64,000 nucleotides of DNA from Candidatus Altiarchaeales archaeon (GTDB taxonomy: Archaea; Altiarchaeota; Altiarchaeia; IMC4; SCGC-AAA252-I15). Where the stretch lies: the NCBI GenBank assembly GCA_014727915.1, contig WJMO01000006.1, positions 1-64,000 on the forward strand, given 5' to 3'. The first letter of the stretch is position 1; each line of letters begins with the position of its first letter. The notes beneath the pieces were generated by a model that worked only from the letters and a program-made list of their open reading frames with translations, did no database searches and was not told where the DNA came from. This document shows, piece by piece, positions 1 through 64,000 of this stretch. The position numbers and the translations under genes are program-made.

Positions 1-686
1 CAACAATAATCAACCACACCCGTACCAGAATCACAATCCAAAAAAGCCCCACCAACCACATCACCACCACAAGAAGACGAACAAACACCCGCACTACCAC
101 CACTCAAACAAAAAGCACCCTCACCCAACGAAGACACACAAGGGTCTGTCGTGGATGCTTGCACGTGGAAGGTCCACGGTTGGGCTTCAGCGGTCGTGTA
201 AGCCCCGCCCATGCCGCTTTGCTGACCGCACCGGACAGCCCACATGTAAGTCCCGTCAGGGACCTCAGACACGGTGAAGGAACTCTGAGCGCCCGGGCTG
301 ACCGCAGCAGACGACATCGTATTGCTCCAACCCCCCGACACATTAGTGAAAAGCTGACAATAGTCGGTCTGAGGGTCCGCCACAACAAACCTGAACTGAA
401 CCGGCACACCCTCCCCCACAACAACAGACGAAAACAACAGCAGAACAACCAGAAGAGAACAGGCAACCCGCATCAAATGAATAATTGAAAAAACACCCTT
501 AAAAAAGGGATATGTGAGTTGGTGGCCCCGATTCCGCGACTTTTTCAAGTTGCTTACCCATGCCAGTTATTGAAAAGGTTATAGTGCGTGCCAGCGTTAG
601 GTGGCAGCCTTATCATATCAACTTCAGAGGGGGGTAAACGAGCGAAAGCATGCCCCTCCCTGGTGTGAACTGACAGTGTCAGTTCT

Positions 687-760
687 TGGGCTGGCCCGGA
701 TTCGAACCGGGGATCTTCGCCTCGTAAAGGCGACGTCATAACCGACTAGACTACCAGCCC
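687..760 (-). tRNA. tRNA-Val(TAC)
   Basis: Reverse complement GGGCTGGTAGTCTAGTCGGTTATGACGTCGCCTTTACGAGGCGAAGATCCCCGGTTCGAATCCGGGCCAGCCCA folds as a cloverleaf. Anticodon arm TCGCC-TT-TAC-GA-GGCGA, T-loop GGTTCGAATCC, no intron. Confidence 0.96.
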
Positions 761-887
761 TATGTGGTTAGATTGATATGGTTATAGACCTATATTTTTG
801 GTGAGTAGGATGAGGTATTATGGGTTTAAATCCTTTTATAGTGAATATTTTTAGGGTGTTCGGTTCTGGGAGTTGGTCGCTGTTTTT

Positions 888-1385
888 TTAGGATATGACT
901 TGGCCAGGTGTGGGTGAGAGCTGCACTACGCCTGTGCCGCCGGGCAGGGGAGTCGCTGGTGGGGAGCCGGTCCCCGACGAGGCTGCTCCAAGCACTTCAC
1001 GGTCTGGCGGGTGTATCAGGTACCTTGCCAATCCGCCCCCGCTCGACGGGGGTGAGTCGCCGAGTAGTTCGCAGTATGATAGTTGTATGTCGAATGGGGG
1101 CTGCGCGGCTATGAGTATGAGAGCTTTGACGCATATGAATCCTACCAGGCCGAATGTGAAGTATTTCTTGCCGAGTATCCGCTGTTTCGCATTGTCCGCG
1201 GCGGTCAGGTAGGTTATTCCGCCTATGAGGAACAGAGCCAGCATAACATAGGGCATTATGTCGTTGACCAGGTTCAGCAGGCAGGATGTGATCTTGATCG
1301 CGTTCTGAAGCGGGTTAGAAGACCAGGCAGTGACCAATACCGCAAGCAAGATCAGGGACACAGCAACCGCAGCCAATCGCTTCAT
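888..1385 (-). CDS. TrbC/VirB2-like pilin-domain membrane protein with Pro/Gly-rich tail
   Basis: Signal peptide, then two hydrophobic helices joined by 'GGITYLTAADNAKQRILGKKYF', the pattern of T4SS-pilin-like proteins common in DPANN/CPR. Confidence 0.6.
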   Translation of the reverse strand: MKRLAAVAVSLILLAVLVTAWSSNPLQNAIKITSCLLNLVNDIMPYVMLALFLIGGITYLTAADNAKQRILGKKYFTFGLVGFICVKALILIAAQPPFDIQLSYCELLGDSPPSSGGGLARYLIHPPDREVLGAASSGTGSPPATPLPGGTGVVQLSPTPGQVIS

Positions 1386-1444
1386 ACTGTCAAAATATGG
1401 GATTTAAAGGTTTAAAACTAGTAGGATAAGAGCAAACCCAAAGG

Positions 1445-1452
1445 TTTATATA
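1445..1452 (+). promoter_or_regulatory. Archaeal TATA box of the grpE-dnaK-dnaJ operon
   Basis: TTTATATA preceded by a purine-rich BRE-like CAAAGG, about 40 nt upstream of the grpE ATG. Confidence 0.55.
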
Positions 1453-1493
1453 CAGGCAAACCAATAACTTATCTCAGTTTTTTCCTGGTTGCT

Positions 1494-1976
1494 ATGAAAG
1501 GTAAGAAAAACACAGGTAAACAACCTTCAGCCGGTGATGGGGGAGCCGTAGGAGAGACAGAGGATTATAAGGCGCTTTTGCAGAGGGTTCAGGCCGACTT
1601 TGAGAACTATAGGAAGCGGGTTGACCGTGACCGGGAGGACAGCAGGAGATACGCCAACCAGAAGATAGTGGAGGAGTTCCTGGAGGTCAAGGACAACCTG
1701 GAGAGGGCGCTTGACAACAATGGTGAGTCCGGGTCTGTCGTGGAGGGTGTGAAGCTCACGTTGAAGCAGTTGGACGGGCTCCTGAAGAAGCACGGGGTGG
1801 AGGAAATGAACCCCAGCGGGTGCGCGTTCGACCCCAGGTTCCATGAGGCAGTCCTCGTGGAGGAGGGGGACGTGGATGAGGAGTGCGTTGGCGAGGTGCT
1901 GCAGAAGGGTTATGTGTTGCACGAGCGGGTTGTGAGGCCTGCTAAGGTTAAAATTTTCAAACCAAGGGAGGAGTGA
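1494..1976 (+). CDS. grpE: Nucleotide exchange factor GrpE
   Basis: LQRVQADFENYRKR, FDPRFHEAV and QKGYVLHERVVRPAKV motifs; directly upstream of dnaK. Confidence 0.97.
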   Translation: MKGKKNTGKQPSAGDGGAVGETEDYKALLQRVQADFENYRKRVDRDREDSRRYANQKIVEEFLEVKDNLERALDNNGESGSVVEGVKLTLKQLDGLLKKHGVEEMNPSGCAFDPRFHEAVLVEEGDVDEECVGEVLQKGYVLHERVVRPAKVKIFKPREE

Positions 1977-1982
1977 TGAAAA

Positions 1983-3926
1983 ATGGCGAAGATATTGGGT
2001 ATTGATTTGGGAACTACGAACTCATGCATGGCTGTTATGGAAGCGGGTAAGCCGGAGGTCATCTCAAACGCAGAAGGCAACAGGACCACACCATCCATTG
2101 TGGCCTTCACGAAAGAGGATGACCGGCTGGTCGGCCAGGTTGCCAAGAGGCAGGCCATAACGAACCCGGAGAACACGGTGTTCAGCGTGAAGCGTTTCAT
2201 AGGTCGGAAGTTCAAGGACGTTGAGATGGGGGAGATCAAGAAGAGCCTGCCATTCACCATAACCGAGGCCTCCAATGGAGACATACGTATCAAGGTGAAG
2301 GGGAAGGAGTATGCCGCACCCGAGATCTCGGCCATGGTCTTGCAGAAGCTGAAGGCCGACGCGGAGGCCTACCTGGGAGAGACCGTCTCGCAGGCTGTGA
2401 TCACCGTGCCCGCATACTTCAACGACAGCCAACGCCAGGCCACCAAGGACGCGGGTAAGATAGCGGGTTTGGATGTTTTGAGGATAATAAACGAGCCCAC
2501 CGCCGCAGCTCTGGCCTATGGGCTGGACAAGAAGACAGAGGAGAAGATCGCCGTCTACGACCTGGGCGGGGGAACATTCGACATAAGTATATTGGAGGTT
2601 GGCGACGGCGTGTTCGAGGTGAAGTCCACCAACGGCAACACGCACCTCGGAGGGGACGACTTCGACATGAAGGTCATCGACTGGCTAGCAGACGAGTTCA
2701 AGAAGGAGAACGGAGTGGACCTGCGCGATGACAAGATGACCCTGCAGCGTTTGAAGGACGCGGCGGAGAAGGCTAAGATCGAGCTGTCATCGACGACATC
2801 GACGGAGGTCAACCTCCCTTTCATAACCCAGGGTTCGTCGGGTCCGTTGCATTTGAACGTCACACTCTCAAGGTCCAAGTTGGAGCAGCTGACGGGGGAC
2901 CTGGTGGAGAGCACTCTGGAGCCGTGCAGGAAGGCGTTGAAGGACGCGGAGCTTTCGGCTTCGGACATCGACGAGGTCATACTCGTCGGGGGTCAGACCA
3001 GGATGCCAGCGGTCCAGGAGGCGGTGAAGAAGCTGTTCGGCAGGGACCCGCATAAGGGTGTCAACCCCGACGAGGTCGTGGCCGTCGGAGCCGCCATACA
3101 GGCCGGCGTGCTGGGAGGCGAAGTCAAGGACGTGCTGTTGTTGGATGTCACCCCCCTGTCACTGGGCATCGAGACCCTGGGCGGCGTGTTCACACGGTTG
3201 ATAGAGCGCAACACCACCATCCCAACTGAGAAGAAGCAGGTGTTCTCGACGGCGGCGGACAACCAGCCCAGTGTCGAAATCAACGTCCTGCAGGGGGACC
3301 GTGAGATGGCGGCGGACAACAAGAGCCTAGGCAAGTTCACACTGTCAGGCATACCCCCCGCTCCGCGGGGGATACCGCAGATCGAGGTGACCTTCAAGAT
3401 AGATGCGAACGGGATATTGAACGTATCCGCCAAGGACCTCGCGACCGGCAAGCAGCAGGCCATAACCATACAGGCCAAGAGCGGCCTCACAGAAGACGAC
3501 ATCAAGCGCATGCAGAAGGAGGCTGACGAGCACGCCGACGAGGACAAGAAGAGGCGGGAGCGGGCTGAGACCGTGAACGAGGCGGACACGCTCGCGTACT
3601 CTGTGGAGAAGGCTTTGAAGGAGATGGGAGACAAGGTCGACGGCAAACAGAAGGAAGACATAGAGAAGAAGGTGAAGGAGTTGAGGGACAGCCTGGGCAA
3701 AGAGGACCTCGACGACATAAAGAAGAAGTCGGAGGCACTGGCGAAGGACAGCCAGGAACTGTTCTCCAAGATGTACCAGGAGGCCGCGCAGGAATACCAG
3801 AAACAGCAGCAGCACGCCGACCAAGACAAGAAATCCGGCAAAGAAGAGGACAAGAAGGAGGGGAAGGACGAGGATAACGTCGTCGACGCCGAATACAAGG
3901 TGGAAGACGACGGCAAGAAGGGATAG
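1983..3926 (+). CDS. dnaK: Chaperone DnaK (Hsp70)
   Basis: [25 protein letters not shown] and NPDEVVA motifs. Confidence 0.99.
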
Positions 3927-3978
3927 AATCCCCTCCTTCTTCCTTTTTTCTGTGCATATTCATTATTGTGGTTGACAT

Positions 3979-5124
3979 ATGGCTTCCAAGCGAGACTACT
4001 ATGAGGTCCTGGGCGTTGACAAGGGCGCGAGCGAAGCCGAGATAAAGAAGGCCTACCGGAAGCTGGCTAAACAGTATCACCCTGATGTGAACAAGGCCCC
4101 CGAGGCTGAGGAGAAGTTCAAGGAAGTGTCCGAAGCATATGAGGTGCTCACCGACCCCACCAAGCGGGCGAACTACGACCAGTACGGGCATGCGGGCGTG
4201 GACTTCGGAAGCGGCGGGTTCCAGTGGCAGGACTTCAGCCGGTTCGGGGACATAGAGGACCTGTTCTCCGGCGGCGACTTCTTCGGCCGGAACATATTCG
4301 ACCTGTTCTTCGGCTCCGGGATGGGCGGGTTCCAACGGAGGAGCGGAGGCGCCACTAGGGGGACCGACATCAGATACGACATAGAACTCAGCCTCCAGGA
4401 GATCTCAGAGGGGACGGAGAGGAAGCTCAACGTTTCCAGGTATGAGAGGTGCAGCGACTGCAACGGCACCGGCAGCAGCAGCGGGAAGCTCAGCACATGC
4501 CCAGTGTGCAAAGGCCGGGGGCAGGAACGCCGCCAGCAGAAGACCCCCTTCGGATACTTTTCGGTCGTCACCAATTGCAGCAGGTGCGGGGGCCGGGGGA
4601 AGGTCGTGGACAAGCCGTGCAACAGATGCCACGGCGACGGCATAGAGAAGGTCCGGAAGGACATAGAGGTAAAGATACCCGCTGGCATAGCCGACGGAAA
4701 CCACCTCCGCATGCGCGGGGAAGGGAACAGCGGAGTCTTCGGCGGGCCCCGGGGGGACCTGTACGTGGTCATACACGAGAAAGACCATCAGTTCTTCACC
4801 CGCCACGGCGACGACCTCCTATGCGAAGTCCCCATAACCTACACCCAAGCCGTCCTAGGCACGGAGATAGAGGTCCCAACCATAAAGGGGAAGGCAACGT
4901 TGAAGATACCAGGGGGGACCCAGAGCCACACCATATTCAGGCTCAAAGGCCAGGGCATACCCCACCTCCGCGGAGGCGGCAAAGGCGACCAACACGTCCG
5001 CGTGACCATCGAAGTGCCCAAGAAACTCAAGAAAAACCAGAGGGAAATCATAGAAAAGCTCGCCGAAATCGAGGACAAGCCAGGCAAAAGCATAATCGAC
5101 AGATTCAAAGACGCCTTCACATGA
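3979..5124 (+). CDS. dnaJ: Chaperone DnaJ
   Basis: J-domain with HPD, G/F-rich region, four CxxCxGxG repeats. Confidence 0.99.
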
Positions 5125-5173
5125 ACGAGACTCCCTTTTATTTAACCTTATGATAAGAGACTAACAACCGGAG

Positions 5174-5773
5174 ATGGTCGCTGTAAAATCCAGAGACGGA
5201 GCATATGTGATAATCATATTACTGCTAATCAGTTTTCTATGGTTGTTGAACAGTATCGGGAGCAGTGGGTGGAAGGGAGGGAGTGTGCAAGAGAATACCC
5301 CCGATGAACCGGAGGAACTGGATGTTGTCAGGGTTACAGTGGATGAAAAAGGGGAGATAATAGATGAAACAGATTTTATAGTGAACAATTCATTATTGGA
5401 AAAATACATCGTGGATACAGGTCTTCCTAAGGGCGTTAGAATCAAACCATATGTATCTGTCCTAGATATTAAGGGTGTTGATTTCTTAAATTATGAGTAT
5501 GTAGTCGACGACTACGTTTATCATTTACTGGTTTATTATGGGGGAGACAGATACAAGGAGGTAATAGAATCCGAGATGGATATAGCAGAAAGAGACGATA
5601 CTGGGAAAATTATTAAATCAAAGAATATGCACATAGAACCTCCTTCTTATTTCTGGTCAAATGATGGGAGGATACTCGTCGTTTATTCGGTTAATGACTC
5701 GGAACATCTAGAAATGCTGAAGGATTTCTTCATCGCCAAATTCCCGCCAACAGAGCCGCTGGATTTACAATAG
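5174..5773 (+). CDS. Hypothetical membrane-anchored protein (paralog of 18408..19037)
   Basis: N-terminal TM helix; shares SLLExY..LPxG, (Y/F)xWxxxxxILxxYS and C-terminal LK....PTE motifs with the ORF at 18408. Confidence 0.7.
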   Translation: MVAVKSRDGAYVIIILLLISFLWLLNSIGSSGWKGGSVQENTPDEPEELDVVRVTVDEKGEIIDETDFIVNNSLLEKYIVDTGLPKGVRIKPYVSVLDIKGVDFLNYEYVVDDYVYHLLVYYGGDRYKEVIESEMDIAERDDTGKIIKSKNMHIEPPSYFWSNDGRILVVYSVNDSEHLEMLKDFFIAKFPPTEPLDLQ

Positions 5774-5794
5774 AGACTGGACTATGCAATAGAT

Positions 5795-6601
5795 TCATAG
5801 GATGTATAGTACGATCATTCCGTAAAAGATCGCAATAATCCTGTAAATTGACCTTAACTTTCTATTTTGGATTTGGTCCCGAGTAATTGGGGGCACATAA
5901 TGCATCAGGGCAAAGCAGAGCAAGTAGGTCACTGCTGTGAAAACCCATGTTATTTTTGAAACAAAAGGCAGGATTGTTGCTATGACAAGGGTCAAGAAAA
6001 ATGATGAGAACACTATCATCTTGAGTAGGTTTAGGGGCAATGAATTTGCAGTCGTCTTGAAACCATTTTTTTCATCGTATTCCAGGTCTTTGAGTTCCTG
6101 AACCAGTTGAAAGGGAACGATTAAAAAGAAAATCAAAGAGGACATTCCAACCACGCCATAGTCAATGGCGCCACCACCAGTGAATATCCCAACAAGGAAT
6201 AGCACAGTAAACAATGAGGAATTAAGGGATAATTCAACTATTGGAACAGTCTTCATGTATAAAGGCGGGCCAGAGTATAGGATGCTGAATATAGTACCAA
6301 TAACTAACACCAGAAACAAACCCTTGGATATGATAAAAGATAAGGACAGAGCAGCCAAGATGGGTAAAAACACGGAAAACAGGGGCAAAAAGGGAATTTT
6401 CTTCCGTATGAATCTCTCAAAGACCAAATTTGAAGAATAACCAAAGGCAAGATATAATGAGGATATTATCGTGCACGAAAATAGCGGCACAATATCGAAT
6501 ATTTTTCCCGTATATGCAAGGCCAAAAAGGCCCAAACCCAGTAGGTGGGTCCAGTCTCCAGCTCTATAGAATCCTAGGATTCTCCTGACATAACCTAACA
6601 T
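5795..6601 (-). CDS. UbiA-family prenyltransferase
   Basis: Multi-TM protein with N-terminal R-x-x-D-W, YSGPPLYMK and second Asp-rich motif QELKDLEYDEKNGFKTTA. Confidence 0.8.
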   Translation of the reverse strand: MLGYVRRILGFYRAGDWTHLLGLGLFGLAYTGKIFDIVPLFSCTIISSLYLAFGYSSNLVFERFIRKKIPFLPLFSVFLPILAALSLSFIISKGLFLVLVIGTIFSILYSGPPLYMKTVPIVELSLNSSLFTVLFLVGIFTGGGAIDYGVVGMSSLIFFLIVPFQLVQELKDLEYDEKNGFKTTANSLPLNLLKMIVFSSFFLTLVIATILPFVSKITWVFTAVTYLLCFALMHYVPPITRDQIQNRKLRSIYRIIAIFYGMIVLYIL

Positions 6602-6680
6602 CTTGCCTTAGAGAGTAGATTCACTAGTTTGCTAAAATAATACTGAATTACACGCCTAAAATTGAAAGACTGTGGAAAGA

Positions 6681-8348
6681 TCAAAGGCATGCTTCTTTTT
6701 CAAGGTATTTTGTCCGCAGCCAATTTGAGATCTCGAAGGGCATGTATTCTCTAAGACGCTTCAGCCAACCGAGTTTATGCTTGTACAGCATATACTCAAT
6801 ATTATCCTTTGTTAGCAGAGCCTGTTTACTGTATTCTATGAAAAGAAGCTCCGACTCCTTTCGGGATAGTGAGTCCCTAGTATAAGTCACCACACCAGGT
6901 ATGTACGACCTGCCCATCGTATAATACTCCCAAATCCCTTTGTCAAATTCACAAGTGCTTAAAACTTCAAAACCATGCTTAATCGGATCATATGCTATGT
7001 CAGCCCGTATACCAACATTAATCAACTCAAGGGCCATATAATCATATAGGTTCCGGACTTCACTGACCTTAGGTATATTCGAGAGTTCATATTCGATTCC
7101 ATATCCAGGATATCCGACCATGTAAGTTGTTGTAACAGCCATACCCTTCTCCCGGCAGTATTTGAGTATCCGCTTAACATAATCTATCGTCTGCCCCTTC
7201 TGAATATCATCGATAACTTCCTGGTCGAGAGACTCAAGGCCGAATTTCGGCCTTCTGAAACCGGAATCATACAGAAGATCGATCAGTTCTTCATCTGTCT
7301 GGGGTAATCGCATGAACCCGCCCCAGTCGATTTTCAGTCCAGAGTCAATTATCAGCTGGCAAAGTTTTTTAAGCGCTGAAGGATCGCCGTTTAATAAGCT
7401 GTCCCCGGATAAAAACCGGTTAATACCGTATTTCTTCGAGTTTAGAGTTAGTTCATCCAGGACTTTTTCAGGTTCCCGAACCCTGAAGGATTTGAAGAAT
7501 CTGCGTTCATCACAGAACTTGCATCCACCAATGCACCCCCGCGAGATATGAAATGATAGATGACTATATCGGCGCATGTCAATACCTTCAAAGTCGGGAT
7601 AAGGCAAGTCATCGAGGTTTATTGGCTCTCTCGGCCCGGGGGAAAAAATTTCACCATCCCTAATACTTGATGTTCCACGTATGTCTGTGGGGAATGTACC
7701 GCCTTCAATTCCATTGACTATCTCAACAATTGAGTCCTCCCCCTCCCCATACACGATATAGTCCACGTTCTCGAACAGGAAATCCCTATATTTTGAGAAA
7801 ACACCCGACTTTTTGAGGGAATCACGTATGGAGTTGTGAAGAAAATTCATCGGGTAAAATACGCCAATCAACAATTCAGTTACAGGACCCCCCAGTATTA
7901 TCTTGGCTTTCTTGTTGTTCTCCTTTATCGCCTGTGCCAGGTATAATATTATCCCAACCGACTGTGACTGAACTCCAAACCCGATCACATCAGAATCAGA
8001 CAATCTGTCAGCAACAATATTGCATTCGCCCAGTATCGTATTAACCTCTTTTGGAAAGCGAATATGAATGCTTTCCCCGCCTCGATCAACAAAACCAAGC
8101 TCCTGGGCAAATAGTTCGCCGGAAATTAACTCAACCCACTCAAGATATTTTGGAATACCCAGGAGGGGTGATTTCTCCCCAAAATAATCCATAGATAGTA
8201 TGCTATCATATATCAGCTGCTCTTGCCTCTCGAATAATTGTATGGTTGAAGTATGACCTGCATGCTTCAAAGATGCATTAATATAACCAAGGCCAAGGGG
8301 GGTAACGCTGTAGGCCATGGGATTCAAACAAGTGAGCCTGACGTCCAT
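6681..8348 (-). CDS. Cobalamin-binding (class B) radical SAM enzyme
   Basis: PLGLGYINASLKHAGH, IILGGP and GEGE B12-domain motifs; SRGCIGGCKFC (CxxxCxxC); FGLES; MVGYPG. Confidence 0.9.
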   Translation of the reverse strand: MDVRLTCLNPMAYSVTPLGLGYINASLKHAGHTSTIQLFERQEQLIYDSILSMDYFGEKSPLLGIPKYLEWVELISGELFAQELGFVDRGGESIHIRFPKEVNTILGECNIVADRLSDSDVIGFGVQSQSVGIILYLAQAIKENNKKAKIILGGPVTELLIGVFYPMNFLHNSIRDSLKKSGVFSKYRDFLFENVDYIVYGEGEDSIVEIVNGIEGGTFPTDIRGTSSIRDGEIFSPGPREPINLDDLPYPDFEGIDMRRYSHLSFHISRGCIGGCKFCDERRFFKSFRVREPEKVLDELTLNSKKYGINRFLSGDSLLNGDPSALKKLCQLIIDSGLKIDWGGFMRLPQTDEELIDLLYDSGFRRPKFGLESLDQEVIDDIQKGQTIDYVKRILKYCREKGMAVTTTYMVGYPGYGIEYELSNIPKVSEVRNLYDYMALELINVGIRADIAYDPIKHGFEVLSTCEFDKGIWEYYTMGRSYIPGVVTYTRDSLSRKESELLFIEYSKQALLTKDNIEYMLYKHKLGWLKRLREYMPFEISNWLRTKYLEKEACL

Positions 8349-8405
8349 CGTTGAATATTGGAGATAACATTAGATATAGGATATTAAGGTAAATGGGATG
8401 TATTT

Positions 8406-9779
8406 ATGATGAATAGTCTACTATCTGGGAAAATGGTTGGGGGAATCAAACAGATTAAAACTGAAAGCCTGTGTCCAACATGCTTGAAAAAGACGGATGC
8501 AGTGGTGATTGAAGAGGATGACGGGATGATTATCAGGATAACGTGTCCAATCCACGGCACAGTAGATAACCCGCACCTATTCCATGACCCTGAGATCTAC
8601 ACGTCTATGAGGGCTCTTATGGCTGCCAGAGACGATAAATGGGTTCCAGATGCCGCGTTCCATGATGTTATAAACAGATGCAACATGAATTGCCCTCAAT
8701 GTTTTATCCCAAAAGTGCAAAGTCCAGAGACTAAACCAACAATAGGCCAGTTAGAGTCCGAAGCCAAAAGCCATAAAGGGTCCATCATCTATTTATTCGG
8801 TGGTGAACCCACCATGCAAGAGGATTTGACCGAGATCATAGAGTTATTCTCAAAGAGGGGGTATGAGACCTCGTTTTTCACAAACGGGTTGAAAATGGCA
8901 GATATTGAATATGCCGAAAAAATTTCAAGAACAAAACCGATGGTTGTATTATCGATTGACACACAGGATCAGAAACAAGGGCTTGAGATATACGGTGCAG
9001 ACGTTCTTCATGAAAAAATATTCGCTTTAGATAACATTATAAGTTTGAATCTCCCGGTGTTCTTGAACGTTGTGCTAAGAAAAGGCTTGAATGAAAACCA
9101 AATCCAGAAGTTCATTGAACTTTTGAAATCCAAGGATGGGAAGGTGAGGGGAATTTCCTTCTCAGGTTATTGGAATCCATCCGGCACAAAACAGGACGAT
9201 ATTGTCCCGGTTAAAGAGGTCATAGAAAAGATAAAACAGGAGATAGACTGCTCACTTGAGGATTTTATTGACTGCACACTATTCGGGCTATACTTCAGCC
9301 AGTTAATCAGGAAAATCACAGATAGTGGAGGAAGGAGGATATCAGCATGCTATCTCAGGCTATATCTTGTACATTACCACAGCAGACTGACACCGTTAAA
9401 CAGGTATATCAACCTGCCCAAGCTCAATGAAAAATTAAGACAGATATATGATAACTTCCAGGGCACGTTTTTCTCAAGGCATAAGGCAGTGATAGCCACT
9501 GCCATTGCATTTTCCATGAGCATAAAAAAGACAAGCTTCATAGGCATCATAATAAAAAATATCCGCTACTGCACCCCAATAGCTTTTAGTAATCGGCACC
9601 CTGCCACAATGTTGATCCCACGCACATCATCAATAGTAATCACAAGATACTTCGACCTGTCAAATGTTGACCTGGAGTTCATACCATATTGCAGCCTGGG
9701 GGCAATAGAGGAGGGAGGGGTTATGCCTTTTTGTCTGAGGGAGATTATGCGCTCTGCAAAAAGAAGTAGGGAGGGGTAA
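8406..9779 (+). CDS. Tes/MJ0619-like radical SAM protein, paralog 1
   Basis: TESLCPTC...CPIHG rubredoxin-like N-terminus, CNMNCPQC, GGEPT, FTNG, C-terminal ...YC...PFC. The start may be a downstream ATG. Confidence 0.85.
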   Translation: MMNSLLSGKMVGGIKQIKTESLCPTCLKKTDAVVIEEDDGMIIRITCPIHGTVDNPHLFHDPEIYTSMRALMAARDDKWVPDAAFHDVINRCNMNCPQCFIPKVQSPETKPTIGQLESEAKSHKGSIIYLFGGEPTMQEDLTEIIELFSKRGYETSFFTNGLKMADIEYAEKISRTKPMVVLSIDTQDQKQGLEIYGADVLHEKIFALDNIISLNLPVFLNVVLRKGLNENQIQKFIELLKSKDGKVRGISFSGYWNPSGTKQDDIVPVKEVIEKIKQEIDCSLEDFIDCTLFGLYFSQLIRKITDSGGRRISACYLRLYLVHYHSRLTPLNRYINLPKLNEKLRQIYDNFQGTFFSRHKAVIATAIAFSMSIKKTSFIGIIIKNIRYCTPIAFSNRHPATMLIPRTSSIVITRYFDLSNVDLEFIPYCSLGAIEEGGVMPFCLREIMRSAKRSREG

Positions 9780-9799
9780 TACCTGCTGGAACCCATGAC

Positions 9800-11137
9800 C
9801 TACCTAGGACTTATATAGTGCCATCTTTTCATGTCTTCAATACAATACCCGGCTTTGCCTTTTTTCACTTCCCGACATATGTTACAGGTACTCGAGAACT
9901 CAAAATCGACATTTGAAGGGTCCATATATCGTTCGACTGTGATTCCAAAAATATTCTTTGTCGTAGATGTTGAAAGCGGATAGTTATGCCTTAAGTCGTT
10001 TATTAGATTTGGGAGAAGCAGTAGACAGAACATCCTGAAGTCCGGGTTAGAGATGAAAGAACGGACGATTAGAGAGTAGGGAAACCATAGAAAAAATGTG
10101 AGAATCATGCTGTGAGAAGACTTCAATTTGGATCTTAGAAAATCCAGATTTTTAATCAATTCATTCAGATCAATCATCCTGGAGATAGGAACCAGCCTAC
10201 CCCCCCTAACCCAAAAATAGCATCTTAGCTCACATCTAGGCGTTCTTATCCCGCCTTTCCCGGTAATTAAGCGCAGTATCTCGAATGTTCTGTTGCTGAA
10301 GAGAGTGCACCCAAGTATATCCTCCAAAGTTATGTCAGTTGACTCGCTAACCAAATCGACTATGCCATTCTGTAGTATTATCTCCTTTTGTTTTCCCTCA
10401 AGATCCCAAAGAACCTTAAAATTAACAAGCCTCAACCAACCGCTATTTTTTGACCCGTATTCAATAGCTTTAGACACCTGATCCTCGTTAACGCCCTTGA
10501 AAACAATCAAGGATAGCATCGTTGGCATGCCTGAAGCAGCTAGGTTCTCCAGGGCCTTCAGCTTGGAATCTAAGACATCACAGCCATAAAGGCTTAGAGA
10601 TTGCCCACGGTCAAAGCTTAGGAACGAAAGGATTACAAGGTTTAAACCCGCTTCTTTAAGTTCACCCGCATAACCTGGTTCGGAAAATCGTATCCCGTTA
10701 GTGAATATCGCCACCCGCTTACCCTGACCCCTCAATCGCGTTATGATTTCCGGGAGGTCTTCCCGTATCGTGGGCTCACCACCACATAAATAAACCAGCG
10801 ATCCTTTGAAATCCTTGCTCAAATCCAAAATCTCATCTACAGTGAGTTCACCACCGTTCCGAAAACTCTTCGGGACAGCGCAAAACGGACAATCCATGTT
10901 GCAATCCATTGTGACTTTAAGCACTTGCCCGTCAGGGAACACATCATCATCCGTTATCATGTTTTCAGACAGAGCAGCGTATAGTCTGGGGTCCTCGAAG
11001 AAATGGAGCGTTTTGAACGACCCATGTTCTGGACACTCCTGAGAGATGTACATTTTACCGCCCTCATTAAACACTTCTGCCGCCACCCGTTCAAAGCAGA
11101 CAGGACACAAGCTCTCGGTTTTCCTTGAATCCATCAC
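9800..11137 (-). CDS. Tes/MJ0619-like radical SAM protein, paralog 2
   Basis: TESLCPVC...CPEHG, CNMDCPFC, GGEPT, PRCELRCY, YMDPSNVD..TC...GYC. Confidence 0.85.
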   Translation of the reverse strand: MMDSRKTESLCPVCFERVAAEVFNEGGKMYISQECPEHGSFKTLHFFEDPRLYAALSENMITDDDVFPDGQVLKVTMDCNMDCPFCAVPKSFRNGGELTVDEILDLSKDFKGSLVYLCGGEPTIREDLPEIITRLRGQGKRVAIFTNGIRFSEPGYAGELKEAGLNLVILSFLSFDRGQSLSLYGCDVLDSKLKALENLAASGMPTMLSLIVFKGVNEDQVSKAIEYGSKNSGWLRLVNFKVLWDLEGKQKEIILQNGIVDLVSESTDITLEDILGCTLFSNRTFEILRLITGKGGIRTPRCELRCYFWVRGGRLVPISRMIDLNELIKNLDFLRSKLKSSHSMILTFFLWFPYSLIVRSFISNPDFRMFCLLLLPNLINDLRHNYPLSTSTTKNIFGITVERYMDPSNVDFEFSSTCNICREVKKGKAGYCIEDMKRWHYISPR

Positions 11138-11217
11138 ATTATAGTATTAGAGAGGATACTAATAGTGTAAAAGAAGAAGAGGACAGGGTTATAAATTAAG
11201 GAGTATATTGGATAAAC

Positions 11218-12567
11218 ATGATCGGGGGAAAGCAGTCTGGGATGAATAAAACGACTAGTCTTTGCCCCGTTTGCCTGGATATTGTGAGTGCTGAGGTCTT
11301 CGAAAAAGACGGTAAGATGACGATGTCCAAGGAATGCAAAATACACGGAGTATTCGAGTCGACACATTTCTGGGAGGACCCCACCATATACAATTTCATG
11401 AAGGAACTGATAGGAGATTCAGAATGTGGAAACCCAGATGGCCTACTGGTAGATGTTAACTGCGAATGCAACATGAACTGCCCATATTGTTGGGTTTCAG
11501 ACCATGCGAAAACTGTGAAACAGACCACGATGGAAGAACTCAAATCGATCATAAGTGTATTCCAAGGATCCTCTATTTACCTGAGCGGCGGAGAACCAAC
11601 CTGTAGAGCAGACCTTCCGGAAATGGTGAAAACAATCAGAGATAACGGTAAGGAACCTGTAATATTCACCAATGGGCTCAAGTTCTCCAACGTGGACTAC
11701 GCATTGTCCATCAAGGAGGCTGGAGCAGGCATGATAATCTTCAACTTCAACAGTTTTGACCGGCGTCAATGTATCAAACTATACGGGGATGACATTTATG
11801 ACATGAAATTCAAAGGATTGAATAACGTCCTCGACATGGGCATACCAGTTTACCTGTATGTGATCCTGAAAAAGGGAGTTAATGAGGACCAGATCAACAG
11901 CGTGCTTGACTTTGCCACTGAACGGAGCCAATACTTGCGGGTTATAGATTTTCAGACCATCTGGGATATCAAGAATGGAGCTGGTGGGGAAGTGCTCACC
12001 CAAACCGGGATTTTAGACCTCTTGAAATCTGAGAGGGGCATTCTATTAGAGGATTTCCTGCAGTCCACTGCCTTCAGCCACTATTTTTTTGAAATATACA
12101 GGAAGGTCTTGGGGAGGGGTGGAAGAAGGTCGCCCAGGTGTGAGCTAAGATGCTATCTTGTGGCTGCAAACAAGTCATTAACGCCCATAACAAAGGTACT
12201 AGACATGGAAAAGCTCAACTACAAGTTGAAACTGTTGAACAGTAGATTAGACAGGTCCGGGCTGCCAAAGATGATTACTTTCTTATTAGGCTTCCCCTAT
12301 GTTTTCCTCATAGGAGAGTTCATAATGAAAAATGAGTTCAGACGCATTGTCATATCAAATGTGCGGAATACCATTACCTCCCTGTTTCAGAAGAAAAGGT
12401 TCCCTGCCTATTCGGCAACTGACATAGTAAGCATCATGCTGGGAAGATTCCATGATAGATTCAACGTAGACCTTGACTTCACAAAAACCTGTACCTTCCA
12501 TGCGGTTTGTAGAGATGGCAAACACGAGTCATTTTGCACGAGAGAGATTATGAGGTCTGGGAAATAA
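11218..12567 (+). CDS. Tes/MJ0619-like radical SAM protein, paralog 3
   Basis: TTSLCPVC...CKIHG, CNMNCPYC, GGEPT, PRCELRCY, FHDRFNVD..TC...SFC. Probable start 11242. Confidence 0.85.
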   Translation: MIGGKQSGMNKTTSLCPVCLDIVSAEVFEKDGKMTMSKECKIHGVFESTHFWEDPTIYNFMKELIGDSECGNPDGLLVDVNCECNMNCPYCWVSDHAKTVKQTTMEELKSIISVFQGSSIYLSGGEPTCRADLPEMVKTIRDNGKEPVIFTNGLKFSNVDYALSIKEAGAGMIIFNFNSFDRRQCIKLYGDDIYDMKFKGLNNVLDMGIPVYLYVILKKGVNEDQINSVLDFATERSQYLRVIDFQTIWDIKNGAGGEVLTQTGILDLLKSERGILLEDFLQSTAFSHYFFEIYRKVLGRGGRRSPRCELRCYLVAANKSLTPITKVLDMEKLNYKLKLLNSRLDRSGLPKMITFLLGFPYVFLIGEFIMKNEFRRIVISNVRNTITSLFQKKRFPAYSATDIVSIMLGRFHDRFNVDLDFTKTCTFHAVCRDGKHESFCTREIMRSGK

Positions 12568-13892
12568 TGGATGAAATCAGGTATAAGACCGAAAGCTTAT
12601 GCCCCATTTGCCTCAGGAAGCTGGAGGCTGAAGTCTACGTGAAAGACGGGACTGTAATCGTGTCAAGAGAATGCGAGGAACATGGGGAATTTGACTGCCT
12701 TCACGCATGGGATGACCCTGAAATATTCAAGAGATTCATGGATATCTCACATAAGCTTGTTGAGAACAGATTCAACGACCTCACAATCGATGTCACAGAC
12801 AGATGCAACATGCGATGTCCATTCTGTTTTAATACGGCAAAGGACGAACCAAGCTTGGATCGCATAATCGAAAAAGCGAAGGCATGGGAGAACGGAAATA
12901 TCGTCCTCTACGGCGGGGAACCAACCATGAGAGACGACCTGCCGGAACTGATAACAGAACTTAAGAGTATGGGATTCGGGGTGATACTGCTCTCAAACGG
13001 ATTGAGGATAGATGAAAAATTAGCAGACAAGCTTGACAACAGCAGATTAGATGGCATAGTTTTACAATTTGATTCCGTGGATGATGACATAAATGAGCGG
13101 ATGAGGGGTATGAGAGTGCTTGAACGAAAGCTGAACGCGATTGAATCCCTAAAAGATGGGAGGATTTGGCTCTCACTTTTTGTGGTGATTATGAAGGACA
13201 CGAATGAAGACCAGATACCAGACATCATAAATCTCGCATGCAAGGAATCCGAGCTGGTTAGGACGGTTTTATTCGCTCCGGTATCGCCAGAGGGAATTGA
13301 GGGGTCTGAGAGAGGACACATCAGGAACAGGGCAATATTCGATAAGATAGGGGAAGCCGGGATTACAAAAGATGATTTCATGGAAAACAGTGAGTTTGAC
13401 ATATCATTAACGAAGTTCCTCTCAAAGATGGGCATCAGAAGGAAGAGCATAACCCTATGTGAAGCATTATGCTATGTCTACCGAGTAAAAGACCATTTCA
13501 TACCATTGAATCATTTGGTGGATTTAAAAGCCATAACGAATGCATTAGATGAGAGCGACTCTGCTATGTCGCTTGCCATAAAATTGTTGAAGTATAATGT
13601 GAAGGCCGATTTACGGCTTCTGCCGGCGATAATGAGAGTATCCGCTAGAATCATGAGAACCCTGGTCTTCAGGGTAAAGTTTGACGACAACATCCCCGGC
13701 ATGGTAGGCATACTAGTCAATCCGACACAGACCAGATATAATGCAGACTACAATTTCATAAGAACATGCAACCTATACTCGGACACCAGAGAGGGGATAA
13801 CCACATACTGTGAGAACAACATATTCTCGACCGGCAAGAAGAACAGTGAAAAACTAGAGAAGAGCCATTTTTACCAGATGAAGACAGGATAA
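12567..13892 (+). CDS. Tes/MJ0619-like radical SAM protein, paralog 4
   Basis: TESLCPIC...CEEHG, IDVTDRCNMRCPFCF, GGEPT, LQFD, LCEALCY, TC...TYC. The ATG overlaps the stop of paralog 3 (TAATG). Confidence 0.85.
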   Translation: MDEIRYKTESLCPICLRKLEAEVYVKDGTVIVSRECEEHGEFDCLHAWDDPEIFKRFMDISHKLVENRFNDLTIDVTDRCNMRCPFCFNTAKDEPSLDRIIEKAKAWENGNIVLYGGEPTMRDDLPELITELKSMGFGVILLSNGLRIDEKLADKLDNSRLDGIVLQFDSVDDDINERMRGMRVLERKLNAIESLKDGRIWLSLFVVIMKDTNEDQIPDIINLACKESELVRTVLFAPVSPEGIEGSERGHIRNRAIFDKIGEAGITKDDFMENSEFDISLTKFLSKMGIRRKSITLCEALCYVYRVKDHFIPLNHLVDLKAITNALDESDSAMSLAIKLLKYNVKADLRLLPAIMRVSARIMRTLVFRVKFDDNIPGMVGILVNPTQTRYNADYNFIRTCNLYSDTREGITTYCENNIFSTGKKNSEKLEKSHFYQMKTG

Positions 13893-13946
13893 AACAGGGA
13901 TAAAATCGTGAGAAACGTAGATTATTAATGAAGTTCATACTTTATT

Positions 13947-16340
13947 ATGTATTTTTTCCGAGACAGCAACGAGTTGAGGATATTCCTTTCCGCATTCGTA
14001 ATATACTTATTCTTCATACATTGGACAGGATGGAACGAGAACTCAAGATTAGATCTGAGCAGGAGTATCGTCGAGGAAGGCAGGTTACATATCGACACCT
14101 ATGCCTCGAATACAGGTGATCGGGCATATTACAATGGCCACTATTACAGCGATAAACCACCGGGACTATCGATAGTCTCTACTCCAGCATATCTCATATT
14201 AGATTCAATCCCCAGACCCAAAAACTATGAGGATGAAGGAAATAGCGGGGAGATAATACTATTGAAAGACGAGACAGGGTCGCCCACTGTTACTTCAGAT
14301 ATTGAACCGGGCAAAAAAACACGCTTGTCGACCATAATCCTTACAATCCTCGCATCATCATTGCCTGCAGCGTCTAACGTTATCTTACTTTTCAGGATAC
14401 TCGGCAAATTTGTCCAAAATGAGAGGATACGGAGTTTAGTTGTTTTAACATATGGCCTGGGAACCCTGGCCTTCCCATACGCACTGATGTTCCTCCCGTA
14501 CAGCATAGGCATATTCATCACATTATTAGCCTTTAGCATGGGGTGGAAAGGGGACGTATCCCCCGTAAAAGGTTGCATCATTGGTCTACTGTTATCAGTG
14601 ACGTTGAGCTTTGATTATATTTTTTTCCCGATAATCATCCCGTCAACCATATACCTATTTTCCAGGATGGGCAAAGCAAAGAAGTGTTATATCCTTGGTT
14701 TGATAACAGGATTATTGCCCATAATAGCATACAATTACCTGATATTCGGACAATTAACCTTCTTTTATAAACACATGGACAGTGATGTTTGGGTATGGGA
14801 TAACCCGGCATTGGAAGAGGGAGCGCTTCCAGTAACCAACCTCTGGATTCCCATCCAAGTATTATTCTACCCGTACAGGGGACTATTCTTCTACTATCCT
14901 GTTTTATTATTTTCGGTTGTGGGGTTGGCCCGTATGAGAAAGAGATTCAGAGGTGAATTCCATATGATAACATCGATGTTCCTCTTGATCTTGGGTGTTT
15001 ATTCAACCATGCTGTATACATGGCATGGGCATATGTTCGGGCCCAGGTATTTCACACCATTAATGCCGTTTCTTATGATACCTACCGCATATGCACTATC
15101 AGAAAAGAATAAAAGAATATTCTTATTGTTGATGTTCACTTCGATATCAGTGAACATACTTGGTTTGCAGAATTTTGAGAATATTATCACAGACGATTTC
15201 AGACAGGTTTCAGCAGAACACGTTTACTCTCTGAAAGGTTTCACATACAATCCTTTATTTGACCACTATCTCCCATTAACCGCGGATAACGGTCCGAGGA
15301 GCAGGCTTTTCGAAAACATCATAGAATATGGCGGACAGTTTGACATCCGTGACATCCCCTATTCTAAGGGCGTGCTCAGCTCCCCCTATCTCCGCAGAGA
15401 GTACATTCCAGTAGCCACAATACCGGGAATGGGTTTCTTCGTTCTGAGGGTGGAATTCCTATGCCTTATACCCTTAACCGTGATATTGGCGCTCATCTGG
15501 AGGAAGGAACTATCCAGACATCTTACGAGAGATAAGTCCCTAATAGTCCTGGCCGTAGTAACCCTGGTATTTCTACTTGCCTTCGTGAGGGTCAAAGACT
15601 CCCTGTTCACCAACGGATGGTATCCGAAGGAAGGGGGTGAAAACGGGTTTTTCAGATTCACCGGGGAAGAAGCAGAGGTGCTTGTCTATAACACAGGAGG
15701 AATGAACAGGATAAACATCATGTTACAAGCTTGGAGCCCGCAGAAGGGCAGAGACCTAGAGATACTCCTGAACAATGAACTGCTTGGAACATACAATATC
15801 TTACCCCAGGGTTCAACGGTTGGAACAACACTTATAAAACTCAAACCGGGAACGAACAAGTTCACTCTTAGATCAACCAGTGGATGCGACAACCCCCCCG
15901 AAGTCATGGCAAACGGAAAGACGATGATATGCTACAGCTTCGGGTTCAGCAACATAAGCTTCAAAAGACAGGACAACCCACTTTTTAGGGAGAACTGGTA
16001 CATGGAGGAAGAGGACGAACATGGGACATTCAAGTTCATGAGCCAGAACGCAACACTAAACATGCGCTCAACAGCTGGAGAAGCTGTTGAGTTGGCTTTC
16101 ACATCCTTCAGCTTTCACAAAAAGAGAGAACTACATGTGTATGTGAACGGCGAGGACATTGGAACAATCGAGAATGATGGTGGGGGATACAGTATGAACA
16201 GGTTCAAAGCACACCTCACAGAGGGTGATAATGAGATCCTCTTCCATTCAGTCCCCGGGTGCGACATACCTTCGGAGGTTGGGGAGTGGGATGACACGCG
16301 GTGCCTGAGCTTCGGGTTCAGGGACATAAAGATTGAGTAA
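13947..16340 (+). CDS. Multi-pass GT-C-type glycosyltransferase-like protein with two C-terminal beta-sandwich repeats
   Basis: NENSRLDL..SIVE.G.L.ID..Y, YSDKPPGLS, RGLFFYYP and GPRY motifs with many TM helices; two ~115-aa C-terminal repeats (W-Y...GCD.P.EV...C.SFGF). Confidence 0.7.
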   Translation: MYFFRDSNELRIFLSAFVIYLFFIHWTGWNENSRLDLSRSIVEEGRLHIDTYASNTGDRAYYNGHYYSDKPPGLSIVSTPAYLILDSIPRPKNYEDEGNSGEIILLKDETGSPTVTSDIEPGKKTRLSTIILTILASSLPAASNVILLFRILGKFVQNERIRSLVVLTYGLGTLAFPYALMFLPYSIGIFITLLAFSMGWKGDVSPVKGCIIGLLLSVTLSFDYIFFPIIIPSTIYLFSRMGKAKKCYILGLITGLLPIIAYNYLIFGQLTFFYKHMDSDVWVWDNPALEEGALPVTNLWIPIQVLFYPYRGLFFYYPVLLFSVVGLARMRKRFRGEFHMITSMFLLILGVYSTMLYTWHGHMFGPRYFTPLMPFLMIPTAYALSEKNKRIFLLLMFTSISVNILGLQNFENIITDDFRQVSAEHVYSLKGFTYNPLFDHYLPLTADNGPRSRLFENIIEYGGQFDIRDIPYSKGVLSSPYLRREYIPVATIPGMGFFVLRVEFLCLIPLTVILALIWRKELSRHLTRDKSLIVLAVVTLVFLLAFVRVKDSLFTNGWYPKEGGENGFFRFTGEEAEVLVYNTGGMNRINIMLQAWSPQKGRDLEILLNNELLGTYNILPQGSTVGTTLIKLKPGTNKFTLRSTSGCDNPPEVMANGKTMICYSFGFSNISFKRQDNPLFRENWYMEEEDEHGTFKFMSQNATLNMRSTAGEAVELAFTSFSFHKKRELHVYVNGEDIGTIENDGGGYSMNRFKAHLTEGDNEILFHSVPGCDIPSEVGEWDDTRCLSFGFRDIKIE

Positions 16341-16342
16341 AA

Positions 16343-16993
16343 CTATTTTTTCTCTGCTTTGATGAAGGTCTGGGCTCCGAAGAGAAGCCATAGGAATCTG
16401 AGTTTCAGGTATATTCTCATTAGGAGGGGGGATTGGGGGAGTGTGCTCTGGGTCGTGTATGGTAGGAAACGGTCTATCGACTCTGTGACCGTGTAACCTT
16501 GGGTTTCCAGCAGGTCTTTGAGGGCTCGGTCGTCCAGTGGTGTTATGTGGTCGAAGAACATCCAGTAGTCCTGTGAGCAGAACCTGATGTTGGGCTGCAG
16601 TATCAGCAGGGAGCCTCCCGGCCTGAGCAGCCTCTTAGCCTCCAGCAGGGCTTTCACTATCTCGTCCCGGGTGAGGTGCTCGAGGACGTTGCTGATGAAC
16701 ACGACATCGACCGAGCCGCCATCCAAATCCCTGATGTCGGAAGCCTTGGAATGCAAGAACTCAACGTCGTCGGACAGGTGCTGCCTGGACCGCTCATCCT
16801 TGTCGACGGCGATCTTCCGGCGGGCGGTTATGTTGTTTATGAACGCGCCAGCCCCTGAGCCGACGTCCAACACCGTGGAATCGGCAGGCACATATCCCTG
16901 GAGGAAGTCCCTGCATAGAACCTTCCAGATCCCATGCTTTGACTGGAAGTTATGGTCGCAGGACAACCCAGCAACATCATCAGCCATCCTCAT
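16343..16993 (-). CDS. Class I SAM-dependent methyltransferase
   Basis: VLDVGSGAG, DVVFISNVLEHL and LRPGG motifs. Start moved to MRMADD because the track start abuts the divergent gene. Confidence 0.88.
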   Translation of the reverse strand: MRMADDVAGLSCDHNFQSKHGIWKVLCRDFLQGYVPADSTVLDVGSGAGAFINNITARRKIAVDKDERSRQHLSDDVEFLHSKASDIRDLDGGSVDVVFISNVLEHLTRDEIVKALLEAKRLLRPGGSLLILQPNIRFCSQDYWMFFDHITPLDDRALKDLLETQGYTVTESIDRFLPYTTQSTLPQSPLLMRIYLKLRFLWLLFGAQTFIKAEKK

Positions 16994-17035
16994 TCTTACT
17001 ATATATTTTCCAGATAAAAAATCCATTAGTAGGAG

Positions 17036-18424
17036 ATGAAAAAAGGGTTTAACACAGTCAGATGGTTGAGTGCGGCAATGGCCGTCCTGTTCATCTTAGA
17101 GGTCCTGTTCTTCCACCAGCTCGTATACTCGGAGGCTGAGCAGCTGGGAGAGGGGGACAGAGAGTTCCTTGATGAGATGTCCATAATGTACGGGTTCCCG
17201 GTTGACGGAATATACCACGTGGACGAACCCTACTGGATGCACGGAACATACGCCTACCAACTCCTGTTCAAGGAGAAGAGCCTGCTACACCGGGACTGGC
17301 AGCACCCCCACATGCTAGACCAGCCGCAACTGTCAAGGTTGATACTTGGATTGGGGCTGGATCTCAGGGGAGGGGATGTAGGGGAGAGCATAGCAGGACT
17401 AATGAACTGGAAGAGCATCGCATACCATAACTTCTGGGTGAAGAACGGCATCGAAAACAAGGAGAGGGACTATGAGATAGTGTTGGACAGGGAGTTGGAG
17501 GAATACATGGGATACCTCATGGGACTGTCTGGCGGCGGGAAAATGACATCGTTCACCCGGAGGGACTACCGGATCGCGCGGGAAACCGCCTATTTCTTCG
17601 CGGTACTCTCCGCCCTGACAATCATGGCCATAAGCTACAGAGTATACCCCCACCCGCTGACGTCGATTATCGCAGGCCAGGTTTTCCTAGCCAACGGGGT
17701 CGCCGTGCCCGCATTCGAACGGGTTCTGTCCGAGAGCATATGCACTTTCTTCACCCTAACAACACTGGCCTTGGTTATGAAACTGGGCGAATCCAGGAGT
17801 AAGAGAAAATGGGCTTTCTTGGCTGGGGTCTCGCTGGGCATGGCCTTGAGCACCAAGTTCACGACAGCCTACATGATACCCGTAGCTGCGGTGGCGCTGC
17901 TCCTGGACAGGAAGACCGAGAAGAGAGAGTTGGTGGGAGCCGCCACTATACTGGCCCTATCAGCGACCATATCATTCCTGTTGTTGAACCCTTCATTGTA
18001 CCCTGACCCTGTGGGTAACACGGCCTGGATGGTGAGCCACAGGGCTAAGATGATGGGCATACAATCGGGGGTGCAGCCCGAAGCAATAAGGACGCTGGAT
18101 GAGAGGGTTCGGCTGATAATCGGTAAGGGCGTGCTCATGGACAGCAGCGAATCAATGACCATCCAGGGAATGCACATCATACTGTTCATATGGGGTTTGA
18201 GACACATTTACGCGAAAGCCAGGGTTGAATTTGCGTCGGGGCGCATGGGCAGGCACGCGGTCGCATCCCTGTTCATAGCATCGACCTTCATCGTTGTGGG
18301 AGCCAGCATACACATGGACTGGCAGAGATACTATATCCCGTTCATGCTATGCTCCGTAATAGCGTTCTCAGCGGGGCTTGGGCAGGCGATAAAGGACGTA
18401 TTTGAAGATGGAAAACGAGGATAG
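17036..18424 (+). CDS. PMT/ArnT-like GT-C glycosyltransferase
   Basis: DEPYW acidic motif in the first loop, DQPQL, multiple TM helices, GMALSTKF, RYY near the C-terminus. Confidence 0.75.
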   Translation: MKKGFNTVRWLSAAMAVLFILEVLFFHQLVYSEAEQLGEGDREFLDEMSIMYGFPVDGIYHVDEPYWMHGTYAYQLLFKEKSLLHRDWQHPHMLDQPQLSRLILGLGLDLRGGDVGESIAGLMNWKSIAYHNFWVKNGIENKERDYEIVLDRELEEYMGYLMGLSGGGKMTSFTRRDYRIARETAYFFAVLSALTIMAISYRVYPHPLTSIIAGQVFLANGVAVPAFERVLSESICTFFTLTTLALVMKLGESRSKRKWAFLAGVSLGMALSTKFTTAYMIPVAAVALLLDRKTEKRELVGAATILALSATISFLLLNPSLYPDPVGNTAWMVSHRAKMMGIQSGVQPEAIRTLDERVRLIIGKGVLMDSSESMTIQGMHIILFIWGLRHIYAKARVEFASGRMGRHAVASLFIASTFIVVGASIHMDWQRYYIPFMLCSVIAFSAGLGQAIKDVFEDGKRG

Positions 18425-19037
18425 TGAATGTAAGATGGGGGACTATGAGGTCAGGCTAAGCCCTGACAGGCCAAAGAGGGGGTTGGTGATCGTCGCAGCG
18501 CTGGCATTGGCCATCGCAGTGTGGGGCGTCCACAACCACATTTACAAGATCCCGGAGGGGGAGCGGCCAGATTTCGCATCCCCTGGAATGACCGTGGTGG
18601 AGCAGTACAACTACGACGGCGGGCGGCTAGAGTCCAAGTCATACAGGGAGGTCAGCACCTCGCTCCTCGAGTCATACTTCAGGACGGACGACCTCCCCCA
18701 GGGATTCCGCCAGGTGAAGGAGTTCATCGAGGTGAGGTACGGGGTCGAGAGCATAGTATCGGAGTTCGACAAAGACGGAAGAGCATACTTTTTCTCGGTG
18801 CAGGAGTCGAGCAAGGGATACAGGAACAACATAAGGATAGGATACGATATAGCCTCAAGCGAGCATGGAGACAGCGTACTATTGTTGAGGTCTAAGGACG
18901 GGGGTGAAACATCCTTCCTCTGGACGCATGAGGACAAGATACTAAGGCTGTATTCTAAGGAGGACACCATAGACCTGGTAGTGCTGAAAGAGCACATGGT
19001 AGAAGAGCACCAGCCAACAGAGAGCACCAGCATATGA
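18408..19037 (+). CDS. Hypothetical membrane-anchored protein (paralog of 5174..5773)
   Basis: Single TM helix; SLLESYFRTDDLPQG, SFLWTHEDKILRLYS and LKEH...QPTE align by eye with the 5174 protein. Confidence 0.7.
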   Translation: MENEDSECKMGDYEVRLSPDRPKRGLVIVAALALAIAVWGVHNHIYKIPEGERPDFASPGMTVVEQYNYDGGRLESKSYREVSTSLLESYFRTDDLPQGFRQVKEFIEVRYGVESIVSEFDKDGRAYFFSVQESSKGYRNNIRIGYDIASSEHGDSVLLLRSKDGGETSFLWTHEDKILRLYSKEDTIDLVVLKEHMVEEHQPTESTSI

Positions 19038-19110
19038 CCGGAGGATATCCCGGTTTTTGTATGAACTATTTCGAAAAACGCCCGAACTATTTAAGAACAG
19101 ACTCGGATAG

Positions 19111-20142
19111 TTGAACATGGACCGGGTCATGGTCTGCGGGTCCGCCACCATCGACATGTTCCTGGACGTGGAGTCAGGTTCTGTGAGCATGCACGCGGGA
19201 GGGTTCGAGACCGACCTCATATGCTTCAGCTCGGGCAGCAAGGTCCAGATCAAGGAGTTGAAGACCCGGATCGGCGGCGGGGGCGTGAACACCGCAGTGG
19301 ACCTGTCCAGGCTGGGGAACAGAGCATCCTACCTGGGAAAGATAGGAGGCGGGCACAACGGGAAGAAGATACGGACGGCGCTGAAGAAGGAGAAGGTAGA
19401 TTTCATAGGAACAAGGGAGTCAAGGGAGGAGTCTGGATTCAGCATAATAGTCAAGAGCGAGGACGGAGACCGGACCATACTCACCTACAAGGGCGCCAAC
19501 AACGGCCTCAAGTGGGGGGACTTCAAGAAAACCGAGCTTAAGGGGGCTGACTGGTTCTACTTCGCTTCCATGGTCGGAGAGTCCTACAAGACCGTCGAAC
19601 AGCTCAGCCAATGGGCGGTGAAGAACAGGAAGAGGATACTCTTCAACCCCTCAAGCTACGTGGTCAGACGGGGCCTCAAGTACATCAGGAAGGTCATGTC
19701 CGTCTCGGACATCTTCGTCGTCAACATGGAGGAGGCTCAGATAACCCTGGGGCTGCCCCCTAACGCGGCCCAGCTCCCGGAGGCGGAGGTGGACAGCATA
19801 CTTAAAAGGCTGCACAAGATCGGGCCCAAGATAGTCGCCATAACAAACGGGGACAAGAGGGCGTACGTCTACGACGGCAGGCACAAGTACACTGCCCTGC
19901 CCTACCCTGCCAAGACCGTGGACACCGCAGGGGCGGGAGACTCGTTCAGCAGCGGATTCCTATCTGCCTACATGAGGGGCGAGGACGTGGAGCGCGCCCT
20001 TAACACGGGCCTCGCATGCGCCCACAGCGTAGTAAACTCGCCTGAGACCTGGCTGCAATTGAGGAGCATGAAGGAGGCGGAGGCCGTCTCCGACGCTTTC
20101 AACAGTAGAGGGCATACTGTGACCAGGCAGCGCCTGATGTGA
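19111..20142 (+). CDS. PfkB/ribokinase-family carbohydrate kinase
   Basis: GGGGVNTA and DTAGAGDSF signatures. Confidence 0.92.
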   Translation: MNMDRVMVCGSATIDMFLDVESGSVSMHAGGFETDLICFSSGSKVQIKELKTRIGGGGVNTAVDLSRLGNRASYLGKIGGGHNGKKIRTALKKEKVDFIGTRESREESGFSIIVKSEDGDRTILTYKGANNGLKWGDFKKTELKGADWFYFASMVGESYKTVEQLSQWAVKNRKRILFNPSSYVVRRGLKYIRKVMSVSDIFVVNMEEAQITLGLPPNAAQLPEAEVDSILKRLHKIGPKIVAITNGDKRAYVYDGRHKYTALPYPAKTVDTAGAGDSFSSGFLSAYMRGEDVERALNTGLACAHSVVNSPETWLQLRSMKEAEAVSDAFNSRGHTVTRQRLM

Positions 20143-20201
20143 ACGCTTAAAAAACCCTCCCGGGTAATAGTATTTTCCAAGTAAACATTGGGGTTTTTGG
20201 A

Positions 20202-21134
20202 ATGGAAGAGGACGTTTTACTCGAGGGTTTTCTGAAGGAGAAGGGCGTTGACGAAGGTTTGGTGGATTTGATATCCGAGGTTGCATCACTTGCGGTACCC
20301 ATAAGGAAGGAGTTCCCGCACAGGACAGGGAAGGCCGGGACCAAGAACAAGTACGGGGAGGAGCAGGTTGCACTGGACGTCTGGGTCAACGACTTCCTCA
20401 CGAAGAAGCTCCTGGATACAGGGGCTGTTAAGACGGTCGTGAGCGAGGAACTGCCCGAGCCGGTTCACAGCAAGGACAAGACAGGCAAGTACACCGTTTC
20501 ACTGGACCCGCTTGACGGGTCCTCAAATGTTAAGTCGAACAACATGTTCGGAACCATCGTGGGAGTTTACAAGAAGGACCTCCCAGGCAAGGGGAGGGAC
20601 CAGGTTGCAGCCTTCTACAAGCTCTACGGGCCCAGCACCACCATCGTCCTGACCACCGGCGACGGAGTGCACGAGTTCGTCAAAGCCCGGAAGGGACACA
20701 GCAACTTCATACTATTGAGGGAGGACGTGGAATTCCCAGAACCGAAGATATACGGGGTCGGCGGCAACCCCGACAAGTGGATACCAGAGTTCGAGGTGTT
20801 CGTCAGGCTTTTGAGGGACAGGGGATTGAAGCTCCGCTACGGAGGAAGCTTCGTGGGCGACTTCAACCAGGTATTGCACCACGGCGGCTTCTTCGGATAC
20901 CCTGCGCTCATGGGCAAGCCCAAGGGCAAGCTACGGCTGGTCTTTGAGGGCTGCCCGATGGCGTTTATAGCCAAGGAGGCGGGGGGCTCGTCATCCTGCG
21001 GGAGCAAGAGCCTCCTGGACATCGAGGCACGGGACATCGACGAGCGGGTGCCTATCTACATAGGCAACGAGGACCTGATAGAGAGTTTGGAGGAGATATT
21101 CGAGGCGTGCAAGGAGGCGCGCGAATACTATTGA
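20202..21134 (+). CDS. fbp: Class I fructose-1,6-bisphosphatase
   Basis: SEE, DPLDGSSN, LRYGGSFVGD and GKLRLVFEG motifs. Confidence 0.95.
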   Translation: MEEDVLLEGFLKEKGVDEGLVDLISEVASLAVPIRKEFPHRTGKAGTKNKYGEEQVALDVWVNDFLTKKLLDTGAVKTVVSEELPEPVHSKDKTGKYTVSLDPLDGSSNVKSNNMFGTIVGVYKKDLPGKGRDQVAAFYKLYGPSTTIVLTTGDGVHEFVKARKGHSNFILLREDVEFPEPKIYGVGGNPDKWIPEFEVFVRLLRDRGLKLRYGGSFVGDFNQVLHHGGFFGYPALMGKPKGKLRLVFEGCPMAFIAKEAGGSSSCGSKSLLDIEARDIDERVPIYIGNEDLIESLEEIFEACKEAREYY

Positions 21135-22162
21135 TGAAGATGAAAGTCGGCATATTGACTGGCGGCGGCGACTGCCCGGGACTCAACGCAGCCATAAGGG
21201 CTGTTGTGCGGAAGGGGATGAAAGACTATGGGATGGAATTCGTCGGAGTCCGCGACGGATGGAAGGGCATGATAGAAGCGGAGTACTTCAAGATCGACAG
21301 GAACATCGTCTCAGGACTGCTTGTGAGGGGTGGCACCATGCTCGGAAGCTCTAGGACGAACCCGATGAAGATGGATGATGGCATCGACAAGGTCAAATCC
21401 GGCTTCGAGAAGATGGGACTGGACGCGTTGATCGCTATAGGGGGGGACGACACATTGGGTGTTGCTGCTAAGATGGCCGAGGCAGGGTTGAAGGTCATCG
21501 GCATACCCAAGACCATAGACAACGACCTTCTGGGAACAGAGCGGACCATCGGGTTCAACACCGCGTTGACGGTCGTGGTGGACGCGATCGACAGGTTGCA
21601 CACAACGGCGGAAAGCCACCACCGGGTGATGATACTGGAGGTGATGGGCCGGCACGCGGGCTGGATAGCGGTGATGGGCGGCATCGCAGGCGGAGCGGAC
21701 CTCATACTCATACCTGAAAAGCCGTTCAAACTGGATGATGTGTGCGACGTGATAAGGAAACGCCACGAGACCAGGAGCTTCACCATCGTCGTCGTCGCGG
21801 AGGGCGCGGTCCCGGAGGGCGGCAGCGAGGTGCTTTCGAGGGGAGAGAAGGACTCTTTCGGCCACGTGGCATTGGGGGGCATAGGCGAATGGCTGAGGAA
21901 GGAGATCAAGGAAAAGCTCGGATTCGACACGAGGGCCACCAAGCTGGGTCATGTCCAAAGGGGCGGCACGCCAACGGTCGCGGACCGGCTGCTTGCAACA
22001 AGGTTCGGGGTTAAGGCCTGCGAGCTCGCGGGCAAAAGCGAGTTCGGCGTGATGGTGGCATTGAAAGGCGACGAGATCGTGCCGGTGCCTCTGTCGGAGG
22101 CCGTGAAAGACAGGGTAGTCGACGACGAATGGTATGGGCTGGCGGAGACGTTCTTCGGGTGA
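21134..22162 (+). CDS. pfp: PfkA-family 6-phosphofructokinase, PPi-dependent signature
   Basis: TGGGDCPGLN, GGDDT, PKTIDND, MGRHAGW and LGHVQRGG; the Asp/Lys residues are those associated with PPi use. ATG overlaps the fbp stop. Confidence 0.85.
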   Translation: MKMKVGILTGGGDCPGLNAAIRAVVRKGMKDYGMEFVGVRDGWKGMIEAEYFKIDRNIVSGLLVRGGTMLGSSRTNPMKMDDGIDKVKSGFEKMGLDALIAIGGDDTLGVAAKMAEAGLKVIGIPKTIDNDLLGTERTIGFNTALTVVVDAIDRLHTTAESHHRVMILEVMGRHAGWIAVMGGIAGGADLILIPEKPFKLDDVCDVIRKRHETRSFTIVVVAEGAVPEGGSEVLSRGEKDSFGHVALGGIGEWLRKEIKEKLGFDTRATKLGHVQRGGTPTVADRLLATRFGVKACELAGKSEFGVMVALKGDEIVPVPLSEAVKDRVVDDEWYGLAETFFG

Positions 22163-22169
22163 ATCAAAG

Positions 22170-23357
22170 ATGGATTTGACAGAAAGTCTTGAGGGCATAG
22201 TACCCGACCCAATCAGGTATTGGGTCAGGGTCTGCAAGGACGCGGGAGCAGTCAATATGTTCACCATCGGCGTCCCGGACCCCATTCCAACTGAGGTCCT
22301 TGAGGTCTATGCTAAGGCGGTCTATGACCAGGAGATGAAGGGAGCAACCGGATATCCGCCCTTCGTCGGCGAGGAGGAGTTCAAGAAGAGTATCATAGAC
22401 ATGGAGGGTAACTTCGGGGCGGAACTTGCCGACGACGACGTTAACAGGATGTACGTCACCGTCGGCGCATCCCAGGGGCTGCAGTTCATATTCTCCATAT
22501 TCAAGCCTGGGAGCGAGGTTCTGGTCAACACCCCCGCGTGGGGGACCATACACAACATGATAGCCCACTCGGGGAACGTCGGAGTCCCAGCCCCCCTGTT
22601 CGAGGAGGGAAGGTTCGTCGTTGAGAACGCGGAGAAGGCACTGACGGAGAAGACCCAGGCAGTGTATGTCAACTTCCCGGCGAACCCCAGCGGGGAATTG
22701 GTGGCGGAGTCGGAGATAAAGAAGATGTGCGGGTGGGCGGTCGCCGAGAACCTGCAGATAGTAAGCGACGAACCCTACAAGTACACCATATTCGACCGCA
22801 AGAAGACACCCTATAAGTCTCCCGTTTCCTTCGGCTCGGACATCAACGCCAACGTCAGCCTGCTGTCGTCGTTCTCGAAGATCGTGAAACCCGACGTCAG
22901 GATGGGATTCATAAGGGTCTCCCCGAGCATAATGGCCGCGCATGAGATGGTGGGGTTCTACTTCAGGAACCTGAGCGCCGGCGCGTCCAGGGGGCTTCAG
23001 GCAGGGCTGAGGGCGATGATAGATGGCGACCCGAAGCTAGGCTTCCTTAAGTCTGTCGTGGAAGGCTACAGGGTCAAAAGCGAACTGACACAGAAGCGCC
23101 TGGGAGAGTGGGGGTGCGAGTTCCCCTACAAGCCGGCCGGGACTTATATGCTGTTCCCAACCACCCCCGACGGGAGCGACGCGGAAGAATGGGTGAAGAA
23201 GACCGCCACGGAGAAGAAATGCGGGTTCATACCCGGCACGTCATTCGGCGGAAGCTACCCCGGCTTCGAACACCTGAAAAAACACTTCAGAATGGGAGTC
23301 GGCGGCGGGCTCACACTCGAAAAGCTCGAAACCGTGCTGGACGAGCTAGTGGGTTGA
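22170..23357 (+). CDS. PLP-dependent class I/II aminotransferase
   Basis: NFPANPSG, SDEPY and SFSK...RMG motifs. Confidence 0.9.
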   Translation: MDLTESLEGIVPDPIRYWVRVCKDAGAVNMFTIGVPDPIPTEVLEVYAKAVYDQEMKGATGYPPFVGEEEFKKSIIDMEGNFGAELADDDVNRMYVTVGASQGLQFIFSIFKPGSEVLVNTPAWGTIHNMIAHSGNVGVPAPLFEEGRFVVENAEKALTEKTQAVYVNFPANPSGELVAESEIKKMCGWAVAENLQIVSDEPYKYTIFDRKKTPYKSPVSFGSDINANVSLLSSFSKIVKPDVRMGFIRVSPSIMAAHEMVGFYFRNLSAGASRGLQAGLRAMIDGDPKLGFLKSVVEGYRVKSELTQKRLGEWGCEFPYKPAGTYMLFPTTPDGSDAEEWVKKTATEKKCGFIPGTSFGGSYPGFEHLKKHFRMGVGGGLTLEKLETVLDELVG

Positions 23358-23417
23358 AGGCCGGGTATATCCCTGGCTGAGCCCCCTTTTATACTCGTTT
23401 TCATATTTTTTGCTACA

Positions 23418-24536
23418 ATGGACTTTACTAAGCCTGTTCAAGGTCAGGATATGGTCAACGCTTTGGCTGGGGAGAAGTGTATCGTCATGGCTGCCAACAT
23501 CAGGGTAACGCACAGCGCCCGGGGCATTATGATGGCTGCGAAGGAGTTGGACGCTGCGGTGATGTTCGAGATCGCCAAGTCAGAGATCGGGTATACGGCG
23601 CAGCCTCCCAAGGCCTTCTACGACATGATAGTGAAGACCGCGGAGGAGCTGGAGTTCAACCAGCCTTATGTGATACACGGAGACCACATAACCATCAAGG
23701 AGAACACAGCCGAGGCCGTTGGCGCGGGGGAGCAGCTGATAAAGGACGAGATCGCAGCCGGGTTCACCTCGTTCGCGATCGACGCGAGCCACAACTTCAA
23801 CATCGAAGGGAAGACCGTGGCGGAGCAGCTGGCGGACAACATCGAGATCACCACGAAGCTAGCCGCCCTAATACCCGAGACGGCCGGATTGGAGGTGGAG
23901 GTCGGCGAGGTGGGGAAGGTCGACCCGAAGACGGGCGAGAAAGCCCTCACAAGCGTCGAGGAGGCTGAGACGTTCATAAAGGCCATAAGGGACGCCGGGT
24001 TCAGCCCCAACCTATTGGCTACGAACAACGGAACCACCCACGGGAACATCTACGACAAGGAAGGCAACATCGTGGAGCAGGTGGGCATCGACATAGACCG
24101 CACCAAGGCAATCGCGGATGCTATCGCAGCACATGGCGTGTACGTGGCACAGCACGGGATAACCGGCACCCCATTGAACCTCATGCACCTGCTCATCGAC
24201 GCAGGAGTGTTCAAGGGCAACGTGGGCACCAACTGGCAGAACATCGCGTTGGATACGATGCCCTCCGACCTCGTTAAGAGCATGGAGGAGTGGACGCTCA
24301 CAAGCAAGCACGCCGAGAAGATGAAGGCCAAGAAGCCCGGGATAAGCGAGAAGGAGCTCATCGGCAAGAACATAAAGCACAGCATCAAAGAGTTCAAAGA
24401 GGAGATAGACTCCCTCCCAGCAGAGGATGTTGAGAAGATAGACGAGGCGAGCAAGAAGAGCGCCATAGGTTTCTTCAAGGCTTTCAACGCCCAGGGAACG
24501 GCGGGCAAGGTGAAGGCGTTCATCGAAGGCAAGTGA
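23418..24536 (+). CDS. fba: Class II fructose-bisphosphate aldolase
   Basis: IHGDH, IDAS, EVEVGEVG, NGTTHG, QHGITG and KGNVGT motifs. Confidence 0.92.
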   Translation: MDFTKPVQGQDMVNALAGEKCIVMAANIRVTHSARGIMMAAKELDAAVMFEIAKSEIGYTAQPPKAFYDMIVKTAEELEFNQPYVIHGDHITIKENTAEAVGAGEQLIKDEIAAGFTSFAIDASHNFNIEGKTVAEQLADNIEITTKLAALIPETAGLEVEVGEVGKVDPKTGEKALTSVEEAETFIKAIRDAGFSPNLLATNNGTTHGNIYDKEGNIVEQVGIDIDRTKAIADAIAAHGVYVAQHGITGTPLNLMHLLIDAGVFKGNVGTNWQNIALDTMPSDLVKSMEEWTLTSKHAEKMKAKKPGISEKELIGKNIKHSIKEFKEEIDSLPAEDVEKIDEASKKSAIGFFKAFNAQGTAGKVKAFIEGK

Positions 24537-25153
24537 TGACCTGCGTTAGCTTCGCCCTGTTGGACAAGGCAGATGACGGGATGGAGAGGAGGATCGGGGA
24601 GAACAAGCTCCTCCAAGACCACCTCATAGGCCGGGAGGGTTCGGATTTCCTGCTGGCCACGAGCGAAGAAACTGTAATGTTCGAGGGTGTGAAAACCCTG
24701 CAGATGAGATTGGACGAGCGGAAGAGCGAGGACCTGACCATCATCGTCTCAGAAGGTGATGTCGACTATAGCATGCACTCATACCACGCATACGCCGACC
24801 CCTTCAACACCCCCGGGCTGGTGGAAGACCACCGCATAGGTGACGGCTTCATCTTCAAGGCGGATAGGACATATGACAGCCCCGAGGACAACCTGAGGCT
24901 CCTGAGGGCCATAAAGTCAGGGGAAAAGGTCAGGGGGGTATACCGAAAGGACGGCATCGTATCCGCTCTGATGGACTCCAGGACCTTCATGGCACGCACG
25001 GGGCCGTTCCACCCCACAGTCGAAGACCTGCTTAAACCCTTCAAGGCAAGGGGCAAAGGCGGTGTTAAAGCCCATTTGATAGCATTTAACGTGAAAAAGG
25101 GAAAGATAACGGTTGACAACACCTTCAAACCCAAGACCGTGAAGGTCAGGTGA
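24533..25153 (+). CDS. Hypothetical protein
   Basis: Overlaps the neighbouring genes by 4 nt at both ends, with typical codon usage; no recognised motif. Confidence 0.65.
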   Translation: MMTCVSFALLDKADDGMERRIGENKLLQDHLIGREGSDFLLATSEETVMFEGVKTLQMRLDERKSEDLTIIVSEGDVDYSMHSYHAYADPFNTPGLVEDHRIGDGFIFKADRTYDSPEDNLRLLRAIKSGEKVRGVYRKDGIVSALMDSRTFMARTGPFHPTVEDLLKPFKARGKGGVKAHLIAFNVKKGKITVDNTFKPKTVKVR

Positions 25154-25833
25154 GATACATGAAGTATGCTTTGGTTTTTTTGTTGGTCCTTGCCTCTGCT
25201 GGTTGCATCAGACAAGGTGGCGGGGGGAGCCCTACCACCACATTGGGTGAGCCTGCTCCGACGACTCCCACGGTTGAGATGGTGTCCGACACCACCGCGA
25301 CCACTTCGACCACCTTGGAGGAGGTTGAGGAACCCGACCCGACCACCACAACGTTGAGGGTTGACGCCAGCAACCTCTCAGCCTGCATGGGGGTGTCAGA
25401 CCTTCCGAGCAGGGACGAGTGCCTGTACCAGCTGGCCGCCAGGACCAAGAACACCGAGGTCTGCGGGAGGATAGACGACAGTAATAAGGGGCTGAAGTGC
25501 AGGGCTATGCTGGAGAACGACCCCGGGTTATGCAAGAGGGTGGATGTGTTGGAGGACCGGGACTGGTGCTACCGCATGATGGCGTTCAAGTGGAATGACA
25601 TAGGATACTGTGACATGATACGAACTCAGCAGATAAAGGACAAGTGCGCCTTCGACTACGTGAAGGACAAGAAGCCGGACCCTTACAGGTGCTTCCAGAT
25701 GATCGACGCGCGGCTGAGGGACGAGTGCATCCTCCTCCATGTGGGATTGGACAGGATAAACCCGAGGCTGTGCCATCTGATAACGGACCCTGAGCTGGAA
25801 TTGGAGTGCAACCAGACATACATACACGGCTAA
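25150..25833 (+). CDS. Cys-repeat surface lipoprotein with Thr-rich linker
   Basis: Lipobox-like ASAGC, Thr/Pro-rich stalk, six C-x11-C units (e.g. CKRVDVLEDRDWC). Confidence 0.75.
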   Translation: MRYMKYALVFLLVLASAGCIRQGGGGSPTTTLGEPAPTTPTVEMVSDTTATTSTTLEEVEEPDPTTTTLRVDASNLSACMGVSDLPSRDECLYQLAARTKNTEVCGRIDDSNKGLKCRAMLENDPGLCKRVDVLEDRDWCYRMMAFKWNDIGYCDMIRTQQIKDKCAFDYVKDKKPDPYRCFQMIDARLRDECILLHVGLDRINPRLCHLITDPELELECNQTYIHG

Positions 25834-26786
25834 CGAGCCTCAAACCATCTTATGAAAGCGTATTCTCCTGCTAGGAATCCTGTGAACAATAATGCTAGGC
25901 CACTGGCGTTAACCGCATCCGCAACGCCCGCAACAGATGGGGCGAAGATGAACAGGGCATGTGCTGTGACATATATTTGAAGCGCATGACGCCCGAAGAC
26001 TGCCAACAATGCAGAGGACCGGGAAGAACGCTCCAGCAGCAGGAGCAGGTAGGTCATCGAAGCCAGGGCGAAGAACAAGTACGGCGGAGAGTTCACGGAA
26101 AAGGAGAGGGGATAAAAGAGTAGCAGCAAAAGAGAAGACAAGAGTAGAGCATGGGCAGCGTATGCCAGCCTGCCGCTGAAGACATACAGTCCATGAGAGT
26201 ACAAACCCATCCCCAAACCGACCATGAAGTATACCATCGACTCCCCAAGCGGATACTCGCCCGATGCCATGATCCAATCCAACAAGCAATGGGGGTTGGC
26301 CTCAAGCCATGGACTGGCCAGGGAATACAACACCAGAACAGCCAAGGTGAGAGGGTAAGCGAACCTGCTCCCGCTGACATAGACCAGCGAAACCAGGAGT
26401 ATCGAAAACCCGATTGTATGCAGAACGTTCAGGTGGGAGAGTCCAACAGACCTCAGGAAGTTCACAATGAAGCCCAAAAACATCAGATACATCACACGCC
26501 GTAGCACATGCCCGAGAAACCCTGTCTTGCCGGAGGAGGGTATCCTCTTCCTCCCGGACAGGTATAGGGAGTATCCGGCGACCGTGAAGAACAAAGGCGC
26601 CGCAAGCCGTGATACCAGCAGAGAATAGGCACATGAAAGCCCGCATGCGCCCTGGGAGAGCAGGGGAGAGACGCTGCCGTCACCTAGAAAATGCACGAGC
26701 ATCAGCAGGACAGCCAAGCCCCTCAGAGAATCCACCAAAAGGATCCTGTCCCGTGAACCCCCTCCCATAGCAGATACTGTGAACAC
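25830..26786 (-). CDS. DUF1624/HGSNAT-like membrane acyltransferase
   Basis: RILLVDSLRGLAVLLMLVH, APLFFTVAG and LHTIG motifs; multi-TM. Confidence 0.8.
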   Translation of the reverse strand: MFTVSAMGGGSRDRILLVDSLRGLAVLLMLVHFLGDGSVSPLLSQGACGLSCAYSLLVSRLAAPLFFTVAGYSLYLSGRKRIPSSGKTGFLGHVLRRVMYLMFLGFIVNFLRSVGLSHLNVLHTIGFSILLVSLVYVSGSRFAYPLTLAVLVLYSLASPWLEANPHCLLDWIMASGEYPLGESMVYFMVGLGMGLYSHGLYVFSGRLAYAAHALLLSSLLLLLFYPLSFSVNSPPYLFFALASMTYLLLLLERSSRSSALLAVFGRHALQIYVTAHALFIFAPSVAGVADAVNASGLALLFTGFLAGEYAFIRWFEAR

Positions 26787-26864
26787 ACGATTATATGCGG
26801 AAAATACAGTTTTCCAATGCTCTAGCCGGTTTTTTAATCTACTCTAGGAACAGGAGTTTATTGG

Positions 26865-27995
26865 ATGGACATCGTAGAGAAGGTTAGGGTCCTGGGTGAC
26901 GCTGGGAAATGGGACACATGCGCGAGCACCGCCTCCCCGAGGAAGGAGATTGGCGGAGATAGGATAGGGAACGCCGCCGCGGGCGGCATATGCCACAGCT
27001 TCACAGAGGACGGCAGGTGCGTCTCCCTCTTCAAGACACTGTACACGAACAAGTGCAGCATGGACTGCCGGTACTGCCAGAACAGCACCCACTGCCCTGA
27101 CAGGACCCACGTGGAATACGACCCCGAAGAGCTTGCCAAAGTCTTCATGCACTTATACACGGGCAACTACGTGGAAGGCCTGTTCCTCTCATCGGGGATA
27201 GCAGGGGACCCGGACACGACAACCGAGAAGATGCTCGAAGCAGCCCACCTCGTCAGGGACAGGTACAACTTCCGCGGATACCTCCACTTCAAGATACTCC
27301 CAGGGACGAACAGGGATTATGTGAAGCAGGCGGGCGGGATATCGGACCGGCTGTCCATAAACCTGGAAGCCCCAGGAAGATCCAGGCTGTCGGAGATAAG
27401 CCAGGTGAAGGACTACAACAACGACATACTCCGGCGGCAGCGTTGGATCAAGAAGGTCAAACCACCGTCCGGGCAGACGACACAGTTGGTTGTGGGAGGG
27501 TCGGGGGAGACGGACCGGGAGATACTGGAAACCGCAGACTGGGAGTACCGTAAGGTCGACTTGAAGAGGGTCTACTACAGCGCCTTCACACCCATCGAAA
27601 AGACGCCCCTTGAAGGCTCGGACAGGACGCCGTTGGAGCGGGAGCACCGGCTATACAACGTGGACTTCATGCTAAGGAGATACAACATACCCTTGAAGGA
27701 GTTCAAAGAGGTCATGGTAGACGACAACCTGCCCAACGGGGACCCGAAGCTCCACCTGGCCCGCAACTACTTCGACAGACCAGTAGACGTGAACACCGCA
27801 ACATATGACGAGCTCATACGCGTGCCGGGGATAGGTCCGAGGAGCGTCCAGCGGATAATGGACATACGAGGCAGGAAAGCGGTTATAAGCAAGCGCAGCC
27901 AGCTGAAGTCCATCGGGGTGGTGTTGAAGCGCGCGGAACCGTTCCTCAGCATAAGCGGTCACAGCCAGAAGAGGATGATAGAATGGGTGACGTGA
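26865..27995 (+). CDS. Putative DNA modification/repair radical SAM protein (TIGR03916-like) with HhH domain
   Basis: GICHSFTEDGRCVSLFKTL, CSMDCRYC, GLFLSSG, REHRLY and RVPGIG (HhH). Confidence 0.9.
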   Translation: MDIVEKVRVLGDAGKWDTCASTASPRKEIGGDRIGNAAAGGICHSFTEDGRCVSLFKTLYTNKCSMDCRYCQNSTHCPDRTHVEYDPEELAKVFMHLYTGNYVEGLFLSSGIAGDPDTTTEKMLEAAHLVRDRYNFRGYLHFKILPGTNRDYVKQAGGISDRLSINLEAPGRSRLSEISQVKDYNNDILRRQRWIKKVKPPSGQTTQLVVGGSGETDREILETADWEYRKVDLKRVYYSAFTPIEKTPLEGSDRTPLEREHRLYNVDFMLRRYNIPLKEFKEVMVDDNLPNGDPKLHLARNYFDRPVDVNTATYDELIRVPGIGPRSVQRIMDIRGRKAVISKRSQLKSIGVVLKRAEPFLSISGHSQKRMIEWVT

Positions 27996-28576
27996 GAGAA
28001 CGGTTCGACCTTGTGGACCGGCATAGGAGATACGACCGCCGACTGTATGAGAAAGTGATGTCCCAGGACCCCCGGCTGGTATTGAACTACGCGACGCCAG
28101 AGGCCAAGAGACTCTACAGGATGCAACGGAACGTCCTATGCAGCCTCCACCTTAAGAAGGGGTTCATGCGACTGGAACGATCCAAACATGGCATACTATA
28201 CGCTAAGACAAGGTTGGAGCACCGAGTCGCAGACCTCCTACTGTCACACTTCCACAACAGGTTCCCCACCTTCCACATCGCGATAGAGGACGGGAGCATG
28301 ACATATGCCATCAGCCCCAGCGGCAGGATGACAGAGCACACCCTGCCCGTCGAGGAGGTTGTCAGGCGGTTGGAATCTAAGCTGCCAGTCGACCCACTGT
28401 TAGAGGGTCTTGAATTCGACGGCCGCCTCTGGGAGGGATTCTACGACTCACAGTACATCAGCGAACGCAGGAACATCAAACTCATGAACAAGATGATGCC
28501 GTTGAAGCACCGGGACAAGAACGCCATGGAAACACGCAAGGCAAAAGGAGGCCATAGAATAACAGACTACATCTGA
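27983..28576 (+). CDS. DUF4130/TIGR03915-like DNA metabolism partner protein
   Basis: H..KGFMR, HFHNRFP, LWEGFYDS..ISERRN.KL..KMMP motifs; coupled to the radical SAM gene. Confidence 0.8.
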   Translation: MGDVRERFDLVDRHRRYDRRLYEKVMSQDPRLVLNYATPEAKRLYRMQRNVLCSLHLKKGFMRLERSKHGILYAKTRLEHRVADLLLSHFHNRFPTFHIAIEDGSMTYAISPSGRMTEHTLPVEEVVRRLESKLPVDPLLEGLEFDGRLWEGFYDSQYISERRNIKLMNKMMPLKHRDKNAMETRKAKGGHRITDYI

Positions 28577-28968
28577 CCAACCACGCTGACCCACACCTTC
28601 CGTTTCCTGGGTCCGTCGAATTCGCACAGGAATATCCTCTGCCAGGCGCCCAGTTTCAGCATGCCCCCCGCGACCAATACCGTTGAGCTGCAGCCTAATA
28701 GGCTGGACTTCACATGGGCAGGGCTGTTACCCTCCGAGTGCTCGAAGCCGACATCCTTCACTATGTCGCCAAGACTTTTGATCATGTCGGCTTGGACGTC
28801 CGGGTCGGCGCCCTCGTTAACCGTGACTGCGGCGGTGGTGTGCGGGCAGTAGATGACGCACAACCCATCCTTGACTCCCGACTTGGAGACCATCTCCTGC
28901 ACCTCAGAGGTTATGTCAACCAACCCCTCCTTTGAACCTGTCTTGGCCTGGAACTCCATAGGAACCAA
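28567..28968 (-). CDS. YjbQ/UPF0047 family protein
   Basis: PHTTAAVTVNE, GNSPAHVKSS and LGAWQRIFLCEFDGPR. Confidence 0.92.
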   Translation of the reverse strand: MVPMEFQAKTGSKEGLVDITSEVQEMVSKSGVKDGLCVIYCPHTTAAVTVNEGADPDVQADMIKSLGDIVKDVGFEHSEGNSPAHVKSSLLGCSSTVLVAGGMLKLGAWQRIFLCEFDGPRKRKVWVSVVGQM

Positions 28969-28986
28969 TTAGGGCAGACAAGGTAT

Positions 28987-30873
28987 TTAATCGTCAAGCC
29001 ACGCCAGGGCGCGTGAAACGGGGAAGTAAAGTGCAACCGTAAGCAGGACATCCAGGAGGCGGATCCTGTTCATCACATGGGGGAGGCACTCGAACTCCTC
29101 GGGCATATCGCAGCTGCGCATCTGAAAAGGCAGGTTGTTCATCCTCATGACATCAGCGACCGAAAGATAGGGGTTCTTGCCCTTGCTGCAGAAGTAGTCA
29201 TGGCGGATGTTGTAGTATTCGGTCATGTTAGAGAGCATCAAGGCACAGTCCCGAGAATCCCGGAACAACAGCGAAGTATGATGCCTTCCCTCCCCTATGT
29301 AGTAGAAGTCGGGGGCGAACACCACGCAGAAGTTCTCGGACAGGTATTCGGGGATCTGGAATGTGATCCTCGCCACACTCGTCCATGTGGGAGGGCCGAC
29401 CACGATCATCGAATACTTCCCGGAGAGTATGTCGTTCTTGATGACCTTCTCCTCAGGAGTCAAAGGCTCCTCATATGCGCGGGCATAGTCGACCGTCAGG
29501 TTCAGCCTCTCCCTCAGGTTCGGAGTCCACAGCGGGTCCTCGTAGCTGGGGAACCCCCTGCTGCCAGAGGGGATTATGACTACCTGGCCGGGGTCAACGG
29601 AGACATCGTACCTTTCGAACGGCAGGAGCTCCGGGTCTGCCGTCTCGGTCAGGACTAGCCCATCCTGTGGGGGGACGAACCTGAAGGCGTATTCAACATC
29701 CTCGCGCAATTCCTTGCACCCCATGTAAGTGTCCCACCTCGTCAAGGTGACGAATGGGCTGCTCGAAACCGCGATCGGGCTGCCAGGCAGCTCAACGCTG
29801 TATATGGAGGGATAGACGAGGGTTACCAGGAATAACAGGGAGAATATCCTCCTTGATCTCTTCCACACGACCATATACGAAGCCACGAGGAAAGGATATG
29901 CTGGGAGCATGTAATGGGAGCCTATCCGAAGGCCGCCATAGTGGAGGATGAACAGGAGTCCGTAGGCCACAAGCGAAAACTGAGTCATCACATAGACGAT
30001 CGTGTCCCTCCCGAAAAAGCCCTTCAAAAGGCAGTAGGAAAGCAGAAGCACAACAGTCACTCCAGCCACCACATCGATCATCCGAAGGGAGATCAACTTG
30101 CCCAAACCCCACATGAGGTCGGAGCTCACCAGCATCTGATGCCCTGAGACCACATAGTCGAACATGTTAGGATAGACGCCTGAAAGCATGAGATACGAGA
30201 ACACGACGGTGGAAAGGGAGATCCCAGGTTCCAGGAACGCCCCGGGACCACCGCGAAAAACAAGCTTCGACTCCAGCCCAGGACGCCGAACAAACTCAAA
30301 GCCCTCCAATGCCATGAAGAGGGCTATGGCTATCAGGACAGGCAATAGGGTGGTCATCTTCGTGAAGACCGCGAGGGAGAACAGAAACCCTGAGGGCAGA
30401 CCCCTGAACCTCCGCCTGCCATGGTATAGGAGGTAAACCCCGCATATGTAAAAGCAGGTGGCGAGCGTGGACGTGACGAAGGACATGAACCTGTATACCA
30501 TCAGCAGGTAGAGGAGCGTGTAGAGGAAGTCGTGGCTGACCCCACGCCGGGAGAGCATGTCACGCACCAGCACGTAGATGACAACATTAGCGGCGACCGT
30601 CATCAGGGAGAGGAAGTAGAGGAGATGGCCGCTACCTAGCAGGTTGGAGACAGCGTAGCCTATGTAGTATATCACCGGACCCTGGGCACAGTAGGGCTGA
30701 CCACCGTATAATGTCCCTTCTCCGATGTAGTCCACACAGACCCAGTAGCCGCCGCCGCCGACCGTGTAATCGGATATGATCCTGGGCATGAAATACCAGG
30801 TCAGGGACAAAGCCATGGAAACCAGCAGACCCAACGCCAGAATCTGGCGCCTACCACCCAAAAACACCCTCAT
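28987..30873 (-). CDS. Multi-pass membrane protein, probable GT-C glycosyltransferase
   Basis: Many TM helices, QGPV..Y loop, LAVFTK motif, extracellular C-terminal domain. Confidence 0.6.
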   Translation of the reverse strand: MRVFLGGRRQILALGLLVSMALSLTWYFMPRIISDYTVGGGGYWVCVDYIGEGTLYGGQPYCAQGPVIYYIGYAVSNLLGSGHLLYFLSLMTVAANVVIYVLVRDMLSRRGVSHDFLYTLLYLLMVYRFMSFVTSTLATCFYICGVYLLYHGRRRFRGLPSGFLFSLAVFTKMTTLLPVLIAIALFMALEGFEFVRRPGLESKLVFRGGPGAFLEPGISLSTVVFSYLMLSGVYPNMFDYVVSGHQMLVSSDLMWGLGKLISLRMIDVVAGVTVVLLLSYCLLKGFFGRDTIVYVMTQFSLVAYGLLFILHYGGLRIGSHYMLPAYPFLVASYMVVWKRSRRIFSLLFLVTLVYPSIYSVELPGSPIAVSSSPFVTLTRWDTYMGCKELREDVEYAFRFVPPQDGLVLTETADPELLPFERYDVSVDPGQVVIIPSGSRGFPSYEDPLWTPNLRERLNLTVDYARAYEEPLTPEEKVIKNDILSGKYSMIVVGPPTWTSVARITFQIPEYLSENFCVVFAPDFYYIGEGRHHTSLLFRDSRDCALMLSNMTEYYNIRHDYFCSKGKNPYLSVADVMRMNNLPFQMRSCDMPEEFECLPHVMNRIRLLDVLLTVALYFPVSRALAWLDD

Positions 30874-31111
30874 AAGAGAAGAATATGTGAAAAGTTTTAT
30901 ATTAAGCTAACCCCTATATATTCCAGGAAAAAAGACATTGCTGGTCCCACGCAGCTGAGAGCATGCTCTCAGAAACGCGCAGAGAGCCCTGCTCTCATAC
31001 GCGTGGCTCAGCCTCAACGTCTCTCTCCGTTTACAAGCGGGACGAATGAAGGGATCTGCTGGCGCATATCCCCCTTATGCACCACCACGGTGGGAAGACA
31101 TTTTTTAAATT

Positions 31112-31186
31112 GGTCCCATGGCTCAGCCTGGTTAGAGCGTTCGACTGATAATCGAAAGGTCTCGAGTTCAAATCTCGATGGGACCA
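31112..31186 (+). tRNA. tRNA-Ile(GAT)
   Basis: GGTCCCATGGCTCAGCCTGGTTAGAGCGTTCGACTGATAATCGAAAGGTCTCGAGTTCAAATCTCGATGGGACCA cloverleaf; anticodon arm TTCGA-CT-GAT-AA-TCGAA. Confidence 0.96.
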
Positions 31187-31245
31187 AAAGCCCATAATAG
31201 ATGGCCTATTTGTTCCAGCATGAGAAGAAAGCCGAAGGCTTTCGG

Positions 31246-31288
31246 AATCTCGATGGGACCGCAGGAAAACTCAGGTCCCGAGTTCAAA
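31246..31288 (+). repeat. Two tRNA-Ile-derived fragments downstream of the tRNA
   Basis: 31246-31260 AATCTCGATGGGACC is identical to tRNA 31171-31185; 31273-31288 AGGTCCCGAGTTCAAA matches tRNA 31157-31172 at 15/16. Confidence 0.8.
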
Positions 31289-31563
31289 GGCTCTTGGCGC
31301 GCCGAAAGAGGCGGAGCCTCTTCCGAGCGTCTCAAGGGGAGCACATATTATTTTTTTTCCTGTACTCAAGCCAAAATAGTATTCTTTTTATAGTATTCAC
31401 ATATTCTATTTGGCTATGGATTCCCGCTGGACTAGGGAAGCGGCTGCCGCATTTGTCGTTTTTTCGCTGGCCCTATTCCTAAAGATTGTTCTAAACCCGT
31501 GAATAAAGGTTTCACATGGGAAATCGAAAGATTTATATACTAGTGTTGCTTTATTATTGGGTC

Positions 31564-32052
31564 ATGGCCAAGGGAATTGACGTGAAGGACGGCGCATTGT
31601 GCGAGGCTTTAGGAGAGGACAGCGCCGAGATCATAAGGGTAATAGACGCCCCCATGGAGGACAAGGACATAAGCAGGGAGTTGGACTTTGAGACCTCCAG
31701 GGTTAGGTCGTGCCTTAACGAATTGCTCGTGAAGAACCTGGTGCAGTTGAACAGGAAAAGGCTGGACACAGGCTACTGCCATTACAGGTGGGTTCGGCGC
31801 GAAGACAAGATAAGGGAATACGTTGACACATACGTGAGCAAGAGGATAAAGAAGTTGAACGGCATGCTACCGGACTCTGAGGACATTGTTTTCGAATGCG
31901 GTTGCAGCCGGATCGACTACGGCAGGGCGATAGACCAGGGCTTCAGCTGCCCGGACTGCGGTAAGACATTGAAGCAGATAAGCTCCGGAAAGGGAAGCCG
32001 GAAGATAAAGTCCGAGCTGAAGAGGCTTGAATCGCTCAGGAACGCCTCATAG
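31564..32052 (+). CDS. tfe: Transcription factor E (TFE alpha)
   Basis: N-terminal wHTH (VRSCLNEL...TGYCHYRW) followed by Zn ribbon FECGC...FSCPDCG. Confidence 0.85.
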   Translation: MAKGIDVKDGALCEALGEDSAEIIRVIDAPMEDKDISRELDFETSRVRSCLNELLVKNLVQLNRKRLDTGYCHYRWVRREDKIREYVDTYVSKRIKKLNGMLPDSEDIVFECGCSRIDYGRAIDQGFSCPDCGKTLKQISSGKGSRKIKSELKRLESLRNAS

Positions 32053-32379
32053 GATCTCCCTTGCTTTTCTCAAAGTTCCCGACGTCTTAACCGTGTTGAT
32101 GATGGCCTTCTGCCGTCTTATCTCCTTCACAACAGCCATGCTGGACTTCAGCACGTCCACGCTGGAGTGGTTAACCTTCAATATCCCGCGCTTCTTCTCA
32201 GGGTCGTAGTCCATGACCCACATCGACGTCCTGGAGGCTCCGAGCTCGCCGTGCAGGCGTAGCAGAGAACCCCAGACAGCGTCGACAACAGACTTCCTGT
32301 CGGGTTTGGAATCGGAAATTACCTCGAACACTATGTACCTGTTTCTCTCTCTCAATGTCGGCTTCAGCGGTTTGGGCAT
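32047..32379 (-). CDS. rnp2: RNase P protein component 2 (Pop5/Rpp14)
   Basis: PTLRERNRYIVFEV, GELG and TSGTLRKA motifs. Confidence 0.93.
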   Translation of the reverse strand: MPKPLKPTLRERNRYIVFEVISDSKPDRKSVVDAVWGSLLRLHGELGASRTSMWVMDYDPEKKRGILKVNHSSVDVLKSSMAVVKEIRRQKAIINTVKTSGTLRKAREIL

Positions 32380-32382
32380 CTT

Positions 32383-33366
32383 TCAGTTCAGGTAAACGTA
32401 GAATAGGCTGTAACCTCCGTTTATGAAGTGGCTGCGGTCGAAGAAGCCGCCTATCACAAGCCCATGATCCGGGGCGTAGGTCAGCTTACCCTCCCGGACC
32501 TCGGTCTTGTGGGGAACCTCCCATGTGGGCCCGACTATCTGCACGCGGGCGCCGTTGTCAATCCTGTTCAGCATGCGTATCGTGTACCCATTGTATGTTC
32601 GTTCGCACATCTCACTGCCCAATTGCGTGCAAGACAACCCGCCTATTGTGAGCAGAGAGGCCTGCTCCGGTATGGAGTAGAGGTCCTCCTTGTTTATCTT
32701 CATGTAGATGGTCGGCTGGTCCGGGGCGTCGTCGTAGTCTATCACCTTGAACCGCAGGTAGTCGACGAAGCTCTCGCCGGTCGAGAGGGGCCTCCGGTCC
32801 TCTATGCCATCCGGGGTTTCGATCTCAACATAGTATTTCAGCTGGTCTCCAGTGCCGGTCTTCTCGTCCAAGCGGAACTTGTATCCAGTGGTCTTGAACT
32901 CCCTCCAAGCGCCCTTGAGCTTGAAAACCTCGCACTCGTCCGAGCACGGCCCCCCGCAGTCGATGTATTCCTCGCCCTGGTTCCGGACGCCGTCAGCGCA
33001 TGAGGCCGCAGCCAATGTGGTGGTGGGAGCGAGGGTAGTGGGGGTCAAGGTCGTGGTGGGAGAGATCGTGGAGGGCGCGGACCCGGGTGTGGTAGGCGTG
33101 GACGTTAGGGTTGTCGCAGTTGCCGCGACCGTCGGGTTAGTTGGCGCCATTGTCGTTGCAGGCGTCTCCTGGCTGTCGCATATGCTGTTGTCGTTCCGGT
33201 CCAGGCAACATTCACTCCCAACCTGGATGTAAGGCGGGGTACAGTATTCTCCGTCATCGCCGTCGGACGACCCCATGCCGGGAAGGCCGCCTCCGCAGCA
33301 GATGCAACCAGACAACATCCCAAAAAGTGCTAAAACAATGATTAAACGCATGAGAATCATATACAT
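32383..33366 (-). CDS. Thr-rich, Cys-motif surface lipoprotein
   Basis: LSGCICC lipobox-like, CTPPYIQVGSECCLDRNDNSICD, Thr-rich stalk, CADGVRNQGEEYIDCGGPC module. Confidence 0.75.
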   Translation of the reverse strand: MYMILMRLIIVLALFGMLSGCICCGGGLPGMGSSDGDDGEYCTPPYIQVGSECCLDRNDNSICDSQETPATTMAPTNPTVAATATTLTSTPTTPGSAPSTISPTTTLTPTTLAPTTTLAAASCADGVRNQGEEYIDCGGPCSDECEVFKLKGAWREFKTTGYKFRLDEKTGTGDQLKYYVEIETPDGIEDRRPLSTGESFVDYLRFKVIDYDDAPDQPTIYMKINKEDLYSIPEQASLLTIGGLSCTQLGSEMCERTYNGYTIRMLNRIDNGARVQIVGPTWEVPHKTEVREGKLTYAPDHGLVIGGFFDRSHFINGGYSLFYVYLN

Positions 33367-33441
33367 ATGGAAGTTCCGGCTTTAAAATATGAGTTGGGGG
33401 ATTCGTATTTATATGGTGGACTACATAATATTGGTTTTAGG

Positions 33442-34683
33442 ATGGTTGGAGTGCCTGGCGGAAAACTACTCATAAAAAACGCAGCAACCCCCCATTCCCG
33501 GTCTACAACGGACATACTCGTGGAAGACGGGGCGATATCAGCCGTGGGAACCCTTGAGGGCGAGGGAATGGACGTCGGAGGCAGGCTTGTAATGCCCGGA
33601 TTCGTGAACGTTCACACCCACCTGGACAAGGCGGACCTGCTTTCGAAGATGAGCCCCGACCAGTACGGGAAGTCCCTGGAGGAGAACCGGGAGCTACTGA
33701 AAGCCTTAAAGAAAAACTATAGGGTGGAGGAGATAAGAGAGCGAGCTGGAAGGGTGATAGACGAGTTCATCGCCAACGGCGTGACAGCCATCAGAACACA
33801 GGTGGACGTCGACGCAACCGGCGGTCTGAAGCCCTTGGAAGCATTGACCCAGCTCAGGGATGCTTCAAGAGCGGAGCTTCAAATCTGCGCGTTCCCCCAG
33901 GAGGGTGTTCTGAGGGAGGATTGCCTGGGCCGTGTAGAGGACGCCCTGAAGTCCGGCGCGGACCTTCTGGGAGGCCTTCCCCTGGTGGAGAAGACGCGGG
34001 AGGAGCAGCTGCAGCACATCGAAGTTCTATGCGAGCTGGCCGTTAAACACGATGTGGACCTGGAGGTGCAGGTTGACGAGAGCAACAACCCCGAGGACTT
34101 CCTATTGCCGGTGCTCGCGGAGAAGACGATAGAGTATGGGCTGCAGGGCAGGGTTAGCGCGACACACTGCATCTCGCTCTCCGCAGTCGATGATAAGATC
34201 GCGCAGGAGACTATCAGGCTGGTCAAGGAGGCCATGATGAACGTGATAGTCACTCCCAGCGCCAACATGATAACCAGGTTCGACACGGCAGACGACGTTC
34301 ACAGCAGGGCAAGCAACAGCATAACACGAGTGAAGGAGCTGTTAGCGGCGGGAGTGAACGTGGCTGTTGGGACGGACAACATACGCGACATATTCTACCC
34401 TTTGGGGAACTGCAGCATGCTAAGGGAGTTGCATGTGCTCGCATCAGCCACGAGGATGACTGGGGAGGAGGATCCCGTGAGGCTGCTGGGCATGGGCTCA
34501 GCCAATGGGGCGAGCATAATGGGCTTGAACTACGGGCTGGAGAAGGGATGCACTGGGGACCTGATAGTCTTGAACGCCAGGAACGCGAGGGAAGCTCTAA
34601 ACACGACGCCTGTGATACCATATGTAATAAAGGGAGGGCATGTCGTTTGCGAATCAGTTCATGAGGTGGAACATGGAGGATAA
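33442..34683 (+). CDS. Cytosine deaminase-like amidohydrolase
   Basis: PGFVNVHTHLDK, AFPQEG, ATHC and GTDN motifs; CodA-like. Confidence 0.85.
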   Translation: MVGVPGGKLLIKNAATPHSRSTTDILVEDGAISAVGTLEGEGMDVGGRLVMPGFVNVHTHLDKADLLSKMSPDQYGKSLEENRELLKALKKNYRVEEIRERAGRVIDEFIANGVTAIRTQVDVDATGGLKPLEALTQLRDASRAELQICAFPQEGVLREDCLGRVEDALKSGADLLGGLPLVEKTREEQLQHIEVLCELAVKHDVDLEVQVDESNNPEDFLLPVLAEKTIEYGLQGRVSATHCISLSAVDDKIAQETIRLVKEAMMNVIVTPSANMITRFDTADDVHSRASNSITRVKELLAAGVNVAVGTDNIRDIFYPLGNCSMLRELHVLASATRMTGEEDPVRLLGMGSANGASIMGLNYGLEKGCTGDLIVLNARNAREALNTTPVIPYVIKGGHVVCESVHEVEHGG

Positions 34684-35581
34684 GGGATTGGACAGTCTTT
34701 TGAAGGAATCATATGACCTGCACTTCCACATAGGCCCGGACATACTGCCAAGGAAGCACACGGTAGAAGACCTTGTGAAGGCCGAAGAGGGCAGGATAAA
34801 GGGCATCGCGTTGAAGAGCCATAGCTTCCCAACCATAGCCTTGATAAACGGGATAGAGGACCATATGGGGCTTGACCTCGTTGGTTCGGTAACGTTGAAC
34901 TATTTCATGGGCGGCTTCAACGAGTCGGCCATATACGCCAGCTCTGTGATGAGCCGTGACCTGCCCATAATCGTCTGGTTCCCCACCGTGCATGCCGAGA
35001 ACCATCTGATACAGAACAAGAGCGACTATGAGATACCCCCGGAGTGGGTGAAGGACCCGTCGTTCAAGCCGAGGCCCAAGACAGACCTGAAGGCCATAAA
35101 GGTGACGAACTGGGCGGGTAAGCTGATAAGGAAGGCCAACAACTGCCTTAACACGATGGCTGAGAACGAGTGCATACTCGCGACAGGCCACGTATCCTGG
35201 AGGGAGGCGGAGCGCCTCGCCGAGGAGGCGTTGGACAGGGGCATCACCACGATAATCACACACCCCATGCAGAGGGATATCGCGATGCCCTTGGAGAAGC
35301 AGGTCGAGTTGGCAGGTAAGGGAGCGTATATCGAATACTGTTACATCATGTACCTGGACCGGGACAACCCCGGGGACTACCCAGTGGAGGAGCAGGTGAA
35401 TGCCGTAGAGGAGATAGGAACAGACAATGTGGTCCTGACCTCGGATGCTGGGCAGAACAAGAACCCCGGCGCCAGCCAGAGCATGAGAGATTTTGTGAAA
35501 CTGCTCGGGGATAAGGGCCTGGGGGAGAAGGACTTCAGGAGGATGATAGTGGAAAACCCCAGGAAGATACTGGGGTTGTGA
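34673..35581 (+). CDS. Metal-dependent TIM-barrel hydrolase (DUF6282/phosphotriesterase-like)
   Basis: DLHFHIGPD, LKSH, ATGH, ITHP, TSDAGQ and ENPRKILG. Confidence 0.75.
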   Translation: MEDKGLDSLLKESYDLHFHIGPDILPRKHTVEDLVKAEEGRIKGIALKSHSFPTIALINGIEDHMGLDLVGSVTLNYFMGGFNESAIYASSVMSRDLPIIVWFPTVHAENHLIQNKSDYEIPPEWVKDPSFKPRPKTDLKAIKVTNWAGKLIRKANNCLNTMAENECILATGHVSWREAERLAEEALDRGITTIITHPMQRDIAMPLEKQVELAGKGAYIEYCYIMYLDRDNPGDYPVEEQVNAVEEIGTDNVVLTSDAGQNKNPGASQSMRDFVKLLGDKGLGEKDFRRMIVENPRKILGL

Positions 35582-35625
35582 AAACACGGGAAAGACAGGC
35601 AAACACTTGGCTTTCCTTAGTTATT

Positions 35626-36099
35626 CTACTGCTTGAATGTTTCACGCCTTCTGAGGACATCCTCGAGCACCTCAACGTCACCGTAGCTCAGCATGACCTT
35701 GGAATCAGAGGTCGTGGGCATGGTAGCCGCCCTTTCCATCCCCGGGTTGGCTGCCCTCTTTTCCTCGTAGCTGGAGGACTTCAACCTCCCGAACTCCTCC
35801 GCTGCGAGAGCGAGTATCGCAGCGTTGGAACCGGTGGATTCAAGATAGCCTATGGTCCTACCCGCGAGTTCCCGCCCTCCAGAACCCATTCCCTCGAGCT
35901 TGCCCGGATCGAGGAGAGTATCCTGTGAAAGCACGTATTTTGTATAAGGATGTGAGACGCCATGGACGATGCAGTCGGTTGCCGCAGCCTTCAGACCAGG
36001 CGACATCCTGACCTTGGATGCTTCTACCTCCTGGGGGTCTGGCAGCGTCTGCAGGGTTACGAGCCTGTGTGGTGGAACACCAGCGGTTTTGTTATTCAC
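35626..36099 (-). CDS. Hypothetical protein
   Basis: Fills the gap downstream of pyrF on the same strand; no motif. Confidence 0.5.
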   Translation of the reverse strand: MNNKTAGVPPHRLVTLQTLPDPQEVEASKVRMSPGLKAAATDCIVHGVSHPYTKYVLSQDTLLDPGKLEGMGSGGRELAGRTIGYLESTGSNAAILALAAEEFGRLKSSSYEEKRAANPGMERAATMPTTSDSKVMLSYGDVEVLEDVLRRRETFKQ

Positions 36100-36138
36100 T
36101 GTATAGGATATAAGGCAAGCCAGAGTATAAAATGGAAA

Positions 36139-36942
36139 CTATCTGACCTGCATTCGTTCGTTGTACTGTTGAGCCGCCCTCCCGGGGTTGTCGTTGTAGA
36201 TTATGTTCCTGCCGACGTTTATGATTATGTTCTTGCCCGCGTTCTGGAGTATCTTCTTAGCGTCCCCCCCCTGGCTGCCGACGCCTGGGAAGAGCATTAT
36301 AGTGTCATCGCCGACTGACTTCCTTATCTTCTGTATGTCAACCTCCCGTATGTGGGACGTGGCTCCCACAACGACGCCGTCGGACCGCGCGGACTTTACG
36401 TCCTCGGCGACCCTTACGAACAATGGCGTCTGGTTGAACCTGGTCTTCTTCTGGAAGCCCTCAGCCTCCGGGTTGCTCATGAGGTCCAACACGATGATGC
36501 CCAGCTCACGGTGGTGTGCCATGTCAGTAGCCTCCCTTATGTTGCCCGCGTAGGGGCTGAAGGTGATCGCATCGAATCCGCACTTCTGAGCCCAGTAGAA
36601 CGCGCTGTCGTTTGTTGACCCGATGTCCCCCAGTTTATGGTCGAGTATGGACAGAAGCCCATAGCTGTGTATCAGCTGGTTCAGGCTCTCCAGCTTGTTA
36701 TAGCTCAATGCGAAGAGCATATACTGTGAGTTAATCTTCACTGCACAGCAGTTCTCCTGGACAGAATCCACTACTTCCATGCTGAACTGCATCAGCACAT
36801 CGCCGAGGTCGCCCGGGTACTGTTTCTTGATGACATCAGACCTCCGCTGATCGGGCAGCGCAGGATCCAATCCAACGCACAATACGCTGCTCTTCTCATC
36901 CCTCGCCCTAACATACTCGTCTATGAAACCCATAATCGCCAC
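36139..36942 (-). CDS. pyrF: Orotidine-5'-phosphate decarboxylase
   Basis: LCVGLDP, DHKLGDIGST, VVGAT and PGVGSQGG. Confidence 0.95.
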   Translation of the reverse strand: MAIMGFIDEYVRARDEKSSVLCVGLDPALPDQRRSDVIKKQYPGDLGDVLMQFSMEVVDSVQENCCAVKINSQYMLFALSYNKLESLNQLIHSYGLLSILDHKLGDIGSTNDSAFYWAQKCGFDAITFSPYAGNIREATDMAHHRELGIIVLDLMSNPEAEGFQKKTRFNQTPLFVRVAEDVKSARSDGVVVGATSHIREVDIQKIRKSVGDDTIMLFPGVGSQGGDAKKILQNAGKNIIINVGRNIIYNDNPGRAAQQYNERMQVR

Positions 36943-36987
36943 ATCCTCTTATATCCAATATGATTCAGGTTTAGTAAAGTTATGGTT

Positions 36988-37761
36988 TCAGCATCCACCT
37001 TCGAACCTCCTCTTGGACCCTGAAGCATCCCTCGAATAAACCCCGAATTCGGTGTCCTTAAGCTCCGAACCCCTGAAGACCGGGCCTTCCTTGCAGACGC
37101 GCATACCAGCAAGCGAGCAGGAACCACATATGCCGATCCCGCACTTCATGTACCTCTCAAGCGACAGCTGACATGGGACTCCCTCACTGGCGCACAGGTC
37201 CATGACCTTCTTCATCATCACCTCGGGGCCGCAGGCATACACGCAGCTGAAACGCTCGGCATCAAGTAGGGATGCCAACAGCCGGTCCGGGAAAGACTTC
37301 TCCCCTGCGGACCCGTCATCCGTCGCAATGCGAACCTGGAAACCACTTTCTCTGAACTCGTCCGCGAACAGCAGCTCATCCTCCGTCCTGGCCGATACTA
37401 TGGCATGGCCCTTCAGCTTGTCCTTCAGCGGCCTCAGCGGGGCTACCCCGCAGCCTCCCCCTACGAGGCAGACGTTCCCAGCCACATACTCGAAGCCCCT
37501 GCCATAGGGGCCCCTGAAACCGACAGAATCCCCCCTGCCAAGCATGAAAAGATGAGAAGTGAACGTGCCCACCTTCTTGACCGTGACTGCGACCTTACCG
37601 GACACGTTGCTGAAACTCATGGGCTTCTCGTTCACGCCCGGGATCCACAGCATGCAGAACTGGCCCGGCTTTGCATCGACCTCCACGTCCAATGTGAAGG
37701 TCCGGTGCATGCCTGAGTGGATCTCAACGTCCAGGATCCCGACCATCTCAGGCCTATCCAT
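36988..37761 (-). CDS. pyrK: Dihydroorotate dehydrogenase electron transfer subunit
   Basis: PGQF, RGPYGRGF, GGGCGVAP, CGPEVM and MKCGIGICGSC...VC motifs. Confidence 0.93.
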   Translation of the reverse strand: MDRPEMVGILDVEIHSGMHRTFTLDVEVDAKPGQFCMLWIPGVNEKPMSFSNVSGKVAVTVKKVGTFTSHLFMLGRGDSVGFRGPYGRGFEYVAGNVCLVGGGCGVAPLRPLKDKLKGHAIVSARTEDELLFADEFRESGFQVRIATDDGSAGEKSFPDRLLASLLDAERFSCVYACGPEVMMKKVMDLCASEGVPCQLSLERYMKCGIGICGSCSLAGMRVCKEGPVFRGSELKDTEFGVYSRDASGSKRRFEGGC

Positions 37762-38674
37762 GGGCCACCCCGACAAGTTCTCTGAGCTTCTGGACTCCAC
37801 GGCGTTTCATGAACTCCTCAATCTCCCTGCTGACCTCCCGGAAGACGTTAAGGCCTTGGTAGTATACGCCAGTGCCTATCCCAACAGCTGACGCGCCGGC
37901 CATTATCATCTCGACCGCGTCCAAGCCCTTAGCAACCCCACCTGTCCCTATCACCGGGACCTTGCCGCGTGTGGCCTCGTAGACGTCGTAGACGCACCTG
38001 ACCGCGATGGGCTTGACTATGGGACCGCTCATACCCCCGACTTTGAAGTCCAACACTGGCTTGCCAGATTTTGTCTCTATGACCATCCCCGGGCCGAGGG
38101 AGTTGCCCATGTTCAACGCCTTGGCCCCGGCCTTCACCGCTGACTTCGCGATCTCCCCCAGGTCCAGGGAGTTGGGAGACATCTTAACTATGACGGGCAG
38201 CTTCGCCTTGCTGCACACCCTTTTGGTGATCTCGAACGTAGCTTCTGGAGTTCCCTGGCCGGCGAGCAATCCTAGGCCTGGAGTGTGCGGGCATGAGAGG
38301 GCAAGCTCTATCGCGGAGAACTCCAGGGCGGACATCTCCTCCGCCAGGTAGGTGAATCCCTCCGCATCCTCTGCGACTATGCTGGCTATCACAGGCACTC
38401 CGACCGACGATACCGCGGCGAACTCCAGCTTCGCATTCTCCAACCCCATGTTGCAGTATCCGATCGCGTTCAGGAAGCCGCCCTCAACCTCCACCACTGT
38501 CGGGTTGGGGTGTCCGGATTTCGGGTCCTTGGATATTGACTTTATCGTTACAGCGCCGGCGCCGGAGTCGGCGACCTTCTTCAAAGAGGCCTTGTCGGAG
38601 CCCATTATCCCCGAAGCCAGGATTGTGGGGTTCTTAAGGCGGATTCCAGCCAGTTCCACGGAAAGGTCGGCCAT
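37754..38674 (-). CDS. pyrD: Dihydroorotate dehydrogenase B, catalytic subunit
   Basis: LKNPTILASG, SCPH, GGMSGP and IGTGGV; true start MADLSVEL at 38674. Confidence 0.94.
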   Translation of the reverse strand: MADLSVELAGIRLKNPTILASGIMGSDKASLKKVADSGAGAVTIKSISKDPKSGHPNPTVVEVEGGFLNAIGYCNMGLENAKLEFAAVSSVGVPVIASIVAEDAEGFTYLAEEMSALEFSAIELALSCPHTPGLGLLAGQGTPEATFEITKRVCSKAKLPVIVKMSPNSLDLGEIAKSAVKAGAKALNMGNSLGPGMVIETKSGKPVLDFKVGGMSGPIVKPIAVRCVYDVYEATRGKVPVIGTGGVAKGLDAVEMIMAGASAVGIGTGVYYQGLNVFREVSREIEEFMKRRGVQKLRELVGVAHG

Positions 38675-38705
38675 GCTGTAACCTATTACCATAGGATTAA
38701 TATTA

Positions 38706-39644
38706 ATGGATTCCAAATATTCCCCCATGAAACCTAAGATACTGGCAGCCAGCAAGATCCACGATATCGCATTGGACAAGGCGAGGGAGTTCGCTGACGT
38801 GGACTTGAAGACGGACCTCAGCGAGGAGGAGCTGATAGGGATAATAGGAGAATACGACGCTATAATAGTGAGGAGCAAGCCGACGGTCACGCGGGCGATG
38901 ATAGAGGCAGGCGGCAGGCTGAAGGCCATAGGCCGAGCGGGGGTTGGATTGGACAACGTGGACCGGGAAGCCGCTAAGGAGAAGGGCATCGAGGTCGTCA
39001 ACTCCCCGGAGGCTTCGACCATCAGCGTCGCCGAGCACGCGATAGGTTTGATGCTGGCGTTGGCGAGGAAGGTGCCCCAGGCGGACAATCACGTTCGCGG
39101 CGGGGGATGGGACAGGAAGAGCTTCCTAGGCAACGAGTTATACGGCAAGAACTTGGGTTTGATAGGCTTCGGCCGTATAGGAAGGGAGGTCGCCATGAGA
39201 GCGAGAGCGCTCGGCATGGAGATATTGACCTACGACCCTGCCATCACATCCGAGGACGCCCGCGAATACAACGCCAGATGCTGCATGAACATGGATGAGC
39301 TGCTAGAGGACTCGGATGTTATAAGCCTCCACGTTCCCGCGATACCCGAGACAAAGGACTTGATAAACGCTGAGACGCTCAAGAAGATGAAGCCCTCGGC
39401 GTTCCTGGTGAACACGTCAAGGGGTCATGCGGTTGACGAGGACGCGCTCTACGATGCTCTGAAGAACGGTGAGATCGCGGCAGCCGCATTGGACGTGTAC
39501 AAGAGCGAGCCACCGGAGGGCACCAAGCTGGTCGAGTTGGGGAATATTATCCTTGTACCTCACCTTGGAGCCAACACCGACGAGGCGCAGATAAACGCGG
39601 GCACGGTTGTGGTCGAGAAGATAAGGAAGATACTTACAGGTTAG
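38706..39644 (+). CDS. serA: D-3-phosphoglycerate dehydrogenase (short form, no ACT domain)
   Basis: RAGVGLDNVD, SVAEH, GFGRIG, NTSRG, ALDVY and PHLGANT.EAQ. Confidence 0.85.
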   Translation: MDSKYSPMKPKILAASKIHDIALDKAREFADVDLKTDLSEEELIGIIGEYDAIIVRSKPTVTRAMIEAGGRLKAIGRAGVGLDNVDREAAKEKGIEVVNSPEASTISVAEHAIGLMLALARKVPQADNHVRGGGWDRKSFLGNELYGKNLGLIGFGRIGREVAMRARALGMEILTYDPAITSEDAREYNARCCMNMDELLEDSDVISLHVPAIPETKDLINAETLKKMKPSAFLVNTSRGHAVDEDALYDALKNGEIAAAALDVYKSEPPEGTKLVELGNIILVPHLGANTDEAQINAGTVVVEKIRKILTG

Positions 39645-39645
39645 G

Positions 39646-41166
39646 ATGAGCGGGGACGTTGGGGTTGACAAAAAAGACGTCAGCCGTAAGGCTGCTGAAC
39701 ACGGGCTCATACTGAGCTCTGTCGCCCTTGACAGGATACTGGAACTTGGGCTGGACTACGACGATATTCTGAAAGACGCCAAAGAAGCAGGCGAGTGGTT
39801 CATCAGCCCGGAGTACATCGACTCCCTGATAGTGGAGGATAAGGAGAGAACATGCGAACCATCCGCGTCCGAAGATAGGGTTGAGGTTGTGAAGACGCGG
39901 AAGCCGGCAGCCTGCGACATAGAATCGCGTCTTAAGATAAGGGAGGACAGCGACGTCACGGGCAAGAGCACGTGCTCAGCCCAGTTGGAAGACTTCACAG
40001 CATACTTCAACACCAGGTATGAGAACATCAGGGGCGTGATCCAGGAGAGGGTGGAGTACAAGACCCCCCTCACATTGGAAGACCTGAGAAGCAAGAAAGC
40101 GGGAGACAGGGGGCGTATCATCTGCATCGTCAACGAACGGCGGGAGAGCAGCAAAGGCTACAAGTTCCTGGAGGTCGAGGACCAGACGGGAGAGGCCACC
40201 GTGCTGATATCAGGCAACGACGAGAGGCTTGCCGCAGCCTACGAACGCATACTACCAGACGAGGTGATAGGCGTCGAGGGGGTTTTGAAGGGCGACCTGT
40301 TCATAGCCTCCGACATAACCCAACCGGACATACCCTTGAACCACCCCCGCCGCTACGCTGACGAGGAGGTCTACGCAGCCTTCATATCGGACATACACGT
40401 GGGAAGCTACCTCTTCCTGGAGAGGGAGTTCCAGAGCTTCATCGACTGGCTGAACGGAAGAGGGAACCGCAGGGACGTTTCAGAGAAGGTCAAGTACCTC
40501 TTCGTCGCCGGCGACCTGGTGGACGGCATAGGCATATACCCCGAGCAGGAGAAGGAGCTCACCATACCAGACATCAGCAAACAGTACGAGTTTCTCGGAA
40601 TACTGTTGGAAGAGGTCCCAGACCACATAGAGGTCGTGTTGGGGATGGGAAACCACGACGCGGTGAGGAACGCCGAGCCCCAACCGATGGTGGGCAGGGA
40701 GGTGGCGGAATCATTGCATGAGCTGCCTAACGTCAGGGTTACAGGGAACCCTGTGAGGTTCCAGGCGCACGGGGTCGAGTTCCTAATGTACCATGGCACC
40801 TCATTGGACACGATAATAGGCAATCTCTCGGGCTGCACTTACAGCAGGCCCGAGACCGCTATGATAGAATACCTGAAGAGGCGGCATCTAGTGCCCACAT
40901 ATGGGAAGGACAGCATATCCCCTGAGAACAAAGATTACCTCTTCATCGGGGACGTCCCGGACGTCTTTCACTGCGGGCACGTCCACACCAACGGTTACAG
41001 CCTGTACCGCGGCGTCAACGTCATAAACTCAGGGACCTGGCAGGCCAAGACCGAATACCAGGAGAGGCTAGGCCACCAGCCCACACCCGCCCTGGTCCCG
41101 GTCATGAACCTCCAGAACCACGAGGTCAGCATGTTGGATTTCAGCGGAAATGGACGAAAACGTTAG
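39646..41166 (+). CDS. polB: DNA polymerase D small subunit DP1
   Basis: SDIHVGS, AGDLVDGIGIYP, GNHD and GHVH phosphoesterase motifs, NSGTWQ. Confidence 0.96.
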   Translation: MSGDVGVDKKDVSRKAAEHGLILSSVALDRILELGLDYDDILKDAKEAGEWFISPEYIDSLIVEDKERTCEPSASEDRVEVVKTRKPAACDIESRLKIREDSDVTGKSTCSAQLEDFTAYFNTRYENIRGVIQERVEYKTPLTLEDLRSKKAGDRGRIICIVNERRESSKGYKFLEVEDQTGEATVLISGNDERLAAAYERILPDEVIGVEGVLKGDLFIASDITQPDIPLNHPRRYADEEVYAAFISDIHVGSYLFLEREFQSFIDWLNGRGNRRDVSEKVKYLFVAGDLVDGIGIYPEQEKELTIPDISKQYEFLGILLEEVPDHIEVVLGMGNHDAVRNAEPQPMVGREVAESLHELPNVRVTGNPVRFQAHGVEFLMYHGTSLDTIIGNLSGCTYSRPETAMIEYLKRRHLVPTYGKDSISPENKDYLFIGDVPDVFHCGHVHTNGYSLYRGVNVINSGTWQAKTEYQERLGHQPTPALVPVMNLQNHEVSMLDFSGNGRKR

Positions 41167-44100
41167 GCGATACCAGGAGTCCCTGAGGGACGCCATTGAC
41201 AGGATATACAGTGTGGGAGCTGCTGCGAGGGAGAAGAGCCTAGACCCCCGGCGTGAGGTCGAGGCCATGCCCGCGGGAGACCTGGCCGCTAGGGTTGAGG
41301 GACTGGTGGGCCCGGAGGGCATAGCAGATAAGATCCGGAGCCTGGGTAGGGATAACCTGTCTGATATCGTCGACTTCATATTGGAGGCGAAATCCGGGGA
41401 GGACCGGGAAGCTCAGATAGAGCAGGCGCTGAGGACCTCCCTCGCCATATTGACGGAGGGTGTTGTGGCGGCCCCCATCGAGGGCATATCAGGGGTCAAG
41501 GTGAGGGAGAACCCTGACGGGAGCGAGTACCTTAGCATATACTTCGCAGGGCCCATAAGGAGCGCTGGGGGGACTGCCCAGGGCCTTGCATGCCTGGTCG
41601 GCGATTACATAAGGACCAAGATCGGGTTGCTGGGTTACCGGCCCACCGGGGACGAGGTGGAACGCTATGTTGAGGAGATTAAGCTGTATGACGAGCGGGC
41701 CAGCAGGCTGCAGTACATGCCAAGCGAGGACGAGATACGGAAGATAGTCAGCAAACTGGCGGTGTGCGTGGACGGGGACCCGACCGAGGTCTTTGAGGTG
41801 GCCATACACAGGGACCTGAAGAGGGTGGACTCCAACAGGATACGTGGGGGCATGTGCCTTGTCATAGCAGAGGGCCTGGCTCAGAAGAGCCTGAAGGTCA
41901 TGCGCCACGCGGATAAGCTGGGATTGGACTGGAGCTGGCTGGGAGAGCTGAAGAAGAACGCCACCACCTCCGATGAGCACAAGCCTAAGGCAAAGTTCAT
42001 GGACGAGGTCGTGGGTGGCAGGCCAATATTCTCGGCTCCCTCTGCAAAGGGGGGTTTCAGGCTGAGGTACGGGCACAGCAGGTGCAATGGGATAGCGGGC
42101 AAGTCAATGCACCCCGCTACTCTGATACTATTGGACGATTTCATAGCAACCGGCACGCAGGTCAAGGTTGAGAAGCCTGGCAAGGGATGTATCGTGACGG
42201 AATGCGACACCATAGACGGCCCTGTGGTGCTGCTGGAGGACGGTTCGGTCCGACGGGTAGAATCCAGGAGTGAAGCCTACGAGATGAAGGACAGGGTTAA
42301 GGAGATAATGTTCCTCGGGGACATACTCGTCTCATATGGGGATTTCCTTCAGACCAACACCAAGCTCATACCCTCAGGGTATGTGGAGGAGTGGTGGAGC
42401 GGAGAGTCGGGAGTCAACGAGGTCCCAAGCCCGGATGATGCTGTGAGGATATCCATGGAGGGGAACATACCATTGCATCCCAGGTACACCTACCACTGGT
42501 GCGACATAAGGGCTTCGCAGCTGAAGACCCTCGTTGACTGGCTGGCAACGGGGGAGCTGGACGGTAGCCTCAGCGTTGATAACAATGATCAGACTGCTAA
42601 GAGGGTTTTGGAGGAGCTTGGAGTCCCCCATGAGGTCCGAGAGGGCAAGGTGGTGATAGATGAAGCTGCTCCGCTGATGGTGCAGCTAGGGCTTGAAGGA
42701 CTGGACCGCAGAGGTTTTGACAAGGCCCTCACATCGCTTGATGAGGGGTCCAGCGGATACGACCTCGTCTGCAAGGCATGCAAGGTTCCTGTGAGGAAGA
42801 AGGTCGGGTCTTACATCGGCTGCAGGATGGGCCGGCCCGAGAAGGCTCGGGAGCGTAAGATGCAGCCTGCAGTTCATGGACTCTTCCCTATAGGCAACGC
42901 TGGGGGGAGGGAGCGAAGCATAAACGCGGCGGTGGAGAGGAACAGGGTGGAGGTGGAGGTGTCACAGTTCGTCTGCCCCCAATGCAGGAGGAGGATGATG
43001 CATCCCTTCTGCAGGGACTGCAATGCCAAAGCCGTTGGGGTCAGGTTCTGCAGGCTCTGCGGATACGCAGGGGATATGGAGACATGCCCGAAATGCAATG
43101 TGCACACGAGGCAGTACTCGAAGACCCATGTGGAGCTGAAGTCCCTGTGGGATGAGGCCATACGGAAGGTGGGGAAGTCCACGACCGTCAAGGGGGTCAT
43201 GGGCATGATATCCGAGAGCAAGATACCAGAGCCCGTGGAGAAGGGCCTGTTAAGGGCTTTGAACGGGATATACGTGTTCAAGGACGGGACCAGCAGGTTC
43301 GACGCGACTGACGCGCCGCTCACGCACTTCAGACCAGCGGAGATAGGGATGACCGTTGAGGGGATACGGGAACTCGGGTACGTCCGGGACTGGAAGGGTG
43401 AGGAGCTCGTCTCAGACGGGCAGGTGGTCGAGTTGATGGCCCAGGACATAATAGTCTCGGAATACTGCGGAACATACCTCGTGAGGATAGCGAAGTTCGT
43501 GGATGAGCTGCTGAGGAAATTCTACGGAATGGAAGCGTTCTACAACGTAGACGCCAGGGAGGAGATGATAGGCCACCTGGTTGCTGGCCTGGCGCCGCAC
43601 ACGTCAGCCGCGGTTGTGGGAAGGATAATAGGCTACACTAAGGCTAACGTATGCTATGCTCACCCGTTCTGGCACGCAGCCAAGAGGCGGAACTGCGACG
43701 GCGACGAGGACAGCATCATGCTTTTGTTGGACGTGCTGTTGAACTTCAGCAGGAGCTACCTACCCCAGAAACGCGGCGGTAAGATGGACGCGCCCCTCGT
43801 TGTGACCACCATAATGGACCCGCGCGAGATAGACGACGAAGCCCATAAGATGGAGATAGTCACAGAATATGGGAAGGAGTTCTACCTGAAGACGCTCGAG
43901 GAGGTGAACCCCTCCGACGTGGACGTTAAGGTAGTGCAGAGGGTACTGGACGAAAACCCCTTCGAGAGCATAGGCTTCACCCACGACACATCGGATGTTA
44001 CCGGCCCGGTTACCAGCAGCAGGTACGTAACCTTGAAGACGATGCATGAGAAGATGGAGGCACAGCTGGCGGTCGCTGAGAAGATTAGGGCCATAGACGA

Positions 44101-44437
44101 GAAGGAGGTCGCTGAGATCGTCATCAACAGCCATTTCCTAAGGGATACCTACGGGAACCTGAGGGCGTTCAGCAGGCAGCGTTTCAGGTGCGTGAAATGC
44201 AACGAGAACTACAGGAGGGTTCCTTTGGCGGGGAAGTGCAAGAAATGCGGCGGCAGGCTGTTGCTGACCGTCAGCGCAGGTAACATAACGAAGTATCTTA
44301 GGATGAGCATGGACATGGCAGAGAAGTACCAGCTGTCGGAATATCTGAAATCCAGGCTACGACTCTTGGAGAAGGACGTGGAGTCGCTGACCGTGAACGA
44401 CCTGGAGAAGCAGGTCAGCCTCGCGGACTTCATGTGA
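41150..44437 (+). CDS. polC: DNA polymerase D large subunit DP2
   Basis: AGPIRSAGGT, RMGRPEKA, KRRNCDGDED, C-terminal Zn finger and PIP box QVSLADF. Confidence 0.98.
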   Translation: MDENVRRYQESLRDAIDRIYSVGAAAREKSLDPRREVEAMPAGDLAARVEGLVGPEGIADKIRSLGRDNLSDIVDFILEAKSGEDREAQIEQALRTSLAILTEGVVAAPIEGISGVKVRENPDGSEYLSIYFAGPIRSAGGTAQGLACLVGDYIRTKIGLLGYRPTGDEVERYVEEIKLYDERASRLQYMPSEDEIRKIVSKLAVCVDGDPTEVFEVAIHRDLKRVDSNRIRGGMCLVIAEGLAQKSLKVMRHADKLGLDWSWLGELKKNATTSDEHKPKAKFMDEVVGGRPIFSAPSAKGGFRLRYGHSRCNGIAGKSMHPATLILLDDFIATGTQVKVEKPGKGCIVTECDTIDGPVVLLEDGSVRRVESRSEAYEMKDRVKEIMFLGDILVSYGDFLQTNTKLIPSGYVEEWWSGESGVNEVPSPDDAVRISMEGNIPLHPRYTYHWCDIRASQLKTLVDWLATGELDGSLSVDNNDQTAKRVLEELGVPHEVREGKVVIDEAAPLMVQLGLEGLDRRGFDKALTSLDEGSSGYDLVCKACKVPVRKKVGSYIGCRMGRPEKARERKMQPAVHGLFPIGNAGGRERSINAAVERNRVEVEVSQFVCPQCRRRMMHPFCRDCNAKAVGVRFCRLCGYAGDMETCPKCNVHTRQYSKTHVELKSLWDEAIRKVGKSTTVKGVMGMISESKIPEPVEKGLLRALNGIYVFKDGTSRFDATDAPLTHFRPAEIGMTVEGIRELGYVRDWKGEELVSDGQVVELMAQDIIVSEYCGTYLVRIAKFVDELLRKFYGMEAFYNVDAREEMIGHLVAGLAPHTSAAVVGRIIGYTKANVCYAHPFWHAAKRRNCDGDEDSIMLLLDVLLNFSRSYLPQKRGGKMDAPLVVTTIMDPREIDDEAHKMEIVTEYGKEFYLKTLEEVNPSDVDVKVVQRVLDENPFESIGFTHDTSDVTGPVTSSRYVTLKTMHEKMEAQLAVAEKIRAIDEKEVAEIVINSHFLRDTYGNLRAFSRQRFRCVKCNENYRRVPLAGKCKKCGGRLLLTVSAGNITKYLRMSMDMAEKYQLSEYLKSRLRLLEKDVESLTVNDLEKQVSLADFM

Positions 44438-44443
44438 AAACGC

Positions 44444-44926
44444 CTATTTCCGGGACTCTACCTCCAAGAACACCCTGGTCCTCGCCTCTCTCGATTCAGG
44501 GTCTTGCTCGTTCCTGGCTGTGACGTCGATGGTGTACCTGCCCTCGAGTATGCCAGGCTTTGTCTTGACCTTAAACGATGTCTTCCTCGTTCCCTGAGGG
44601 CCTATGGGTATGCTCATGCTACGGTAGGATTGGGTGTAGGATTCCTCGAAGTATATGTCGTCGTCGTTCGCATTCCCTTCGACGACCAATGTGGCCTTCT
44701 CATCGGATTCGACATTCTTCAGCTCTATCTGCAGGGTAGTGGAACCGCCAGGCGGTATCTTCGCAGGGTCTGCCTTCACCTTCAAGCCGACGCCGCCGGT
44801 GACCCTGAACCCAGAGGGCATTGACGTGAAGAGCAGGGCCGCGACCGCTACCAAGAGCAGAACTGCTATGACAGACCTCCACCGTATCCTGTAAACTATA
44901 GACCTTATCCTCGTTATGCCTGACAT
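44444..44926 (-). CDS. Membrane-anchored Ig-like-domain hypothetical protein
   Basis: N-terminal TM helix followed by a beta-rich domain (I.PG...LKN...GRYTIDV). Confidence 0.6.
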   Translation of the reverse strand: MSGITRIRSIVYRIRWRSVIAVLLLVAVAALLFTSMPSGFRVTGGVGLKVKADPAKIPPGGSTTLQIELKNVESDEKATLVVEGNANDDDIYFEESYTQSYRSMSIPIGPQGTRKTSFKVKTKPGILEGRYTIDVTARNEQDPESREARTRVFLEVESRK

Positions 44927-44964
44927 CTCTTTTTAACTATCGTCAAGAATAAATAAAAGAACGG

Positions 44965-45654
44965 GTGAATGATGTGATAGGGTTGATTGGAGGCACTCTC
45001 CTGCCTGAAACAAGATTGCTCGGCGAATGCGAGGAAAGGAGCGTGGATACACCCTATGGCGGGGTTGATCTGCTGGCCGGCCCTGATGCCGCGTTCATAA
45101 ACAGGCACCGCGGGGATGTGCCGCCGCACAGGGTAAACCACAGGGCCAACATATGGGCGCTCAAGAGCCTGACTGACACTGTCATAGGCGTTGGTTCTGC
45201 TGGAAGCTTGAAGGCGGGTCTGACACCTCCCGTGATAATAGTGCCCTCTGACTACATCGAATTGGAGCCGGTGACATTCTACGACGAGGAGATAAAGCAT
45301 GTCACCCCCGGCTTCGACGAAGACCTTCGGAACTCAATATTGAGGGTGGCTGGAGAAAACGGCATAAAGGTCCAGGGGGGAGTGTATTACCAGACAAGGG
45401 GCCCGAGGTTGGAGACGAAGGCGGAGATAAGGATGATGGCAGACTACGCGGACATCGTCGGCATGACCATAGGCTCGGAGGCGACGCTCGCACGGGAGGC
45501 GGGTCTGAAGTATGCTGCCATATGCTGCGCGGACAACTTCGCCCATGGGATAGCGGATGAGAAGCTCGACTTCGAGGCGGTGAAGGAGATATCAAGGAAG
45601 AACAGCATCTTGGTCGAGGAGCTTCTAGCAGAGGTTTTGGAGGAGCTACGTTGA
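44965..45654 (+). CDS. mtiP: S-methyl-5'-thioinosine/purine nucleoside phosphorylase (MTAP family)
   Basis: PPHRVNHRANIWAL, GPRLETKAE and GMT motifs; DNFAHG has Asn rather than the DYD of amino-purine MTAPs. Confidence 0.8.
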   Translation: MNDVIGLIGGTLLPETRLLGECEERSVDTPYGGVDLLAGPDAAFINRHRGDVPPHRVNHRANIWALKSLTDTVIGVGSAGSLKAGLTPPVIIVPSDYIELEPVTFYDEEIKHVTPGFDEDLRNSILRVAGENGIKVQGGVYYQTRGPRLETKAEIRMMADYADIVGMTIGSEATLAREAGLKYAAICCADNFAHGIADEKLDFEAVKEISRKNSILVEELLAEVLEELR

Positions 45655-46898
45655 GTGTATTGATAAAGGACGTGCTGTTGGACGGGGAGGAGACCAGCAT
45701 ATACGTCGAGGAGAACACCATCAGAGGTATCGGATCTGACGCCGAAGCTGACAGGACCGTGGACGGGAGGGGTAAGGCCGCGATACCGGGTATGGTGAAC
45801 ACCCACACACACGCGGCCATGACCCTGTTCAGGGGATACGCGGACGACCTGCGCCTGCAGGAGTGGCTCCAGGAGCACATATGGCCCGCGGAAGCTAAGC
45901 TGACCGAAGAGGACGTTTACTGGGGCACCAGGCTCGCGTGCCTGGAGATGGTCAAGACGGGCACCACCTGCTTCAACGACATGTACTGGCATCTTAAAGG
46001 CGCTGTCAAGGCGGTGGAGGACTCGGGCATAAGGGGTGTGCTGAACAGCGTGTTCATAGACAAGTTCAACAAGGAAGACGCGAAGAAGCAGAGAAAACAG
46101 GCCGAGAAGGAGATGAAGGATGTCAAAGCATGTTCCAGGGTCACGCTGGCCCTCGGACCCCATGCGATCTACACGGTGACAGAGGAGAGCCTACAGTGGG
46201 CCAGAGAATACTCGGACAAGCACGATGTGCTGGTCCACTTCCACCTGAGCGAGACCGCCAAGGAGGTCGAGGACTGCAAGGAGGAGACTGGTATGCGTCC
46301 GGTCGAATACTTGGACAGCATAGGATTCCTGGGCCCCAACCTCGTATGCGCCCACTGCGTCTGGCTGGACGACAGGGAGATACGGTTGATGGGTGAGAGC
46401 GGCGTGAAGGTCTCCCACTGCCCCACATCCAACATGAAGCTCTCCGTCGGCGAAGCACTCGACTATGAGAAGCTGAAGCATGCCGGAGTCTGCGTGTCTC
46501 TCGGCACAGACGGATGCGCCAGCAACAACACCCTGGACATGTTCGAATCGATGAAGAACGCCGCCCTCCTTCAGAAGATATGGTACGGAGACCCCACCCG
46601 CCTGCCCGCTGGCGAAGCCTTCCGGATGGGCACCTCAGAGGGGGCGAAGGCACTGAAGTTGGACACTGGAGCGATAGAGGAGGGAAGGCTCGCGGACATA
46701 GTGCTCGTGGACTTGAAAAGGCCCGAGCTCACACCACACCACAACCTGGTATCGGACCTCGTGTACAGCGCCAGCGGAGGGTGCGTTGACACCGTAATCT
46801 GCGACGGAGAGGTGATAATGGAGAACGGGAGGGTGGATGGTGAGGAGGAGGTCATGGAGAAGGCAGAGGAGATAGTGGGCGACCTGTTTTCGAGGTAG
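45651..46898 (+). CDS. dadD: 5'-deoxyadenosine/MTA/SAH deaminase
   Basis: NTHTHAAM.LFRG, PHAIYT, HLSET, HCPTSNMKL and GTDGCASNN. Confidence 0.88.
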   Translation: MSVLIKDVLLDGEETSIYVEENTIRGIGSDAEADRTVDGRGKAAIPGMVNTHTHAAMTLFRGYADDLRLQEWLQEHIWPAEAKLTEEDVYWGTRLACLEMVKTGTTCFNDMYWHLKGAVKAVEDSGIRGVLNSVFIDKFNKEDAKKQRKQAEKEMKDVKACSRVTLALGPHAIYTVTEESLQWAREYSDKHDVLVHFHLSETAKEVEDCKEETGMRPVEYLDSIGFLGPNLVCAHCVWLDDREIRLMGESGVKVSHCPTSNMKLSVGEALDYEKLKHAGVCVSLGTDGCASNNTLDMFESMKNAALLQKIWYGDPTRLPAGEAFRMGTSEGAKALKLDTGAIEEGRLADIVLVDLKRPELTPHHNLVSDLVYSASGGCVDTVICDGEVIMENGRVDGEEEVMEKAEEIVGDLFSR

Positions 46899-46903
46899 GT
46901 TGG

Positions 46904-48988
46904 ATGGCATCCGAGGAGAACATAGCTAGGATAATATATGCCCTCCCCGTTGTCGTCTTCGCCCTGTTCCTGATACATTTCATAAGATGTGACGAGTACC
47001 CGAACCACCTCGAGCTCGGAGACGTGCGACTGGCAGACTCCATCGACATGGGCGACTTTTTATCTGAGAAGTGGCACAGCTACTGGAACCCTGAAAAGGG
47101 CGCAGGCAACATTCGTTCATGGACGTTGGACAGCAGGATAAACGACAGGGTGAGCGAGGACGAATGCCGGTCGCGGAACCAACATGAGAAGTTCATGATG
47201 AGCACCGTCCGGGGGAGGGACCACATCCTCGTCGTCAGGATGTACAAGGGAGACAACAGGACCTCCGTGTCCGTTAACGGCGAACCTTTAGGCCTTCTCG
47301 AATATCCTGAAAACCAGGACCTGCAGGGGTGGAGATACCAGACCGCGGTTATACCGGGGGAGAGGGTGGTAGGGGATGATATAAGCATATGGTTGGACAG
47401 CGAGAGCACCGACACCCTCGTGAACACATGCCATGTAATGCTATACACCAGCTCAACGGCTGGTGAGAGGATGTCTTTGGCTTTTCTCAAGGCTCTTGCC
47501 TGCACCACAGTGGTTTCGGCTGCCGCATATGTTATCTGCACCCTCTACTCTAGGAGGAATATCACCCTCATGATATTCATCCTGGGGCTCATACCGCCGA
47601 TTATCTACTCATACTATGTGATGGACGCCCAGACACACGTCCCCGACAACATCTCCATACTTTTCCAGTCCCGGGTTTTCGCATCCGGCAGGCTCTATGG
47701 GAGGGCGCCGGAGATGCCGGAGTTCTTCGGCTTCAAGTTCGCTGTGATGGAGGAGGGCAGGTGGTACAGCAGGTACGAGCCGGGGCACGCCCTCACCCTC
47801 CTACCAGGTGTAGTGGCGGGGGTTCCCTGGGCGGTCAATCCACTGTTGGGGGCTTTGACCATGGTTGTGACATACTTGGCAGGCAAGCACATGTTCGATG
47901 ATAGGACAGGATACTATGCCGCGATGTTGGGTGTGGCGTCGCCGCTTTACATATACTTAGCTGGCTCTTTCTTCAGGCATGTTCCAGCAACTCTCTATCT
48001 CTCAGCCTTCCTATTGTCATATTTCCTGGGTGAAAAACGAGGACAGCCGAGATACTATCTCATGTCTGCAGTCTTCCTGGGCATGGCCTTGACAACGCGT
48101 TTCGGGGCTTCCCTGGCATACGCACTCCCGGTAATAGCATACCACACAAAAATGGCGGCTGGAGAATCCAGGTTGAGGGACGTGTCCAAGTGGATGTTGC
48201 TGATCCTGTTGGGGTTCATGGCTGGGTTGTCCGCCTACAACATGGTCCTGTCCGGTGATGCGGGCACTCTCATATTCAACACCGCAGAGAGAGGGGACAG
48301 CATAGGCTTCGGCCCTGAAAAAGGTTCCTGGCCCATGTATGGCGGAACAGGGCACACTCCCTCAAAGGGCATCTTCAACGTCTTATTGAACCTGGAGAGG
48401 ATGAACGATAGGTTCCTAGGATGGCCTGTGCTGATATTCGGCGCTGTGCTTTTCCTGGGTTACAAGAAGGACAGGTGGGACTGGATGATAGCCTCGATAA
48501 TAGCCACATACGTCCTAAGCCAGATGATTTACTGGGCCAACGGAGACACCCCGAACCCGAGATACTTCTTCGAGATAACCCCCCTGGCGCTGTTGCTGAT
48601 CGCGAGGGGAATACGGGGTGTGAGCAGAGGGGAAACGCTATTCGTGGCCTTCCTGATTTTGACTGTTGTGAGCTCGTTCGCGGAGCTTGGGCAGACTCTT
48701 GACGGTTACCTCCCGAGGGATGAGTCCTACTCTGACCTAAAGAGGATGATCGACCACGAGGTAGAGGACAACTCGGTGGTGTTCATCAGAGGCTACAATC
48801 ACGTCTACTTCGCATACTTGAACGCGCCATCCGCAGACGGTAGGATAGTCTACCCCAGGTGGGTCAGCAGGAGTGGGAACCGAAAACTCATGATAAGCCA
48901 TTACCCCGGGAGGAGATGCTACGTCTTTGAGAAGTCCGATGAGATAGAGCCGATATTGTCATCTTGTGACTTCATGCCCTCATCCTAG
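46904..48988 (+). CDS. GT-C (PMT/ArnT-like) glycosyltransferase with N-terminal extracellular domain
   Basis: D..S..FQ..VFASGRL, YSRYEPG, PWAVNPLLG and PRY motifs; many TM helices. Confidence 0.72.
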   Translation: MASEENIARIIYALPVVVFALFLIHFIRCDEYPNHLELGDVRLADSIDMGDFLSEKWHSYWNPEKGAGNIRSWTLDSRINDRVSEDECRSRNQHEKFMMSTVRGRDHILVVRMYKGDNRTSVSVNGEPLGLLEYPENQDLQGWRYQTAVIPGERVVGDDISIWLDSESTDTLVNTCHVMLYTSSTAGERMSLAFLKALACTTVVSAAAYVICTLYSRRNITLMIFILGLIPPIIYSYYVMDAQTHVPDNISILFQSRVFASGRLYGRAPEMPEFFGFKFAVMEEGRWYSRYEPGHALTLLPGVVAGVPWAVNPLLGALTMVVTYLAGKHMFDDRTGYYAAMLGVASPLYIYLAGSFFRHVPATLYLSAFLLSYFLGEKRGQPRYYLMSAVFLGMALTTRFGASLAYALPVIAYHTKMAAGESRLRDVSKWMLLILLGFMAGLSAYNMVLSGDAGTLIFNTAERGDSIGFGPEKGSWPMYGGTGHTPSKGIFNVLLNLERMNDRFLGWPVLIFGAVLFLGYKKDRWDWMIASIIATYVLSQMIYWANGDTPNPRYFFEITPLALLLIARGIRGVSRGETLFVAFLILTVVSSFAELGQTLDGYLPRDESYSDLKRMIDHEVEDNSVVFIRGYNHVYFAYLNAPSADGRIVYPRWVSRSGNRKLMISHYPGRRCYVFEKSDEIEPILSSCDFMPSS

Positions 48989-49678
48989 GAGTCGCCATCT
49001 GACAACCTTCAGCGCGTAGACCACGCCGGTGACCACCAACATAGCCCTTCTAGTGTATGAGAGCTTTGTCTTGCCTATGCGGGGCCTGAAGTCCGTGTCA
49101 ACCTCCTCGACCTCCAAACCCGACATGTAGGCGGTGGAAAGCCAGTCATAACACCAGGAGAAACCGTTTTCGGTGAGTTTTGGCAGCATCTTCTCGACTG
49201 AGTCGCGGGTGAAACCCCAGTATCCCGTGAGCGCATCGCGTATCTGCCATCCCATCACCACGGAGAGGATGGCCTGTATCGTCTTCTTCACGAGTATGGT
49301 GGGCCAGCCGAGGACCTGCTTCTGCTTCTTGAAATCCCGCACGCCCAACGCCACGTCCGCGCCTGACTCTAGCCTTGAGAGCATCTTCGGAAGGTCGGGC
49401 GGGCTGTCCGTGTAGTCTGAGTCCATCTGGAACATGTAATCATAGCCATGCTCCAGGAAGTACTCCATGCCCGTTTTCAAACCGCTGCCCTGGCCACGGC
49501 CGTATTTGGCTTCCAGGACCTTCCAACCCAGTTCTTTGGCAACCTCGACAGTCCTGTCGGTGCTGTAGCTGTCGACGACGAGAACGTCGAATCCGCCGGG
49601 TATCTCGGGAGCTAGCTTGACTAGGGCTGCTTCCTCGTTTAGGGTCGGAAGCACGAGCAGCGACTTCGCTCCGTCCAT
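48980..49678 (-). CDS. GT2 polyprenol-phosphate glycosyltransferase (DPM1-like)
   Basis: PTLNEE, VVDSYSTDRT, MDSD, DALTGY and R.GKTKL. Confidence 0.9.
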   Translation of the reverse strand: MDGAKSLLVLPTLNEEAALVKLAPEIPGGFDVLVVDSYSTDRTVEVAKELGWKVLEAKYGRGQGSGLKTGMEYFLEHGYDYMFQMDSDYTDSPPDLPKMLSRLESGADVALGVRDFKKQKQVLGWPTILVKKTIQAILSVVMGWQIRDALTGYWGFTRDSVEKMLPKLTENGFSWCYDWLSTAYMSGLEVEEVDTDFRPRIGKTKLSYTRRAMLVVTGVVYALKVVRWRLLG

Positions 49679-49737
49679 GAAATGATTGTGAAGTCTATCA
49701 TTATAACTTTAAACGCAGACTACCATGTTTAAGGGAT

Positions 49738-50301
49738 ATGCTGGAACTGCTTCGTAAGTCCCTGGAAGATGCGCCGGTTATGAGGAGGGGCGAGTACAAT
49801 TATTTCATACATCCTCTGACGGACAGCATACCACCCATAGAGCCAGGGCTTGTCAGGGAGGTGTGTGAGGCGATAGAGAGACGCGCCGACCTGGACGTGG
49901 ACTATATCGTCACCATGGAAGCCATGGGCATCCACATCTCGGCTGTGCTTTCCCAGATGACCGGCCTGCCATTGAACATAGTGAGGAAGCGTTCCTACGG
50001 CCTCCCCGGGGAGGTGGTGTTGGACCAGAGCACCGGCTACAGCAGGGGCGAGATGTACCTGAACTCCGTGAGGAAGGGGGACATCGTCACGGTCGTGGAT
50101 GCGGTCATAAGCACGGGGGGTACGTTGAAGGCCGTCCTATCCGGTCTCCGGAGAGCGGGGGCGATAGTAAAGGACGTGATATGCGTGATAGAGAGGGGGG
50201 ACGGCCTCAGGGGCGTTGAGGAGTGCACCGGGTTCACCGTGAAGACGCTGGCTAAGATAGAGGTTGGTGAAAAAGTGGATATCGTCAGGGTCTTGGATTA
50301 A
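49738..50301 (+). CDS. hpt: Archaeal hypoxanthine/guanine phosphoribosyltransferase
   Basis: YNYFIHPLTD, RKRSYGLPGE, QSTGYS and VDAVISTGGT. Confidence 0.92.
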   Translation: MLELLRKSLEDAPVMRRGEYNYFIHPLTDSIPPIEPGLVREVCEAIERRADLDVDYIVTMEAMGIHISAVLSQMTGLPLNIVRKRSYGLPGEVVLDQSTGYSRGEMYLNSVRKGDIVTVVDAVISTGGTLKAVLSGLRRAGAIVKDVICVIERGDGLRGVEECTGFTVKTLAKIEVGEKVDIVRVLD

Positions 50302-50327
50302 AAAACGAGTATTACAGATTAGTTACG

Positions 50328-50609
50328 ATGGCGACGGTGATAGAGGCGGGTCAGAGGCAGACGTCATCAGAGATAGCGCAGGCAGCCCAGCTGATCCAGG
50401 AGACATCACGAGTTGAAACAGCGCACAACGTGCCTATAATAAAGGACAACCTGGCCATAACAACCATATTGAAGTCGAACAACCGGGTTAGCAGGTGGTT
50501 GGACCGGTGCTTCCTGGCCACTGGAAGCCTGAGCAAGAGGACGTTCGGGAGCATAGGAAGGGTATCAACCGTGTTGAACGGGCTTTCCAGGATGGTGAGA
50601 GGTCTTTAG
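50328..50609 (+). CDS. Hypothetical protein
   Basis: Compact ORF abutting the next gene; no motif. Confidence 0.5.
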   Translation: MATVIEAGQRQTSSEIAQAAQLIQETSRVETAHNVPIIKDNLAITTILKSNNRVSRWLDRCFLATGSLSKRTFGSIGRVSTVLNGLSRMVRGL

Positions 50610-51584
50610 ATGGACGAACCGACCGACCGATCGCTTAAGATACAGGGCCTGACAAGGGAGGAGTATGACTCCCTCAGCGACGAGGGCAAGTCCGTGATAG
50701 CAGGCAGGAGCCGCAGGCTGGGCGAGTACTATAACATAACATTGGCTGCGGAGCTGTTGAACGCCATACTAGACGAGGACCCCTCAAGGAATTCTTTCAT
50801 ATCCGAGGCGCTGGAGGGAAGGCACCCCAGCTTCGAGGAGACCGTAAGGGACATCATCAGAGACTACATGGACGCCAACGTCAACTCGTCCATCAAAGAC
50901 TACTACAAGATAAAGTACTCTGGACAGGACATAATGTCACAGCACCAGAGGGCCTCAGCAGGGTCGGAAGCCGAGGACATCATAGGAGGTGCAGGGGAAA
51001 CACGCCCGCCATCGGCGGAGACCGCGCCATCCCAGCCCCATAGTGACCCAGAACCCGAGGTAACAACACCAATAGCTTCTGACCCGGCACAGGCCACACC
51101 AGCACCCTCTAACGCGACACCTGCCACGCCGACATCATCCCCTGAAAAAACGACAGACAAGGCACCAACTTCGGACTCGCCTATTCCGCCTCCCCCACAC
51201 GAATCTCCAACGCCCAGCGCAACAACTGAGCCAGACCATCCGCTCTCAACAGAGCCTTCACAGACAACGCCACCTGCAACAGTTGATGCAGCAGGTGAAT
51301 CCGCGCCATCTGACAGCATTTACCCCGAGGACCGCCGGAGGAACATCGCCTCCATACTCGCTGCCAGGGAGGGAAGGGACAGCGAGAGCGTATTGAAGAC
51401 AGAGGAGGATGTGATTGACAGGATCATGGCCGTCACTGACGAGAACAGAAACCTTGGCCTCCGGGACGAGGACGTCTGCAGAGCCTGCGAGGAGATGATA
51501 AAGGACACCGACATCGAATTCTTTATGGAGGCGCTGATGCCAGGCCAACGGCAGGAACTGATAAGAAGAGCCCAGAAGAAGTGA
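50610..51584 (+). CDS. Hypothetical protein with central Pro/Thr/Ser-rich linker
   Basis: Two helical-looking domains joined by ~110 aa of low-complexity sequence. Confidence 0.65.
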   Translation: MDEPTDRSLKIQGLTREEYDSLSDEGKSVIAGRSRRLGEYYNITLAAELLNAILDEDPSRNSFISEALEGRHPSFEETVRDIIRDYMDANVNSSIKDYYKIKYSGQDIMSQHQRASAGSEAEDIIGGAGETRPPSAETAPSQPHSDPEPEVTTPIASDPAQATPAPSNATPATPTSSPEKTTDKAPTSDSPIPPPPHESPTPSATTEPDHPLSTEPSQTTPPATVDAAGESAPSDSIYPEDRRRNIASILAAREGRDSESVLKTEEDVIDRIMAVTDENRNLGLRDEDVCRACEEMIKDTDIEFFMEALMPGQRQELIRRAQKK

Positions 51585-51645
51585 ATATTGTTTATGGCCG
51601 GTGGGTTTTTTAAAGAAGTGGGAGTCATTGGATAATGGTGGTCTG

Positions 51646-52269
51646 ATGGATGAGGGTAGCAGAAGCCTTCTGGAACTGATCAAGAGGCGTAGGAGTTGCA
51701 GGTTCTTCGACAGCTCCAAGAGGGTGACCAAGCGGGATCTGATGGCCATACTTGAGGCTGGGAGGTGGGCCCCTTCAGCGAGGAACCTGCAACCGCTGGA
51801 GTTCATAATAGTCAAGGACAACCAAGGACGTGACCGGCTATCCGAGTTCTCACGGCAGAAGCACCCCAGCGAATCCCCGGTTTCCGTCGTAGTGGTCGGA
51901 GACCTCAAGAGGGCGAAGGACGTGGGAGACATATCACCCCATGACACCACCACCCACCTGCGAGGAATGAAGACTTTCATGTTCATGGACGCCGCGGCTT
52001 CCATACAGAACATGCTGCTGATGGCAGAGTCGCTCGGATACAACACACTGTGGATCTCATCCTTCGACGAGGAAGCCTTAGAGGATTTTCTCGGCCTCCC
52101 TGACAGGTTCATGCCAGTCGCGATAATATGCATTGGAAAAACGAGGAAGGAGATACAGGTCCCCCCCAAGAGAACCCTAGGAAAGAGGGTCCATCAGGGG
52201 TCATGGAGTCCGCGGCATCAGGATGAATCACATATAGGCTTCTCCAAGAAGATAAACGTCAAGTTCTGA
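51646..52269 (+). CDS. Nitroreductase family protein
   Basis: RRRSCRFF, APSARNLQP and QNMLLMAESLG. Confidence 0.92.
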   Translation: MDEGSRSLLELIKRRRSCRFFDSSKRVTKRDLMAILEAGRWAPSARNLQPLEFIIVKDNQGRDRLSEFSRQKHPSESPVSVVVVGDLKRAKDVGDISPHDTTTHLRGMKTFMFMDAAASIQNMLLMAESLGYNTLWISSFDEEALEDFLGLPDRFMPVAIICIGKTRKEIQVPPKRTLGKRVHQGSWSPRHQDESHIGFSKKINVKF

Positions 52270-52332
52270 AAGATATAATCACGATACCAATGCGACAAGT
52301 ATTTAAATAGTCATGACTATATCATAATCGTC

Positions 52333-52749
52333 ATGGAAGGCAAGGGGGTTGGTTACGGACATGAGTTCGAAGAGCTCATAGGCGAGATATCCCAATCCAT
52401 CCAGAAGAACGACCCAGTGACGATAGGCTTCATGCTATACCAGATAGCAGAGGAGCGAAGGAAGACCAACCTGATAATACGAGACCTGAACGCCAAATTC
52501 GACCTCCTAGTGGAGAAAATAGACAACATAGAGGGCAGAACGTCAAACCATGAGACGGGACTCTCCGAAAGGGACCAGGAGGTATTGGACTACGTCAGGA
52601 GAAAAGACAGGATAAGCGCGGAAGAGCTGCAGAAGAAATTCAAATACAAGGGAAAGAACGCCGCCAGCGCCAGGCTCTCAAAGCTGTTCCACGACGGCAA
52701 GCTCGAGAAGGAGTACGCCGGGAGGAAAGTATACTACAAGCTCAGGTAA
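52333..52749 (+). CDS. Coiled-coil plus C-terminal winged-helix DNA-binding protein
   Basis: LSERDQEVLDYV...SAEELQKKF...ASARLSKL...GKLEK...GRKVYY wHTH pattern. Confidence 0.75.
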   Translation: MEGKGVGYGHEFEELIGEISQSIQKNDPVTIGFMLYQIAEERRKTNLIIRDLNAKFDLLVEKIDNIEGRTSNHETGLSERDQEVLDYVRRKDRISAEELQKKFKYKGKNAASARLSKLFHDGKLEKEYAGRKVYYKLR

Positions 52750-52765
52750 AGCTTATTACATCACC

Positions 52766-52981
52766 CCAACCACCCCCCCACCCCCCGCTGAAAAAGCGGG
52801 GGGTGGATCCAACTCACCAAAAAAAAAACACGCACATCACTCCAAAAAAAAAGAAGATAGTGGGATGCAGACCACCACCACCCGTATTATAGGGATGCGG
52901 GTGGGTCACAATCACATCGCCTAGATGTGGTAATTCAGCCAACCACCCCCACCCCCCGCTGAAAAAGCGGGGGGTGGATCC
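52766..52981. repeat. Direct repeat of a ~43-45 bp G/C hairpin
   Basis: CCAACCACCCCC(CC)ACCCCCCGCTGAAAAAGCGGGGGGTGGATCC at 52766-52810 and 52939-52981, each with a perfect 11-bp stem. Confidence 0.9.
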
Positions 52982-53041
52982 GGTTGAAACATGTCCTAAG
53001 AGAGAAAACGGATAAGCCAGCAGAGCACAGTAAACTGCGAC

Positions 53042-53677
53042 CTATTTCAGCCCGTGACCATCCTGTGAACGGTCAATTTTCGTCCTGGCCTGTTCCGTAT
53101 ACGGACCGGGTTCTTCACCTGACCTATCAGTCCTCCGGCCACCACGACTTCCAGGCCTTCCCCGGCTGCGATTTAGAAGGTCGCCGAGGTTCTCCTCGAA
53201 ATCAGCAGGCGTGTATTCCCTGCCACCTCGTATCTCACTCCACTTCAGCCGGGCCTGATCCTCGAACCACCCCCTATAATCTGGCCCTCCCCGAGGTCCG
53301 ACAGTATAGTTGGGCCCGGCAACATCCAATCCCCTCTTCATCGCATCGGCAGGGTCGGATGTCAGCAACGCAGCGGACAGAACCCACCCAGGGTCGGCCT
53401 CACCGGACTTGCCAGCACTCGCAACAACCTTATCCAACAGTGGGTCCTGGCCTGCCCTATGGGATGTCAGCTTGTTGCCCCAGTAGAGGTTCTGATATAA
53501 CTGGGTCGCTTGTTCAGCCAGTTCCGGGATTGCCTCCTGAACCTCGGCAGGCGAGACCCGTCCGCTCAACGCTCTCAACCTCAGCCGATGTACCTTATCC
53601 CTTTCAAGAATCTCCCCCGGAGGGACAGCAGCATCCTGAATGACGGGAAGATTAGGATGATGTATCTGTTTAACCAT
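53042..53677 (-). CDS. Hypothetical protein
   Basis: ORF downstream of ftsY, preceded by an AT-rich promoter-like gap; no motif. Confidence 0.55.
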   Translation of the reverse strand: MVKQIHHPNLPVIQDAAVPPGEILERDKVHRLRLRALSGRVSPAEVQEAIPELAEQATQLYQNLYWGNKLTSHRAGQDPLLDKVVASAGKSGEADPGWVLSAALLTSDPADAMKRGLDVAGPNYTVGPRGGPDYRGWFEDQARLKWSEIRGGREYTPADFEENLGDLLNRSRGRPGSRGGRRTDRSGEEPGPYTEQARTKIDRSQDGHGLK

Positions 53678-53712
53678 ATTAATTAAAACTGGGAAGGAAG
53701 GGTTTATTAGCT

Positions 53713-54663
53713 TCAGCCGAGGATGTTGTCTATGAACCAGCTCCTGTCGAATTCCCGGAGGTCCTCGTATTTCTGCCCCACGCCCACGTAGATTAGGGGC
53801 TTGTGGGTTGAGTGGACTATCGACAGGGCACCACCGCCTTTCACGTCCGCATCCATCTTCGACAGAACCGCAGCTTCGAATCCCACCTCGTCGTTGAAGG
53901 TCTTCGCCTGCTCGACCGCATCGTTGCCGGCGAGGGCGTCGCCGATGAACAGCTTCATGTCCGGCTGGTTCACACGTATGATCTTCTTCAATTCGTCCAT
54001 TAGATTGGTCTTGCTCTGCATCCTACCCGCCGTATCGGCCAATACGACGTCTATGTTCCTCGCCCTGGCATGCTCGACGGCATCGTATATGACCGCCGCA
54101 GAGTCAGCTCCCCTCTGGTGGGATATGACATTCACTCCTATGTTCTGGGCGTGCTGTTGCAGCTGCTCTATCGCACCCGCACGGAAGGTGTCACCGGCGG
54201 CGAACACAACGGAGAACCCGTTGTCCAACAGCAGCTTCGCCATCTTGGCCATAGTCGTGGTCTTCCCCGTGCCGTTCACGCCCAGGAATAGGACCTTATA
54301 AGGCCGGGGGCCATCGCGGACCGAATCGAGGAATGTGACCTCGCGTTCTGGAGTCAACGACTCCTCCAGCACATCACGTATGCAAGAGCGTATATCATCT
54401 GATATCCCGCGGCCGGACACTTCAAGCCCGACCAGCTTCTCCTTCAAGGACTCGACTATGTGCTCCGCGGTCTCGACCGCCACGTCGGATTGCATGAGAT
54501 CCATCTGAAGCTGCCATAGTGTGTCCTCAACGTCTGCTTCGCCGAGCCTGGCCTTACCGGTGACTGCAGCCTTAACCTTCGTGGAGGCTGTTATCTTGGG
54601 CTCCGCCTTCTCCTTCACATCACCCATGAAAAAATTGAGCTTCTGCTTCAGTGAATCGAACAT
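53713..54663 (-). CDS. ftsY: SRP receptor FtsY
   Basis: GVNGTGKTTT, DTFRAGA, DTAGR, KMDAD.KGG and GVGQ. Confidence 0.97.
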   Translation of the reverse strand: MFDSLKQKLNFFMGDVKEKAEPKITASTKVKAAVTGKARLGEADVEDTLWQLQMDLMQSDVAVETAEHIVESLKEKLVGLEVSGRGISDDIRSCIRDVLEESLTPEREVTFLDSVRDGPRPYKVLFLGVNGTGKTTTMAKMAKLLLDNGFSVVFAAGDTFRAGAIEQLQQHAQNIGVNVISHQRGADSAAVIYDAVEHARARNIDVVLADTAGRMQSKTNLMDELKKIIRVNQPDMKLFIGDALAGNDAVEQAKTFNDEVGFEAAVLSKMDADVKGGGALSIVHSTHKPLIYVGVGQKYEDLREFDRSWFIDNILG

Positions 54664-54670
54664 TTTGACG

Positions 54671-55090
54671 TCAGTGGCTGTGCTGGCCCATCATCGCCTC
54701 GGCCTGGGTGTTCAGTTCGCCCATCCGGACGGCCATCTCGCCCATGGTCTTGTTGAGCTGCTGCAAAGACTGGGTCAGGTGCTTCCGCCGGCCCTCCAAT
54801 GTCACGATCGCATCGGGGAGTTTTTTCTCCACCGAATATCCGGCGCCTATGTCGACCAGCACGCTCTCAGTGTCCTTCAACGAGGCCGTGATGTAGGAGC
54901 CGGCGCCGAAGGGCACCAGGACCTCAGAGCCTGTCTTCTGGCTTTCAAGCGACTTCAAAGCCTCTACCGTGGAGGTCAGCTCCAGTATGGCCGACTCTAT
55001 CATCTGCCCCTGCTTCCCGAGCTGGTCAAGCTGCCTCTTGCCGGTCTCCAACTGCATCAGAGTGTTCCTTAGCTCTTCGTCCATCTTCAC
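54671..55090 (-). CDS. pfdA: Prefoldin alpha subunit
   Basis: Coiled coils flanking EVLVPFGAGSY...VLVDIGAGYSVEK; canonical position upstream of ftsY. Confidence 0.95.
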   Translation of the reverse strand: MKMDEELRNTLMQLETGKRQLDQLGKQGQMIESAILELTSTVEALKSLESQKTGSEVLVPFGAGSYITASLKDTESVLVDIGAGYSVEKKLPDAIVTLEGRRKHLTQSLQQLNKTMGEMAVRMGELNTQAEAMMGQHSH

Positions 55091-55794
55091 ATGTACTGGG
55101 CCTTGCCCTTCTTGGATATTATCACGCGTTCAGGCTGGCGCACTGCGAATATGCCGTTCTCGACCACGCCCGCGATGTTGTTGAGCTCCGTCTCCAGCTG
55201 GAGGGGGTCGGAGAAGTCCAATCCTGTGACGTCAAGTATTATGTTGCCGTTGTCTGTCGTGAACTTCTTGCGCTCCACCACCTTGCCGCCAAGCTCCTCA
55301 AGCTCCGAGGTCACGAAAGCCTTTGCAAAAGGCAAGACCTCGACGGGCAGGGGGAACTTCCCCAGCTTTGCTACCGCCTTGGATTCGTCCACTATGCATA
55401 CGAACTCGGTCGAAGCCGAAGCGACCACCTTCTCCCGGGTCAACGCTCCGCCGCCGCCCTTTATGAGATTGTAGGTCCGGTCCACCTCGTCGGCTCCGTC
55501 CACGTACAGGTCAATGAGGCCTCCGCCCATGTCGCCGGCCTTCTTGAATCCCATCTTGGCGACCTCGTCGAGTGTGGTTACCTTAAGCCCTGATTTCTTG
55601 GCCAGGTCCTCGCTCGCCTTGGAAGATGGCACGACCAAGCCGGGAAACTTCTTCCGCCCCAGCTCCTCTATGAAGTATTTGACCGTCGAACCGGTCCCCA
55701 GACCCAGCTTCATCCCGCCCTTGACTTCCCTGACAGCCATGAGCGCAGCAGCCTTCTTGTCCGCCTCCTGGGATTTGCCCTTAGACTTGGCCAT
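55087..55794 (-). CDS. rpiA: Ribose-5-phosphate isomerase A
   Basis: GLGTGST, DGADEVD, KGGGGALTREK and GVVENGIF. Confidence 0.97.
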   Translation of the reverse strand: MAKSKGKSQEADKKAAALMAVREVKGGMKLGLGTGSTVKYFIEELGRKKFPGLVVPSSKASEDLAKKSGLKVTTLDEVAKMGFKKAGDMGGGLIDLYVDGADEVDRTYNLIKGGGGALTREKVVASASTEFVCIVDESKAVAKLGKFPLPVEVLPFAKAFVTSELEELGGKVVERKKFTTDNGNIILDVTGLDFSDPLQLETELNNIAGVVENGIFAVRQPERVIISKKGKAQYM

Positions 55795-55921
55795 TTTCAA
55801 GTTAAATGAATAAAGTAGGAGAGTATAAAAATGAGGCGCCAGACCAGTGAAAAACAGAAAGGAAAAAAGTATAGAATATTATTAAAAAATTAAAAATAAT
55901 TTAAACTTTTTTAGATTGCAG

Positions 55922-57793
55922 TCACCCTGTGAATGTGGGCCTTTCGGAGAGCAGGCGCGACAGGGGTATCTTCCGGTAGGGCATGTTCTTGGATTTCTCC
56001 TTGACCTCAACTGCCACGACCTCGGCTACGACGGTATTCTGCTCCTTCTCCCCCCGCACCCTCACGGAGACCTTCCCGGATTCCATCTCCTTCTCGCCTA
56101 CGACTATTATGTAAGGTATCCACTCGCGCTCGGCCTGCCGTATCTTCTTGCCCATGGACTCGTTCCTGTCGTCCACGTCCACGCGGATCCTCTCCTTCTC
56201 GAACCGATCCGCCAGTTGGACCGCATAGTCTATGAACTTCTCGGACAAGGGTATCACCCTGATCTGCGTAGGGCACAGCCACATGGGCAGCACGGGAGTG
56301 CCCCCGGATTCCTTCATCATATGGGCCTTCTCCAACAGCGCGTATATCACCCTCTCTATGGCGCCGCTGGGCGAGCAGTGGAGGATTATGGGGTTCTTTA
56401 GGCTCCCATCCTTGTCCGCGAACTTTATGTCATAGCGTTCTCCGTTCTCCACGTCTATCTGGTCCGTCGACAGCGCCGAGGCCTTGTCCAATGCGTCGAC
56501 GAAGTTGAACTCGTACTTGAGTATGAAGTAGAACACCCGCTCATCCCACATCTCGATAAGGGCGGGTTTGCCGAAGTCCTTCACAAGCTCGGTGACGAAC
56601 TCCCGGTTGCTGTCATAGAATCCCCTGGTAACGCGCACCGCAAGCTCGACGTCATCCCTCTCAAGGCCAACCCCCTCGAGGGTCTCCACGCTCAATCTGA
56701 ACCTTCTCTTGTACTCTTTCATCGCCTGGACTAGGTCGGTGCATAGGGCGTGTACGTCCGGCATGGTGAAAGCCCTCAGCCGCCTCAGCCCTGTAAGCTC
56801 TCCGCTCTTCTCCCGCCTGAACGCGTAGCGTGCCAGCTCGTAGAGGCGGAGGGGCAGGCTCCGGTAGCTAAGGGTGGCGTCGTGAGCCATGAGGAACTGG
56901 CCGAAACACGCGGCAAAACGCATGAAATAACGTTTTTCGTCGGATTCTAGCACGTACTGGCGGGCTGGGAACCTGTCCAGGTACTTCTTCAGGGTGGGGT
57001 GCTCGAAGTCGTACATCAGCGGCGTCTCAACCTCCACGCCCCCGTAGTCGAGTATCTTCTCCGTCACATACTGCTCCAGCAGCGCCTTTATCATCCGCCC
57101 CTTCGGGTAGTATCTGAAGTTCCCAGGGTCGCTGGCAGGCTCGTAGTCCACCAGCTCCAGCCTGCGCATCAACTCAATATGGGGTGGTGCCTTCTCGACC
57201 GCGCGTGACTTGGCCTTCTCGTAGGCTGCGAACTTCTTCAGGTTCTCGCATCCCTTGTATTCGAAGCCTTCGATGTCGTGGAGTACCCCGTCCGGCGTCA
57301 TTATGTGCCAGTGGCTGTCGATCTTGTCCTCCTTAGCCAAAGCCTGGGATTCCCCACCTTCATCTTTGCCACCGTCGCCCGGGACTATCGTCCTTGAAAG
57401 CTCGCTCAGCGGATGTCCCTTGCACTTCAACTCGAAGCTCTTGTACCATCCGAACGGAGCCTTCAACGCATTGTACTTGGAACTTATCTTCTCATATGAG
57501 TCGTCCAACACCTTCCGGGCTACGGAGAGCGAGCCCAGGTCGCTGGACAGGTGAGCGTAGGGGTATACGACGATGTTCCCGGCCTTCACCTGCGCCGCCA
57601 TCTTGTCCACGACCGTCACCAGCTCGTCAACAACGAAATCCGGGTCCTTCTCGTCCGGCTTCTCAACGGCCATGAAGCAGACTATGCAATCCTCAAGCCT
57701 TCCTCCCTTCTCGGTTATCTCCTCCGGCTGCTTCACAGCCTTCTTCTGCGCCTCGAACTCTATGTAGTCGCAGTGCAACAGCAGAACGCGCAT
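55922..57793 (-). CDS. thrS: Threonyl-tRNA synthetase, archaeal type
   Basis: MRVLLLHCD start, YPYAHLSS and APFGWYK..CKGHPLSE editing domain, RLRAFTMPD, HCSPSGAIER. Confidence 0.97.
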   Translation of the reverse strand: MRVLLLHCDYIEFEAQKKAVKQPEEITEKGGRLEDCIVCFMAVEKPDEKDPDFVVDELVTVVDKMAAQVKAGNIVVYPYAHLSSDLGSLSVARKVLDDSYEKISSKYNALKAPFGWYKSFELKCKGHPLSELSRTIVPGDGGKDEGGESQALAKEDKIDSHWHIMTPDGVLHDIEGFEYKGCENLKKFAAYEKAKSRAVEKAPPHIELMRRLELVDYEPASDPGNFRYYPKGRMIKALLEQYVTEKILDYGGVEVETPLMYDFEHPTLKKYLDRFPARQYVLESDEKRYFMRFAACFGQFLMAHDATLSYRSLPLRLYELARYAFRREKSGELTGLRRLRAFTMPDVHALCTDLVQAMKEYKRRFRLSVETLEGVGLERDDVELAVRVTRGFYDSNREFVTELVKDFGKPALIEMWDERVFYFILKYEFNFVDALDKASALSTDQIDVENGERYDIKFADKDGSLKNPIILHCSPSGAIERVIYALLEKAHMMKESGGTPVLPMWLCPTQIRVIPLSEKFIDYAVQLADRFEKERIRVDVDDRNESMGKKIRQAEREWIPYIIVVGEKEMESGKVSVRVRGEKEQNTVVAEVVAVEVKEKSKNMPYRKIPLSRLLSERPTFTG

Positions 57794-57827
57794 GGTATAT
57801 AGAATGGAAAAACCATATAATAACCGT

Positions 57828-58346
57828 ATGAGCGCTTTGAAGACGCGTGATAGACGCGAGGGACCGCTGAGCAGGCTCATGGACCTTGTGGCCCCAGGCT
57901 CCCAGAAGGAGGTTGAATGGGTTTTCTCAGACTCCGACGGCAATGTGACAGGGAGCGTCCCCGACGACCGGGCAAGAGAGGTGGGTCCAGGATACTCCGG
58001 GGAGCTGAGATATTTCATAGATGGAAAGCGGTTAGAAGCGGATTTCATAGGCACCAGCGATGGCAGGACCCTCGCACGCAGGGGTTTCAGGTCGGCAGAG
58101 GCGAGGACAAGAGGGTTCATGAACCTGATGCACGCCGCGGAAGACCAGGCAAGACAGCACGGTTGCAGTCAGGTGACCTTGGACACCAGAGCATTCACGG
58201 AACACCCCAAGCTCATGGAAAGGCTGGGTTACAAGCCCTTGGACGACCGGGAGCGGGAATTGCACCGTGAGGAATCAGCCGGCCAGACCATCGAGGAAAG
58301 GAGGGGAGTCGGGTCGTGGGTCAGGTACGTCAAGAAACTCGATTGA
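57828..58346 (+). CDS. GNAT-like acetyltransferase domain protein
   Basis: R.RG...LMHAAEDQARQHGC..VTLDT...LMERLGY resembles GNAT motifs A and B. Confidence 0.55.
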   Translation: MSALKTRDRREGPLSRLMDLVAPGSQKEVEWVFSDSDGNVTGSVPDDRAREVGPGYSGELRYFIDGKRLEADFIGTSDGRTLARRGFRSAEARTRGFMNLMHAAEDQARQHGCSQVTLDTRAFTEHPKLMERLGYKPLDDRERELHREESAGQTIEERRGVGSWVRYVKKLD

Positions 58347-58348
58347 AC

Positions 58349-58855
58349 ATGGACTCTAAGGAGCGCAGTGAGCTGGAGGCGCGTTTGAGGGAGGAGTTTG
58401 AAAGGCTGAACAGGGAGAGGTTCGACAACTCCATCGAGGATTACAAGCTCAGGTTCAGCAAATCTTCCGTGAGGACCCACGGTTCCATAAACCTGGAGAC
58501 CAAGACCATCAGGATATCCTATCCCATGTATGAGCAGCACGGTTGGGAGATGGTCGCCCAAACCCTGTTGCATGAGATGACCCACGCGCTCATACACCAG
58601 CAGGGAGGCCACGCGAGGCACACGAAGAGGTTCTGGAACGAATTCGAGAAGAGAGGAGGGGTGAGGGACAGGATAGACGTGAAGCCAACCGCACCCTACG
58701 TGTACGCCTGCCCCACCTGCCAGCAGGAGATAGAGAGGATCAGGCCTATGAAAAGGCCCTGGCTGTACTCTTGCATAAGATGCGACAGGAACTACAACCC
58801 AAAACACAGGCTATACCTGAAAAGGGAGAAGGGACAGATAAAACTAGAATGCTAG
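58349..58855 (+). CDS. SprT-like zinc metalloprotease
   Basis: TLLHEMTHA (HExxH), H.KRF and C-terminal CPTC...CIRC Zn ribbon. Confidence 0.88.
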   Translation: MDSKERSELEARLREEFERLNRERFDNSIEDYKLRFSKSSVRTHGSINLETKTIRISYPMYEQHGWEMVAQTLLHEMTHALIHQQGGHARHTKRFWNEFEKRGGVRDRIDVKPTAPYVYACPTCQQEIERIRPMKRPWLYSCIRCDRNYNPKHRLYLKREKGQIKLEC

Positions 58856-60201
58856 GGCAGACGCTCGTCGAACCTGCCACGCCTCAAAACCACGGTCAAG
58901 CACCTCTCAGAACCGCCTGCGCAAACGTACTCCTCAAAGCCGTCCACTGGCCTGACCGAGTAACCCAGCTTCCCGTATACGTCATGGGCTGCCATGTCAA
59001 GTGTCCTGAGAGAGTAGGTTGGCGTCCAGACGTTCCTCACATGAGCTCCATCGCCTCCTATGTAGTTCTCCTGCAGGACGTTGTTGTAGGTTACGGCCAT
59101 GTTGGTCTGCCCTCTCTCCGGCAGGGGCAGGTAGGGTATCCACCGGACGTCATGCCCACGCTCGCGCATCATATCAGGGTAGTCTTCTATCATCCCATGC
59201 AGTCCAGGCACACCCTCCACCAGGTCAGCCCAGTAGTCGACTGACATCGCCTCCCTATCATCCGCCTTTACCTGGGGCATTATGTGGAATGAGAAGTACT
59301 GCTTCTCGCTCTTCGGCAGGGACCTAAGCAAGCGGGCGCCCCATAGCGGGTTGCCCACAACTAGGATGTTGTCCCTGGGTTCCCCGTCGACATACGTCGG
59401 ACCCAGCGGCGTCGCCCACATGTCGATGTGCTCAGGGTACAAAGACCTCACATCGCCTGAATCGCGTTCAGGATAGGGCGGTTCGATTATCTCGACGGGT
59501 TTGCCGGCGGCGGCCGACATCCGCTCGACAGCGTTTTCGGGGGTGACATCCATGAGCCCGACAATGTCGGGCGAGCACAGCACCTTCTTGTCGGTGGCGA
59601 CCGCGAAACCCCCCGGACTCAGAAGGCTATACTCGTCCATCAGCCTGAAGAACCTGCCATCATCGTTGATGACCCTCCGGACGAAACGCGGGCTGGATAG
59701 CGTCGTTGGCACACCAGCAGTATGTGACCCGCTCTGATACATCGTCAGAAGGTCCCTCATCCACTCATGGTGTGTAGGGTTGGCTGCGCCCTCGGTAGAG
59801 GTTATTGTGACCGGCCTGTCAGCCAATCCAACGTCATGCAATTCCTGCCTCAACCCCTTAGCCTCCGCATCGTCATAAGCCAGTATCTTGAACCTCACAG
59901 ACGGCCCCATCTGACCCATCAGGGAGAATATCACCCGCTTGGTATCATGGTCGTGGTTCACCATGCACACCTCCGCTATCCTACCGTGTGTGTCGCTCAT
60001 CATGCGAAAGCCCTTTGAGTCCAGTTCAAAGGGGAGCACAAGCTGGTTTTGGGACGGGCGGGCGACCCTGTGGCGCGTGTCATCCGACATGGAGTCATCA
60101 ACGGCGGGCCTGCCGTGGCAGAGGGCATCATCGACAGCAGGCCTCCCGGAGCATGCCATGGAGCGAACAGCCTTCGTCCTTTTGGTCCTGTCCACGGCCA
60201 T
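58852..60201 (-). CDS. Amidinotransferase/peptidylarginine-deiminase (pentein) superfamily protein
   Basis: WMRD, GG, HIDM, TYNN and terminal GGSERCLT motifs resemble the pentein Asp-His-Cys catalytic set. Confidence 0.65.
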   Translation of the reverse strand: MAVDRTKRTKAVRSMACSGRPAVDDALCHGRPAVDDSMSDDTRHRVARPSQNQLVLPFELDSKGFRMMSDTHGRIAEVCMVNHDHDTKRVIFSLMGQMGPSVRFKILAYDDAEAKGLRQELHDVGLADRPVTITSTEGAANPTHHEWMRDLLTMYQSGSHTAGVPTTLSSPRFVRRVINDDGRFFRLMDEYSLLSPGGFAVATDKKVLCSPDIVGLMDVTPENAVERMSAAAGKPVEIIEPPYPERDSGDVRSLYPEHIDMWATPLGPTYVDGEPRDNILVVGNPLWGARLLRSLPKSEKQYFSFHIMPQVKADDREAMSVDYWADLVEGVPGLHGMIEDYPDMMRERGHDVRWIPYLPLPERGQTNMAVTYNNVLQENYIGGDGAHVRNVWTPTYSLRTLDMAAHDVYGKLGYSVRPVDGFEEYVCAGGSERCLTVVLRRGRFDERLP

Positions 60202-60273
60202 GTTAAGGATTAGGAGCAGTGACGATATAAGCTTCCTGAAGGTTTTTTTACTGCTAACGTAAATGTTAAGAGG

Positions 60274-61083
60274 GTGAAGCTGATACTATACTCCCAGGAG
60301 GACCTGGCAGGCTCGAACATAGCGCGCATCCTCGTCAACAGCCACGGGTTCTCAGAGTCCGGGGAATACTATTACGGCTCTCCCATACACAAGAAGAAGG
60401 ATGTGCTGTTGATAGGCACCCACACTTCCGTCCGGGACCTGGTTGAAATACCCTTCGACCCTGAAGTCTGCCTGGTCGCGTCCAGGCACAGGTCCGACAG
60501 CGGGAAGCCCACGCTCACATGCCATGCCACGGGAAACTATGGGAGGGCAGACCTTGGAGGGAGGGAGAACACTCTGCAGTTGACCCACGCCCACTACCTC
60601 AGGGAGGCCCTGCTCATGCTGAAGGATAGGAAGAGGGAATACGATCTCGGATACGACGTCACATTGGAGGTTACACACCACGGCCCCACCGGGCTTCCCT
60701 TCCCGCTCCTGTTCGTGGAGGTGGGCAGCTCCGCCGTGGAATGGAGCAGCCTCGAAGCATGCAACGCCGTGTCAGAGACCATATACGACCTCATGTTCAG
60801 CAGCTTCGAGGCCAAGACCCCGGCAATAGGGTTTGGAGGCCCACATTACGCTCCGAACTTCACATTAGCAACCAGGAAATACGCGATAGGCCACATAATG
60901 CCCAAGCACGCAATGGAATCCCTGACCAAGACCATGGTGGAGGAGATGATAGAGAAGACCCTGCCTAGGGCGGAGCTTGCCATAATAGACTGGAAGGGTT
61001 TGAGGAGCAAGGAGAGGAACAGGCTCGTTGAGCTTCTGGACGAGCTGGGGGTCAGCTGGATAAAAACGAGCGATGCAAAGTGA
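60274..61083 (+). CDS. dtdA: D-aminoacyl-tRNA deacylase (archaeal DTD2)
   Basis: SRHRS...LTCHATGN, EVTHHGPT, FVEVGS and GFGGPHYAP. Confidence 0.95.
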   Translation: MKLILYSQEDLAGSNIARILVNSHGFSESGEYYYGSPIHKKKDVLLIGTHTSVRDLVEIPFDPEVCLVASRHRSDSGKPTLTCHATGNYGRADLGGRENTLQLTHAHYLREALLMLKDRKREYDLGYDVTLEVTHHGPTGLPFPLLFVEVGSSAVEWSSLEACNAVSETIYDLMFSSFEAKTPAIGFGGPHYAPNFTLATRKYAIGHIMPKHAMESLTKTMVEEMIEKTLPRAELAIIDWKGLRSKERNRLVELLDELGVSWIKTSDAK

Positions 61084-61649
61084 AAGGGCGCGCTGGATTC
61101 AAAACGGGAGCCCTCGCGGGGGTCATCATAGGCGTGTTGTTGGGTGTTTTGACGTATCAGGCAGGCGTCGGTTACGCGTGCCCCTCGAGGAACTGCGTCG
61201 GCTCGGCCGAGGTCACGCCCGTGGCCGACAGGGAGTACTTCCAGGCTGCAAGGGATGTGCTGGCCGGCGCGGAGGAGACCATACACATAGTCTCCTTCGA
61301 GGTGAAATACTACAGGTCATACCCGGATAGCCTGCAGAACCAGCTGGTCCGGGAGCTCATATACGCCCGGGAGAGGGGCGTGGAAGTAAGGGTTATCGTG
61401 GACGAGTTCAGCGAAAGCGACAACGCCTACGACCTGCTGAAGGCCAATGGAGTGGATATCAGGCATGACGGGAAGGAGACCACAACCCATTGCAAGCTGA
61501 TAATTGTAGACGGGAAGGTGGTTTTGCTGGGCTCCACCAACCTGAGCTACTACGGTTTGGAGAAGAACCACGAGGCGAACGTGAAGATAGTCGACAGGAG
61601 AACCGCGGAATACTATGAGGAATACTTCAGACAACTGTGGGGGGAATAG
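61080..61649 (+). CDS. Membrane-anchored phospholipase D-family protein (single HKD)
   Basis: HCKLIIVD...GSTN...NHE motif; N-terminal TM helix. Confidence 0.88.
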   Translation: MKGRAGFKTGALAGVIIGVLLGVLTYQAGVGYACPSRNCVGSAEVTPVADREYFQAARDVLAGAEETIHIVSFEVKYYRSYPDSLQNQLVRELIYARERGVEVRVIVDEFSESDNAYDLLKANGVDIRHDGKETTTHCKLIIVDGKVVLLGSTNLSYYGLEKNHEANVKIVDRRTAEYYEEYFRQLWGE

Positions 61650-61654
61650 CAGGG

Positions 61655-63202
61655 TTAGCAGACCTTGTACTCGGCTGCCGTGAACACCGGGCCTTTAACG
61701 CTTATCCTCTTGTTGTTGGATTCTATGAACCTCCGCGCCTTTGACGAAACTCTGATGTTAACGTCCGAGGGGCCCTTTGCCATCTTGGCCTGTATGAAGC
61801 CCATTGTCTCGCCCGCTTGTACCTGGTTCTCTATCTCATATGCGATGTAGGCTGCGACGGCATCTAGGAATGTGAAATCCGCCTTAACCCCCTTCTCTAC
61901 CACTTCGCTCACGTCCGCCTTCAGTTTACTGGTGTCCTCTGGCAGGCCGTAGACGCTGCCGTCGTGCACGTAAAGCCTGTTCAAGGCGGCGGGACCGAGT
62001 AGCATGCTGTTCTCCTCGCGTTCGACCGCGTTCACCACCACCTTCTTCCCGGATATCATGCCCTCAAAGGCCTTATGCGAGCAGGGGGACTTGTCGGTCG
62101 CATATTCCGTGTAGGTCTTCTTCAGCGACTCGGCCAGTGACCTGCCTGCCTCGGTAGCAGGGGAAGCTGATATGGATATCTCGCCCGCGAGTTCCCTGTC
62201 CGACAGATGGACTGTGCTGTAGAACTGGGGGTAGAGCAGCTCGCGTATGTCGCTGACCTTGTCCTTGACCATGAGTATGCGCTCCAGGCCGAAGCCCAGG
62301 TTGAACACGTTGTATTCTATGTCGTATTGGGCGAGGGATACGGGGGAGTACATGCCTATGTCCGCGACCTCTATGTCGCCGGAGTAGACCTCGTATTCCG
62401 TGTCAGGGGCGTAGTAGTTTGAGGTGGCCTTCTTCAGCTCGAACCGGACGTCCCCGAAGTCCAGGGTGTTCAGTATCTTCTTGGTCATGTCCATGCCGGA
62501 CTGCAAGCTTATGTCCTCGTCCATTATAACGCAGCTGCCACCATAGTGGGCTCTGAGATGTGATGAATCGACCTTCTGCTCCCTCCTGAACCTCAACCCG
62601 ACGCTGAACAGCTTCAACGGCATATCGTCCTGCATGGCAGACAATGTGGGGAACCATGCGGCGGTCATGTGGGACCTGAGGGTAGTCTTGCCGCATACGG
62701 GTTTGATGTTCTTGAACTCCGGGAACAGGTCGAGTATCTTGGCGGCCTGGTCGGTGGTCAGCTTGAACCTCCGGACCATCTCCTCCAGAACGTCGTCTCC
62801 CTCTATGCTGCCCTCACGGTATTCCCTGAACAATGCCTTCAAGCCGTCGGGTTTGACTTCCGCTATCGAGCTGACCTCGGATATCTTGTCCTTCCCCAGG
62901 CCTATGTCCGGGCGGGTCAGGCCTCCCAGGTAGTAGCAGCGGTCGAGTATGACGGGAGCTTCAGGACCGTACTGCCTGTAGACGTCCTCCTCAGGTATGA
63001 AAAGCTGGTTCTCTACCTCGTCGAATCCAAGGTCCAAGAAGGCCTTCCGCACCTTCTGGGCGAGTTCGTGAAGTGGATGGGCTCTGCCCTTGCCTGACGT
63101 GTAATCGCCTCCCTTGGAGGGTATGAGAGCTGCTGTCTCAAGCCATGCTCTGCGGTAGTCTTCCTTGGCCTGGGCCCTTATCTTCCTGGGGTCGAGTTTC
63201 AT
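61655..63202 (-). CDS. sepS: O-phosphoseryl-tRNA(Cys) synthetase
   Basis: QYGPEA..ILDRCYYLGGL.RPDIG, TLRSHMT..WF.TL, FRREQ..D..HL and NLGFGLER; start MKLDP at 63202. Confidence 0.95.
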   Translation of the reverse strand: MKLDPRKIRAQAKEDYRRAWLETAALIPSKGGDYTSGKGRAHPLHELAQKVRKAFLDLGFDEVENQLFIPEEDVYRQYGPEAPVILDRCYYLGGLTRPDIGLGKDKISEVSSIAEVKPDGLKALFREYREGSIEGDDVLEEMVRRFKLTTDQAAKILDLFPEFKNIKPVCGKTTLRSHMTAAWFPTLSAMQDDMPLKLFSVGLRFRREQKVDSSHLRAHYGGSCVIMDEDISLQSGMDMTKKILNTLDFGDVRFELKKATSNYYAPDTEYEVYSGDIEVADIGMYSPVSLAQYDIEYNVFNLGFGLERILMVKDKVSDIRELLYPQFYSTVHLSDRELAGEISISASPATEAGRSLAESLKKTYTEYATDKSPCSHKAFEGMISGKKVVVNAVEREENSMLLGPAALNRLYVHDGSVYGLPEDTSKLKADVSEVVEKGVKADFTFLDAVAAYIAYEIENQVQAGETMGFIQAKMAKGPSDVNIRVSSKARRFIESNNKRISVKGPVFTAAEYKVC

Positions 63203-63207
63203 TTCAG

Positions 63208-63558
63208 CTAGCACCATACGCCCGGGTCGCATTGGAAGTCCCCGCATCCGCTGGGACCGGCGCACAAAGCAGAGGAGGAGGTGTCACAGTATAGGCGAAG
63301 AAGGCTGCAAGCCGCCCTCACCAGTATCAGGCCTATCAGCACGTAGATCATGCCCTTCTTAGCGTCCGCCCTCTCGTTGGGGCTGTCTGCGATTATCCAT
63401 TTTATCCCTAGTATTACCAGCATGATCCAACCCAGCGCGTAGGCGACGGATTTCATGGAGGTTATCCATGCGACTATGTCGGAGGTGGCCGCGGACGCCG
63501 ACAGGGAGGCTATGTTAACCATGAAGAAGAAAATCGATATCCTGGAAATGCGCTTCAT
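63208..63558 (-). CDS. TrbC/VirB2-like pilin with Cys-rich tail
   Basis: Signal peptide ending ASA-ASA, two TM helices flanking GIKWIIADSPNERADAKK, then LLRLYCD and a Cys tail. Confidence 0.7.
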   Translation of the reverse strand: MKRISRISIFFFMVNIASLSASAATSDIVAWITSMKSVAYALGWIMLVILGIKWIIADSPNERADAKKGMIYVLIGLILVRAACSLLRLYCDTSSSALCAGPSGCGDFQCDPGVWC

Positions 63559-63591
63559 TTTGTGAAATATAGGTCCTGGGAGAATAAAAGC

Positions 63592-64000
63592 CTAGGTAGT
63601 GCAATGGCTCCTGCAGTAGTCTGCGAAAGGCGCCACTGGGGCGCTGTCATCCTTGTAGTCGCAGCCGGTGCCGAAGGTGGTCGGACAGCAGTTGTTGTTC
63701 GGCCCGGCGTCGTCTATGCATATGCAATACCTTATCACAGAGCCGGTGTACCAGTAGAATGCCCGGCAGTGGGTGAGGTAGTAGGATATTGGCGGCAGTC
63801 CGTTCACCCATACGTCGCAGCCCCCATGCCTGCAGCACTGCCACGGGTCCATTGTGGTGCAGGTGGTCGAGGAGGTGAGGGTGGTTGTTGTTACAGTGGT
63901 CGTAGTTGGAGCATTGCACCCTGGGAAGCAGTACATCGCGTAGTCGCAGTTGATTCCCGGAACCGCTGTCTGGACGTTGTCGCAGTATAGCTGCAGCATC
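63592..64000 (-). CDS. C-terminal part of a Cys-rich pilin-like paralog (truncated by window edge)
   Basis: Begins LQLYCD, matching LRLYCD in the adjacent gene, followed by a Thr-rich stalk and a Cys-rich domain. Confidence 0.55.
   Translation of the reverse strand, partial: MLQLYCDNVQTAVPGINCDYAMYCFPGCNAPTTTTVTTTTLTSSTTCTTMDPWQCCRHGGCDVWVNGLPPISYYLTHCRAFYWYTGSVIRYCICIDDAGPNNNCCPTTFGTGCDYKDDSAPVAPFADYCRSHCTT

What the first reader, a model, noticed from the sequence alone, without database searches (positions are those of the whole stretch)
5795..18424. Candidate membrane-lipid or lipid-linked-glycan tailoring cluster: UbiA + B12 radical SAM + 4 Tes-like + 2 GT-C + methyltransferase
Seen: contiguous genes for a UbiA prenyltransferase, a cobalamin-dependent radical SAM enzyme, four Tes-like enzymes, two GT-C glycosyltransferases and a SAM methyltransferase. 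Known: archaeal ether-lipid synthesis uses a UbiA-family DGGGP synthase, Tes for tail coupling, and B12-binding radical SAM enzymes for ring formation or methylation (GrsA/B, Gmm). GT-C enzymes use polyprenyl-phosphate sugar donors. Inference: a self-contained pathway that builds an unusual cross-linked, methylated or cyclised isoprenoid lipid or glycolipid, or a modified lipid-linked donor that is transferred to surface proteins.
Basis: inference. Interest (0 to 1): 0.8.

Follow-up and report, generated by a model that had tools for sequence, protein, structure and literature searches.

The report
Foreign radical-SAM lipid-tailoring gene island
An archaeal chromosome carries an imported block of genes, built around four unusual relatives of the enzyme that welds archaeal membrane lipids together, which probably makes an unknown modified membrane lipid or lipid-anchored sugar coat.

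Summary
They fall into two units. Eight genes at 5174-16340 have GC 0.40-0.44 and GC3 0.42-0.55, against about 0.57 and 0.75 in the rest of the window. This foreign-looking island holds a small anchored protein, a divergent UbiA-fold protein, a B12-type radical SAM, four Tes-like radical SAMs and an Emb-like GT-C with two CBM-like domains. The methyltransferase and the second GT-C have host composition.

The four "Tes-like" proteins are not Tes. They score 128-178 bits against a cut-off of 450. They lack the N-terminal [4Fe-4S] motif and the Met ligand found in nearly all canonical Tes/TrsS. They belong to a large unnamed sister family, although the W4 model matches the Tes structure over its whole length (TM 0.79).

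This family recurs with B12 radical SAMs. A 950-aa natural fusion exists, and a bacterial glycan-type cluster has the same pairing.

Conservation of the whole cluster could not be tested. The indirect check found none.

Best reading (about 0.45): an acquired cassette that tailors an isoprenoid lipid or a lipid-linked glycan. The product is unknown. This is a new variant of a known kind. Interest is 0.6.

The parts
5174..5773 (+). Small protein (199 aa) with one N-terminal hydrophobic anchor. It is the first gene of the low-GC island and a paralogue of the host-GC gene at 18402-19037.
   Evidence: GC 0.398, GC3 0.42. One hydrophobic segment at residues 1-19. 30% identity over 132 aa to 18402-19037, E 6e-12. 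No Pfam family above cut-off. Atlas scores of 0.87 or less, not informative.
5795..6601 (-). Divergent UbiA-fold membrane prenyltransferase-like protein (268 aa).
   Evidence: Pfam UbiA 40.9 bits against 34.2, but only profile positions 72-228 of 250 are matched. NCBIfam matches of 29 bits or less against cut-offs of 205-277. Atlas features 0.95, structure TM 0.86. No solved relative by sequence at E up to 10. Six or more hydrophobic segments. By eye, the first Asp-rich motif of the family (recalled) is degenerate and the second is kept. This was not tested by alignment.
6681..8348 (-). B12-binding-domain (class B type) radical SAM enzyme (555 aa).
   Evidence: Radical_SAM 71.2 bits and B12-binding 31.6 bits against 32.1. 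23 NCBIfam matches, the strongest all B12-type radical SAM families, best BchE at 105.9 bits against 481; none reaches its cut-off. CX3CX2C and the N-terminal Rossmann-type block align with 35 other B12 radical SAMs. Only 3 close relatives, at 53, 44 and 39% identity, among 112 hits.
8406..9779 (+). W1: short Tes-like radical SAM (457 aa), transcribed divergently from the B12 enzyme.
   Evidence: Zn_ribbon_HMPTM 42.3 bits and Radical_SAM 64.7 bits. Tes 127.8 bits against 450; TrsS 126.2 against 490. Nearest non-window relative is P0268, 47% identity, support 100.
9800..11137 (-). W2: short Tes-like radical SAM (445 aa).
   Evidence: Zn_ribbon_HMPTM 60.6 bits and Radical_SAM 87.8 bits. Tes 155.1 bits against 450. 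Nearest relative is P0267, 42% identity, support 99. Hydrophobic helix at 344-362.
11218..12567 (+). W3: short Tes-like radical SAM (449 aa).
   Evidence: Zn_ribbon_HMPTM 52.6 bits and Radical_SAM 67.7 bits. Tes 159.7 bits against 450. Sister to W2 plus P0267. Hydrophobic helix at 352-370.
12534..13892 (+). W4: short Tes-like radical SAM. It is 452 aa from the TTG at 12534. The database form is 441 aa and starts at the ATG at 12567, which overlaps the W3 stop.
   Evidence: Tes 178.5 bits against 450. 7TOL is the best solved relative, E 3.5e-33. Model pLDDT 95.3 with TMq 0.79 to 7TOM/7TOL. 15 relatives at 34-56% identity; the best is named by its source as from a Ca. Altiarchaeota MAG.
13947..16340 (+). 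GT-C fold glycosyltransferase (797 aa) with two C-terminal beta-sandwich (CBM-like) domains. Last gene of the low-GC island.
   Evidence: No Pfam hit. Relatives at up to 45% identity; some carry PF13231 or are named GT39, from Aenigmatarchaeota, Altiarchaeota, Nanoarchaeota and DPANN. Model pLDDT 87.5. Foldseek matches EmbC and EmbA/B (TMq 0.30), ALG12 (TMt 0.51), and tandem CBM51/CBM22. Nearly invariant T47, D49, R50, Y57, Y58, K61 and P63 in the first loop. An internal repeat at 15936 and 16308.
16343..17026 (-). Class I SAM methyltransferase (227 aa) with host-like composition. Membership of the pathway is not shown.
   Evidence: Methyltransf_11 52.2 bits. Best NCBIfam match 45.8 bits against 180. 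GC 0.534, GC3 0.70.
17036..18424 (+). PMT-type GT-C glycosyltransferase (462 aa) with host-like composition.
   Evidence: PMT 34.7 bits against 22.7; PMT_2 26.8 against 26.1. GC3 0.706. Only a local profile match to the 797-aa family: 62 columns, probability 86%.
18402..19037 (+). Small anchored protein (211 aa). It is the host-GC paralogue of 5174-5773 and overlaps the end of the PMT-type GT-C by 23 bp.

Best explanation
Region 5174-16340 is an 11-kb cassette of foreign origin. Its relatives lie among low-GC archaea of the Altiarchaeota/DPANN kind. It was inserted between dnaJ and a host glycosylation pair.

I propose it encodes a membrane-bound radical-SAM tailoring route for an isoprenoid lipid or a lipid-linked glycan.

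Proposed mechanism (inferred, not shown):
1. The UbiA-fold protein makes or holds the isoprenoid-linked precursor in the membrane.
2. The four short Tes-like enzymes each cleave SAM at the CX3CX2C cluster. They abstract hydrogen from an unactivated sp3 carbon of the saturated chain and park the radical on the retained C-terminal [4Fe-4S] cluster, as in Tes. After a second abstraction they form a C-C bond. Four old paralogues would mean four positions or four substrates.
3. The B12-type radical SAM adds a methyl group (or closes a ring) on the same chain.
4. The Emb-like GT-C, guided by its two CBM-like domains, transfers sugar from a polyprenyl-phosphate donor on the outer face.

Shown here: the gene content, the folds, the metal-site motifs, the composition break, and the recurrence of the Tes-like plus B12 pairing.

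Inferred: the substrate, the order of steps, the product, and that all eight genes serve one pathway.
For: Common foreign origin of the eight genes:
- GC 0.40-0.44 and GC3 0.42-0.55, against GC3 0.50-0.84 (mostly above 0.70) for the other 50 genes tabulated.
- The best named relatives of W4 (56% identity) and of the B12 enzyme (53%) are both labelled Ca. Altiarchaeota. The GT-C's named relatives are Aenigmatarchaeota, Altiarchaeota, Nanoarchaeota and DPANN.

Tes-like chemistry:
- The W4 model matches GDGT-MAS over about 490 columns at TMq 0.79, while the next solved fold (MoaA) reaches 0.39.
- The rubredoxin CX2CX20CX2H motif, the radical SAM CX3CX2C motif and three C-terminal Cys are kept in 75-76 of 76 clade members (motif definitions from passages of PMC9433317).

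Lipid or membrane contact:
- The hydrophobic C-terminal helix has a median of 1.37 (n=76) against 0.71 in canonical Tes/TrsS (n=90).

Pairing with B12 radical SAMs recurs:
- P0370 (950 aa) is a natural fusion of a B12 radical SAM and a one-motif Tes-like enzyme.
- L076 has three B12 radical SAMs around two such enzymes.
- Only 1 of the 77 canonical Tes loci without a one-motif paralogue (L063) holds a B12 radical SAM relative.

The paralogues are old and each has kin elsewhere:
- W1 with P0268 at 47% identity, W2 with P0267 at 42%, W4 with P0002 at 56%.

The genes are packed tightly. The W3 stop overlaps the W4 start.
Against: - No other genome was shown to carry the set. The genome scan gave only canonical Tes loci.
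- The Altiarchaeota-labelled relatives of W4 and of the B12 enzyme sit on contigs of different length, 174,163 and 189,956 bp.
- No contig length is shared between the three hit lists, apart from the window's own contig (checked by eye).
- Relatives of the GT-C are far more numerous than relatives of W4 or of the B12 enzyme (144 hits against 15 and 3), so the GT-C may be an unrelated neighbour.
- The genes point in alternating directions, so they are not one operon.
- The UbiA-fold protein seems to lack two of the three aspartates of the first catalytic motif (by eye), so it may be inactive.
- The only other context seen for a one-motif Tes-like enzyme (L076) is sugar-type: DegT twice, GT2 and WbqC.
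- The L076 enzymes belong to a different one-motif clade.
- Canonical lipid-synthesis genes are absent from the window.
Confidence: 0.45

Rival explanations
1. The radical SAM enzymes modify the carbohydrate rather than the lipid, for example by C-methylation or C-C branching of a sugar on a lipid carrier or nucleotide. The GT-C then installs that sugar on a surface glycan or protein. On this reading the cassette is a surface-glycan variation island.
For: - L076, from an uncultured bacterium, places two one-motif Tes-like genes and three B12 radical SAMs among two DegT aminotransferases, a GT2, a WbqC-like protein and two further radical SAMs.
- The island ends in a GT-C with CBM-like domains.
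- It abuts host glycosylation genes.
- The low-GC, variable character fits glycan loci.
Against: - The L076 enzymes are in another one-motif clade, and their closest matches are not the W proteins.
- The whole Tes fold, including the C-terminal domain that forms the lipid pockets in GDGT-MAS, is kept (PMC9433317 passages).
- That region is more hydrophobic than in Tes.
- The island holds no nucleotide-sugar enzyme.
Confidence: 0.2
2. There is no common pathway. The block is a mosaic of unrelated genes gathered in a variable region, and only the radical SAM genes (B12 plus W1-W4) work together.
For: - No shared contigs among relatives of W4, the B12 enzyme and the GT-C.
- The GT-C family is much commoner than the others.
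- Gene orientations alternate.
- 0 of 79 Tes loci hold UbiA or GT-C relatives.
Against: - All eight genes share the same deviant composition and are packed with gaps of 80 bp or less.
- The best relatives of five of the genes lie at similar identity, 42-56%.
- The contig-length proxy is weak, and the search index misses distant relatives.
Confidence: 0.15
3. The four enzymes are simply tetraether or macrocyclic archaeol synthases, functional Tes isoenzymes that make GDGT-type lipids.
For: - Tes is the best family and the best solved structure for these proteins.
- A second Tes homologue of M. acetivorans made only traces of macrocyclic archaeol, so functional spread within the family is known (PMC8941075 passages).
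Against: - Scores of 128-178 bits against the 450 cut-off.
- The N-cluster Cys and His columns are filled in 90 of 90 canonical sequences but gapped in 69-73 of 76 clade members. The Met ligand column is Met in 86 of 90 canonical sequences and is not Met in the clade.
- The proteins form a separate clade.
- 101 of 109 family representatives match neither Tes nor TrsS at E 1e-70.
Confidence: 0.1
4. The enzymes act on a non-lipid small molecule, cofactor or peptide, like the TrsS-type relatives that sit beside methyltransferases and arsenic- or selenium-type genes.
For: - TrsS scores nearly equal the Tes scores.
- Haloarchaeal plasmids carry distant relatives paired with methyltransferases. One is next to a low-molecular-weight phosphatase.
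- A methyltransferase lies beside the island.
Against: - Those relatives are under 30% identical and belong to the two-motif or TrsS side of the family.
- The neighbouring methyltransferase has host composition.
- The island's other genes encode polytopic membrane proteins.
Confidence: 0.07

Closest known systems
Tetraether synthase Tes / GDGT-MAS (MJ0619; PDB 7TOL, 7TOM; NCBIfam NF045702)
   Same: - Same overall fold: W4 model TMq 0.79 at 24-25% identity.
- Same rubredoxin-like CX2CX20CX2H site, same radical SAM CX3CX2C motif and same three C-terminal cluster cysteines.
   Different: - No N-terminal [4Fe-4S] site. Its 3 Cys and His are filled in 90 of 90 canonical sequences and gapped in 69-73 of 76 clade members.
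- No equivalent of the labile Met ligand. An extra Cys (CxxxC) is present in 53 of 76.
- About 50 residues shorter, with a more hydrophobic C-terminal helix.
- Scores of 128-178 bits against a cut-off of 450, and a separate clade.
- Substrate unknown.
TrsS radical SAM (seleno)protein (NCBIfam NF045646)
   Same: Same superfamily and similar length. Scores are nearly equal to those for Tes (126-175 bits).
   Different: - Cut-off of 490 not met.
- TrsS-type representatives group with Tes in the two-motif clade, not with W1-W4.
- I saw only a table row on TrsS (PMC13188914). Its function is unknown to me.
B12-binding radical SAM lipid modifiers (GrsA/GrsB ring synthases, Gmm methylase, HpnR/HpnP, ladderane enzyme)
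   Same: - Domain plan of a B12-type Rossmann domain plus a radical SAM core.
- Sits beside lipid-type C-C-forming radical SAM genes, as gmm and grs sit beside gms (PMC11214058 passages).
   Different: - Below every NCBIfam cut-off: ladderane 81.9 bits against 360, HpnJ 58.6 against 578, HpnR 26 against 650.
- Carries an insert in the B12 domain.
- Only 3 close relatives are known.
- No Grs or Gmm reference sequence was available, so it was not placed against them.
Mycobacterial arabinan system: UbiA-family DPPR synthase plus Emb/Aft GT-C arabinosyltransferases (recalled from general knowledge)
   Same: A UbiA-fold membrane enzyme lies next to a GT-C enzyme that carries C-terminal carbohydrate-binding modules. 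EmbC and EmbA/B are the best full-length structural matches of the 797-aa protein.
   Different: - TMq is only 0.30 at about 10% identity.
- No epimerase or phosphatase genes are present.
- The UbiA-fold protein is divergent.
- Radical SAM genes have no counterpart in that system.
Unnamed bacterial cluster L076 and fusion protein P0370
   Same: One-motif Tes-like radical SAMs lie next to, or are fused with, B12 radical SAMs, and next to an N-terminally anchored protein and a polytopic membrane protein.
   Different: - A different one-motif clade.
- Its B12 enzymes are only about 25% identical to the window's.
- The context is sugar aminotransferases, GT2 and WbqC, not UbiA and GT-C.
- The 625-aa membrane protein is unrelated to the GT-C family.

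Membership tests
Tes / GDGT-MAS (NF045702) | Score at or above the curated equivalog cut-off (450 bits) | tested here: not met
   W1 127.8, W2 155.1, W3 159.7 and W4 178.5 bits.
Tes / GDGT-MAS | Rubredoxin-like iron site CX2CX20CX2H (PMC9433317 passages) | tested here: met
   Invariant C23, C26, C47 and H50 (W1 numbering) in all four. Cys in 74-76 of 76 and His in 72 of 76 clade members.
Tes / GDGT-MAS | N-terminal auxiliary [4Fe-4S] site: three Cys (C73, C77, C80 in MjTes) plus His | tested here: not met
   The columns are filled in 90 of 90 two-motif sequences and gapped in 69-73 of 76 clade members, including W1-W4. An earlier count gave 0 of 19 against 13 of 13.
Tes / GDGT-MAS | Radical SAM CX3CX2C cluster and GGEPT SAM-binding block | tested here: met
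   Invariant in all four. 76 of 76 clade members.
Tes / GDGT-MAS | C-terminal [4Fe-4S] with three Cys and a labile Met (Met439) | tested here: inconclusive
   The three Cys columns are kept in 75 of 76. A column that is Met in 86 of 90 canonical sequences, taken to be Met439 (the mapping was not verified on the 7TOL sequence), is mostly Gly or Asn in the clade. An extra Cys is present in 53 of 76.
Tes / GDGT-MAS | Whole-protein fold like 7TOL/7TOM | tested here: met
   W4 model pLDDT 95.3. TMq 0.79, E 5e-33. Only W4 was modelled.
Tes / GDGT-MAS | Couples the phytanyl termini of archaeol to give GDGT or macrocyclic archaeol | not testable with these tools
   Needs expression and lipid analysis.
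TrsS (NF045646) | Score at or above 490 bits | tested here: not met
   126.2 to 175.5 bits.
Class B (B12-binding) radical SAM | B12-binding Rossmann domain plus a radical SAM core with CX3CX2C | tested here: inconclusive
   Radical_SAM 71.2 bits. B12-binding 31.6 bits against 32.1. The precomputed Pfam lists PF02310. The protein aligns with 35 B12 radical SAMs, with invariant C272, C276 and C279. Cobalamin binding itself is untested.
GrsA / GrsB / Gmm | Phylogenetic placement with the characterised ring synthases or the GMGT methylase | not tested
UbiA prenyltransferase superfamily (PF01040) | Pfam gathering score and UbiA fold | tested here: met
   40.9 bits against 34.2. Atlas structure TM 0.86, features 0.95.
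UbiA prenyltransferase superfamily | Two Asp-rich motifs that bind Mg-diphosphate (motifs recalled, not from a call) | tested here: inconclusive
   By eye on the translation, the first motif keeps only the Asn and one acidic residue, and the second is present. All profile matches start after the first-motif region. No alignment with characterised members was made.
DGGGP synthase or DPPR synthase subfamily | Subfamily-level score or placement | tested here: not met
   The best NCBIfam prenyltransferase matches are 18-29 bits against cut-offs of 205-277. No subfamily could be assigned.
GT-C glycosyltransferases (797-aa protein) | Polytopic GT-C fold with a conserved acidic residue in the first outer loop | tested here: met
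   Foldseek matches EmbC, EmbA/B, ALG9 and ALG12 with probability 1.0, TMt up to 0.51. D49 is nearly invariant among 40 relatives. Relatives carry PF13231. The protein itself has no Pfam hit.
GT-C / PMT (462-aa protein) | Pfam PMT gathering score | tested here: met
   34.7 bits against 22.7.

The most novel reading that the evidence does not exclude
The short, one-motif Tes-like proteins are an unrecognised enzyme family with one iron site and two iron-sulfur clusters. At least 100 clusters at 50% identity have no name. Working with B12 radical SAM partners, to which they are sometimes fused, they would forge C-C bonds and methyl branches in lipid-linked molecules other than GDGTs. Here, four of them plus a UbiA-fold enzyme and an Emb-like GT-C would build a cross-linked or branched isoprenoid glycolipid or lipoglycan not yet seen in archaeal lipidomes. 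The cassette would be passed between Altiarchaeota/DPANN-like archaea and their neighbours.
Probability: 0.3. Interest if true: 0.8.

Novelty: new variant of a known kind. Interest (0 to 1): 0.6.

Why it matters
Tes, Gms, Grs and Gmm were found only from 2019 on. They explain the archaeal lipids used as climate and ecology proxies.

A separate, sizeable and unnamed sister family of Tes, with a different set of metal sites, points to lipid or glycolipid chemistry that current surveys miss. Those surveys use BLAST against Tes at E below 1e-50.

It may also bear on an open puzzle. Tes homologues turn up in lineages that make no GDGTs, or that lack lipid synthesis altogether, such as haloarchaea and DPANN. 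Zeng et al. flagged this as unexplained (PMC8941075 passages).

The four-paralogue cassette is a compact, directly testable starting point.

Tried and rejected
- **The search for related loci.** I used the W4-subfamily alignment, but the patterns chosen were shared with canonical Tes. All 79 loci were canonical Tes or TrsS at 26-36% identity. I reused those loci only as a background set.
- **The listing of cluster members.** Accession-based proximity of P0002 and P0034 could therefore not be checked.
- **Contig-length matching across.** No shared length, by eye. This is a weak proxy.
- **Island borders.** No tRNA at the borders (the two tRNAs are at 687 and 31111). No Rfam family other than tRNA. 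No flanking direct repeats; the repeats found are only paralogue similarity. No integrase appeared among the Pfam hits.
- **Host taxonomy.** tblastn of the window's proteins against the 79 loci gave only distant hits, for example PolD DP2 at 43% to Methanomassiliicoccales loci. The phylum is unresolved.
- **Small 199-aa protein.** Atlas scores of 0.87 or less and TM under 0.5, with nothing usable.
- **UbiA-like protein against solved structures by sequence.** 0 hits at E up to 10.
- **W4 against plasmids.** 24 records, all under 33% identity, TrsS-like or PqqE. Three neighbourhoods were read and none resembled the island.
- **L076 625-aa membrane protein against the GT-C profile.** No relation, probability 1%.
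- **Complex prediction of the B12 enzyme (residues 20-555) with W1.** No verdict: score 0.00 against a mark of 0.32. This is neither for nor against binding.
- **Literature.** Searches found no paper on a one-motif Tes-like family or on this kind of cluster. Subscription journals are not covered.

Full report
**What is there**

The window is archaeal. It holds PolD DP1/DP2, TFIIE-alpha, Rpp14, the archaeal ThrRS editing domain and prefoldin. The phylum was not resolved.

Between dnaJ (end 5124) and a sugar-kinase gene (19111) lie eleven tightly packed genes:
- a 199-aa N-terminally anchored protein (5174-5773)
- a UbiA-fold protein (5795-6601, minus strand)
- a B12-type radical SAM (6681-8348, minus strand)
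- four Tes-like radical SAMs: W1 8406-9779, W2 9800-11137 (minus strand), W3 11218-12567, W4 12534/12567-13892
- a 797-aa polytopic protein (13947-16340)
- a class I methyltransferase (16343-17026, minus strand)
- a PMT-type GT-C (17036-18424)
- a 211-aa anchored protein (18402-19037)

- The B12-binding match is 31.6 bits against a cut-off of 32.1.
- The 797-aa protein has no Pfam hit at all.

Its GT-C nature rests on three things. Its relatives carry PF13231 or are named GT39. A confident model (pLDDT 87.5) has a membrane part that matches EmbC, EmbA/B, ALG9 and ALG12. The C-terminal third of that model matches tandem CBM51/CBM22 modules.

**Two compositional units**

The eight genes from 5174 to 16340 have GC 0.40-0.44 and GC3 0.42-0.55. 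The 50 other genes I tabulated have GC3 0.50-0.84, mostly above 0.70. These include the methyltransferase (0.70), the PMT-type GT-C (0.71) and the 211-aa protein (0.73).

The two small anchored proteins, one in each unit, are paralogues: 30% identity over 132 residues, E 6e-12. I found no tRNA, integrase or flanking repeats at the borders.

**The four Tes-like enzymes are not Tes**

Tes is their best NCBIfam family, but at 128-178 bits against a cut-off of 450. TrsS scores nearly the same. The four proteins are 27-40% identical to one another.

Passages of Lloyd et al. (PMC9433317) and a section of a 2026 review (PMC13459092) define four Tes metal sites. In an alignment of 226 family members, each site fares as follows:

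| Tes metal site | Canonical two-motif sequences (n=90) | W clade (n=76) |
|---|---|---|
| Rubredoxin CX2CX20CX2H | kept | kept |
| Radical SAM CX3CX2C | kept | kept (76 of 76) |
| Three C-terminal Cys | kept | kept (75 of 76 each) |
| N-terminal cluster: three Cys plus His | filled in 90 of 90 | gapped in 69-73 |
| Met taken to be the labile Met439 | Met in 86 of 90 | not Met |
| Extra Cys (CxxxC) | not seen (mostly Thr or Gly) | 53 of 76 |

The extra Cys is present in W2, W3 and W4 but not in W1.

A confident W4 model (pLDDT 95.3) still superposes on GDGT-MAS along its whole length, at TMq 0.79 and E 5e-33. The next fold, MoaA, covers only the core at 0.39.

**A large unnamed family**

A profile of the four paralogues found 772 representatives at E 1e-30 or better among 1.84 billion.
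- Of the best 150, 140 have a single CX3CX2C motif in their first 220 residues, 8 have two and 2 have none.
- I handed 109 of the 150 to NCBIfam. I dropped the two window proteins, shorter entries, P0370, P0411, P0014 and P0015 to fit the size limit.
- 101 of the 109 match neither Tes nor TrsS at E 1e-70. Of the 8 that do, 5 pass a cut-off.

In a FastTree of 154 rows, the two-motif Tes/TrsS sequences form one clade (support 100). W1-W4 sit in a separate 76-row one-motif clade (support 95). W1 pairs with P0268 (47% identity), W2 with P0267 (42%) and W4 with P0002 (56%).

So the paralogues split before these lineages did. This tree used a quick method and is rooted only at the midpoint.

**Link to B12 radical SAMs and to membranes**

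- P0370 (950 aa) is a natural fusion of a B12 radical SAM with a one-motif Tes-like enzyme.
- Its N-terminal half is 42% identical to a B12 radical SAM of locus L076.
- In L076, three B12 radical SAMs flank two one-motif Tes-like genes. Also present are an anchored protein, an 11-segment membrane protein, two DegT aminotransferases, a GT2 and a WbqC-like protein.
- Among the 79 loci fetched, only L063 and L076 hold a B12 radical SAM relative. None holds a relative of the UbiA, either GT-C, the methyltransferase or the small proteins.
- The C-terminal helical region is more hydrophobic in the W clade (median 1.37; 26% at 1.6 or above) and in other one-motif proteins (1.12; 17%) than in canonical Tes/TrsS (0.71; 0%).

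**Origin**

The closest named relatives of W4 (56% identity) and of the B12 enzyme (53%) are both labelled Ca. Altiarchaeota by their source. The GT-C's named relatives are Aenigmatarchaeota, Altiarchaeota, Nanoarchaeota and DPANN.

W4 has 15 relatives at 34-56% identity. The B12 enzyme has only 3 above 34% identity.

**What speaks against one conserved pathway**

- The two Altiarchaeota-labelled relatives lie on contigs of 174,163 and 189,956 bp.
- No contig length recurs between the three hit lists, apart from the window's own contig (checked by eye).
- The GT-C family is far commoner than the others.
- Gene orientations alternate.
- By eye, the UbiA-fold protein has lost two of the three aspartates of its first motif. 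That motif is recalled from general knowledge, and I made no alignment.
- Real synteny could not be examined.

**Reading**

I favour an acquired cassette that tailors an isoprenoid lipid or a lipid-linked glycan by Tes-type C-C coupling and B12-dependent methylation, with an outer-face glycosyl transfer (confidence 0.45).

The rivals are:

| Rival reading | Confidence |
|---|---|
| Sugar-directed chemistry, as in L076 | 0.20 |
| A mosaic in which only the radical SAM genes are partners | 0.15 |
| Plain Tes isoenzymes | 0.10 |
| A non-lipid target | 0.07 |

**Literature seen**

- Passages of PMC8941075, PMC9433317, PMC11214058, PMC13003381 and PMC11868695.
- One section and some passages of PMC13459092.
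- One table row of PMC13188914.

None describes this family or this kind of cluster. Supplements were not read. The Tes homologue tables of PMC8941075 may list some of these proteins.

Noticed in passing
window 5174-5773 and 18402-19037: Two paralogous small proteins, each with one N-terminal hydrophobic anchor, bracket the region. One has island composition and the other host composition. They are 30% identical, E 6e-12. No family or function was found.
   Followed up: partly
L076 1-16622 (uncultured bacterium contig): A co-oriented cluster: DegT, a radical SAM-SPASM protein, an anchored protein, an 11-segment membrane protein, a B12 radical SAM, two one-motif Tes-like radical SAMs, two more B12 radical SAMs, DegT, GT2, a WbqC-like protein, a radical SAM and DUF5674. 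It looks like an uncharacterised glycan or glycolipid pathway.
   Followed up: partly
protein P0370 (950 aa): A natural fusion of a B12-binding radical SAM (residues 1 to about 500) with a one-motif Tes-like radical SAM (512-920).
   Followed up: partly
window 26865-28576: A radical SAM protein matching TIGR03916 (347.5 bits against a cut-off of 343.5; putative DNA modification/repair). It lies next to a DUF4130 protein that matches TIGR03915 below cut-off (80.5 bits against 112). This pairing is already described and is unrelated to the island.
   Followed up: no
window 19111-25833: A run of sugar-phosphate genes that includes a bacterial-type ATP-PFK, a class I FBPase and a class II aldolase. 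It also includes a 206-aa ORF with only a fragmentary match to the archaeal FBP aldolase/phosphatase (31 bits against 520), followed by an overlapping 227-aa ORF of no family. This may be a split or decayed gene.
   Followed up: no
window 46904-49678: A second host pair: a PMT_2-type GT-C (694 aa) and a convergent, overlapping GT2 that resembles AglJ and dolichyl-phosphate hexose transferases (90 bits against 325). So the host has its own lipid-linked glycosylation genes.
   Followed up: partly
L080 8476-11824 and L081 8977-11087 (haloarchaeal plasmids): Distant Tes/TrsS-like radical SAM genes are each followed by a methyltransferase gene. In L080 the pair lies beside a low-molecular-weight phosphatase and a second methyltransferase. 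These are organisms that, according to PMC8941075, make no GDGTs.
   Followed up: no
window 15936-15957 and 16308-16329: A 22-nt direct repeat (91% identity) inside the GT-C gene marks the internal duplication that gives its two C-terminal beta-sandwich domains.
   Followed up: partly
window 61080-61649 and 63208-63558: A PLD-like protein whose best NCBIfam match is DISARM DrmC (66 bits against 133), and a small protein with a T4SS_pilin match (38 bits).
   Followed up: no
L058 and L062 (Methanomassiliicoccales-type loci): Their Tes homologues (535-540 aa) show only one exact CX3CX2C in the first 260 residues, although they are 40-44% identical to canonical Tes. The N-cluster motif may have altered spacing there.
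   Followed up: no

Follow-up and report, generated by a model that had tools for sequence, protein, structure and literature searches.

The question raised by this locus is whether four neighbouring genes resembling the tetraether synthase Tes (GDGT-MAS) are copies of that enzyme multiplied in place, or members of another branch of its superfamily with a chemistry of their own. The locus lies in a 64,000-nucleotide stretch of DNA (the window) from Candidatus Altiarchaeales archaeon (GCA_014727915.1 WJMO01000006.1:1-64000). The four ORFs that the original prediction had placed there, in the order +, -, +, +, were all found at their coordinates, and they are intact genes for radical SAM proteins of 441–457 aa, here called R1 to R4 (Table 1).

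Table 1. Genes of the low-GC segment that contains R1 to R4.
Gene	Position	Strand	Description
First island gene	5174..5773	+	199 aa, N-terminal hydrophobic anchor and acidic domain
UbiA-family polytopic prenyltransferase-like	5795..6601	-	268 aa, PF01040 40.9 bits (cut-off 34.2)
Class-B-like radical SAM	6681..8348	-	555 aa, Pfam Radical_SAM 71.2 bits
R1	8406..9779	+	457 aa, Tes-like radical SAM without N-terminal auxiliary cluster
R2	9800..11137	-	445 aa (444 aa if the second codon is the start), Tes-like radical SAM
R3	11218..12567	+	449 aa, Tes-like radical SAM
R4	12567..13892	+	441 aa (start at ATG 12567), Tes-like radical SAM
Last island gene, putative GT-C-type (ArnT/PMT-like) glycosyltransferase	13947..16340	+	797 aa polytopic membrane protein

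Four Tes-like genes and their low-GC surroundings

R4 most likely starts at its ATG, as does the database copy P0001 (441 aa), so that its start overlaps the R3 stop codon in a TAATG junction; a start at TTG 12534 is less likely. The start of R2 may lie one codon later, as in P0034 (444 aa). R2 and R3 are transcribed divergently across a gap of 80 bp, and so are R1 and the class-B-like radical SAM gene across 57 bp. Every motif previously listed for these proteins was recovered by regular expression in 4/4: CxxC-x20-CxxH (at residues 23, 11, 16 and 23 of R1, R2, R3 and R4), CNMxCPxC, GGEPT, FTNG or LSNG, NE(D/N)Q, the series CYLRLY, CELRCY, CELRCY and CEALCY, and N(V/A)D...C...(F/Y)C. Pairwise BLASTP comparisons (E 4e-42 to 3e-118, identity 26–40%) point to mutual homology far beyond chance. 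R3 and R2 share 40% identity and R4, with 26–30% to the other three, is the most distant. An HMM built from the four matched these alone when run on the window's stop-to-stop frames with a length of 120 aa or more.

The eight genes form an 11-kb island with a GC content of 0.398–0.444, compared with 0.534–0.593 in 11 flanking and distant genes, and the island looks foreign to its host; its nearest relatives are found in Altiarchaeota MAGs. At the left edge the GC content falls from 0.593 in dnaJ to 0.398 in the gene directly downstream, whose sole Pfam match, DUF4860, is below threshold. The UbiA-like gene (GC 0.399), whose Pfam score is modest, has weak NCBIfam matches, such as a MenA-type model at 29 bits, and a search of solved structures gave nothing related at E<=1; as judged by eye, it keeps the second Asp-rich motif (DLEYD) but the first looks degenerate. 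At the right edge the GC content is 0.444 in the last island gene vs 0.534 in the next. That last gene carries a duplicated C-terminal module, and its DNA repeats internally at 15936 and 16308. It gave no Pfam match at E<=0.01 and no relative among solved structures, and its best indication, the LA_3751/LA_3752 putative glycosyltransferase model of NCBIfam, scored 43.9 bits vs a cut-off of 200, which leaves the GT-C assignment weak.

The class-B-like radical SAM protein matches the B12-binding domain PF02310 at 31.6 bits, just under the cut-off of 32.1 and over residues 118-158 only; its divergent N-terminal domain may bind cobalamin. Its best NCBIfam matches are all far below cut-off, led by BchE (106 bits) and including a ladderane-type lipid B12 radical SAM model (82 bits). 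Three close homologues were found, the best of them (P0296, 53% identity) in an Altiarchaeota MAG. In this orthologue no B12-binding match was obtained at E<=0.001. It is encoded on a contig of 189,956 bp, and relatives of R4 and of R2/R3 on one of 174,163 bp.

Family assignment, predicted fold and metal sites

R1 to R4 carry the Pfam pair found in Tes, Zn_ribbon_HMPTM (PF23545) with Radical_SAM (PF04055). Against the Tes model NF045702 they scored 127.8, 155.1, 159.7 and 178.5 bits in order, far from the cut-off of 450, whereas Tes controls taken from loci reached 599–746 bits. The scores against TrsS (NF045646) were nearly equal, at 126–176 bits vs a cut-off of 490, and those against MoaA models were 58–87 bits vs cut-offs of 231–325. 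None of the four has a SPASM domain (Pfam, E<=0.01). Among 47 sampled short-type proteins, none reached E<=1e-70 against any NCBIfam model; of nine AUX1-type controls eight passed the Tes or the TrsS cut-off, the ninth (P0110) scoring 384 bits. By these scores, the clade of R1 to R4 matches no curated family and appears to be a branch without a name.

The Tes layout put forward in the original prediction was borne out. A sequence search of solved structures returned Tes (7tol) as the top match, with E 3.5e-33. AlphaFold2 models of R4 (pLDDT 91.5, pTM 0.92) and R2 (pLDDT 92.4, pTM 0.91) both had 7tol as the first Foldseek match (R4, E 3e-31, TMq 0.80, 484 columns; R2, E 1.7e-32, TMq 0.78, 506 columns), followed by MoaA at a TM of about 0.4. 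The predicted fold of R2 and R4 is thus that of Tes (MJ0619; PDB 7TOL, 7TOM) over the full length, including the C-terminal domain with its three conserved cysteines. Enzymes of the MoaA/PqqE/SkfB type share the radical SAM core, with GGEPT, NG and a partial TIM barrel, but the match to them is confined to that core (TM 0.38–0.41, about 220 columns).

Ligand columns were read in the 73 rows of the window clade, the comparison set (AUX1) being 96 proteins that bear the N-cluster motif. The rubredoxin-like site, described for Tes as CX2C-X20-CX2H in Lloyd 2022, is kept in R1 to R4 and nearly throughout their clade (C 71/73, C 71/73, C 73/73, H 69/73). The cysteines of the CX3CX2C core are present in 4/4 and in 73/73 rows each. 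The three C-terminal cysteines, likewise kept in 4/4 and each in 72/73 rows, align with three that Tes and TrsS invariably carry; conservation suggests that they are the ligands of the Tes C-terminal cluster.

Several features set R1 to R4 apart from Tes. First, they are about 45–60 residues shorter, and the segment holding the [Fe4S4]N cluster of Tes (C73, C77, C80 and a His) is deleted in 4/4; its four columns are gaps in 70–73 of the 73 clade rows. The CPxDCGLC motif is correspondingly missing, as had been claimed (CPxxCGxC in 0/4). Second, the residues aligned with Met439 are T, E, G and N in R1 to R4, the commonest four in the clade being G25, N12, A8 and T6, whereas Met occupies this column in 92/96 AUX1 proteins. 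Third, the column of Tyr459 holds A, a gap, A and S. The segments ITRYFD, VERYMD, LGRFHD and VNPTQT align with the (C)MHFMD segment of Tes. Both the cluster loss and the Met/Tyr substitutions therefore stand as observed, but each carries less weight than the original prediction gave it. Met439 and Tyr459 are reported as fully conserved across 1000 archaeal Tes homologues, yet the M439A, Y459F and Y459L variants of Tes are still active and both residues are dispensable in vitro according to the published accounts. In addition, three Methanomassiliicoccales proteins without the N-cluster cysteines pass the Tes cut-off (599–608 bits), and loss of these cysteines occurs inside the true Tes clade too.

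An older divergence instead of a local expansion

In the unrooted IQ-TREE PMSF tree of 73 rows, the AUX1 side (Tes with TrsS) is separated with a support of 99 and the window clade with 95, and an unrooted FastTree tree of 235 rows gave the same split, with R1 to R4 outside Tes and TrsS. The N-cluster motif is absent in 142 of the best 150 library representatives. R1 to R4 therefore appear, from tree and motif, to be members of a large pre-existing clade and not Tes, and the description as divergent paralogs of Tes fails in its narrow sense: they lie outside the Tes and TrsS clade and below the 450-bit cut-off. TrsS, listed as a selenoprotein in PMC13188914, belongs to the same superfamily and is of similar length (about 445 aa). 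TrsS-type proteins, however, retain the CPxDCGLC motif and the Met that are missing here, and they cluster with Tes.

The four copies do not form one group. R4 is nearest to P0002 from an Altiarchaeota MAG (56% identity), R1 to P0036 (48%, support 100 in both trees) and R2 to P0035, P0183 and P0181 (43–44%, with 43% to P0035). R3 clusters with P0181, P0182, R2, P0035 and P0183 at a support of 97 (IQ-TREE). Closer kin of each copy thus occur elsewhere, among them Altiarchaeota MAG proteins with identities of 41–56%. The AU test rejects R1 to R4 as a single clade (delta lnL 438.7, p about 1e-120). Because each copy is closer to a protein elsewhere and the single clade is rejected, the copies separated anciently and are not the tandem expansion first proposed. 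The accompanying remark that Tes is usually single-copy agrees with Zeng 2022, in which 172 of 322 methanogen genomes have one homologue, 22 two and 128 none.

Chemistry and candidate substrates

The arrangement of four linked copies beside a class-B-like radical SAM gene is itself unlike that of Tes. Relatives of R1 to R4 elsewhere also adjoin B12 radical SAM enzymes, or form a fusion with them: P0138 is a natural fusion of such a relative with a B12 radical SAM protein, and at locus L047 three B12 radical SAM genes surround two short-type genes. Tes-family and class-B radical SAM enzymes have been paired on one substrate according to 10.1101/2025.10.20.683597 and PMC11214058, and the pairing of Tes with B12 radical SAM lipid modifiers offers a precedent for that in the window. 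The modifiers concerned are GrsA/B, Gmm, the GDGT methylases and Ted, all of them B12-binding radical SAM enzymes, and the likeness lies in the pairing. Gms, the comparator suggested at the outset, proved unsuited, since it is an AhbD-like enzyme outside the Tes family.

As a proxy for the nature of the substrate, Kyte-Doolittle hydropathy was computed for the stretch from the first to the second C-terminal cysteine, which by alignment would correspond to the lipid-pocket helices of Tes. This segment is more hydrophobic in the window clade (n=73; median +0.10, best 19-residue window 1.38) than in AUX1 (n=96; median -0.18, best 19-residue window 0.78), which would be consistent with a hydrophobic substrate for R1 to R4. 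In Tes itself, according to the published description, a lipid pocket is lined by amphipathic helices that belong to the C-terminal domain.

The best surviving alternative is that R1 to R4, with B12-type radical SAM enzymes and GT-C glycosyltransferases, act on the sugar or glycan portion of a lipid-linked oligosaccharide or cell-surface glycoconjugate and not on its hydrocarbon chain. L047, the one other genomic context read, is a cluster of sugar-modification type, in which the short-type pair and the three B12 radical SAM genes stand amid two DegT aminotransferases, a GT2, a WbqC and a SPASM radical SAM protein, with no prenyltransferase. Its proteins, however, fall in the other short-type clade, not in that of the window. 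Beyond the GT-C-like protein that ends the island come a SAM methyltransferase and then a GT-C protein of the PMT family (PF02366, 34.7 bits), but both of these have host-like GC (0.534 and 0.539) and may not be part of the island. Sugar and nucleotide enzymes (BlsE, DesII and viperin) occur among the Foldseek matches over the core only, with sugar-acting enzymes at a TM of 0.32–0.41, and the full-length match is to Tes alone. Together with the hydrophobic C-terminal segment, this makes a glycan substrate unlikely, albeit one to be taken seriously.

It is less probable still that the four are true tetraether synthase isoenzymes whose products are GDGT, macrocyclic archaeol or closely similar lipids, made for instance from archaeols that are extended or modified in another way. 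Fold and metal-site layout agree with Tes, Met439 and Tyr459 are not needed for its activity, and N-cluster cysteines are lost within bona fide Tes. Tes homologues can also differ in product, given that the second one in M. acetivorans reportedly yields no more than traces of macrocyclic archaeol. Against this stand the low Tes scores, nearly equalled by those for TrsS, the position outside the Tes and TrsS clade, and the absence of two residues otherwise invariant in archaeal Tes. Furthermore, ESM Atlas clusters that resemble these proteins come mostly from bacteria (Omnitrophota, Elusimicrobiota and Bacillota), groups that are not known for isoprenoid tetraethers.

A RiPP maturation cluster, with crosslinks introduced by R1 to R4 and C-methylation by the class-B enzyme, is very improbable: a RiPP C-methyltransferase is the second-best NCBIfam match of the class-B-like protein (97 bits, cut-off 282), the B12 half of P0138 matches the RiPP enzyme ApyD (109 bits, cut-off 750), and SkfB, PqqE and SuiB are among the distant sequence or fold matches, but the similarity to peptide enzymes is limited to the radical SAM core (TM 0.34–0.41), a SPASM or peptide-recognition domain is found in 0/4, genes from 6601 to 13947 are spaced by gaps of 20–80 bp, and the ORFs of at least 25 aa over 4900-6700 are overlapping frames without precursor features.

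No characterised pathway was found for the R1 to R4 genes. The likeliest role for them is radical C-H activation in the manner of Tes, with a membrane isoprenoid or a lipid-linked molecule as substrate; the explanation as a whole, which joins an unnamed branch of the Tes/TrsS superfamily, radical chemistry on a lipid or isoprenoid and the island neighbours, is given about an even chance. Each enzyme retains the mononuclear CxxC...CxxH iron site and the SAM-cleaving [4Fe-4S] cluster, whereas the N-terminal auxiliary-cluster segment, in its entirety, and the labile Met ligand are gone. Reductive cleavage of SAM would yield a 5'-deoxyadenosyl radical that abstracts hydrogen at an unactivated sp3 carbon in a hydrophobic chain seated in the helical C-terminal domain. 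The substrate radical would then, as in Tes, be parked on or oxidised by the three-cysteine C-terminal cluster before a C-C bond (by coupling, cyclisation or cross-linking) or another bond is made. All four would share a single substrate, a membrane-bound isoprenoid or lipid-linked molecule, each working at its own position or step; the UbiA-type prenyltransferase may build or attach this molecule, the class-B-like radical SAM protein may modify it further and the GT-C-like protein may glycosylate or transfer it.

Four Tes-like genes and their low-GC surroundings

Four ORFs of 445–457 aa (R1–R4) were called, the last of them beginning at 12534. Every motif that the original prediction had listed for these genes was recovered by pattern matching in four of four, and the CPxxCGxC motif in none. 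All four match the Pfam families Zn_ribbon_HMPTM (PF23545, 42–61 bits) and Radical_SAM (65–90 bits). R2 and R3 are 40% identical, R1 shares 33% with each of them and R4 26–30% with R1–R3, the E-values among the pairs being 4e-42 to 3e-118. An HMM of R1–R4, run on every stop-to-stop frame of 120 aa or more in the window, matched these four proteins and nothing else, and there is thus no canonical tes gene (for tetraether synthase, Tes or GDGT-MAS) in the window. The coordinates first proposed hold except at two start sites: that of R4 is most likely the ATG listed in the table, and that of R2 may lie one codon downstream. The R3 stop codon TAA overlaps this ATG in the sequence TAATG, which suggests translational coupling of the two genes. 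R2 is read from the strand opposite to R3 and R4, and the two short divergent gaps could contain bidirectional promoters. The promoter scan applied a bacterial model to an archaeal host, the latter indicated by ThrRS and others and by the PolD large subunit encoded in the window (1484 bits); terminators were not found above shuffled expectation. Among the loci fetched, the nearest PolD match reaches 43% (Methanomassiliicoccales), and ESM Atlas neighbours gave no guide to the taxonomy of the host.

Coordinates and matches of features in the window and of related loci
Feature	Location	Strand	Remark
tRNA-Val	687–760
grpE-dnaK-dnaJ operon	1494–5124		bacterial-type; immediately upstream of island
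Island (eight genes)	5174–16340		GC 0.398–0.444
199-aa membrane-anchored protein	island		no function assigned
UbiA-family protein	5795–6601		PF01040, 40.9 bits
Class-B-like radical SAM protein	6681–8348		B12-binding domain 31.6 bits, just under cut-off 32.1
Divergent gap	8349–8405
R1	8406–9779	+
R2	9800–11137	-
Divergent gap	11138–11217
R3	11218–12567	+
TAATG overlap	12565–12569
R4	12567–13892	+	12534–13892 in ORF call
797-aa polytopic protein	island		weak GT-C-type match, 43.9 bits
Repeated module of 797-aa protein	15936–16329		two copies of ~124 aa; DNA repeat 372 nt apart
SAM methyltransferase and PMT-family GT-C glycosyltransferase	16343–18424		directly past island; host-like GC 0.534, 0.539
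Methanomassiliicoccales proteins without [Fe4S4]N Cys	L037:9953–11560; L059:9953–11575; L080:747–2297		599–608 bits
Tandem pair, Halobacteria MAG	L036:9995–13060		N-motif-bearing
Tandem pair, Dehalococcoidia MAG	L061:10001–12781		N-motif-bearing
MobA-like fusion protein	L019:8666–11395		bacterial; additional HD domain
Short-type pair and upstream gene	L047:5068–9286		gene order mirrored by P0138

The eight island genes differ in GC content from 11 flanking or distant genes (grpE-dnaK-dnaJ, the methyltransferase, the PMT-like glycosyltransferase, glycolytic genes, PolD and ThrRS), which lie at 0.534–0.593. Neither flanking direct repeats nor an integrase were seen at the island borders; the closest tRNA is 4.4 kb away, and Rfam reported two tRNAs only over the window. 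The island seems either to have inserted next to glycosylation genes of the host or to be a continuation of a surface-modification locus. In the UbiA-family protein, NLVFERF stands where the first Asp-rich motif is usual and the DxxxD is retained (DLEYDEKNG), so that this protein, judged by eye, appears to be without the usual first Asp-rich motif. Each copy of the C-terminal module of the 797-aa protein bears GCDxPxEV...C(L/Y)SFGF, and the module may bind carbohydrate. A sequence search of solved structures gave no match for either of these two proteins and only weak ones for the class-B-like protein.

Fold, family assignment and metal sites

The solved structure nearest to R1–R4 in sequence is GDGT-MAS (7tol, E 3.5e-33), followed by SkfB (6e-9). 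The predicted model of R4 (22-row alignment; pLDDT 91.5, pTM 0.92) found 7tol/7tom as its best Foldseek match, with a TMq of 0.80 over 484 columns and MoaA next at 0.38; that of R2 (46-row alignment; pLDDT 92.4, pTM 0.91) likewise found 7tol/7tom, with 0.78 over 506 columns and MoaA next at 0.40–0.41. Since 7tol comes first both by sequence and by Foldseek, rather than a structure outside the Tes family, the assignment to a Tes-type family stands. On the NCBIfam Tes model R1–R4 score 127.8–178.5 bits (cut-off 450) and on the TrsS model near-equally, 126.2–175.5 bits (cut-off 490); Tes proteins from loci fetched in a GTDB genome scan reach 599–746 bits on the former. By these scores, R1–R4 are not Tes equivalogs. 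Gms and Mss were rejected as relatives, in both cases on the available parts of the sources: Gms is AhbD-like (Garcia 2024), and BLAST found no Tes homologues in Mss-bearing genomes (Sahonero-Canavesi 2022).

As described in the available part of Lloyd 2022 (PMC9433317), Tes contains a rubredoxin-like site (C9X2C12X20C33X2H36), an [Fe4S4]N cluster held by C73, C77, C80 and a histidine, the radical SAM cluster, and an [Fe4S4]C cluster having the labile ligand Met439, with Tyr459 near the substrate. The corresponding columns were counted in a 235-row alignment, comparing the AUX1 group (Tes- and TrsS-type proteins bearing the N-cluster cysteine motif, 96 rows) with the clade that contains R1–R4 (the window clade, 73 rows); because the AUX1 group is defined by the tandem cysteine motif, its N-cluster counts are circular.

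Residues at Tes metal-site and substrate-site columns
Site	AUX1 group	Window clade	R1–R4
Rubredoxin C, C, C, H	93–96/96	71, 71, 73, 69 of 73	kept
Radical SAM Cys (three)	96/96	73/73 each	kept
N-cluster, four columns	96/96 (by definition)	gaps in 70–73/73	gaps
C-terminal Cys (three)	95–96/96	72/73 each	kept
Met439 column	Met 92/96	G25, N12, A8, T6	T, E, G, N
Tyr459 column	Tyr 75/96	commonest S, A, T, G	A, gap, A, S

The diagnostic value of these losses is weakened by two observations: the Tes variants M439A and Y459F/L are still active, according to the same part of PMC9433317, and three Methanomassiliicoccales proteins above the Tes cut-off have no cysteine in the N-cluster segment. A relative of these three, at locus L067, retains CPDNCGLC; theirs is an independent loss of the cluster, within the true Tes clade.

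Relatives and age of the paralogs

A profile of R1–R4 searched against 1.84 billion representatives returned 52,928 matches at E<=1e-3, 9,234 at E<=1e-10 and 772 at E<=1e-30. Among the best 150 of these 772 (50%-identity representatives), the tandem N-cluster/radical SAM cysteine motif is missing in 142, and in 119 of the 127 that have at least 400 aa. No NCBIfam model is matched at E<=1e-70 by any of 47 sampled proteins of this short type (Tes-like without the N-terminal auxiliary-cluster motif); of nine motif-bearing controls, eight exceed the Tes or TrsS cut-off and the remaining one, P0110, scores 384 bits. Judged by sequence, short-type proteins lie outside every curated NCBIfam family.

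The evolutionary trees, which are unrooted and exclude rows outside 400–640 aa, are concordant. With FastTree (235 rows), a 100-row clade contains all 96 motif-bearing proteins (support 100), and R1–R4 fall inside the separate 73-row window clade (98); with IQ-TREE PMSF (73 rows), one branch sets off Tes and TrsS (99) and another the window clade (95). Within the window clade, R4 is sister to P0002 from an Altiarchaeota MAG (95), R1 is sister to P0036 (100), and R2 and R3 are interleaved with P0035, P0181, P0182 and P0183 (97). An AU test rejected R1–R4 as one clade, a group chosen after the tree had been seen (delta lnL 438.7, p ~1e-120). From the trees and this test, the four genes are old paralogs travelling together and not a recent tandem expansion. 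The original prediction survives as to the Tes fold and the residue losses, and is not supported where it took the genes for a tandem expansion and, in the narrow sense, for paralogs of Tes. Furthermore, P0182 (41% identical to R2) and P0002 (56% to R4) are each assigned to an Altiarchaeota MAG contig of 174,163 bp, which suggests, without proving, that two or more of the paralogs lie together there as well. Among the ESM Atlas look-alike clusters of R2, bacteria predominate (Omnitrophota, Elusimicrobiota, Bacillota).

The GTDB genome scan, run with the R4-group alignment and the generic patterns GGEPT and CNxxCxxCF, gave at least 80 loci with at least 83 Tes-like ORFs among the matches listed; the window's own genome and the 40–56% relatives are absent from these matches. 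The 83 listed ORFs comprise 77 of AUX1 type, the three Methanomassiliicoccales Tes proteins without N-cluster cysteines, one truncated ORF call (L012) and two short-type genes, both at locus L047. Tandem pairs occur in the canonical branch too (L036 and L061). Some bacterial N-motif-bearing Tes/TrsS-like proteins (L019 and P0025) occur as fusions with a MobA-like nucleotidyltransferase domain, a hint that the substrate or head group of this branch may be nucleotide-activated.

L047, from an uncultured bacterium, is the sole other locus with short-type genes among the listed matches. Around its tandem pair lie three B12-binding radical SAM genes, two DegT aminotransferases, a SPASM radical SAM gene, GT2 and WbqC. 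A library representative of 950 aa, P0138, is a natural fusion of an N-terminal B12-binding radical SAM part and a C-terminal short-type module; the former shares 42% identity with the gene immediately preceding the short-type pair of L047, and the latter 40% with the second gene of that pair. As L047 and P0138 are both placed in the other short-type clade, together they make up a single line of evidence in addition to the window. The class-B-like protein of the island is rare, with three close homologues, the best being P0296 (53%) on a 189,956-bp Altiarchaeota MAG contig.

Candidate substrates and implications

R1–R4 belong, as new members, to an uncharacterised variant of the Tes fold, and a four-copy island with lipid- and glycan-related partners is unusual. 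The available portions of the literature on Tes, tetraether and ether lipids and related radical SAM enzymes (Lloyd 2022; Zeng 2022; Garcia 2024; Sahonero-Canavesi 2022; a 2026 Nat Prod Rep review; a Black Sea preprint; the Geyser Andernach paper; a selenoproteome review; Garcia 2025) describe neither a Tes-like clade without the N-terminal cluster nor a comparable four-gene set, and literature searches brought up no account of the clade; it may already be present in Supplementary Fig. 5 of Lloyd 2022 (similarity network, IPR034474) and in the supplementary trees of Zeng 2022.

Three observations suggest a hydrophobic substrate: the helical C-terminal domain is conserved, it is more hydrophobic in the window clade than in Tes (median Kyte-Doolittle +0.10 vs -0.18; best 19-residue window 1.38 vs 0.78), and a UbiA-family gene lies nearby. 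By analogy with Tes, as set out in the available part of Lloyd 2022 (PMC9433317), the enzymes would cleave SAM reductively, the resulting radical would take a hydrogen off an unactivated carbon, the three-Cys C-terminal cluster would capture the substrate radical, and the bond would be made in a second radical step. A speculative extension, to which we give little credence, is that the island forms a radical 'assembly line', in which four specialised Tes-like enzymes with two rather than three [4Fe-4S] clusters each would make several different C–C bonds, with a methyl, ring or double bond coming from the class-B partner. One prenyl-ether or polyprenyl lipid would so be turned into a membrane lipid or glycolipid of an undescribed kind, either polycyclic or with multiple cross-links. 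Gene transfer would have carried the clade through uncultivated anaerobes (Altiarchaeota-like archaea, Omnitrophota, Elusimicrobiota), and some orphan lipid biomarkers would then stem from it. The main rival to a hydrophobic substrate is action on a sugar or lipid-linked glycan, for which the glycan-type gene surroundings of L047 speak, as do the GT-C genes in the window. A true Tes role is unlikely from the low Tes scores, the placement outside the Tes clade and the taxa; RiPP maturation is also unlikely, as Pfam detected no SPASM domain in R1–R4 and no precursor ORF was present among the ORFs of 4900–6700.

To our knowledge, no enzyme but Tes joins lipid tails at two unactivated sp3 carbons, and GDGT-based climate proxies rest on this enzyme. 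Surveys that accept 'Tes homologues' at a loose threshold could misread members of this clade, which is a large one, as tetraether producers. The four genes and their partners offer a compact test case that is directly clonable. Should the clade act on glycans, Tes-fold chemistry would reach a new substrate class; should it act on lipids, it would provide, for work on the mechanism, a natural minimal Tes machinery that does without [Fe4S4]N and the Met ligand, and would point to unknown membrane lipids in uncultivated anaerobes.
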